A model generated the notes under the pieces. That model was not told the DNA's origin, did no database searches, and worked only from the letters and a program-made list of their open reading frames with translations. A stretch of 26,495 nt of DNA, taken from positions 1 through 26,495 of the forward strand of contig JBFXLE010000038.1 in assembly GCA_050173015.1 (NCBI GenBank), written 5' to 3'. The position numbers and the translations under genes are program-made. Source of the stretch: Calditrichaceae bacterium (GTDB taxonomy: Bacteria; Calditrichota; Calditrichia; Calditrichales; JBFXGD01). Below, piece by piece: positions 1-26,495 of this stretch (position 1 is the first letter of the stretch; every line of letters begins with the position of its first letter).

Positions 1-112
1 GAACGGTCGCTTGATATAAATCCCATAAAAATCCTTAAAAGTATGACTCAGTTTATGGCAATAAATTTACGTAATATGAACTATCCCCTCAACAATAATC
101 TGCAACAGCCTG
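1..112 (-). mobile_element. Possible left end of an insertion sequence (IS1182/IS5-like), with the transposase start running off the window
   Basis: Minus strand reads CAGGCTGTTGCAGA at 112-99, resembling IS1182/IS5-type terminal IRs. An AAGGA RBS (36-32) precedes ATG at 26, giving MGFISSDR... Only 8 codons are visible. Confidence 0.35.
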
Positions 113-243
113 GCATAAGGGAGGGGAAGGGCATGATTTATCAGGCCCGGGGTGGGTTAAGAAGTAAGAAGTTTAAGAAAAAAGATAAAAGAAAAAAGAA
201 AAAAGAGTAAGAACTGGAGTATTCCCATGGCACCCCGAACTCC

Positions 244-534
244 GTTAACCACCGTGAACCGTCCATGTCATCCCGGAGGGATCTTCTGCTTGCTTGGGAA
301 GAGACGAAAAGTAGGAAGTTGGAAGTAGGAAGTAGGAATTTAAGAGCGTCAAGAGAAAAGAGTTAAGAGTTAAGTGTGGGAACGGACCGAATGCAGTTAA
401 CCGCGAAAAATTGATTCCCCAATCCCGAAGGGATGACATTTTTGTAGAAAAACGGACTCCGCGACATCCCGCGACCCCGTCGGGGTCGAACAATGACACC
501 GGGATTCCATGCTCTACAAAGCCGCGACACCTCC
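244..534. repeat. 291-bp composite repeat, copy 1 (AAGTAGG/GAGTTAA heptamer tracts plus REP-like hairpins)
   Basis: Aligns over its full length with 24858-25148. Contains the palindromes ATCCCGGAGGGAT, ATCCCGAAGGGAT and CGACCCCGTCGGGGTCG. Confidence 0.9.
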
Positions 535-539
535 CCATA

Positions 540-638
540 TCACCGCCCCTTTCTGTTCCGGTTAAAATTTCTTTTAATAATGATATAAAAGTCCAGAACA
601 ACTATGATGGCGTAGATTATTCTGACAAACGTTAACAT
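540..638 (-). CDS. Putative 32-aa single-TM peptide MLTFVRIIYAIIVVLDFYIIIKRNFNRNRKGR
   Basis: Hand-translated. Hydrophobic stretch followed by a basic tail; same MLTF start as the neighbouring peptide; weak RBS. Confidence 0.3.
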   Translation of the reverse strand: MLTFVRIIYAIIVVLDFYIIIKRNFNRNRKGR

Positions 639-695
639 AAGTCCATCCCTGAGATGGGTTAATAAATTCCCGTCGTATGAATAACGGCCAATAAA

Positions 696-803
696 TTATT
701 CCTTGTCATCATCCTTAGAATGCCGGCGGTAAGCGTCTTTCAGGGCAAAATACATAATGATCGGCGCGATAATGACATATATAGTGTAAAAGAATGTCAG
801 CAT
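696..803 (-). CDS. Putative 35-aa single-TM peptide MLTFFYTIYVIIAPIIMYFALKDAYRRHSKDDDKE
   Basis: Hand-translated. GGAG RBS 7 nt upstream of ATG; ~20-aa hydrophobic segment then a charged tail. Confidence 0.45.
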   Translation of the reverse strand: MLTFFYTIYVIIAPIIMYFALKDAYRRHSKDDDKE

Positions 804-924
804 GTAAGAACTCCGGTGAGAAGACAGCGGTCAGCCGCTCCGTTCTCAGTAACCACCCAAACGGTTTTTGCCAATCCGGTCAATGGAATCACCCATTGTC
901 CGTTCATTACCGTATGTGATTGTA

Positions 925-1473
925 TTATTTTGATTTATTCACCTGCAATGTGTTGACAATAACCAACGTTCCTGTAAGTACGGCTAACGCGTTCGCCCAT
1001 TTCGAGGAGCTGTAGGTGCCGACGCAGTTGTTCTTTATAGACTCAAATCCTTCCTCTTTCCCGACAACGACCTTCGCCTCTTTCCATGCGTCATTTTCAT
1101 CATCGATTTGGCTATTATTGAACGGGTTAATAGCTACCGTCCCCTTAAATCTATGAGAGGCTAATCCCCTCCTGGACCGTTTGACCGAGGAAGTAATATG
1201 ACCAATCTCATGCTCGATTAAAATTTTACAATGGCAGTTCCGGTAGCCAATCGTATATATCCCATCTTCAACCATCTCCACCCAGTAGCTATCGCTTTTC
1301 TTGATCTTTATTTTGATTCCGTATTTGGCCTCAACTTCCTTAATCCGGGCCCTTATCCTGTACTTCTTATCCAATTGTTTATCATCTACGCTTATGGAGT
1401 GAAAAATTTGCTTTCCCACCATAAACGCGGTAGCCATACCCGCCACCCCGGCCGCCAATTCTAAGCTTTTCAT
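925..1473 (-). CDS. Putative zinc metallopeptidase (HExxH, zincin-like) with hydrophobic termini
   Basis: HEIGH motif plus downstream DDENDAWKEA (ExxAW..A third-ligand pattern). Hydrophobic N- and C-terminal segments. Confidence 0.6.
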   Translation of the reverse strand: MKSLELAAGVAGMATAFMVGKQIFHSISVDDKQLDKKYRIRARIKEVEAKYGIKIKIKKSDSYWVEMVEDGIYTIGYRNCHCKILIEHEIGHITSSVKRSRRGLASHRFKGTVAINPFNNSQIDDENDAWKEAKVVVGKEEGFESIKNNCVGTYSSSKWANALAVLTGTLVIVNTLQVNKSK

Positions 1474-1513
1474 ACAAAATCTTCCTGTTTATATGTCTTG
1501 TCATTTATATAAT

Positions 1514-4181
1514 GTCTCAATCCCCTCCCGCCTGAGGCGGAGGGAAACGGCTATCAGCTCCCGGCTGTCGGCAATCGGCTTTCCGAGCTGAAATTTTATC
1601 CTATAACCCTGCAATCTTGATTCTAAAATCTCTCACAAAGACACAAAGCCTTAGCGATTCTTCCTGGCTGACGGCGGGAACACAGCTATTAGCTATCGGC
1701 TGTTAGCTATCGGCTTTTCGATCAGAAATTCTTCCCTAAAAATCGACATACTTCTAAACTGCTCATTGACCTTGCCGGGAAGAAGCTCAACATTTCCCGC
1801 TCTTTCTTTGCCGACGGCTGGCGCACGGCTATCAGCTCTCGGCTGTCGGCAATCGGCTTTCCGAGCTGAAATTTTATCCTATAACCCTGCAATCTTGATT
1901 CTAAAATCTCTCACAAAGACACAAAGCTTTAGCGATTCTTCCTGGCCGATGGCTGGCGCGCCCGGCTATCAGCTCTCGGCTGTCGGCTATTGGCTTTTCT
2001 AGCCGGAAAATCTTCCCTAAAAATCGAAAGACTTCTAAACTGCTCATTGGCCTGACCGGGAAAAAGCTCAACATTTCCCGCTCTTTCTTTGCCGACGGCT
2101 GGCGCACGGCTATCAGCTCTCGGCTGTCGGCAATCGGCTTTCCGAGCTGAAATTTTATCCTATAACCCTGCAATCTTGATTCTAAAATCTCTCACAAAGA
2201 CACAAAGCTTTAGCGATTCTTCCTGGCTGACGGCGGGAACACAGCTATTAGCTATCGGCTTTTCGATCGGAAATTCTTCCCTAAAAATCGACATACTTCT
2301 AAACTGCTCATTGACCTTGCCGGGAAGAAGCTCAACATTTCCCACTCTTTCTTGGCCGACGGCTGGCGCACGGCTATCAGCTCTCGGCTGTCGGCTATTG
2401 GCTTTCCGAGCTGAAATTTTATCCTATAACCCGGCAATATTGATTCTAAAATCTCTCACAAAGACACAAAGCCTTAGCGATTCTTCCTGGCCGACGGCCG
2501 ACAGCTGATAGCCGACAGCCGCTCCCGTCTCAATCCCCTCCCGCCTGAGGCGGGCGAGCTTCATAACGGGGGGAACACAGCTATTAGCTATCGGCTATTG
2601 GCCTTTCTAGCCGGAAAATCTATTCTAAATATAGATAACTTCTCTTTCAATTTTTCAGCAAAAAAACTCAAACCTTTCGGTTGCTTTTTTGGCCGACGGC
2701 CGACAGCTGATAGCCGACAGCCATCTGGCTATCAGCTCCCGGCTATTGGCTATCGGCTATTGGCTGTTTCGTAACAAAATCATCCTACAAATTTTATCTA
2801 CTGCTAAATGACTAAATCTGTGAAGATGAAAAGTTTGTTTTACGAACACATATTCAAAACGTATTTAACTATTTGATTTTAGTTTTTTATGAAGATTCAT
2901 CAGCATTTTCACAATTATATTGTACTGATCAATTAGGTTGTCATTATCATTTTTAGATATATAGCCAAGATCATACGCAAGTTTCAGTTGATAAGAAATT
3001 TCTCCACAAGATCCAATAGCAATATTTACAAAATACCGGAATTCTTTGCTTCCTTCTCTGGCACCTCCCTCCGCCAAATTCATTGGAATGGAAGAGCTAC
3101 TGCGTCGCATCTGTAAACTCAGACCATATCTCTCTTCATCCGGAAACTGTCTGGTAATTTTGTAAATTTCTAAAACTAAACCGTGGGATAGCTGGAAGAC
3201 ATCATATTCTGGGATCTTCCTTGACACAATAGTCTCCTTAATGAATTTAGATAATAATTTTCAGCAAGGTCTTTGTTTTGTGAATTGTCGTAAAGAACTA
3301 TTCTGGGATAGAAACAATTTTGCAGATTCAGTCCAGGCCGGCACCCGGCTATTAGCTCTCGGCTGTTGGCTATTGGCTTTTCTATCGGAAAATCTATTCT
3401 AAATATAGATAACTTCTCTTTCAATTTTTCAGCAAAAAAACTCAAACCTTTCGGTTGCTTTTTTGGCTGACGGCCGACAGCTGATAGCCGACAGCCGCTC
3501 CCGTCTCAATCCCCTCCCGCCTGAGGCGGGCGAGCTTCATAACGGGGGGAACACAGCTATTAGCTCTCGGCTGTTGGCTATTGGCTTTTCTATCGGAAAA
3601 TCTATTCTAAATATAGATAACTTCTCTTTCAATTTTTCAGCAAAAAAACTCAAATCTTTCGGTTGCTTTTTTGGCCGACGGCCGACAGCTGATAGCCGAC
3701 AGCGATCTGGCTCCCGGCTATTGGCTCTCCAAACTGAAATTTTATCCTATAACCCTGCAATCTTGATTCTAAAATCTCTCACAAAGACACAAAGCCTTAG
3801 CGATTCTTCCTGGCTGACGGCCGATAGCTGATAGCCGACAGCCGCTCCCGTCTCAATCCCCTATGAATAACGGGGGGAAACACAGCTGTTAGCTTTCGGC
3901 TGTTAGCTATTGGCTTTTCTATCGGAAATTCTTCCCTAAAAATCGACATACATCTAAACTGCTCATTGGCCTGGCCGGGAAAAAGCTCAACATTTCCCGC
4001 TCTTTCTTAGCCGACGGCTGGCGCACGGCTATCAGCTCTCGGCTGTCGGCTATTGGCTTTCCGAGCTGAAATTTTATCCTATAACCCGGCAATATTGATT
4101 CTAAAATCTCTCACAAAGACACAAAGCCTTAGCGATTCTTCCTGGCTGACGGCCGATAGCTGATAGCCGACAGCCGCTCCC
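1514..4181. repeat. Modular repeat field: ~90-bp cores A, B and C separated by heptamer-periodic arms (GGCTATCAGC...GCTGATAGCC), with embedded CRISPR-repeat derivatives
   Basis: Core A (..GAAATTTTATCCTATAACCC..CTCACAAAGACACAAAG..) at ~1580, 1858, 2138, 2403, 3725, 4057. Core B (..CTTCCCTAAAAATCGA..CTAAACTGCTCATTG..) at ~1715, 1995, 2260, 3915. Core C (..AAAATCTATTCTAAATATAGATAAC..) at ~2603, 3378, 3586. CRISPR-repeat derivatives at 1514, 2527, 3503, 3850. Confidence 0.9.
2865..3227 (-). CDS. Four helix bundle protein (23S rRNA-IVP / TIGR02436-like, Avd-like fold)
   Basis: Family signature YKITRQFPDEERYGLSLQMRRSSSSIPMNLAEG...F..IAIGSCGEISYQL.LAYDLGYI. GTG start with AAGGAG RBS. Confidence 0.92.
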   Translation of the reverse strand: MSRKIPEYDVFQLSHGLVLEIYKITRQFPDEERYGLSLQMRRSSSSIPMNLAEGGAREGSKEFRYFVNIAIGSCGEISYQLKLAYDLGYISKNDNDNLIDQYNIIVKMLMNLHKKLKSNS

Positions 4182-5735
4182 GTCTCAATCCCCTATGAAT
4201 AACGGGGGGTATTCTGACCAACACACATGGCTAAAAAAGGAGAAGGCCATGAGGTCTCAATCCCCTATGAATAACGGGGGGTATTCTGACTTCCGATATT
4301 TTGGAGAACCACTCATGCCGCCGACTGAGTCTCAATCCCCTATGAATAACGGGGGGTATTCTGACAGAATGGAGAGTTTGTGCGGAAAATATTGGTATCT
4401 GAATGAGTCTCAATCCCCTATGAATAACGGGGGGTATTCTGACTGACCTGGACGTACTTCTGGGGCGAGGTCGTTGAGCTTCGTCTCAATCCCCTATGAA
4501 TAACGGGGGGTATTCTGACTTATTTATAAAAACCACTGCCCTGTTGCTATGAGGGCTTCGTCTCAATCCCCTATGAATAACGGGGGGTATTCTGACTGAA
4601 AAGCGATATCACCCTCATTCAATTTTCAAACATATGTCTCAATCCCCTATGAATAACGGGGGGTATTCTGACTTCAGCTCCGTTGTTATTGGAAGTCGGT
4701 GACTTCCGTAGTCTCAATCCCCTATGAATAACGGGGGGTATTCTGACCATTGATTATCTGGATTCGCTCGATGAAATGGAATTGTTGTCTCAATCCCCTA
4801 TGAATAACGGGGGGTATTCTGACTCGCGGACTTCGTGAGAATGGAGGGGCTTATCGACCCAGTCTCAATCCCCTATGAATAACGGGGGGTATTCTGACAA
4901 AGAAATACTATCCGAATGTGTGCTACAGATGTGGCGCAGTCTCAATCCCCTATGAATAACGGGGGGTATTCTGACTTTGAGGCCCAGGTCCTTGGTTATA
5001 TCAGGACCGGGGAATGTCTCAATCCCCTATGAATAACGGGGGGTATTCTGACAGGAGGGAATATGAGCGGATTTGAAAAGCTAATTGATGATGTCTCAAT
5101 CCCCTATGAATAACGGGGGGTATTCTGACCACATACCCTGGAGCTGTGCCGAGATATGGTTTTAGAGTCTCAATCCCCTATGAATAACGGGGGGTATTCT
5201 GACCACTATCCGGAGTTACCACGGAATCTCCGTGGATGGGTATGTCTCAATCCCCTATGAATAACGGGGGGTATTCTGACCAGGGCAGAGTGTTAAATCT
5301 GCCCCCTGCATAGGCTGATAGTCTCAATCCCCTATGAATAACGGGGGGTATTCTGACGAAAACGCGCTATTGTGCGAGCAATTGGCGCCCATAAGTCTCA
5401 ATCCCCTATGAATAACGGGGGGTATTCTGACCCCGAGCCCTGCAGACGTCGTGGTAACACACGACAATATGTCTCAATCCCCTATGAATAACGGGGGGTA
5501 TTCTGACATATTCCGCGACATCAAAGAAGGCATGGCCGGCAGACCATGTCTCAATCCCCTATGAATAACGGGGGGTATTCTGACATCGGGATCCGCGGCA
5601 TTGTTCCCATTGATGTCGATAACGTCTCAATCCCCTATGAATAACGGGGGGTATTCTGACTGAAGTCATGAACTTTAGCGTAGCGGTCGACGACAGCTGT
5701 CTCAATCCCCTATGAATAACGGGGGGTATTCTGAC
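4182..5735 (-). CRISPR. CRISPR array: 21 identical 37-bp repeats and 20 spacers of 35-41 bp
   Basis: Plus-strand repeat GTCTCAATCCCCTATGAATAACGGGGGGTATTCTGAC starts at 4182, 4254, 4329, 4407, 4483, 4560, 4636, 4711, 4787, 4862, 4939, 5016, 5093, 5167, 5244, 5321, 5395, 5471, 5548, 5624, 5699. The reverse complement ends in ATTGAGAC (ATTGAAAC-type 8-nt handle) after a CCCC/GGGG stem, so transcription is inferred on the minus strand. Confidence 0.98.
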
Positions 5736-6000
5736 TCCTGCCTGTTTCAGCCCTTGCGCGCCAAGGCCTGAAAGGGCCTGTTTGACGAACCTGTTTTTTC
5801 GGGCGTCATTTTGGGAGTCTTTTTTCATAAAAAACGACCTAAGTGCTTGTTTTTTATAGCCGTCAAACCGTTTTTAGCTTAAACTGCTGTTTTTCATGCC
5901 TTTAACCAATTTTTCCCATTTTCCGGAAAATGGTCTGACAAAATTCGCGCCTCTGGTCTAATCTAAAAATATTTTTTTGTCATTTCAACTCAAATTATCG
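5736..6000 (-). promoter_or_regulatory. CRISPR leader
   Basis: Non-coding, with A/T tracts, abutting the repeat at 5735 on the side predicted from repeat polarity. The distal boundary is approximate. Confidence 0.7.
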
Positions 6001-6140
6001 TTAATTGCGCTTCTTCAGCATTTCATTATCCCGCTACAATGGTCAGCCTAATTTTACAAAATCGCGCCGTGGATTGAGATTAATTCAAGTGCTATGTGAT
6101 CATACTGTCTTTGATGATCATCAAAATATCTAAAAATAAA

Positions 6141-6569
6141 TCAATCGATAACATCTTTAAATTTCTTGTAGAGTTCACACTCCAAAAATTGATCATCGGG
6201 AGTCTTTTGGACGATTTCGATGTCTGACTGGTATTGATTAATCAATTTGTAGTAATCAAATTTAATTTCCTTTAACACAGAACGCTCGGTTGCAAACTCC
6301 TGATAAGAATCATGGGGACTGTCCAAATAATCAGCGTCTGTAAACATTGATAGCTGGAAATTTATCCTACTTTGATGATTCTGAATATTTCTGATGTTTT
6401 TATTAAAATAATAAATCAGCTTTTCTTTTTCATCAGACGGAGATTTCACCTTTTCCTTCACGGGCTGTATGACAGGAATATTCTGTTTTGGAGTCGGCTG
6501 CTCCTTCTCTCTGAAAATCAAATACAGAATGACAAAAAGTATGAATGTTTCCACGAATTTGCCTCCCAT
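6141..6569 (-). CDS. Hypothetical protein with N-terminal membrane anchor
   Basis: 142-aa ORF; hydrophobic FVETFILFVILYLIF, Pro/Lys linker, helical remainder. No family recognised. Confidence 0.6.
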   Translation of the reverse strand: MGGKFVETFILFVILYLIFREKEQPTPKQNIPVIQPVKEKVKSPSDEKEKLIYYFNKNIRNIQNHQSRINFQLSMFTDADYLDSPHDSYQEFATERSVLKEIKFDYYKLINQYQSDIEIVQKTPDDQFLECELYKKFKDVID

Positions 6570-6812
6570 TTATGAATGAAATGTTTAACATCAAATTCAT
6601 AATCTTTATGTTCTAAAGCTATTTTTCTCAGGTGAAAAAAATATCTTTCTATTTACTAAAGAGAGGAAATCAGGATGTTTTTGTAATTCTTTTTAGAAAT
6701 ATTCATAAAATGCCACAAGAATTTTACAGTTTCCGGCCGGGTAACCCGGCTGACATTTTTAGAATTAGATTTATCGACACCAAAAAGAAAACTATCCTAC
6801 ACTCACGATACG

Positions 6813-7019
6813 TTAATCTTCAGGTTCTATACTACCATTTTTATCTTTCCGTTTTCTGCTCGCACAAAGGGCGAATGCAGTGCCCCAACCGTATTTCTGA
6901 ACAATTTCGGTAGCGTTAAAAGCGGTGCTCACATATCCTTCCGGTACATCAAAATCTATTTTTTTCATTGCGTTTTTCACCATGGGATGTACCCATTTTT
7001 CCTTCTTACTTTTTTTCAT
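6813..7019 (-). CDS. Small basic hypothetical protein
   Basis: 68-aa ORF co-oriented with the operon, ATG start with a weak AGGT RBS. Confidence 0.45.
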   Translation of the reverse strand: MKKSKKEKWVHPMVKNAMKKIDFDVPEGYVSTAFNATEIVQKYGWGTAFALCASRKRKDKNGSIEPED

Positions 7020-7066
7020 AGTTACCTGTCCTGATTTTTAGTAAAAATATTTACAGCTACATAATA

Positions 7067-7352
7067 CAGCGATCTGGCTCCCGGCTAATGGCTATCGGCT
7101 TTCCGGACGAAAGTTTGATCTTATAACCCGTCAATTTTGATTCCTAAATCTCTCACAAAGACACAAAGCTATTGCGTTTTTTCTTTGCCGACGGCGGGAA
7201 CACAGCTATTAGCTATCAGCTGTTAGCTATCGGCTTTTCGATCGGAAATTCTTCCCTAAAAATCGACAGACTTCTAAACTGCTCATTGGCGTAACCGGGA
7301 AAAAACTCCACATTTTTGGCTCTTTCTTAGCCGACGGCCGATAGCTGACGAC
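7067..7352. repeat. Diverged A+B copy of the modular repeat, immediately downstream of the CARF-RelE stop codon
   Basis: Contains TCTCTCACAAAGACACAAAG (core A), CTTCCCTAAAAATCGAC..CTAAACTGCTCATTGG (core B) and the GCTATTAGCTATC arms. Confidence 0.88.
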
Positions 7353-7356
7353 TTTT

Positions 7357-8448
7357 TTACGGGCGCAAATGCAGATCCAGTTCATCAACCACAAAAACCG
7401 CCTCTTCAAAATGACCATAGATACGATCCGCGCATCCATCCGCCCAGGCGTCTATCTCATGTGTCGAACCCGACTTAAGCTCGGAACTTAACTGTTTAAA
7501 ATCGAATGATTTAAGATTGTATTTGCCGCCGGATTCAAGAAATCGCGCCAGCTGATCCATTCTTTCATTAACCAGAATCATCCTGTCCGGTTTGAGTCGT
7601 CCGGTTGAATTGATAAATTTCTGTGCATACCTGATCCCCGGTATCGGCGATTCATACAGCCGTTTGGCATACACCGCCTTGCGGGAATTATTCCACAAGA
7701 GCCATCCGTACGGTGATAATATGGTCTCTTTACCTATTTTAAGAACGAGAGTTTCCGGAAAGTTTTTGGGAATCGGCGCTTTGATCCCCATCGCTGTTTT
7801 TCTGAAGAATGGAAGATAGCTTTCCACAAGATTTTCAGCATCGATCGCTACCGGCAATTTTGGCAGTCTCAGAAGTTCATCACCCGATTCAAATACATAA
7901 ATGGCTTCGTCCGCGTAAAACATGGCCAGTGTCTGCATAAAACCAAGAACACTTTTAAAGCCGCCCGTGAGATTGAATACGATGTTGTATTGACTCTCCC
8001 TGTATCCGGGAATCGTCTCCTCACACCAGACGACCAGATCGGATAGAGCGGACTGGAAATACAACACATCATTGGTCTGCAGGTCAGGCTGTCTCTTCAC
8101 TTCCGCGATTTGACCGTGACTTCTTAGCCAGGCGGCCAGTATTTCACCCGTCATGTTGCCCAGCCAGGTATCGGTGGTCAGCAACAGATGATAATCCTTA
8201 TACGCGGAAAAATCACCTTTATAATACTTGTACAGCGCGTTTAATTCCGCCGATACCTTTTCCAAATCACTGATTTTTGTTTCATCCAGACGGCGTCTCG
8301 CTTTTTCGATCAATCCGGCCATTTGTCTTTCGGTTTCTTTGTCAGCATTTTTTATATTCGCGATGTCTCTGATTAATGCCTTTTCATGGTTATCTGCCGC
8401 GTTTGACAACAAACTGGTGCCGCATGTGGATAAAATATAGTTCTTCAT
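7357..8448 (-). CDS. cami1: APE2256-family CARF protein with C-terminal RelE-like domain (Cami1-like cOA-activated mRNA interferase)
   Basis: CARF motifs ILSTCGTSLL, SAELNAL, TDT..G, FNLTGGFKS, YVFE. The C-terminal ~90 aa (IRYAQKFINS...FDFKQL...THEIDAW...RIYGHFE...VVDELDLHL) fit a RelE pattern. Last gene of the type III operon. Confidence 0.75.
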   Translation of the reverse strand: MKNYILSTCGTSLLSNAADNHEKALIRDIANIKNADKETERQMAGLIEKARRRLDETKISDLEKVSAELNALYKYYKGDFSAYKDYHLLLTTDTWLGNMTGEILAAWLRSHGQIAEVKRQPDLQTNDVLYFQSALSDLVVWCEETIPGYRESQYNIVFNLTGGFKSVLGFMQTLAMFYADEAIYVFESGDELLRLPKLPVAIDAENLVESYLPFFRKTAMGIKAPIPKNFPETLVLKIGKETILSPYGWLLWNNSRKAVYAKRLYESPIPGIRYAQKFINSTGRLKPDRMILVNERMDQLARFLESGGKYNLKSFDFKQLSSELKSGSTHEIDAWADGCADRIYGHFEEAVFVVDELDLHLRP

Positions 8449-8460
8449 ACACCTTCCTTT

Positions 8461-10638
8461 TTAGTGATTGCCGTTTCCATAAAAATCACGCGCTTTTGGT
8501 AAGATATAACGATTACGCCAGGCGCTTCTACCGGGTTCTTTTTCAATGTCCATATACTGCTTTTGGCCCGCTTTTTTATCTTTTCTGCTGTAATCAAAAA
8601 TCGAATAAAGATCTTTGATATGAGGTAACTGATCAAAATTTGTTCCCAAAAAACCGGTGACAAAATTTTTAAATTCAGTTATAAAAAAGGACGTGTCCGG
8701 TACATCCTTACTAACAACAGGCCAGATGGACTGGTAGCGTTTTCCTCCATCCTGCCGGACATCCAATTTTTGAATATCGATTTTAGAGCTTCCCATACCA
8801 AGAGGTTTTCCCATACCAATTTTCCAGCGACTTTCGGGATTCATTTCAATCGCCCAAAGTATGGCTCCCAATTCCTCGGCAGAGACGCTTTTTAGTGTGA
8901 TGGAAAATTTAAAGGTATGACCCGGAGCAAGAGGCTTTGCGGAACTTAAAATATTTTTATTCTGCGTCTCTTTATCAAATATATTATTCCCGCTTTGGTG
9001 CCAGTAGAATTTTCTGCCCGCGATTCTGCTCTGGTTTGGATCACTAAAATAGTCTTTTAAGGGATTACCGGCTTTTTGATTCAGATACAACTGATATGAA
9101 GAGGGTTTCGGCGAATTTAAGGGCCTGAGCGCGCGGGGATTATCCGAGCAATAAGCAGGATCTGCCTGAACCAGAGCGCCGTCTTTCATCTTGCCCGCAT
9201 AACGCCCGATACCGACCGATACTTTTCCCGCGAGCCCAATACTGTCTTTTCCGGGCATATTGAAATTTTCCGTGCCAAACAATTTTTGACAAAATTCTAT
9301 TTTAGATGCATCCTTACGGCTTTCTCCCTTAAATGCCGGCGGAACATACTGTTTAAGTGAATATTTGTATGGAATCCTGAACATCTGCGACCTGCCAAAG
9401 GCATATACATCCCTATTTTGCGCACCATTTTTATTGAGATAGAATACCGGAATACCATTATCAGGGAATTTTAGATTTTCACCAAACATGGCCGTTTTAA
9501 AGTCTGTCGCGTCTTTTTCATAGGCGGCAACAAATTCTTTACTCACACGAAGCCATCTGTCCTGATTGCGTTCTTCATCATAAAAAACGGTTTCATGCTG
9601 TTTGCTGTTCATCGGACCCGAAAGGACAAGCCGGCCTTTATGAGTTCCATTTCCCGCACCCTGCACAAGATTAAATCTTAATCGTCTGTGACCTAATTCG
9701 ATTTCACCCTGAATTACATCACTAAAGCTGATATTACTGTTATTCTTATCATTGAAATGATTCACATCATCTCCGGACCGAATCATTCCCGACGCGTCAC
9801 GGTTCCTAAAATGTAATCCATTAATATCCTGTTTTCTGATTTTTGCCCAACTTGCGGGTTGTATATAATAACCATCCGATCTTTTATGAAGAAATCCGGC
9901 ATTTACCAGATAGTTCCCCTGATTGATATTTAAAAAAAGCTGAGCATAATTATTTTTTGGGCCCATATCCCGGACAAAGAAGAAGCGGTTTTCAACCCGA
10001 TCATAGCCGTTGCCCGTCGCGGCTTCAACAATACTACGCAGCGCTCCTTTTAACGATGTGGCGGGGATGCAGGGTTCGTTTTCCGAAAAAAGATGAAAAA
10101 ACAATCCTGACGGCTTCTCTCCAATGCCGCCATCCATAATGAATAACGGCTCCAGATTGGTTAATCCGCATTCAATCGTGCCCGAATAGGTTTTATTATC
10201 TCCCGTATCCAGACTAACCATCACCGGCTTATCGGGCAAGTTCACAAAATTATAGGGCGAGAAAGCGCCGGAACTCGCGTTTCCCTGAGCGCGGCTTGGA
10301 TCTTTGGGTGGTTCAAATGTTGTAGTATCCTGAATTAATTGAATATCGCCAAAGTCATCCTGATCAATATTTATGGCTTCTTCATTATTTCCATTTTTAT
10401 CGCCGGTGGGATTATTTTCATTCAGTTCCGCGGGTTTTTCCGTGGTTATTTTTCTGATATCAGAATATTCTTTTAAATAGTAAACGGGTATTTCGGACTG
10501 GCCCCCGATTTCTGATATAATTTCAGGAAATCTGGATTTTAACTGTCTTGACCTAATGCCTAATCTGTTTCCATTCTTATCCAGAACAAAAAAGGCATTA
10601 TTTTCCTGGCAAATTTTTCCGCTTTTCCAATCAGCCAT
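8461..10638 (-). CDS. cas7: Type III-D large Cas7 with insertion (TIGR03986-like RAMP)
   Basis: PYNFV, IPATSLKGALRS, GRKFYWH, ELGAILW and KIGMGKPLGMGS glycine loop. Start moved from 10710 to ATG 10638 (GAGGAG RBS, directly after the csx19 stop). Confidence 0.9.
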   Translation of the reverse strand: MADWKSGKICQENNAFFVLDKNGNRLGIRSRQLKSRFPEIISEIGGQSEIPVYYLKEYSDIRKITTEKPAELNENNPTGDKNGNNEEAINIDQDDFGDIQLIQDTTTFEPPKDPSRAQGNASSGAFSPYNFVNLPDKPVMVSLDTGDNKTYSGTIECGLTNLEPLFIMDGGIGEKPSGLFFHLFSENEPCIPATSLKGALRSIVEAATGNGYDRVENRFFFVRDMGPKNNYAQLFLNINQGNYLVNAGFLHKRSDGYYIQPASWAKIRKQDINGLHFRNRDASGMIRSGDDVNHFNDKNNSNISFSDVIQGEIELGHRRLRFNLVQGAGNGTHKGRLVLSGPMNSKQHETVFYDEERNQDRWLRVSKEFVAAYEKDATDFKTAMFGENLKFPDNGIPVFYLNKNGAQNRDVYAFGRSQMFRIPYKYSLKQYVPPAFKGESRKDASKIEFCQKLFGTENFNMPGKDSIGLAGKVSVGIGRYAGKMKDGALVQADPAYCSDNPRALRPLNSPKPSSYQLYLNQKAGNPLKDYFSDPNQSRIAGRKFYWHQSGNNIFDKETQNKNILSSAKPLAPGHTFKFSITLKSVSAEELGAILWAIEMNPESRWKIGMGKPLGMGSSKIDIQKLDVRQDGGKRYQSIWPVVSKDVPDTSFFITEFKNFVTGFLGTNFDQLPHIKDLYSIFDYSRKDKKAGQKQYMDIEKEPGRSAWRNRYILPKARDFYGNGNH

Positions 10639-10639
10639 A

Positions 10640-11164
10640 TCAATTCTCCTCTCCCAAACCGGTGAATCTTTCCGCGACGATACGGGCCAGCCCGTCTTCG
10701 TCATAATCAATATATTGACGCACTTTCAAAACCGGGGCGCGATCACCGCCCGTGTCGGGTATCCGGTACGGACTGATCTGAAATTCGCCCATCAATCTGA
10801 CATCTTTCTCTGTTACCTTTTTATCTCCACCCGCCAACAGCCACTGTGTATCTATATAATTGTCTTTACCCAAATCGCCGTCTGCTATTTCCATCCATTC
10901 CACGGATTCGCCGTTTACCACCAGCCTCACTTCCCGGGTTTCATCAAAAATCCGCCCGCTGAGCCAGTTTTCGGGATTTGTCAGTTTATCCGCCGGCTCT
11001 TCCAGCGCCCGCATCTGCCCCTGGCTGATCTCGATCCAGAACGGTTTTTCCGTTGATTCTATGATTCCATAAGCTTTGTTAAAGGTATTCAGGAGCTTCT
11101 TACCCGCTTCGGCAACAGATAATTTCTGCTTTTCACCGGCTATTTTATTCATAATTTTTTTCAT
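10640..11164 (-). CDS. csx19: Type III-D subunit Csx19 (TIGR03984-like)
   Basis: GRIFDETREVR and C-terminal VRQYIDYDEDG.ARIVAERFTGL; canonical position between the double Cas7 and the insertion Cas7. Confidence 0.88.
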   Translation of the reverse strand: MKKIMNKIAGEKQKLSVAEAGKKLLNTFNKAYGIIESTEKPFWIEISQGQMRALEEPADKLTNPENWLSGRIFDETREVRLVVNGESVEWMEIADGDLGKDNYIDTQWLLAGGDKKVTEKDVRLMGEFQISPYRIPDTGGDRAPVLKVRQYIDYDEDGLARIVAERFTGLGEEN

Positions 11165-11166
11165 AA

Positions 11167-12621
11167 TTACGCGCCCTTCTTCATTTGCTCGTTAAACGAC
11201 ACGGATAATTGGTCCAGCCAGCGGACGGCATCCCCCGTGAATGTATCCGGTAAATCGACCGCGCCGGCGCTGCCTGTGAGCGCTTCCAGCTGCACTCTTC
11301 CGCCCATCAGTTTTTTTAGGGTCACCTTACCCATCCCTCTCATTTTCCCAAATCCAAGGCGTATTTCACCCGTGAACAGATCCTTTAGCAAATGACCAAG
11401 CAGACCGAGCTGCCATAATTCGGGATTTTGCACCTGAATTGCCAGTTCAAATTCCGCGTCCTGATTCCAGATCGCTTCCATACTGTACAATGCCCCGTCC
11501 TTTGCCCCGCCGGTCAGCGGATCAATGGCCACATGATTGGTCACTTTTGTCATATTATTGGTGTCTTTAAAATAGGCGTCTTCAAAGAGAAATGCCCCCT
11601 GCCCATCATCCGTCGATCCAAAGCAGAGACTAACTTCTTTTGGTTCGGCTCCTTCCTTGATCCGGTCTTCCAGATACTGTCCGAATTTTTTAAGATCGAT
11701 GGCTCCGTCACTCATATATTTTTTATACCAGAGCGGATCAAAGGCTTTTTTGTTTCGGCAAAGGTTGATAATTCGTTCCGTCTGAGCGCGAAATGCTCCT
11801 TTAATGCTGCTGCCCGGGATGACAAAACTTTCCTTTCCATCCTGATCCATTTCTTTACGGCAGACCATATCGGGCGCGTCACCGTCATAAGCGGATTCGT
11901 CCACTACGCCATCCTTAATCATAAAGGGGCCGTCAATACCGCATAGAAGCCTGAAATTCAGGAATGTTTTGTTTGATTTAACATCGGGAAATCCGGAGTA
12001 ATCTACCGCCTTTGCCCTGTCATTCACCAGGAATTCAAGGTACGAATCAAACTCCTCCGCTTTGGATAAATCCCAGATATAAACTTTTTCTTCCGTCAGC
12101 GTAAACCGTCCCATTCCCCGGGATCCGGACGCGCCGAGGATAATTTCACTGTTTTTGAACCCTGTAATCCAGGCTTTAACCATTCCTTTTATCTGATTGA
12201 GGTCAATTTCTTCGTCCAGATCAATTTCAAGTAAAAAATCGAAGGTGGAACCGGCTTCGATAATTTCTTCGTCAAATTTGAGAGACGGAGCCGCAGTGCC
12301 TGTTTCACGCATTATTACCAGATGGTCGCGAATGGATCTTGCCGAGACGGAGTGAATTTCGGCATCTTCCACAAATACGCGGGAAGCCCATCCGTCGTCC
12401 CCATTTTGATAGCCGAATAACTGAGTTATGATTTTTTCATCTTTATATAAGTTTTGTGCATAAGCGCGCAGTGCGCCGGCAAGGCTTGTTCCGGGAATGT
12501 AAAAATTTCCCGAACCGTTTCTGGCCAATGGCTGATCGGTATAGAAATCATCCCCGACCGCGCCCGTGTGAAAAGCGGTCCTGTTCTTCAGTTTTCCGCG
12601 CAAAATCAATTTTTTAGCCAT
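11167..12621 (-). CDS. cas7: Tandem Cas7-Cas7 (Csm3-like x2) RAMP
   Basis: Two RAMP units: IPGTSLAGALR...LGASGSRGMG and IPGSSIKGAFR...LGFGKMRGMG. Each has an Asp at the Csm3 catalytic-loop position (FYTDQP, DAPDMV). Confidence 0.9.
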   Translation of the reverse strand: MAKKLILRGKLKNRTAFHTGAVGDDFYTDQPLARNGSGNFYIPGTSLAGALRAYAQNLYKDEKIITQLFGYQNGDDGWASRVFVEDAEIHSVSARSIRDHLVIMRETGTAAPSLKFDEEIIEAGSTFDFLLEIDLDEEIDLNQIKGMVKAWITGFKNSEIILGASGSRGMGRFTLTEEKVYIWDLSKAEEFDSYLEFLVNDRAKAVDYSGFPDVKSNKTFLNFRLLCGIDGPFMIKDGVVDESAYDGDAPDMVCRKEMDQDGKESFVIPGSSIKGAFRAQTERIINLCRNKKAFDPLWYKKYMSDGAIDLKKFGQYLEDRIKEGAEPKEVSLCFGSTDDGQGAFLFEDAYFKDTNNMTKVTNHVAIDPLTGGAKDGALYSMEAIWNQDAEFELAIQVQNPELWQLGLLGHLLKDLFTGEIRLGFGKMRGMGKVTLKKLMGGRVQLEALTGSAGAVDLPDTFTGDAVRWLDQLSVSFNEQMKKGA

Positions 12622-14230
12622 TGTTCTTCCTCCATTTGATGATCAGACCGCAAAATGTGGTGATAAACAGGATGACCGCCTTAAGATGAAATCGGGAAGT
12701 GTGATAGTATTGGGGCAGCCGATCCAATTCTAAAAATTCATAAAACTTTGTCCGGTCACTGATCACTTCTGTAAAAAACCGCATCAAATCTACCTTTAAA
12801 CCAGGTATCTCAATCTTAGCGTTCCACTGACCCTCTTTGTGTGCTTTTTTATCCCGTTTATTGTTCATATAGCTTTGTATCTCGCTCACACCGGTTGCAT
12901 TCAGCGCTTTGTTGCGCAACTCCTGAAGCTGTGTGTTACGCGGAAACTTTTCAAACGCGGCTTTTAGCTCTTTATCTCTTTTCGCGACAATTTCACGCAC
13001 TTTTTTTAGGATAATGACCGCCGCCTGTTTTTGAAATACGGCATCGGCCATATTTTCCGGAAGCCCTTCTATTTCCCACCAGTTTTTTACCGAGGCAGAT
13101 TCCGGATCCGGAACACTCACACCCGGAATATTGATTTCATTGCTGCCGTTACGCAGATGAAACAGGGAATTGTCAATGGCAATTCTTCCGTATCCCTCGT
13201 TGCGGCGTTCACCCAATCCATGTTGAAGCAGATACTGAATCGCCTCGTTCTTTCGCGCCCCCGTTATCCGCAGATGAAACACACTTCCCATCCTCACCGC
13301 CGGAACCATTGTCCGGAACTGTCCCCAATATCCGTTAAAACCGGATATCGTTTGAGATTTCTGATAATCATGAGTATCAGCCGCCTCAGCCACTTCAATA
13401 TTTTCAAATCCGGCTTGGTTTAAATATCCCGCTACTGCTTCGGCGGTAATCAACGATGAAGGTAAGCCGTTGGAATCTCTTAGAATGGCGTCACTTTCGA
13501 GAACCAGCCTTAAATCTGTTTTTTCGGGTATATTGTTTATTTTAAATTCTTCCGGATCCGATAAGGTCAGCACCGCCGATCCATATTCTGCGGATAATGA
13601 ACGCCCAATTTTAATCTCTCTTCTGCCACCAAAAAATTGATAAAAATGGCCGGCGTCTTCTTTATCGGCAAAACGTATTTCACCAAAGAATGTCTGACCC
13701 GCCGAAAGCGCTTCATAAACAAATACACCCCCCGTTTTGGTATCGGGACGCTGTGTATCGGGATTGACAGAGTTATGTGTAAAGGTTTCTTTATGAACCG
13801 GCACCCGGAACGGAATTTGATTAACCATTCTGAACCAGCCCGGTTTTAACGGTTTAAATATCATTTTTTCCGGCAGCGTGTCATTGTCCCGGTACATCTC
13901 ATACAGTTTCGCCGCTCCGGAATCTTCATCATCTTTCAAGGTTGGCAGATCCTTTTCACCCTTCGGATAATAGTAGCCCTGCGGGATAATCTCCGCCTGG
14001 TGTTCCGATCCGGCAATCGCGTTTCCGAACATGATTCTTTCGGTAGCTACTAAATCCTTGATAGTGATAAATCTTTCTTCTTCCTTTTTACGATCCAGCA
14101 TGCCGGCGGTTATTCCAAGCAGCACATTTCCGGGTATAAAATCAAGAGATCTGCGCCGGTTGGATTCTCCGGAATAATCCGAAATAACCGCGGGTCTTTC
14201 AAGATATATCTGATAATTTATCCTATACAT
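12614..14230 (-). CDS. csx10: Csx10 (Cas5-group RAMP) with probable C-terminal Cas11 small-subunit domain
   Basis: SLDFIPGNVLLG, IGRSLSAEYG, GLGERRNEGYG. The helical C-terminal ~140 aa (PRNTQLQELR...W...) resemble Cas11. Start moved from 14254 to ATG 14230 (GGAGG RBS, 8-nt overlap with the cas7 stop). Confidence 0.82.
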   Translation of the reverse strand: MYRINYQIYLERPAVISDYSGESNRRRSLDFIPGNVLLGITAGMLDRKKEEERFITIKDLVATERIMFGNAIAGSEHQAEIIPQGYYYPKGEKDLPTLKDDEDSGAAKLYEMYRDNDTLPEKMIFKPLKPGWFRMVNQIPFRVPVHKETFTHNSVNPDTQRPDTKTGGVFVYEALSAGQTFFGEIRFADKEDAGHFYQFFGGRREIKIGRSLSAEYGSAVLTLSDPEEFKINNIPEKTDLRLVLESDAILRDSNGLPSSLITAEAVAGYLNQAGFENIEVAEAADTHDYQKSQTISGFNGYWGQFRTMVPAVRMGSVFHLRITGARKNEAIQYLLQHGLGERRNEGYGRIAIDNSLFHLRNGSNEINIPGVSVPDPESASVKNWWEIEGLPENMADAVFQKQAAVIILKKVREIVAKRDKELKAAFEKFPRNTQLQELRNKALNATGVSEIQSYMNNKRDKKAHKEGQWNAKIEIPGLKVDLMRFFTEVISDRTKFYEFLELDRLPQYYHTSRFHLKAVILFITTFCGLIIKWRKNNG

Positions 14231-14876
14231 TATTTCCGGCCCTCCATTTTTCAAGCATCTCAGCGCGAGACCCGTCCCGCGCCAGTGTCATTTCCACCCT
14301 TCCTTTACCGCGCCGCCTGGTCCCCCCGATACGCTGTGTATGGAGAAGAAGCAGGCGCAGCAGATTCAATTCATCTTTTTCAAATTCACTGCCGTCGTGA
14401 CGGTAAATTTTTGCGTCAAAGGTCATATCCTTCCGCCCAAGCTCTATAAATCCAAGCTGCTGATTTTTTGCTTTGTGATTTTCATCCAGAGAAATCCGCG
14501 GGCTGACAAAACTGATCTCATTCAGCCAGATATTTCGGATATCCTCGGGCGCGTGTTGAAGCGAGGTGTTCTTATACGCGTCCCAGATACCATCTTCAAC
14601 ACGCCATTTGCCTGTCTGGGAATGCGTATTTTTGTCCCGGAGTTTATGGGTTCCCCAAATGACCGATGGTCTAAGGTGGCTGATCCCCTTCAGATGTTCC
14701 AGTTTCCATAATTTTTCATGCGTGTCCCTCAACACGCCGCGTATTGAACGCCCCGGAATAAACGGGAAACCGTTATTATCTCTTAACAGCATATTATCGG
14801 AGACACCGGGTAAGCCGATTCCTGTGCCGATATGCCAGTCACTGATAAACTTGAGTGTTATATCGTATGTTTTCAT
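14223..14876 (-). CDS. cas7: Cas7 (Csm3-group RAMP)
   Basis: SDWHIGTG...SD..LLRD..GFPFIPGRSIRGVLR and IGGTRRRGKG glycine loop. Confidence 0.92.
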   Translation of the reverse strand: MKTYDITLKFISDWHIGTGIGLPGVSDNMLLRDNNGFPFIPGRSIRGVLRDTHEKLWKLEHLKGISHLRPSVIWGTHKLRDKNTHSQTGKWRVEDGIWDAYKNTSLQHAPEDIRNIWLNEISFVSPRISLDENHKAKNQQLGFIELGRKDMTFDAKIYRHDGSEFEKDELNLLRLLLLHTQRIGGTRRRGKGRVEMTLARDGSRAEMLEKWRAGNNV

Positions 14877-16495
14877 TTGGACCCCGTTCCGTTTTCGTTG
14901 ACAAATTCAAGCGTCTCGATCAAATCGAAAATCGCCGTGCTATATGGTTCTGATGATCTAAATAAGGTTGGAGTGTCGTGGTAGTTGGTGAGAATGGATT
15001 CAAACTTCTTTGACTTCTTCATGTTAATCAGATTGATTTGCAGCTCCTGTTCACCCATCTCATAACCTTCTTTAGCTGAATTCAGTAGCGCTTTTAAACG
15101 GGTGCGCGGATAATCTTCTGTGTTTTTCAATTTTACAACGTCTTTAATCAATTGATCAAAGGACCTGTTTCCCGTATTATTGCCGATAACCCGGTAGGGT
15201 TTTTGCGTCAGCCACAGTTTTTTCCCGCCGCCGGTATAACTGTATTTGCGCTTTCTCATCTCCCAGATCAGATCCACATCCGTATCGGTTGAAACATGCC
15301 AGTCAATCCAGGCTTCTTCCTTATCTTTGTGCGCCGATTTCGCGGAAGTGATCAGCGATTCCGCCATCATATACGCCTGGTCAAAGGGGTAATGACTATG
15401 AACAATCGCCACACCCGCCGATGCCGTCAGACCATTCGCCGTGAATGATTCGGAAAATTGTTTGCTGACCTCATGAAAAGCTTCCTGATATACTTTACAG
15501 CATTCCAGCGCGATAACACCCGGGACTACCGCCGTAAAATCATCCCCCCCGATAATGATGGGACGAATCGGTAAGGTCGTTCTACCCTTCGCAGTTCCTT
15601 CCTTCACTGTGTTCTTTTGTAATATCCCGGTGTCTCCATTGGTCCATTGCTCATAGTTTGCCTCGACCCACTGCAGGACCTTTTCAAACACCAAATCGCT
15701 GGTCCTGCTGATATCCCCTGAAAATTGCCGCACTTTTTCAATATAATGTCTCGGAGATGGTGAATCCCCGAGCAGACTGACAATCTTTTTTCCCATCTGA
15801 TTGCCGTCGGCATGGATAATCGCTATATAATCCTTTCCCGATTTTTGACCCAGTTCATCCATATCCTTTGGAAAAGTACACAATTTACCGTTTTCACCTT
15901 TTAGGGTAATTTTGTTCATTTCATTCAGAAAACTGTCTTCGGCATATTCCCGTTTTATCAGTGACTGCGAAGACAAGCGTTCCTGATCTTTGCCGTATGA
16001 TATATGACCCGCGGCGGGCAGCCCGGTAGAATGACATCTGGCGACAAAAGGCGATGCCAAATCTCCCAAATTTGCCTGATGTCGTGCTTTTTTTCGCGCC
16101 AGTTTTGCTTCAGCCGTGTTGATGATGTTTTTAAAGTTTAAATTTTCCGACCAGTCAAATTCATGATGAATAACCTCAGCTTCCAACCCCGGCGCGTCGG
16201 TCAACAATCTTTTTGTCCAGCGTTTGATAACTGTTTTTGCCGTTTCCAAATCTCTGAACAGTATTTTCGCGTTCCCGCCGCCGGCGTAAATCACTTCGAA
16301 ATCGGCGCCGGTCTCAATGGCCGGCTGGTTTTTAATGACCTCGGTCGGATGTTCTGCGCGGATTCCCAGGCTTTCGAAAAGCCATTGACCCGTAGCCAGC
16401 TTGACTATTTCAGAAGCGCCGACAATTTCTCTCAGTCTGTTGCTTCCAAATATATACTGCTGGATTTGCAGTGTGTCGATCAATGTTAAAATCAT
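14873..16495 (-). CDS. cas10: Cas10, type III-D form (no HD domain, intact cyclase palm)
   Basis: Starts directly with IDTLQIQQYIF.SNRLREIVGAS; YAGGGN, IIHADGNQMG, RPIIIGGDD, SAGVAIV..HYPF; 540 aa. Confidence 0.96.
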   Translation of the reverse strand: MILTLIDTLQIQQYIFGSNRLREIVGASEIVKLATGQWLFESLGIRAEHPTEVIKNQPAIETGADFEVIYAGGGNAKILFRDLETAKTVIKRWTKRLLTDAPGLEAEVIHHEFDWSENLNFKNIINTAEAKLARKKARHQANLGDLASPFVARCHSTGLPAAGHISYGKDQERLSSQSLIKREYAEDSFLNEMNKITLKGENGKLCTFPKDMDELGQKSGKDYIAIIHADGNQMGKKIVSLLGDSPSPRHYIEKVRQFSGDISRTSDLVFEKVLQWVEANYEQWTNGDTGILQKNTVKEGTAKGRTTLPIRPIIIGGDDFTAVVPGVIALECCKVYQEAFHEVSKQFSESFTANGLTASAGVAIVHSHYPFDQAYMMAESLITSAKSAHKDKEEAWIDWHVSTDTDVDLIWEMRKRKYSYTGGGKKLWLTQKPYRVIGNNTGNRSFDQLIKDVVKLKNTEDYPRTRLKALLNSAKEGYEMGEQELQINLINMKKSKKFESILTNYHDTPTLFRSSEPYSTAIFDLIETLEFVNENGTGSK

Positions 16496-17050
16496 GCGAT
16501 TCCTTTCACTTCTGTATAGATTTATTATAACTTTTATCCAGGCTAAACCTGAAAGCGATTAATTCTACACGCGAGTTATTTGAGAAATAAATAAGTGTTA
16601 TATGGGCGCCCGAAACCGGGTATTTCGATCCGCCTTTTTCCAAAGCGGAAAACAGAAATATTTATAGATAACCTGTGTTGAATAATCTTGAATGAAAGTT
16701 CCAATCATCTGCCAGATCCGCCAGTTTTCATAACCGATAAACCCATTACCGTATTCTGTATGGTTAATAGTTTATACTAATATTCTGATCCACGTCGGAT
16801 TGAATGATAAAAATGGAAGCCCGGATACGTACAAAAGCGGGTAAATAGGTCGATTAGATAAAAAAATCCATTTCACAGATCATATCATCCAGATATATAA
16901 AAAATAATCTATCACCTATATCGGAATAAAATCCGCAATCCTTAGGGATATTTTACAGGTAATACTTAAAATTTTCATCTTAAAATTAAAAAGATATTTT
17001 TTATCATTCAATGAATTTTCATATTATTTTTCTTACTGTTTACCGGCGTA
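16496..17050 (-). promoter_or_regulatory. AT-rich intergenic region, probable promoter of the cas operon
   Basis: 555 bp with no ORF in the track, directly upstream of cas10. No specific -35/-10 assigned. Confidence 0.5.
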
Positions 17051-17545
17051 TTAATTTATGGATATAATTTCAATCATTTGCTTTTTTCTCCCCATTTGAA
17101 ATTCTACAATTTCTCCGGCCTGACTATTTATAATCGCCTGAGAAAGCGGCGCCTGAGATGACACAGTCATGATATTCAGATCTTTGAGATCCATCCCCCC
17201 GGCTTGGGTAATCAATAAAACATTTTCTTCTTTTCCGCCATCCTTCCATTTCAAACGAACCAGACTGCCTAAACGGACACGGTCATTTGAATCCGGAAAT
17301 GACATTTCCTTCAGTTTTTGATAGATCTGCCTTAATTCCATAGTTTTTCGCGCATAAGCGTCCGCCTCATATCCTGTTTCAATTTTATGGGTGTCATATC
17401 TGCTTTGATTCCGCCCCTCTGATTCATTGCTTCGGCGACACGCGTCTTCAAATGATTTCTCATACAATTCTATTCTGTTTTGTATTTCTTTCAGCAGTTC
17501 TTTTTTGATTTCCTTTTTACATACCGTCATGAGAATCCCTTTCAA
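17051..17545 (-). CDS. GreA/GreB-family (transcription elongation factor-like) protein
   Basis: N-terminal coiled coil with SRYDTHKIE tip; C-terminal VRLGSLVRL...VSSQAPLSQAI..SQAGEIVEF typical of the GreA/B C-domain. ATG at 17530 may be the real start. Confidence 0.8.
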   Translation of the reverse strand: MKGILMTVCKKEIKKELLKEIQNRIELYEKSFEDACRRSNESEGRNQSRYDTHKIETGYEADAYARKTMELRQIYQKLKEMSFPDSNDRVRLGSLVRLKWKDGGKEENVLLITQAGGMDLKDLNIMTVSSQAPLSQAIINSQAGEIVEFQMGRKKQMIEIISIN

Positions 17546-17547
17546 GG

Positions 17548-18117
17548 CTAATTTTTAAAATTTAACAAATGTAGGATTTTTTCGGCTACTTCATCCGGGG
17601 TGAGATTTTCATTTCCCGTGGTAAACCGGACCATATCCCGCGTATGCCGCATCTGGTAGGCAATAGCCGACAACATATCGGGATCTGATTCAAAGCTCTC
17701 TTTTTGCGATGAAGCCCTGTTCTCAATCCGGCTGATCGCGAGCGGAACGGGTACATCAAGAAAAATCGTTTTTGCCGCCGGATACAATCCCGCTGTTTCA
17801 ATAATTCTTGACAGCGGTTTCCTTAGTATGACCTCGTGATATATCCGTAACGAATGAACATAGCGGTCCAGAACCAGTCCCTTCCTGGTGGTGGTCTTTA
17901 GCGCCTCATCTACTGTGTCTTTTACGGCTCCGAGGTAAAAAAGAAACCGTGAAAACATATTTGTTTCCGGTTCATCAAAAAAGGCTCTCACTTTTTGATA
18001 CTTTTCAGAAGGGGTTTTTATATAATCAAAACCCAACCGTTCAGCCAATAATCTGGCGGTGGTGGTTTTACCGCTTCCGTCTATGCCTTCTATGGCGAGA
18101 AGTAATTTTTCAGTCAA
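17548..18117 (-). CDS. Nucleoside monophosphate kinase, thymidylate kinase / CMPK2-like
   Basis: P-loop IEGIDGSGKTT, KTP...RAFFDEP...RFLFY, LDRYVHS, IFLDVP...RI..R. Confidence 0.88.
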   Translation of the reverse strand: MTEKLLLAIEGIDGSGKTTTARLLAERLGFDYIKTPSEKYQKVRAFFDEPETNMFSRFLFYLGAVKDTVDEALKTTTRKGLVLDRYVHSLRIYHEVILRKPLSRIIETAGLYPAAKTIFLDVPVPLAISRIENRASSQKESFESDPDMLSAIAYQMRHTRDMVRFTTGNENLTPDEVAEKILHLLNFKN

Positions 18118-19064
18118 TTGAGTTTTCCTCCGTCTCTTAACCCGTGAACAAGTAATTTTGTGTCAAACACACTTTTATTCGGAATAAAATTATCTCTGCG
18201 CACTCCGCATGGCTGGATACCTTCCCCGGATATACGGATTGACGCTCTGCACCCCTCGTTGCATTTTGATCTTAAGGCACAGGCATGATTCGCGCATAAA
18301 TTCGCTTCGCGGCTGATTTTGATCTTGAGCTGGCCTAAACCTACCGGGATCATATAGTAAACATATTCTTCATTTTTTTTCTCCGAAAGCCGGTACCCCT
18401 GTTTTTCAAGAAAATCGATCAGTTGGGACATTGGCTTGAACATGCCGGCAGGACCACCCTCAAGAAGATCAAAAAACTTCCAGGTGAGGCCTTTTCTTAC
18501 ACATGTAAAATCGATTATATCATCAATTTCATCGAAATTGAGTCCTGAATAGATGCAATTTACTCCGGTTCTTAATCCGCAGGTCAGAGCATATTCCACC
18601 GAATTAACAACGTGCTCAAACAATTGTTTACCGTTGGAAACACCGCTGTAATAAAGATATCGCTCCGGTTTCAGTGTATTCAGACTGATATTGACTTCAC
18701 TCAGCCCCGCGTTTACGAGACGATCATATAATCTGACCGACCCTGTTGTTCCATTGGTCGTTAATCCTATATTTTTAAAACCTGCCCGCCGGATCCCCTT
18801 TATCAAATGTGTCAGTGTGTCTGTCGGCATCAAGGTGGGTTCACCTGCCGAAGAAATCTGTACGGGAGTATGTGATTCATAATACGCGCTCAGGATGTTA
18901 ACCTGTTCAAGAATTACATTTACCTGAGAAAACGGATTATCATAGACGCAATTCACCACGGGCATCATATCGTTATGACACCAAACGCAATTCAGATTGC
19001 ATCGCGCGCCGTGTTCGTTCATTTTGAATTTGGGATAAAGCTCTATTCGCAGTTTCGCGTTCAT
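18114..19064 (-). CDS. Radical SAM protein, MoaA-like, with Cys-rich C-terminus
   Basis: CNLNCVWCH (CxxxCxxC), GEPTL, LTTNG, AGL..VNISLNTL..ERY; C-terminal CANHAC...CNEGC..IRI...IQPC. Start moved from TTG 19091 to ATG 19064 (GAGGAG RBS). Confidence 0.88.
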   Translation of the reverse strand: MNAKLRIELYPKFKMNEHGARCNLNCVWCHNDMMPVVNCVYDNPFSQVNVILEQVNILSAYYESHTPVQISSAGEPTLMPTDTLTHLIKGIRRAGFKNIGLTTNGTTGSVRLYDRLVNAGLSEVNISLNTLKPERYLYYSGVSNGKQLFEHVVNSVEYALTCGLRTGVNCIYSGLNFDEIDDIIDFTCVRKGLTWKFFDLLEGGPAGMFKPMSQLIDFLEKQGYRLSEKKNEEYVYYMIPVGLGQLKIKISREANLCANHACALRSKCNEGCRASIRISGEGIQPCGVRRDNFIPNKSVFDTKLLVHGLRDGGKLN

Positions 19065-19121
19065 TGATTTACTCCTCATTTTATCACTCAATTAATAAAG
19101 AGGAGAAATCAGCGGGCTTTT

Positions 19122-19523
19122 TTAAATTTTTTCAGATATTTTTTGAATTTTTTCGAATATATTTTTAATGACGGCTAAATCGGATAAAAGAGGTTTTTCG
19201 TATTCTTTCTTTACCCGGTGACGTGTACGGGAAAGACCGGCTAAATCCGTTTCGCTGATATTGATGTCCGGATAAAGATGACGAAATATTTTTCTGAAAG
19301 TCGCGTGCGGCTGATCGCTCAAAGCCAGGCCATATGTACTTAGTTTTAGCTCCAGAAGCCTGAAAACAGCGTCATAATAGGCTAAAAACCTGACCCGTTC
19401 ATCCGGATGTTCAAATTTTTGCCTTAATTGTTTCAAACTGCGGGTATTGCTTGCCCTCGCCTGCAGCGGGTCACATTTCTTTAATAACCCTTTTTGCTCA
19501 AAATTTTGTAAAAAGTTTATCAT
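19122..19523 (-). CDS. Small helical protein, HEPN-like
   Basis: Pattern RFLAYYDAVF.LLE..L...G......H..F...L..TRH....Y resembles standalone HEPN proteins; canonical Rx4-6H is not intact. Confidence 0.5.
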   Translation of the reverse strand: MINFLQNFEQKGLLKKCDPLQARASNTRSLKQLRQKFEHPDERVRFLAYYDAVFRLLELKLSTYGLALSDQPHATFRKIFRHLYPDINISETDLAGLSRTRHRVKKEYEKPLLSDLAVIKNIFEKIQKISEKI

Positions 19524-21311
19524 TTAAAAATGAACCGTTTCCTTTAATTTTCCCCAATTTCCCGATTTTATGTCCTTCACATCGGGCAGAATCAAATTGT
19601 ATCCCGGCATCGCTGTTTGGCACTGTCTGACAATTTCTGACATTTCGTAATCAGTTAGTATAAACATGCTGTTTCCGCCGGACCGCTCAACGGCCTCCAG
19701 TTTAACAAGAATCATGGATATCATTGGAGAACCCGTTCCGAAAATCCACTTTCTGGCCAACTTGATCAGCTTATCTCTCTTTTGCGCGTTTTTATCGTGT
19801 AAGCTGGCGCCAAAAGCCGCAATTATGCCGCTGTGAACACGAAACTGCCGCGGATTTTCCAATCGTCCGGAGTTTTCCAGCTTTGTTAAAATCTCTCTCA
19901 AAGTCTCGGTTGAACCGGAAAAATAGGCCGTATAACATTTATAATAGTCATTAAAGAAGATTTGCTCCGTTTGTTCATCCCTTGTCTCATGGACAGCCTT
20001 CTTTAGCAAAAGATGGGCCTGCGCGTAATTACCCGCGATCGTCTCATTGTGTGCCATATAGCAGTACAACCGGGCCATGGCATCATATTCTCCACTCTTT
20101 TCCGCTATTTTTTCCGATGCTTCATAACAGGCGCGGGCTTCATCATTTCTGTTCCACCTGGCGTACAATTGCCCGAGACTGTTCCGGGTAGTAATATATT
20201 TATAATCGGGATAATGATGCCGTTCCAGCATATGCAGAGATTGTGTGAAGATATTTTCCGCCGCCTGGTAAGCGAACTGATCGGTAAGCCAGACGCCGTA
20301 TTTATTAAAAACTTCATAAATATCAACAGCGGGATCATGGTTATGTCCAAGATCCCGGACAATATCATAAGCCTCTCTGAAATATTCCCCGGCTTTGTCG
20401 CCGCGTCCCTCATGGGTATATTGCAACCCGAGTTCACCTAAAACATACGCGTATCTGGATCGTACAGAGGGTTTTGTGGAATCCCGGTACTGTTCGCGAA
20501 ACCGGTCCAGTATATCTTTTGCCGTTCGATTATCCTGAATCTGCAAAAAATATTTCAATTCCAGAAGTTCTCTGTCAATGTTCATTCTGATGGATTTCAC
20601 TTTTCGTTCAAAAAATTGCTCCCCCCAAAGCAACTTTACCACTTCGTCCAGATTCGCACAAAAAACATGCCGGCTATCATCCTGTTTATTATTATCAATC
20701 TGTGGATCAGCGCATAGAAAAATACGTTTGATAAACGGATGATTTTTTCGGACTGCATCCGTTTTTTCAACAATATGATCGACCGCCGAGAGTTTGCCAT
20801 GATGATCAACACGGGCGGAAAACGCGGCATCTCCCGGAATCGGCTGTTTTAACTGTTTTGAAATTAATATGACCGCGGCGGCAAGACCGATGGACGCTCC
20901 GCTGAAATGAAGCACATGTTGCCGGAATCCTTTTATCCTCGCCGGTTTCAGATAATAACGGGGTAATTCAAACGCCCATCCCTGTCGGAAAAAATATCGC
21001 GCCGCCTCCGCGGCATTTTCCAACGCTGATATAAAATTCTGATCATCGCTGATATCATTCTGCGGATTTCTATCCAGTGTGACGGGAATACACTGACCAT
21101 TTTGGCCGTCAAAAAACAGGGCATTCACGATACCGATCTCCGGTCCAGGGATCGTCATATTTCGTTTTTCAACTTCATTTAACAATTCTAAATATCTATA
21201 ATCCGACGCCCGCAGTGACTTCCCCCGCAAACGCGTTTTTAGATACCGTGTCAGTTCAAACCAGTTTTCTTCACGAATCAGCTGATTAATTTTTTTGTCG
21301 GAAATAGGCAT
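19524..21311 (-). CDS. Lon-family (S16) protease domain fused to C-terminal TPR repeats
   Basis: SGASIGLAAAVILIS...AFSARVD..GKLSAVD.IVEKT: Ser140 and Lys183 are 43 residues apart, as in the Lon Ser-Lys dyad. At least four TPR-like units (YVLGELGLQY..EG..DKA..YF.EA; NSLGQLY......DEA...Y..S). No AAA+ or SAVED domain seen. Confidence 0.85.
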   Translation of the reverse strand: MPISDKKINQLIREENWFELTRYLKTRLRGKSLRASDYRYLELLNEVEKRNMTIPGPEIGIVNALFFDGQNGQCIPVTLDRNPQNDISDDQNFISALENAAEAARYFFRQGWAFELPRYYLKPARIKGFRQHVLHFSGASIGLAAAVILISKQLKQPIPGDAAFSARVDHHGKLSAVDHIVEKTDAVRKNHPFIKRIFLCADPQIDNNKQDDSRHVFCANLDEVVKLLWGEQFFERKVKSIRMNIDRELLELKYFLQIQDNRTAKDILDRFREQYRDSTKPSVRSRYAYVLGELGLQYTHEGRGDKAGEYFREAYDIVRDLGHNHDPAVDIYEVFNKYGVWLTDQFAYQAAENIFTQSLHMLERHHYPDYKYITTRNSLGQLYARWNRNDEARACYEASEKIAEKSGEYDAMARLYCYMAHNETIAGNYAQAHLLLKKAVHETRDEQTEQIFFNDYYKCYTAYFSGSTETLREILTKLENSGRLENPRQFRVHSGIIAAFGASLHDKNAQKRDKLIKLARKWIFGTGSPMISMILVKLEAVERSGGNSMFILTDYEMSEIVRQCQTAMPGYNLILPDVKDIKSGNWGKLKETVHF

Positions 21312-22479
21312 GGTGCAGTCTGATTTTTTTTGTAACGGAATAGAGTTCGTAATTCAATTCCACCGTCAGAATTTTATTGATAAACGCGGATATGCCCGGT
21401 AAGAATGCCTGACCGATATGATTATCTTCTGTGCGTATACTTTTTTCCCAGAGCACACCATCTTCATCGAGAATCCTTGAATCAACTATGGCGCCCGCCT
21501 TTGTGGTAACAACTTGTAAAGCCAGCGCCTCATTATTTACAAGTAGCTCAATAAAAAATGCCGGATCATCATGAAGAATAAATGCCCGGATTCCTGACAG
21601 CCGTTGCTCCAAAATATCCGGCTTTTCAACCGCGGATGCCGCGAGCCTGAAAACAGGCACCGATTCCGTTTCAATTTCTTTTTCAAGTTTTCCGAGATCA
21701 ACGATGTGACTTATATCCGTAGTCATGACATCCGGAAGTTCTTCTGATACCGCGATCATCTGTTCAACCGGCTCACGCATATAAGCGGTGATTTTATTTT
21801 CTTCTGTTTCAAAATAATACCGCCGGTCTTCAGCACCGGCAATTTTTGTAAATCCCGGGTTGGCTCTTCCTTCCGGAAGCCCGGCCATATACGACCATAC
21901 GTCCCGTATCAACTCGTCATAATGCTCGGGGATTGTCCCGAAATACCGATCAAGCTGATCGGTGAAAATCGGCTGCATGGATCCGATCCGGATAAGATAG
22001 GACATACCCAGGGTACTATCTTTTTCATCAATCATGACATCTGTATCGCATGCCTGATCGACACGGAAACTGATCGGCGCCGCCAGCACATCCGGCAAAG
22101 TTTCATTGTATGAATCATCATCATTGGTCATCACCATCACCAATCGGCGTTCCTGACGCGGCTGGGGCCAATTCAAAGGAAGACTGGTTTCAAAAATCTG
22201 TCCGAAGCCGTAATCGGAAGGTGGCGGAAGCTCTTTGCGTTTCCGAATATTATCGGTGATCTTCCTGATCCTGTCCGCGAGTCCGTATTTTTCGGCCCAT
22301 GCCTTATAATCACCCTTCGATGGCGGGTCACCGCCGAGTTTTTGTTCCCACAGCCCTGCCAGATAGGCTTCGCTTCTGGGATCTTTGACAATTTCCTGAG
22401 CCATTTTGCTCATGGTCTCTTCATCATATTCGGCGTTAAAAAAACGCCTTAGTTCTTCATCAGAATATTTTCTGTTCAT
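21286..22479 (-). CDS. CalpT-like putative anti-sigma factor / protease substrate
   Basis: Anti-sigma-like N-terminal helices; central MazF-like region (GQIF...LVMVM...VLAAPIS...D.D....STLG...DRR..F..EE); acidic linker with RLAAS (278-282); beta-rich C-terminal ~110 aa. Overlaps both neighbouring genes. Confidence 0.6.
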   Translation of the reverse strand: MNRKYSDEELRRFFNAEYDEETMSKMAQEIVKDPRSEAYLAGLWEQKLGGDPPSKGDYKAWAEKYGLADRIRKITDNIRKRKELPPPSDYGFGQIFETSLPLNWPQPRQERRLVMVMTNDDDSYNETLPDVLAAPISFRVDQACDTDVMIDEKDSTLGMSYLIRIGSMQPIFTDQLDRYFGTIPEHYDELIRDVWSYMAGLPEGRANPGFTKIAGAEDRRYYFETEENKITAYMREPVEQMIAVSEELPDVMTTDISHIVDLGKLEKEIETESVPVFRLAASAVEKPDILEQRLSGIRAFILHDDPAFFIELLVNNEALALQVVTTKAGAIVDSRILDEDGVLWEKSIRTEDNHIGQAFLPGISAFINKILTVELNYELYSVTKKIRLHHAYFRQKN

Positions 22480-23549
22480 GATTCGATTCCTGTTTCTGAT
22501 AATGATGCCAATGGATAATCTTCGGTGATTTTTTTAAAAAACAACCTCATGATATATCCGGGATCGCTTGTTTCGATATGCTCTTGCCAGGCTTGCCCAA
22601 CCATCTTAAAAACAGCATCCGCGTTATATTCCACATGATTCCTGATAGTTGACGCTTTGAGATCTTTACCGGCGAGACTTTCCGCTATTTTATAGACATC
22701 CGTTTTTAAATGCTCATCTTTTGGTATGCTGATATAAGCGTGGGCGTAATATACGAGAGAACGTTTGTATTTTGGCTTAGTGGCGCTTATCACCTCCTCA
22801 TAAAAAACGTCGAATCCCGAATTTTCTTCATCTACAGGATATTCAAGGTGCTCATGATCCCTATCAACCCTTTCCGCGAATATTAGACGGTCTTCTCCCT
22901 GATGGAAAAAACCACTGTCATCTAGAAGCTTTAAAAAATGATTGATTCGAAGGGAAGCGATCACCGTTTCAAATGCCTCATCTATCCAGTCCAATAAATA
23001 TTCGCTGGTTAAATAATGCCACTTACTTCGAGGGAGAACGCCGACCACCCCCAACAGCCTATCCTGGTACAGTTCAGGAATTTCATTCCAGGAGCTCATG
23101 TAATAGTTCCGCGAATCGGCTTTAACCATGGGATCGATACAACGTTCTTTTATGAGGCCTTGCCAGTAATGATACTTTTCGGAATATTTGTCAAACAACT
23201 GGGAAAACCGTGTCTTAAATTCCGACCATTTACTTATCTTAAATTCATTATAAACCATGACATACACGTATGATTCGACATCTTCAATTTCAATCTGTAA
23301 ATCCGCGTTGCTGAATAAATTTTCACGTTCCATTAATTCAAATATAAAGGAACCCAGTTCATTCGTAAGCTCTTCACGCGTAACCGGATTATTCTGATTC
23401 TGATGCCGGTAATGACTGAATTTCGGATGACGTATGATCATCACATATTTTGATTTTATAAGATATGAAGCGATAACGCGGAGACTCTCATATATGGAAT
23501 CAAATGTTCCGGTTTGTATGAATTGAGCATAAGACTGTTTAAAATCCAT
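22476..23549 (-). CDS. Divergent sigma-70/ECF-like factor (CalpS-like position)
   Basis: Region-2-like helices (IYESLRVIA...REELTNEL...ESYVYVMVYN) and region-4-like HTH (KIAESLAG...ASTIRNHV). Start placed at ATG 23549 rather than 23615. Confidence 0.55.
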   Translation of the reverse strand: MDFKQSYAQFIQTGTFDSIYESLRVIASYLIKSKYVMIIRHPKFSHYRHQNQNNPVTREELTNELGSFIFELMERENLFSNADLQIEIEDVESYVYVMVYNEFKISKWSEFKTRFSQLFDKYSEKYHYWQGLIKERCIDPMVKADSRNYYMSSWNEIPELYQDRLLGVVGVLPRSKWHYLTSEYLLDWIDEAFETVIASLRINHFLKLLDDSGFFHQGEDRLIFAERVDRDHEHLEYPVDEENSGFDVFYEEVISATKPKYKRSLVYYAHAYISIPKDEHLKTDVYKIAESLAGKDLKASTIRNHVEYNADAVFKMVGQAWQEHIETSDPGYIMRLFFKKITEDYPLASLSETGIES

Positions 23550-24033
23550 GGACCCGCCGTCCTTTCTTAGCCATAAACTCACGGTATTTTTGCTGAAAAC
23601 GTTCAAAAATCGCATCAGGAATTTTTGTACCGGGTTGTGGTTTCATTTTCTGTAGATCTTCTGCCGGATATGGGTAGGAATGATCCACTAAAAACCAGCC
23701 GGATCTTTTGAGCTCAGGGATTTCATTGACCTTGATATAAATCGCCCAGCGCTTTTTATGATAATATTGATTTTCCGAGTTTTCATGAGTACCCGGCATC
23801 ATCCATGCTTTTAAATTATGCTTTTTTAAAACCGCCATCGGCCGGCAAGTATTATGAATTTCTTTTTCACCCCTTAGGCGGCCGAAGTTCACATATTTAT
23901 CAACGAGCCAGGCGATATGTCCTTCAGAGATGAACCAATCGTAGAATTGATAATGGATTTCTCCTTTATCCAGTAATTCCTGTTGGATATGATTGAAGGT
24001 TTTTTTGTGCTGAAGATTCTTTTTGGGAGTCAT
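23539..24033 (-). CDS. Hypothetical protein, possible PemK/MazF-like fold
   Basis: GGAGG RBS; G.IAW...RPMAVL......MMPGT matches the PemK RPxxV(L)...vPxT pattern; overlaps the sigma-like gene by 11 nt. Confidence 0.5.
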   Translation of the reverse strand: MTPKKNLQHKKTFNHIQQELLDKGEIHYQFYDWFISEGHIAWLVDKYVNFGRLRGEKEIHNTCRPMAVLKKHNLKAWMMPGTHENSENQYYHKKRWAIYIKVNEIPELKRSGWFLVDHSYPYPAEDLQKMKPQPGTKIPDAIFERFQQKYREFMAKKGRRVHGF

Positions 24034-24189
24034 TCATTCCTCCATGAATTATTTACCGGCGGTGATCCCGACCAAACGATTTTAGCGTCATGTATGTATC
24101 GTATTATAATCATAAATATAATTCAAAGCAATCGGGTAAACATATCGTCACTACCGGTAAGCAATTTCAATTCAACGGTTCACAAAAAT

Positions 24190-24606
24190 TTATTCTATAA
24201 CAGGCGCCGATTTCCAGTCTTTGTAAACATGGAGGTCCATTTCAATGAGTTTCAGACAAAGACCGAGCACCGCGGCGTCATCGAGATAACCCAGGAAAGG
24301 GATAAAATCCGGTATCAAATCAACCGGCATCAAAATATAAAGCAGTGTAAAAATGATGGCGCCGATCGCTTTTTTGGGGATTTTACGATACGAACCGTTC
24401 CAGTAATCACGCACCAGATTGAGCAAAATCTCAATATCCTTCACAAAGCGTTTGAGATGTTCACTCTCCAAAACCTTTTTTAGGATATTTTCGGAGTTCG
24501 ACACCACATTATTAATATCCTCGTCGTTAATCTGTTCCGCGTTCTCTTTGATATAATCCGGGTTGATTTTTTTTAGATTTTCTTTAAAAGAATTTTTCAT
24601 CTTCAA
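24190..24606 (-). CDS. YkvA / DUF1232 family protein
   Basis: Signature LLYILMPVDLIPDFIPFLGYLDDAAVL. Confidence 0.92.
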   Translation of the reverse strand: MKMKNSFKENLKKINPDYIKENAEQINDEDINNVVSNSENILKKVLESEHLKRFVKDIEILLNLVRDYWNGSYRKIPKKAIGAIIFTLLYILMPVDLIPDFIPFLGYLDDAAVLGLCLKLIEMDLHVYKDWKSAPVIE

Positions 24607-24857
24607 CTCCCTTAACTTTTGGATTGTTGGAATTTTGATAAGCTCCTATGAAAGTGAACTTATCCTGTTTATTATTTAAAGAGAAGAGATTCAGGAAGTT
24701 TTTTAAATTCTTCAAAAAAAAGACAAAAGAAGTAAGAGCGTTAAGAGAAAAGAGTTATAAGTAGGGAAAGAAAGTAAGAAGTAGGAAGTAGGAAGTAGGA
24801 ATTTAAAAGCGTTAGAGAAAAGAGTTAAGAGTTAAGTGTGGGGACGGACCGAATGCA

Positions 24858-25148
24858 GTTAACCACCGTAAACCGTAAATGTCATCCCGGAGGGATCTTC
24901 TGCTTTCTTGGGAAATGAAGAAAAATAAGAAGTAAGAAGTAGGAAGTAAGAATTAAAGGACGTTAAGAGAAAAGAGTTAAGAGTTAAGAGTAGGGACGGA
25001 CCGAATGCAGTTAACCGCGAAAATTTGATTCCCCAATCCCGAAGGGATGACATTTTTGTAGAAAAACGGACTCCGCAACATTCCGCGACCCCGTCGGGGT
25101 CGAACAATGACACCGGGATTCCCTGTTCTACAAAGCCGCGACACCTCC
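24858..25148. repeat. 291-bp composite repeat, copy 2 (direct repeat of 244-534)
   Basis: Same start (GTTAACCACCGT) and end (GCCGCGACACCTCC), same length. Preceded by heptamer tracts from ~24728. Confidence 0.9.
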
Positions 25149-25182
25149 GGCGGCAGGTGGAGTTAAGAAAAAGACGAAAACG

Positions 25183-25258
25183 GTCTGAACTTTGATTAAG
25201 ATGATTAAGAAACCGGAAATCAGAGTTTTCAATTAATCAGACGAATCATAGTTCAGAC
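25183..25258. repeat. Small inverted-repeat element
   Basis: GTCTGAACTTTGATT (25183-25197) pairs with AATCATAGTTCAGAC (25244-25258) at 14 of 15 positions. Confidence 0.75.
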
Positions 25259-25325
25259 AAGTAAGAATTTAAAAGCGTTAAGAGAAAAGAGTTAAGAGTG
25301 TATGAGTAGGGACGGACTGAATGCA

Positions 25326-25535
25326 GTTAACCACCGTAAACCGTAAATGTCATCCCGGAGGGATCTTCTGCTTTCTTGGGAAATGAAGAAAAATAAGAAG
25401 TAAGAAGTAGGAAGTAAGAATTAAAGGACGTTAAGAGAAAAGAGTTAAGAGTTAAGTGTAGGGACGGACCGAATGCAGTTAACCGCGAAAATTTGATTCC
25501 CCAATCCCGAAGGGATGACATTTTTGTAGAAAAAC
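25326..25535. repeat. Truncated third copy of the 291-bp composite repeat
   Basis: Near-identical to 24858-25067; ends after GTAGAAAAAC. Confidence 0.88.
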
Positions 25536-25557
25536 AAACCCCTCAACTGACCCTCCC

Positions 25558-26495
25558 CTCGATCCCCTCCCGCCTGAGGCGGGCAGGCTTCATAACGGGG
25601 GGGAACACAGCTATTAGCTATCGGCTATTGGCTATTGGCTATTGGCTCTCCAAACTGAAATTTTATCCTATAACCCTGCAATCTTGATTCTAAAATCTCT
25701 CACAAAGACACAAAGCTTTAGCGATTCCTCCTGGCTGACGGCGGGAACACAGCTATTAGCTATCGGCTGTTAGCTATCGGCTTTTCGATCGGAAATTCTT
25801 CCCTAAAAATCGACAGAACTCTAAACTGCTCATTGGCCTGGCCGGGAAAAAGCTCAACATTTCCCGCTCTTTCTTAGCCGACGGCTGACAGCTGATAGCC
25901 GACAGCCATCTGGCTCTCGGCTGTTGGCTATTGGCTTTTCTAGCCGGAAAATCTTCCCTAAAAATCGAAAGACTTCTAAACTGCTCATTGGCCTGACCGG
26001 GAAAAAGCTCAACATTTCCCGCTCTTTCTTTGCCGACGGCCGATAGCTGATAGCCGACAGCCGCTCCCGTCTCAATCCCCTATGAATAACGGGGGGAAAC
26101 ACAGCCATTAGCTCTCGGCTGTTGGCTATTGGCTTTTCTAGCCGGAAAATCTTCCCTAAAAATCGAAAGACTTCTAAACTGCTCATTGGCCTGACCGGGA
26201 AAAAGCTCAACATTTCCCGCTCTTTCTTTGCCGACGGCCGATAGCTGATAGCCGACAGCGATCTGGCTCCCGGCTATTGGCTCTCCAAACTGAAATTTTA
26301 TCCTATAACCCTGCAATCTTGATTCTAAAATCTCTCACAAAGACACAAAGCTCTCGCGATTCTTCCTAGCCGACGGCCGATAGCTGATAGCCGACAGCCG
26401 CTCCCGTCTCAATCCCCTATGAATAACGGGGGGAAACACAGCCATTAGCTCTCGGCTGTTGGCTATTGGCTTTTCTAGCCGGAAAATCTTCCCTA
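25558..26495. repeat. Second modular A/B repeat field with embedded CRISPR-repeat derivatives, running off the window
   Basis: Palindrome-bearing repeat variant at 25558-25603, then A, B, B, a 28-nt exact CRISPR-repeat fragment at 26069-26096, B, A, another fragment at 26406-26433, then B. Confidence 0.9.

Follow-up and report, generated by a model that had tools for sequence, protein, structure and literature searches.

What are shortened copies of a CRISPR repeat doing outside the array, each followed by the same would-be guide? A sequence-only reading of a contig from a Calditrichaceae bacterium raised this question, proposing that Cas6 could release guide-bearing RNAs from the copies and naming co-option of the repeat by an element, or passive co-duplication, as alternatives. 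We followed it up in the window, by which we mean the entire 26,495-nt contig (C38), in the rest of the genome (G000), in related genomes and in contigs from public sequencing runs and metagenomes.

A type III-D locus with truncated repeats outside its array

By gene content, the locus is a type III-D CRISPR-Cas system (Table 1). The genes cas1 and cas2 adjoin the second array, on contig C17, and the genome encodes a stand-alone Cas6 (C7) and a Cas6b (C27). The crRNA sense of array 1 is the minus strand, with the oldest (terminal) repeat at 4182-4218. Its leader contains a promoter-like site (TTGAAA-17-TAGATT, 5988-5960), and contigs of other runs diverge from the window at 6018. None of the 98 spacers in arrays 1 to 4 matches the genome beyond chance words of 17 to 19 nt, giving no sign of self-targeting.

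Table 1. Features of the CRISPR locus and its repeat fields in the window
Feature	Coordinates	Strand	Remarks
Left repeat field	1514-4181		Three modules (A, B and C), each ~80-95 nt, arranged as a mosaic with heptad junctions
Outermost stub, loop-modified, cut short	1514-1540	-	No outer arm; abuts unique DNA by ORF 925-1473
Loop-modified stub	2527-2573	-	23-nt GC mini-hairpin for ATGA; arm 2493-2526
Four-helix-bundle/23S rRNA intervening-sequence protein (IVP) gene	2865-3227	-	PF05635, TIGR02436
Module C promoter-like site	3396-3424	-	TTGAAA-17-TAGAAT, 10/12 consensus; upstream of the four-helix-bundle gene
Second loop-modified stub	3503-3549	-	Transcript-sense flanks: module C promoter-like site, terminator-like hairpin
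Exact 28-nt stub	3850-3877	-	Stem, loop and handle, between inverted heptad arms; arm and linker 3816-3849
Heptad arm with 6-nt linker	4148-4181	-	Would-be guide template, directly after the terminal repeat
CRISPR array 1	4182-5736	-	21 repeats of 37 nt; transcript-sense repeat ends ATTGAGAC
Leader of array 1	5737-6018	-	Nearly identical to the leader of array 2 (C17)
Patch of the same modules and heptads	7060-7356		Lies between the CARF gene and the ORF after it; lacks a repeat stub
Type III-D effector genes	7357-16495	-	CARF protein, TIGR03986 RAMP, Csx19, Csx7-like, Csx10-like, small RAMP, Cas10
Right repeat field	25556-26495		Same family; runs off the contig end
Decayed loop-modified stub	25556-25606	-	No heptad arm; inner edge of the right field
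Exact 28-nt stub	26069-26096	-	Same arm and same AAACAC junction as the 3850 stub
Exact 28-nt stub	26406-26433	-	62 nt from the contig end

Exact copies of 28 of the 37 repeat nucleotides had been described at 3850, 26069 and 26406, and genome-wide mapping of the first 28 nt of the repeat, allowing up to two mismatches, bears them out. The 44 matches comprise 40 array repeats (21 on C38 and 19 on C17) and four copies outside arrays: the three named and an additional one at C17:56, beyond the window. All four continue with AAACACAGC where the array repeats have TATTCTGAC, and this common continuation indicates a single shared breakpoint. The stem and 8-nt handle are preserved as claimed, exactly so in these four stubs. 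The loop-modified copies at 2527 and 3503 are likewise real, a 23-nt GC mini-hairpin replacing ATGA in the loop, and we found two further decayed copies that the sequence-only reading lacked, at 1514-1540 and about 25556-25606, both without a heptad arm. With the would-be guide paired in a stem, the predicted folding energy is -43.8 kcal/mol for the 28-nt stub (z -2.5) and -67.2 kcal/mol for the loop-modified stub (z -5.5). Two scenarios were rejected. The stubs are not duplicated leader-repeat units, as the leader shares only 9- to 12-nt words with the modules of the fields, and arrays were not seeded from a stub by spacer uptake, as array repeats end TATTCTGAC and stubs continue AAACAC.

Collapsed or chimeric short-read assemblies could in principle produce such fields and stubs: the window is a whole contig with both ends in repeats, and the order of units varies between samples. 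Against this, four separate sites with differing neighbors share the stub junction, and two public runs of separate studies (X1 and X2, of which X1 may be the source sample) yielded contigs with the junction of the 28-mer and AAACAC. A metagenome scan for stub-like junctions gave two matches, one an ordinary array with a variant repeat (L056) and the other an independent 1,400-nt contig (L057) from another strain of this locus that carries the same junction. Contigs of four DNA runs confirm the modules and junctions; no piece spans the whole field, and coverage gaps over it carry no meaning. A relative assembled as a single 4.98-Mb contig (G003, described below) has the same architecture. Misassembly of the stub junctions is thus unlikely, and we regard an artifactual origin of the fields and stubs as extremely improbable.

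The flanking arm and its complements

The same would-be guide does follow each copy named in the sequence-only reading, as had been stated, and reads GGGAGCGGCTGTCGGCTATCAGCT(A/G)TCGGCCGTC in transcript sense. Its 34-nt template, a heptad arm with linker, occurs eight times in the genome (at most one mismatch), each time adjoining a terminal, truncated or loop-modified repeat, and these occurrences include both terminal array repeats. The proposal that the guide is complementary to the element's own arm needs amending: the GCTGATAGCCGACAGCC "arm" is mostly the guide's own template. The 17-mer AGCTGATAGCCGACAGC, one base left of that arm, has 12 exact copies, all on the plus strand of C38 and C17: the guide loci account for eight, and arm-ATCT-arm junctions for the other four. 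A partner arm is predicted to pair with the guide within the same transcript, forming an arm-arm stem.

Complements of at least 34 of 36 nt exist solely at the eight loci themselves, on the antisense strand and always with the full anti-tag GTCTCAAT. No target was found elsewhere in the genome, the next-best complements reaching 25 to 29 of 36 nt, and the weaker matches (24 to 29 of 36) are other heptad arms of the same fields except for one (24 of 36, on C4). Nor did the genome yield a partial match of the guide to a regulated promoter or gene of the kind that defines CreA/CreR. The heptads themselves are equally local: 67 of the 68 GCYNNYR tract matches fall within fields adjoining the four class-1 arrays (on C38, C17 and C27), in a count of both-strand patterns in which one tract can score twice. 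Surveillance of a genomic repeat family, one of the functions suggested earlier, is therefore rejected for this genome, where the arm and the heptad family are confined to CRISPR loci.

The arm and stub together vary at only 1 column in the 47 nt common to all eight copies. The 28 nt of repeat are identical in six copies, and a 62-nt stretch of arm and core is almost invariant. The surroundings are more variable: 10 of 95 columns differ among the four copies of module A, and 14 of 40 among six copies of the right arm, where about the last seven variable columns are due to a single copy whose arm ends sooner. Either selection or gene conversion with the arrays could account for the low variability of arm and stub. 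This invariance relative to the surroundings counts against reading the stubs as a by-product of recombination.

Were the stubs small-RNA genes, Cas6 would release crRNA-like RNAs of about 37 to 45 nt starting AUUGAGACGGGAGCGG, all with one constant guide for regulation or surveillance, or as decoys that would occupy Cas6 or III-D complexes. Type III systems are not known to need a downstream repeat. The exact stem, loop and handle of the four stubs, the near-invariant arm and core, and the presence of Cas6 genes beside a III-D locus all agree with this idea. So do predicted promoters and terminators around some copies: a promoter-like site, judged by consensus match, adjoins the stubs at 2527, 3503 and C17:56, with a terminator-like hairpin opposite for two, and the sites belonging to the first two (2622-2650 and 3604-3632, upstream of the stubs) are identical to the module C site at 3396-3424. 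These promoter and terminator matches around three stubs also count against a by-product of recombination. Small-RNA genes are disfavored by the guide itself, whose sole target is its own antisense with anti-tag, whose predicted pairing would lock it in a stem, and whose arm is not dispersed in the genome. For type III mini-arrays, moreover, PMC10120712 found neither conservation nor targets.

Repeat fields as mosaics of heptad-armed units

The modules of the fields are joined through five kinds of heptad junction: the 28-nt stub, the loop-modified stub, arm-ATCT-arm, a "deleted-core" form, GACGGCGGGAACACAGC, and GAYGGCTGGCGC. Upstream of the 34-nt arm and its stub, any of the modules A, B and C can occur, and the module next to the arm differs between the two terminal array repeats. 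Inverted arms flank modules and stubs in the window; the tracts nearest the four-helix-bundle ORF (2728-2765 and 3348-3385) are in direct orientation. The right field probably continues into C17:1-245, the trailer of array 2. We found no homology between the leader and the field modules beyond the short words noted above. The units differ from MITEs in that their copies occur only in the trailers of four arrays and in a single cas intergenic gap, their inverted ends are present but imperfect, and the flanking direct copies are 26 to 28 nt of CRISPR repeat and not a short duplication.

The gene within the left field matches PF05635 (E value of 8.5e-36) and TIGR02436 (2.9e-34). It is the sole IVP gene in the genome and sits inside a trailer field. 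Heptad tracts occur within 400 nt at 18 of 25 homologous loci from other phyla; 11 of these 18 have words of the GCTGACA, GCCGTCA or GCTAACA type like those in the window, and tracts lie on both sides of the gene in 11 of the 25. Tracts also accompany 21 of 29 IVP loci from the same order. What the sequence-only reading called a non-CRISPR element is a mosaic, and the heptad-armed units that compose it are of the type that bears the IVP gene. A general link between IVP genes and CRISPR is unsupported, with CRISPR-like arrays at none of the 25 loci from other phyla (fetched flanks of up to 5 kb) and at none of the 29 same-order loci (within 1.5 kb, best copy per genome only). In another relative (G030), we dropped 98 GCYGAYA matches as a sign of a dispersed element, the one locus read being inside the coding sequence of a T9SS sorting domain.

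Heptad-armed trailers in other arrays and in a relative

All four class-1 arrays of the genome, which represent two repeat families, end in heptad arms. In the R3 arrays on C27, the terminal repeat is followed directly by the same heptad family, and the tandem units there keep only 12 to 16 nt of the repeat 3' end, with no hairpin. A fifth array of another type, on C32, has no heptad ending. Passive duplication by itself does not account for the arrival of one heptad family at the trailers of two repeat families that are unrelated, a point against a by-product of recombination.

A same-genus genome (G001) has no match to the repeat. In the relative G003, both arrays that we examined have a heptad arm (AAATAGN) and then a full repeat at the trailer. 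Five stubs of 26 nt lie between inverted arms, whose heptads are AT-rich and unrelated to those of G000. An IVP cassette with inverted arms, bounded by two of the stubs, lies inside an array and splits off a mini-array of three spacers, which follow a stub whose stem and handle are still present. The IVP gene of G003 is a PF05635/TIGR02436-type match (70.7 bits), and its protein aligns with that of G000 over only 59 residues, at 29% identity. Although their heptads are unrelated, both genomes have the breakpoint at the stem base, so that exactly the Cas6 hairpin and handle are retained. A stem-base breakpoint in two genomes counts against a by-product of recombination. Substitutions affect four of the five G003 stubs, three of them in the stem. 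The outermost of these stubs retains an outer arm that simple duplication of a target would not lead one to expect, and this too counts against a by-product of recombination.

These comparisons bear on the small-RNA genes considered above. The same stub and arm recur in the L057 strain; in G003 the architecture is analogous, with unrelated arms, an unconserved guide sequence and mostly mutated stubs, and the R3 junctions lack the Cas6 hairpin. Together with the guide's restriction to its own antisense, this makes small-RNA genes improbable, and a regulatory or decoy guide is not favored.

In another reading, the CRISPR repeat would serve the cassette as a place to land and be processed, and the cassette would behave as an intervening sequence of CRISPR arrays. 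Insertion at a repeat would duplicate the Cas6 hairpin and handle; Cas6 would then excise the cassette RNA from pre-crRNA, much as RNase III excises rRNA intervening sequences. The crRNAs downstream would retain a correct 5' tag, and array transcription would also express the cassette, including any IVP gene that it carries. The G003 cassette between two stubs, with spacers beyond a stub of intact stem, fits this scheme, as do the shared stem-relative breakpoint of two genomes with distant IVPs, the involvement of all four class-1 arrays of G000 and the placement of its only IVP gene in a trailer. A figure legend in PMC10910872 also names "23S rRNA IVP" among new associations of CRISPR adaptation modules. 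The scheme fits poorly with the lack of arrays in the flanks covered at other IVP loci, the hairpinless R3 stubs and the stem substitutions in G003, and tandem duplication followed by deletion can yield the same picture. We consider landing at the repeat rather unlikely, and the wider proposition that heptad-armed four-helix-bundle cassettes colonize CRISPR arrays, with Cas6 excising the cassette RNA and neighboring crRNAs staying functional, if anything more doubtful.

A probable origin in cassette colonization and recombination

We favor, with moderate confidence, a plainer account, in which the stubs are fragments of trailer-end repeats turned into junctions of recombining cassette units and are thus a recombination by-product of colonization. 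The units would be short modules, one with the IVP gene, bearing inverted tracts of 7-nt repeats at both ends. A cassette may have lodged exactly at the handle end of a repeat, its other junction falling at the base of a repeat stem, which would leave it flanked by direct repeat copies of 28 and 37 nt. Unequal crossing-over and gene conversion among repeat copies and heptad arms would then have amplified and shuffled units of stub plus cassette, producing multiple identical stubs with one and the same cassette end after each. The junctions with and without a stub, the confinement to CRISPR loci, the heptad endings of all four class-1 arrays, the heptad tracts at IVP loci elsewhere, the architecture of G003, the predicted pairing of the guide and its lack of a target support this account, as do the dispersal of the loop insert (a GC mini-hairpin module with 19 matches genome-wide) and differences between strains by whole units. 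We know of no insertion mechanism or enzyme for such cassettes, which counts against both this account and landing at the repeat.

On this account, the constant "guide" is probably the terminal heptad arm of a cassette unit and not a selected spacer, and it probably steers no immunity. In read-through or module-borne transcripts, the arms may pair into long hairpins that bear the repeat stem-loop at their tip. Any product of Cas6 cleavage at the stub would pair only with the antisense of its own locus and carry the self anti-tag, and it would therefore be inert for type III immunity. Among the options listed in the sequence-only reading, the evidence favors an element that co-opted the repeat or passive co-duplication.

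Implications and comparison with known systems

If this plainer account is right, it urges caution in screens for regulatory or decoy cr-like RNAs, since settlement of a hairpin cassette at an old array end, followed by its amplification through recombination, can generate identical stubs with a single "guide". The trailers of all four class-1 arrays, and arrays of a relative, have been colonized by the same kind of heptad-armed element, which may partly explain the appearance of 23S rRNA IVP genes in large CRISPR-linked gene screens. Should landing at the repeat prove true, the cassettes would have a second class of structured-RNA host and would co-opt a second host processing enzyme, the stubs would be a readable footprint of cassette insertion and processing, and the mobility of cassettes and their tolerance of structured RNA hosts would become testable questions.

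Lone repeat-derived hairpins are known from CreA/CreR cr-like RNAs and the solitary repeat units (Racr) of phages. The stubs resemble both as lone hairpins with a handle that Cas proteins could bind or cut. Unlike CreA/CreR, their guide has no partial match to a promoter or toxin gene; unlike Racr, they are chromosomal and tandemly repeated beside the host's own arrays rather than phage or plasmid borne; and unlike either, their guide pairs only with its own antisense strand, with an anti-tag.

Literature searches on heptamer repeats and CRISPR, on MITEs or insertions in CRISPR repeats or trailers, and on intervening-sequence proteins and CRISPR returned no description of repeat stubs inside heptad cassettes, although the supplements of PMC10910872 and PMC10120712 may bear on the subject. 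The portion of the latter (a 2023 preprint) on stand-alone repeats beside type III arrays presents them as degraded copies and proposes duplication of the terminal unit. Like those repeats, the stubs are partial, lie outside but near an array in type III flanks and have no detectable target. They differ from the repeats described there in sharing an exact breakpoint at the tip of long inverted heptad arms, in being iterated together with a cassette and in occurring at four class-1 arrays and in a relative with other heptads.

According to the account in PMC4990558, the rRNA intervening sequence of Coxiella carries an S23p ORF, and RNase III cuts its terminal stem of 28 bp. Both it and the present units combine a small PF05635-family ORF, or gene-less derivatives, with inverted ends that in the present units may form, as there, a stem of about 25 to 30 bp, are lodged in a highly transcribed, processed and structured RNA gene, and look selfish and horizontally spread. 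As far as that account goes, the present units differ in that their host is a CRISPR array trailer and not rRNA helix 45, their arms are visibly 7-nt repeats, the units are tandemly amplified, and excision by RNase III or Cas6 is hypothetical. A structural parallel to the fields as mosaics is offered by the intergenic repeats of heptamer arrays and hairpins in Rehm et al. (2015; PMC4692102), which, in the features described there, likewise alternate hairpin modules with slippage-prone 7-nt tracts, reshuffle quickly and are lineage specific. In contrast to those repeats, the present fields draw one of their hairpin modules from the CRISPR repeat of the host itself, and their heptads are confined to the CRISPR loci of the genome.

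Position of the repeat stubs

The window spans contig C38 in full (26,495 bp). The genome (G000; 4.34 Mb in 54 contigs, 41.9% GC) carries five CRISPR arrays in total. The minus-strand repeat of array 1 has the 3' end ATTGAGAC, the leaders of arrays 1 and 2 are nearly identical, and cas2 and cas1 come after the array 2 leader on contig C17. Together these fix the orientation and make the repeat at 4182 the terminal and oldest one, and the stubs (truncated CRISPR repeats) therefore sit in the trailer. The window lacks a Cas6 gene; elsewhere in the genome, C27 carries a Cas6b gene and C7 a stand-alone Cas6 gene. The stand-alone gene (L022:8388-9254, minus strand; TIGR01877, E 1.7e-30) lies far from the arrays, beside housekeeping genes such as ApbC-like, RecN, and riboflavin genes. 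Adjoining cas1-cas2 on C17, a 479-aa open reading frame (L001:3162-4601, minus strand) partially matches the family A DNA polymerases (PF00476, E 8.8e-13), an unusual neighbor for an adaptation module.

Coordinates of the arrays, repeat fields, and associated genes
Feature	Contig	Position	Description
Array 1	C38 (window)	4182-5736	Minus-strand crRNA sense; 21 identical 37-nt repeats
Leader of array 1	C38	5737-6018	282 nt; nearly identical to leader of C17 array
Type III-D cas genes	C38	7357-16495	Csx19, Csx10-like, Csx7-like, TIGR03986 RAMP, Cas10, CARF protein
Array 2	C17	246-1653	19 repeats; same repeat as array 1
R3 array (L002)	C27	42288-44255	27 repeats; unrelated, weakly structured 37-nt repeat
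R3 array (L003)	C27	59148-61864	37 repeats; same repeat as L002
Fifth array	C32	4721-6405	26 repeats of 36 nt; other type, just downstream of an ORF
Repeat field	C38	1514-4181	Mosaic of modules A, B, and C, ~80-95 nt each
Repeat field	C38	25556-26495	As above
Repeat field	C17	1-245	As above
Four-helix-bundle/23S rRNA intervening-sequence protein (IVP) gene	C38	2865-3227	PF05635, TIGR02436; in field; sole copy in G000

A genome search at ≤2 mismatches located 44 copies of the first 28 nt of the repeat. Forty of these copies are array repeats, and the other four are exact nonarray stubs: those at 3850, 26069, and 26406 that the sequence-only reading had reported, and one at C17:56 added by the genome-wide mapping. 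All four share the junction of GGGGGG with AAACACAGC; in transcript sense, the 8-nt AUUGAGAC is followed by the arm (GGGAGC...), the heptad tract that abuts the stub. The loop-modified copies noted at 2527 and 3503 were also confirmed; the 23-nt insert that replaces ATGA in them is one instance of a short GC-hairpin module (CCCGCC..GGCGGGC; 19 occurrences genome-wide). To these we add two decayed stubs, at 1514 and ~25556, both without an arm. The common arm noted after the stubs is borne out across the genome, as all eight copies of the 34-nt arm plus linker (≤1 mismatch) touch a repeat or stub. It is highly improbable that the stubs and fields are an assembly artifact, because the stub junction recurs in contigs of two other public runs and in the independent metagenome contig L057.

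Two weaker resemblances were also seen. Approximately 830 nt outside the outermost stub (1514), positions 664-687 (AATTCCCGTCGTATGAATAACGG) resemble the repeat; the 12-mer TATGAATAACGG has just two genome occurrences outside the arrays and stubs, and the alignment score was reached by 2 of 500 shuffles. It may be the remnant of a repeat or a hairpin formed by chance. Upstream of the leader, GTGGATTGAGAT (6068-6079) agrees at 10 of 12 positions with the inverted handle end of the repeat, which may be chance.

Mosaic structure of the repeat fields

Within the fields, modules are linked by 7-nt repeat tracts, GCYGAYA and its inverse. The junctions contain a 28-nt stub (n = 4), a loop-modified stub (n = 2), arm-ATCT-arm (n = 4), GACGGCGGGAACACAGC (n = 4), or GAYGGCTGGCGC (n = 5), and the GACGGCGGGAACACAGC form looks like the stub junction minus a core that would have been lost between two ACGG words. 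Upstream of the same arm plus stub, any of three modules is found, and at the two terminal array repeats the module next to the arm differs. Tracts of at least three GCYNNYR heptads gave 68 genome matches, among which a single tract may count twice since the patterns cover both strands; 67 of the 68 adjoin CRISPR arrays or fall within a single intergenic gap at the cas locus. Judging from contigs of public DNA runs, the leader and modules recur in other samples but the spacers mostly do not, and the unit order in L057 differs from that in the window, both of which fit a fast-recombining field. A separate family of purine-rich heptads (AAGTAGG and GAGTTAA) with conserved modules is present at both ends of the window (150-600 and 24700-25550) and has relatives on >40 contigs, often at contig ends.

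Evaluation of a proposed constant guide RNA

The sequence-only reading proposed that Cas6 could release crRNA-like RNAs from the stubs, all with one constant guide, which might act as a regulatory or decoy RNA. Several points favor a function. The stubs retain exactly the stem, loop, and handle, and the 47 nt common to the eight arm copies have one variable column, with a 28-nt core identical in six copies. Variation is far higher in module A (10 of 95 columns) and in the right arm (14 of 40, of which roughly the last seven columns trace to one copy in which the arm ends sooner). By consensus matching, module C carries a promoter-like TTGAAA-17-TAGAAT (10 of 12 matches), which resembles the predicted leader promoter, and then a terminator-like hairpin. 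In transcript sense, this promoter-like site precedes the IVP gene as well as the stubs at 2527, 3503, and C17:56. A promoter scan returned 8 promoter-like sites versus 7.9 in shuffles.

The guide itself, however, finds only its own loci. When both genome strands were scanned for sites complementary to the 36-nt guide, those matching at 34 or more positions proved to be the antisense of the eight guide loci and nothing else. Each is followed by the complete anti-tag, GTCTCAAT, which marks self in type III systems. The next best complements (25 to 29 of 36) fall in further heptad arms of the repeat fields, and none of the 98 spacers targets the G000 genome. In the predicted fold of the minus-strand RNA, the guide and its partner arm pair into a long stem capped by the stub; the energies are -43.8 kcal/mol (z -2.5) with the 28-nt stub and -67.2 kcal/mol (z -5.5) with the loop-modified form. 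Four of the five stubs in the related genome G003 carry substitutions, three of these in the 4-bp stem. Stand-alone repeats beside type III arrays, as treated in the part of a large survey drawn on here (PMC10120712), show neither conservation nor targets and were judged degraded. We consider a dedicated crRNA-like RNA quite unlikely.

Recurrence at other arrays and in relatives

At both R3 arrays, the terminal repeat runs at its handle end straight into the heptad family of the C38 fields, and the trailers also contain tandem units of ~195-460 nt that retain just 12-16 nt of the 3' end of the repeat. The Cas6b gene is directly upstream of the first of these arrays, and no effector genes were found among the nearby ORFs scanned. 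That one heptad family lies at the trailers of arrays with two unrelated repeats is a point in favor of function, as passive duplication alone is insufficient to account for it. Neither heptads nor stubs occur at either end of the C32 array, whose ordinary flanks are unique among the five. C10 41800-42900 and C43 3168-3480, flagged by a crude array search, were rejected as arrays; they consist of ~60-95-nt tandem units (GGAATGCATCGCCCCTAC..., GTTTTACCCCTTCCCTCC...) and are satellites, because their spacers are not unique.

Of 40 further genomes from the order and class, 4 contain the repeat family of arrays 1 and 2 (R1). The relative G003 is assembled as a single contig of 4.98 Mb, and the trailers of both arrays examined in it contain an AAATAGN heptad arm, a short YCC linker, and a full repeat. 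Five 26-nt stubs lie between inverted arms, and a PF05635 cassette with a stub on either side cuts a mini-array of three spacers off the main array. The stub breakpoint relative to the stem is the same as in G000 despite unrelated heptads, and the IVP proteins of the two genomes are 29% identical over an alignment of only 59 residues. In a second relative, G016 (L015, C174 1700-2500), the terminal repeat of one related array has a ~50-nt GC-rich loop insert, and this unit is present in three copies with CACAAAG heptads and their inverse between. A heptad-like run in a third, G030 (L024, C3 ~1495-1530; GCTATCAGCTATCGGCTATCGGCTGTCAGC), is coding and reads TAISYRLSAVS in a T9SS C-terminal sorting domain, so many of the 98 pattern matches in that genome may be coding rather than repeat elements.

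Origin of the stubs and relation to intervening sequences

The most economical explanation, and one we regard as fairly probable, starts with a heptad-armed cassette that settled at the trailer (old) end of the arrays and became flanked by direct copies of the CRISPR repeat. Units of stub plus cassette would then have been amplified, shuffled, and homogenized via recombination, and the constant guide would be the end of the cassette. Homologs of the IVP gene offer a comparison. A heptad tract lies ≤400 nt from the gene at 18 of 25 homolog loci of other phyla, with tracts detected on both sides at 11 of the 25, and 11 of the 18 tract-bearing loci have GCTGACA/GCCGTCA/GCTAACA-type words, as in the window. 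Tracts also occur at 21 of 29 same-order loci (best copy per genome only), every locus with its own word. A bolder variant, in which the cassette would use the repeat both to land and to be processed by Cas6, has a parallel in rRNA intervening sequences, which exploit RNase III. It is unlikely, weakened by the finding that a CRISPR array is near none of the 25 other-phyla loci (flanks of up to 5 kb) or 29 same-order IVP loci (1.5 kb). A link between IVP and CRISPR is also listed in one other screen (PMC10910872).

Returning to the more probable reading, we read the field as gene-bearing and gene-less IVP cassette units, because the homologs are typically bracketed by heptads and the arrangement matches that of intervening sequences. 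As described in the portion of PMC4990558 used here, rRNA intervening sequences carry an S23p ORF and end in a 28-bp stem that RNase III cleaves, an architecture matched by the heptad-bracketed homolog loci.

What the first reader, a model, noticed from the sequence alone, without database searches (positions are those of the whole stretch)
19524..23549. Lon-TPR protease / anti-sigma / sigma cascade beside a type III-D system: Calp-like output with a Craspase-like sensor
Seen: three overlapping genes (overlaps of 4 and 26 nt) encoding a sigma-like HTH protein, a protein with a MazF-like core, an LAA linker and a beta-rich tail, and a Lon protease domain with intact S140/K183 followed by TPRs. 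Established: CalpS-CalpT-CalpL uses a SAVED domain to sense cA4 and cleave the anti-sigma CalpT; type III-E Csx29 uses TPRs to dock a CHAT protease on Cas7-11 and cleave Csx30, which binds a sigma factor. Inference: here TPRs occupy the place of the SAVED sensor, so the protease may be switched on by binding the III-D complex or a phage protein rather than by cOA, cutting the anti-sigma near A280/A281 and releasing the sigma. I do not know a characterised system with this architecture, but I cannot confirm it is undescribed.
Basis: partly seen in the sequence, partly recalled or inferred. Interest (0 to 1): 0.92.

Follow-up and report, generated by a model that had tools for sequence, protein, structure and literature searches.

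The report
Lon-TPR protease switch beside CRISPR
A rare four-gene cassette (a Lon protease with a TPR domain, a cleavable MazF-like partner, a sigma-factor-like protein and a small MazF-like protein) resembles the CRISPR-linked CalpL/T/S switch, but seems to be a self-contained module that only happens to sit inside a type III-D CRISPR locus here.

Summary
Three overlapping minus-strand genes (overlaps 4 and 26 nt) encode a 357-aa all-helical protein, a 397-aa protein and a 595-aa Lon-TPR protease with an S140/K183 dyad. A fourth, conserved 164-aa gene upstream belongs to the same cassette.

The 397-aa protein is CalpT-like. It has a PemK/MazF-like domain (Pfam 23.6 bits on the domain alone; hhalign above 30 of 30 shuffles). 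Its low-confidence linker carries L279-A280-A281, invariant in 3 of 3 homologues. It ends in a beta-sandwich. Published CalpT is cut in an LAAA motif, which exposes an LAA degron.

The N-terminus of the 357-aa protein matches sigma region-2 domains in a fold search. Z is low (at most 6.1), but most top hits are sigma factors. Sequence profiles give no support.

The Lon-TPR family is very rare: 40 hits in 1.84 billion proteins, none with SAVED.

The Craspase-like reading is not supported. The only other two genomes found with the cassette show no RAMP, Cas10d homologue or this CRISPR repeat, and the one long locus has HerA/AAA+ neighbours.

Best reading: a CRISPR-independent Calp-like proteolytic switch with a TPR sensor, a new variant of a known kind.

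The parts
23539..24033 (-).
   Evidence: Conserved in the KSB1 locus L010 (26% identity, E 1e-13). hhalign of the 2-sequence family against 14 PemK proteins: prob 82%, score 36.2 over residues 48-154, against a maximum of 16.2 in 30 shuffles. Pfam PemK_toxin E 0.0016, 19.1 bits (below cut-off), for the L010 homologue's core only; none for the window copy.
22476..23549 (-). 357-aa all-helical protein with a sigma region-2-like N-terminal domain (sigma-like; a longer ORF runs from 23615)
   Evidence: Homologue in L010 (23% identity, E 1e-23). AF2 model pLDDT 48.5 overall but 64-87 over residues 1-80. VIA-wide top rows for residues 1-113 are sigma region-2 domains (sigmaE r2 Z 6.1, rmsd 2.8, 86 aligned; CnrH 5.7; SigW 5.4; SigK 5.1; AlgU 4.8; SigC 4.7). 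No Pfam, NCBIfam or PDB sequence hit. hhalign against 19 ECF sigmas is not above shuffles.
21286..22479 (-). 397-aa CalpT-like protein: N-terminal helices, PemK/MazF-like domain, linker with conserved LAA, C-terminal beta-sandwich
   Evidence: Homologues: 81% (G001) and 32-34% (KSB1).
21907..22203 (-). PemK/MazF-like domain (residues about 93-191)
   Evidence: Pfam PF02452 E 6.3e-5, 23.6 bits, profile 3-96 of 109, on residues 85-215 alone. hhalign prob 69.7%, score 31.8. Shuffle controls have a maximum of 14.4.
21637..21645 (-). L279-A280-A281, candidate cleavage/degron motif
   Evidence: Invariant in 3 of 3 homologues inside an otherwise variable stretch. AF2 pLDDT is 24-32 here. CalpT is cut in LAAA, exposing an LAA degron (passages).
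21310..21591 (-). C-terminal beta-sandwich domain (residues about 297-390)
   Evidence: DSSP strands at 297-389. VIA-wide best match is a DUF3244 Ig-like sandwich, Z 9.0, rmsd 2.2, 80 aligned; generic.
19524..21311 (-). 595-aa Lon-TPR protease
20616..20966 (-). Lon (S16) protease domain, residues about 116-232; S140 codon at 20892-20894, K183 codon at 20763-20765
   Evidence: Family profile against PDB 1xhk, 8.7e-10 over positions 116-232. S140/K183 invariant.
19875..20447 (-). TPR region, residues about 289-479
   Evidence: Pfam TPR_12 1.8e-14, TPR_MalT 4.1e-10. The C-terminal half is homologous across the 6 orthologues.
7357..16495 (-). Context, not part of the cassette: type III-D operon (cas10d with GGDD, Csx10, Csx19, RAMPs, CARF-RelE)
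4182..5735 (+). Context: CRISPR array, 21 copies of a 37-nt repeat

Best explanation
This is a self-contained four-gene proteolytic switch that works like CalpL/CalpT/CalpS but has a TPR domain in the place of the SAVED sensor.

Shown:
- A Lon-type Ser/Lys protease is fused to TPRs.
- A conserved partner has a PemK/MazF-like domain, an LAA motif in a low-confidence linker and a C-terminal beta-sandwich.
- A conserved all-helical protein has an N-terminal domain that resembles sigma region 2.
- A small, probably PemK-like protein is also conserved.
- All four genes overlap or abut and are conserved together in a KSB1 MAG.

Inferred:
- The 397-aa protein holds the sigma-like protein (and perhaps the small MazF-like protein) inactive.
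- A protein ligand bound by the TPRs, most simply a phage protein, switches the Lon domain on, possibly by oligomerisation.
- The protease cuts the linker at or next to L279-A280-A281.
- The new LAA C-terminus acts as a degron for housekeeping unfoldase-proteases.
- The sigma-like protein is released to change transcription.

Its position beside the type III-D system in this genome is best read as co-location in a defence locus, not as a dependence on the III-D complex or on cyclic oligoadenylates.
For: - Gene structure and residues.
- Lon fold and dyad.
- TPR.
- No SAVED among the Pfam families found in the 40 relatives; TPR_12 in 16 of 40 and Lon_C in 16 of 40.
- PemK-like domain in the 397-aa protein: Pfam on the domain alone 23.6 bits against a cut-off of 23.1; hhalign score 31.8 against a shuffle maximum of 14.4, 0 of 30 shuffles reaching it.
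- LAA invariant in 3 of 3 homologues, in a region of pLDDT 24-32.
- Published CalpT is a MazF-like domain + LAAA cut site + C-terminal domain, with an LAA degron after cleavage (passages of 10.1101/2024.05.08.593097).
- Sigma region-2 entries fill most of the top rows of a Foldseek-independent fold search of 48,161 chains, all aligned to the confident residues 1-113.
- The four genes are conserved in the same order in L010.
- Complex prediction of Lon-TPR with the 397-aa protein gave weak support. The score was 0.54 (runs 0.54, 0.00, 0.55) and the best of 3 controls was 0.00. The mark was reached by 58 of 80 solved complexes and 2 of 110 mismatched pairs, but at 0.60 or under by only 7 of those 80 and by both mismatches. 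Contact agreement was at least 37% and partner pLDDT at least 73. My own alignments were used.
- Independence from type III: no RAMP, Cas10d homologue or CRISPR repeat in G001 or G086, and HerA-like and AAA+ neighbours in L010.
- Sporadic distribution: 2 of 86 Calditrichota and 1 of 167 genomes of the KSB1 phylum.
Against: - The sigma assignment is weak. Z is at most 6.1, below the tool's own caution line of 8 (13 for helical folds). The model's overall pLDDT is 48.5. Foldseek found nothing at E below 2.7. hhalign against 19 ECF sigmas scored 15.4-17.2, against shuffle maxima of 17.6-19.5. At 357 aa the protein is about twice the size of an ECF sigma.
- The PemK hit is at the cut-off. It is absent from the full-length scan and from the equivalent regions of both homologues (0 of 2).
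- The C-terminal domain gave no DUF2080 hit.
- The L010 Lon-TPR gave no PADLOC CRISPR-Lon hit, and the family profile scores archaeal LonB above CalpL, so specific kinship to CalpL is not shown.
- Context is known for only three loci, one of them a 2.3-kb contig.
- G001 is fragmented (320 contigs) and G086's completeness was not reported. G086 has one Cas10-palm (PF22335) match at 28.3 bits on another contig, with a model that also rings in E. coli.
- In this genome the cassette lies inside the CRISPR locus.
- Cleavage, degron use, the trigger and RNAP binding are all untested.
Confidence: 0.5

Rival explanations
1. One reading: the TPR domain docks the Lon protease on the type III-D effector complex (or senses its activated state), as Csx29 does on Cas7-11. 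Target RNA binding then triggers cleavage of the anti-sigma-like protein.
For: In this genome the cassette is on the same strand as the III-D operon. It lies between that operon and leader-like repeats that appear to continue into a second CRISPR array at the start of contig C17. The III-D large RAMP has Cas7-11-like segments. TPR is the docking domain in Craspase (abstract starts listed).
Against: Both other genomes with the cassette lack detectable RAMPs, a Cas10d homologue and this repeat. L010 has no cas gene in 10 kb upstream or 1.5 kb downstream. In the window the cassette is separated from cas10 by four genes and a 555-nt gap. The locus already carries a CARF-RelE effector and a GGDD-bearing Cas10.
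Confidence: 0.12
2. A protease-controlled toxin module (abortive infection). One or both PemK/MazF-like proteins are active RNases kept in check by a partner. The Lon-TPR sensor destroys or clips the inhibitory part on infection, freeing the toxin. The helical 357-aa protein would be an antitoxin or regulator rather than a sigma factor.
For: There are two PemK-like units in the cassette. The positions aligned to the conserved Arg (in R-P) and Thr (in P-x-T) of PemK are kept as R112/S137 in the 397-aa family and R64/T82 in the 164-aa family. That these are the catalytic positions of MazF is recalled, not tested. Lon-dependent antitoxin removal is the textbook logic of type II toxin-antitoxin systems (recalled).
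Against: No MazE-like antitoxin was found. The fold search favours a sigma-like domain in the 357-aa protein. CalpT's MazF-like domain serves as a binding module in the published system. No RNase test has been done.
Confidence: 0.2
3. A stress-response sigma/anti-sigma module under regulated proteolysis, unrelated to phage defence and placed by chance in a defence locus.
For: Regulated proteolysis of anti-sigma factors is common (general knowledge). No defence phenotype is known. PADLOC has no model for three of the four proteins.
Against: The distribution is very sporadic: 2 of 86 and 1 of 167 genomes, and only 40 relatives in 1.84 billion proteins. Both long loci are surrounded by defence-type genes: CRISPR III-D, a viperin-like radical SAM with kinase, HerA-like and PDC-M37B/DolB-like AAA+.
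Confidence: 0.1

Closest known systems
CalpL-CalpT-CalpS (type III CRISPR SAVED-Lon protease, MazF-like anti-sigma, ECF-like sigma)
   Same: - N-domain + Lon S/K protease + C-terminal sensor-position domain. The dyad spacing is S140-K183 here and S152-K193 or S154-K195 in CalpL.
- The partner has a MazF/PemK-like domain, an Ala-rich L-A-A motif in a poorly structured linker, and a separate C-terminal domain.
- The third protein has a sigma-2-like domain.
- The genes are adjacent and overlapping.
- The family profile matches CalpL chains 7qda/8b0r at 1.7e-6.
   Different: - TPRs replace SAVED, so there is no evident cA4 sensing or ring-nuclease function.
- The partner is larger (397 aa) with an extra N-terminal helical region, and its C-terminal beta-sandwich gives no DUF2080 hit.
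- The sigma-like protein is 357 aa with a long insertion and no significant sequence match to ECF sigmas.
- There is an extra small PemK-like gene.
- The cassette occurs without a detectable type III system in 2 of the 3 genomes that carry it.
Craspase (type III-E Cas7-11 with Csx29 TPR-CHAT, Csx30, CASP-sigma)
   Same: A TPR-bearing protease next to a type III system, with a cleavable partner and a sigma-like protein (abstract starts; passages).
   Different: The protease is Lon (Ser/Lys), not a CHAT caspase-like enzyme. The effector here is a multi-subunit III-D complex, not Cas7-11. Nothing indicates docking, and the cassette is found without type III genes elsewhere.
Avs/STAND-type defence sensors with TPR domains
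   Same: TPR arrays as likely protein-ligand sensors fused to an effector, in a defence-island context. 2 of the 40 Lon relatives also carry AAA_16/NPHP3_N-type STAND ATPase domains. The Avs analogy is recalled, not tested.
   Different: There is no NTPase domain in this protein, and the effector is a site-specific protease acting on a dedicated partner.
MazEF/PemIK type II toxin-antitoxin systems
   Same: PemK/MazF-like folds, with a Lon-family protease as the controlling element.
   Different: No antitoxin gene was recognised. The protease is dedicated and sensor-fused. One PemK-like domain is embedded in a multi-domain protein.

Membership tests
CalpL (CRISPR SAVED-Lon protease) | Lon S16 protease domain with a Ser-Lys dyad | tested here: met
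   S140/K183 are invariant in 6 orthologues and at least 90% conserved in 40 relatives. The profile hits LonB at 8.7e-10 and CalpL at 1.7e-6.
CalpL (CRISPR SAVED-Lon protease) | C-terminal SAVED domain that binds cA4 | tested here: not met
   Residues 289-479 are TPR. SAVED is not among the Pfam families found in any of the 40 relatives at E 0.001 or less.
CalpL (CRISPR SAVED-Lon protease) | Consistent genomic association with type III CRISPR-Cas | tested here: not met
   Adjacent to III-D in the window. No RAMP, Cas10d homologue or repeat was found in G001 or G086, and there are no cas genes in L010. Only 3 loci were available.
CalpT (MazF-like anti-sigma) | MazF/PemK-like domain | tested here: met
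   Pfam PF02452 at 23.6 bits against a cut-off of 23.1, on residues 85-215. hhalign score 31.8 against a shuffle maximum of 14.4. Borderline: 0 of 2 homologue fragments hit Pfam.
CalpT (MazF-like anti-sigma) | Ala-rich LAA(A) cleavage/degron motif in a flexible linker | tested here: met
   The motif is present and invariant in 3 of 3 homologues, in a region of low pLDDT. Whether it is cleaved cannot be tested with these tools.
CalpT (MazF-like anti-sigma) | C-terminal DUF2080 domain that binds the protease N-domain | tested here: inconclusive
   No Pfam hit on residues 290-397 at E up to 10. The model shows a generic beta-sandwich. Complex prediction with Lon-TPR gave only weak support.
CalpS / ECF sigma factors | Sigma region 2 domain | tested here: inconclusive
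   In the fold search the top rows are sigma-2 domains, but Z is at most 6.1. The sequence profile comparison is not above shuffles.
CalpS / ECF sigma factors | Sigma region 4 HTH and binding to RNAP core | tested here: inconclusive
   The C-terminal 241-347 matches assorted winged-helix/HTH domains at Z about 4, in a low-confidence part of the model. RNAP binding cannot be tested here.
Craspase (Csx29 TPR-CHAT) | CHAT (caspase-like) protease domain | tested here: not met
   The protease domain is Lon S16. There is no CHAT hit.
Craspase (Csx29 TPR-CHAT) | Physical docking on the type III effector | not testable with these tools
   Only indirect evidence: the cassette occurs without detectable type III genes in G001 and G086.
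MazF/PemK toxins (164-aa protein) | PemK fold with conserved R-P and P-x-T motifs | tested here: inconclusive
   hhalign prob 82%, score 36.2 against a shuffle maximum of 16.2. Pfam 19.1 bits (below cut-off) for 1 of 2 members. R64-P65 and P80-G81-T82 are invariant in the pair.

The most novel reading that the evidence does not exclude
In this genome the Lon-TPR protease is wired to the type III-D system. Its TPR domain would recognise the target-bound III-D complex (or a protein made or released on III-D activation), making it a Lon-based counterpart of Craspase that releases a sigma-like factor. That factor would then drive the flanking defence genes: the viperin-like radical SAM, the kinase, the GreA-like gene, or the CRISPR arrays with their multiplied leader-like elements.
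Probability: 0.1. Interest if true: 0.9.

Novelty: new variant of a known kind. Interest (0 to 1): 0.6.

Why it matters
If the mechanism holds, the CalpL/T/S logic is a portable output module that evolution has attached to different sensors. That logic is a sensor-fused Lon protease that cuts a MazF-like anti-sigma protein at an LAA degron and so frees a sigma factor. Here the sensor would be a TPR array that probably reads a protein rather than a cyclic nucleotide.

That would widen protease-gated transcriptional immunity beyond CRISPR signalling. It would also give a compact system for finding what TPR sensors recognise during infection.

In the papers I could search I found no description of a Lon-TPR protease with such partners. 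The term searches gave 0 papers. Searches gave only SAVED-Lon, TPR-CHAT and SAVED-CHAT work. Supplementary tables of the type III accessory-gene surveys (PMC11229360, PMC6546367) were not seen and may list the family.

Earlier unchecked notes of this scan describe similar cassettes in other genomes, so within the scan this is a recurring theme.

Tried and rejected
- **Word-indexed homologue searches.** They found only the protein itself for Lon-TPR and only the 3 known members for the 397-aa and 357-aa families.
- **Pattern scans.** A 3-sequence alignment found nothing in genome contigs or metagenome contigs. P0041 found nothing in metagenomes. Only P0003 gave a locus (L010).
- **tblastn against plasmids.** No match for Lon-TPR or the 397-aa protein.
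- **AF2 models.** Both partners came out poor with 3-row alignments (pLDDT 46.6 and 48.5). Only residues 297-390 of the 397-aa model and residues 1-113 of the 357-aa model were usable.
- **Foldseek against the PDB with the 357-aa model.** Nothing at E below 2.7.
- **ESM Atlas.** Only unnamed clusters for both partners, no usable structure match.
- **hhalign of the 357-aa family against 19 ECF sigmas.** The whole protein and three pieces all scored within the shuffle range.
- **A genuine Calp locus in the phylum for direct CalpT/CalpS comparison.** The single PADLOC CRISPR-Lon match (G072) is a SAVED protein without a recognisable Lon part, next to RT-Cas1/Cas2, and is not a Calp operon.
- **The 133-aa ORF abutting the Lon-TPR stop.** It is not homologous to the ORF at the same position in L010, so I left it out of the cassette.
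- **Promoter and terminator scan.** Promoter-like sites were at the shuffle level (21 against 21.7), so no operon boundaries could be drawn.
- **Direct hhalign of the 397-aa core against the 164-aa family.** No alignment (prob 1.6%), so the two PemK-like units are not close paralogues.
- **The idea that the organism is a cyanobacterium** (from the heptamer repeats). Dropped after source names pointed to Calditrichaceae/KSB1.

Full report
**Observation.** The window carries a long run of minus-strand genes. The three genes of the finding are 22476-23549 (357 aa from M23; a longer ORF starts at 23615), 21286-22479 (397 aa) and 19524-21311 (595 aa). A script confirmed the overlaps of 4 and 26 nt, S140 and K183 in the 595-aa protein, and A280/A281 within L-A-A-S-A in the 397-aa protein.

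**The protease.**
- Pfam finds TPRs at residues 289-479 (TPR_12 1.8e-14, TPR_MalT 4.1e-10) but no Lon domain.
- The single sequence gives weak Lon signals: PDB 1xhk at E 0.1, NCBIfam LonC at 7.6e-4, and PADLOC CARF-Lon/CRISPR-Lon/SAVED-Lon at 2.4e-5 to 7.6e-4 over residues 135-190.
- An exhaustive HMMER scan of 1.84 billion representatives with residues 1-270 found only 40 proteins at E 0.001 or less, 5 of them at 1e-10 or less.
- Five of these (P0002-P0006, 579-590 aa) are homologous over the full length, TPR half included.
- In the 6-sequence alignment S140 and K183 are invariant. Across all 40, G138, S140, G172 and K183 are at least 90% conserved.
- Of the 40, 16 carry TPR_12 and 16 carry Pfam Lon_C. 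SAVED is not among the 23 families found.
- The 6-sequence profile matches archaeal LonB protease domains (1xhk 8.7e-10; 1z0c 3.3e-7), CalpL (7qda/8b0r/8b0u, 1.7e-6, positions 141-231 against 147-232) and LonC (about 4e-6).

So this is a real Lon-fold Ser/Lys protease with a TPR C-terminal half, from a very rare family. A specific kinship to CalpL, as opposed to LonB/LonC in general, is not resolved. The KSB1 orthologue gave no PADLOC hit at all.

**Distribution and context.** Source names for the orthologues are 'tetratricopeptide repeat protein' or 'hypothetical', from candidate division KSB1, Caldithrix/Calditrichota and Calditrichia MAGs. The window's genus-mate is a Calditrichaceae MAG.
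- Among 86 genomes of the window's phylum, only G000 and G001 carry the gene. A third row is an ordinary 795-aa Lon.
- Among 167 genomes of the KSB1 phylum, only G086 carries it.
- G001's contig is 2.3 kb and holds the first 280 residues of the protease, the whole 397-aa homologue (81% identity) and the end of the 357-aa homologue.
- The KSB1 contig (L010, 13.3 kb) has four genes in the same order and orientation: 174 aa, 371 aa, 404 aa and 606 aa. They are homologous to the window's 164-, 357-, 397- and 595-aa proteins (26% identity, E 1e-13; 23%, 1e-23; 32%, 2e-58).
- Upstream in L010 lie a double AAA+ ATPase (PADLOC PDC-M37B 5e-33, DolB 1.3e-24), a 964-aa HerA-like ATPase (2.5e-14) and an unknown gene. 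Downstream lies a convergent P-type ATPase. There is no cas gene.
- Searching G001, G086 and G000 together, RAMPs (PF03787) were found only in G000: 4 matches, all in the window. The same holds for homologues of the window's Cas10d and for the 37-nt CRISPR repeat, with 40 copies in G000 and 0 in the other two.

Two caveats apply. G001 is 94% complete in 320 contigs. G086's completeness was not reported, and it has one PF22335 match at 28.3 bits (cut-off 27) on another contig, with a model that also rings in E. coli.

**The 397-aa protein.** There is no hit in Pfam, NCBIfam, PADLOC or PDB for the full sequence or its 3-row profile.
- Scanned alone, residues 85-215 hit Pfam PemK_toxin at E 6.3e-5, 23.6 bits (cut-off 23.1), covering profile positions 3-96 of 109 (repeated). 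The same regions of the G001 and KSB1 homologues gave no hit.
- I built an alignment of 14 PemK proteins from related genomes. hhalign aligned residues about 93-191 to nearly the whole PemK domain (prob 69.7%, score 31.8). Thirty column-shuffled controls reached at most 14.4, a reversed control scored 10.8, and the unrelated 357-aa and Lon-TPR families scored 11.2-11.5.
- L279, A280 and A281 are invariant in the three homologues within a stretch that is otherwise variable.
- The AF2 model is poor (pLDDT 46.6). It shows N-terminal helices, pLDDT of 24-32 around the LAA motif, and a C-terminal domain of nine strands. That domain matches generic Ig-like sandwiches (best Z 9.0, rmsd 2.2, 80 aligned).
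- Passages of 10.1101/2024.05.08.593097 state that CalpT is a MazF-like domain plus a DUF2080 domain. They also state that CalpL cuts it in an LAAA motif between A204 and A205 in a poorly structured region, and that the new LAA end is a degron needed to free CalpS.

The layout here is the same, apart from an extra N-terminal helical region and a C-terminal domain that gave no DUF2080 hit.

**The 357-aa protein.** There is no sequence-level hit anywhere, and the family has only three members.
- hhalign against 19 ECF sigma factors from related genomes scored 16.8 for the whole protein and 15.4-17.2 for three pieces, inside the shuffle range (maxima 17.6-19.5).
- The AF2 model is all-helical with pLDDT 48.5 overall, but 64-87 over the first 80 residues.
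- Foldseek found nothing.
- The Foldseek-independent search of 48,161 PDB representatives put sigma region-2 domains at the top, all aligned to model residues 1-113:
  - sigmaE region 2: Z 6.1, rmsd 2.8, 86 of 106 residues
  - CnrH 5.7, SigW 5.4, ShbA 5.3, R. sphaeroides SigE 5.2
  - SigB 5.1, SigK 5.1, AlgU 4.8, SigC region 2 4.7, pro-sigmaK 4.5
  - further sigma entries lower down
- By entry title, at least 10 of the top 20 rows name a sigma factor.
- The absolute Z values are below the tool's caution line, so this is a consistent lead and not a proof.
- The sub-threshold hhalign alignment (residues 51-120 to ECF 38-97) is in the same register.
- The C-terminal part matches assorted winged-helix/HTH domains at Z about 4, in a low-confidence region.

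**The 164-aa protein.** hhalign against the PemK alignment gave prob 82% and score 36.2 over residues 48-154, against a shuffle maximum of 16.2. Pfam gave PemK at 19.1 bits (below cut-off) for the KSB1 member's core and nothing for the window's. It is probably a second PemK-like unit. It is not close to the one inside the 397-aa protein.

**Binding.** A complex prediction of Lon-TPR with the 397-aa protein returned 'weak support'. The score was 0.54 (runs 0.54, 0.00, 0.55) against 0.00 for the best of three controls. The mark was reached by 58 of 80 solved complexes and 2 of 110 mismatched pairs, but at 0.60 or under by only 7 of the 80 and by both mismatches. Contact agreement was at least 37% and partner pLDDT at least 73. 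My own alignments were used. This adds little.

**The CRISPR neighbourhood in the window.** The features, in order from low to high coordinates, are:
- a 21-repeat array at 4182-5735;
- a CARF-RelE effector (PADLOC 2.3e-116);
- a TIGR03986 RAMP, Csx19, a double Csx7-like RAMP, Csx10, a small RAMP and a Cas10d with GGDD;
- a 555-nt gap;
- a GreA-like gene, a dTMP-kinase-like gene (PDC-M51B 5.3e-21, VakA 9.2e-11), a MoaA/viperin-like radical SAM gene and a 133-aa ORF;
- the cassette;
- a DUF1232 gene;
- copies of a 199-nt element whose last 29 nt are the start of the CRISPR repeat.

The same element opens contig C17, which continues with 19 more repeats. So the cassette probably lies between the III-D operon and a second array. 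This is the main point in favour of a CRISPR link in this genome.

**Weighing.** The cassette keeps its four genes across two phyla, while its neighbours change completely and type III genes are not detectable in the other two carriers. That pattern fits a self-contained module that lands in defence loci. The III-D system here has its own cyclase-competent Cas10 and a CARF effector, and the protease has no nucleotide-sensing domain. I therefore favour a Calp-like switch with a TPR protein sensor (0.5). The alternatives are a protease-controlled MazF-type toxin module (0.2), a Craspase-like docking mechanism (0.12) and a non-defence stress switch (0.1).

**Literature.**
- Searches for CalpL with TPR, CalpT/CalpS, Lon protease with TPR and type III and sigma, Lon-like protease with TPR and MazF, and the terms Lon-TPR/TPR-Lon returned only work on SAVED-Lon, TPR-CHAT and SAVED-CHAT, or nothing.
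- I read passages only of PMC11229360, PMC6546367, 10.1101/2024.05.08.593097 and 10.1101/2024.05.08.593092. For the others I saw listings and abstract starts.
- The original CalpL paper (Rouillon et al., Nature 2023) was not read. It is known to me from citations in those passages.
- Supplements were not seen.

**Earlier notes of this scan.** These unchecked notes describe Lon-TPR/partner/sigma-like cassettes in other genomes that are only sometimes next to type III CRISPR. This agrees with my reading but is not independent evidence.

Noticed in passing
window 1547-4218, 7202-7348, 25749-26495; contig C17 1-1653 of the same genome: A leader-like element of about 199 nt, ending in the first 29 nt of the CRISPR repeat, occurs many times in tandem and dispersed copies around the locus. 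It also opens contig C17, which then runs into 19 more repeats. The window's 3' end probably joins a second CRISPR array. Such multiplication of a leader-like element is unusual.
   Followed up: partly
window 17051-19091: Three co-directional genes lie between the cassette and cas10. They are a MoaA/viperin-like radical SAM (PADLOC pVip 1.3e-9; NCBIfam MoaA 3.9e-23, viperin 1.9e-6, all far below cut-offs), a dTMP-kinase-like protein (PADLOC PDC-M51B 5.3e-21, VakA 9.2e-11) and a GreA C-terminal-domain protein. This may be a separate nucleotide-modifying defence module.
   Followed up: partly
window 19122-19523: A 133-aa ORF starts directly after the Lon-TPR stop codon (no gap). It has no family hit and no homologue at the same position in the KSB1 locus.
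   Followed up: partly
window 8461-10710: The 749-aa TIGR03986 RAMP (2.8e-89) also matches parts of the type III-E and III-I Cas7-11 models (1.2e-20, 6.3e-7) and has an N-terminal extension of about 150 residues with no match.
   Followed up: no
window 2865-3227: A 23S rRNA intervening-sequence protein family gene (PF05635, 8.5e-36) sits among the leader-like repeats upstream of the CRISPR array.
   Followed up: no
L010 571-6722 (KSB1 MAG): Upstream of the KSB1 cassette lie a double AAA+ ATPase (PDC-M37B/DolB-like), a 964-aa HerA-like ATPase and a 380-aa unknown. This is a likely separate candidate defence system.
   Followed up: partly
L014 (G072 contig C139) 286-9147: A Calditrichota contig carries an RT-Cas1 fusion (779 aa), Cas2, a small Cas_APE2256-like protein and a 340-aa SAVED protein that matches the SAVED half of the PADLOC CRISPR-Lon model, but it has no recognisable Lon part.
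   Followed up: partly
P0007-P0040 (relatives of the Lon domain): Many distant relatives are also about 575-600 aa, with the Lon domain at the same N-terminal position. 2 of 40 carry STAND-type ATPase domains (AAA_16, NPHP3_N) and one has Sel1 repeats. This suggests a wider set of sensor-fused Lon proteases.
   Followed up: no
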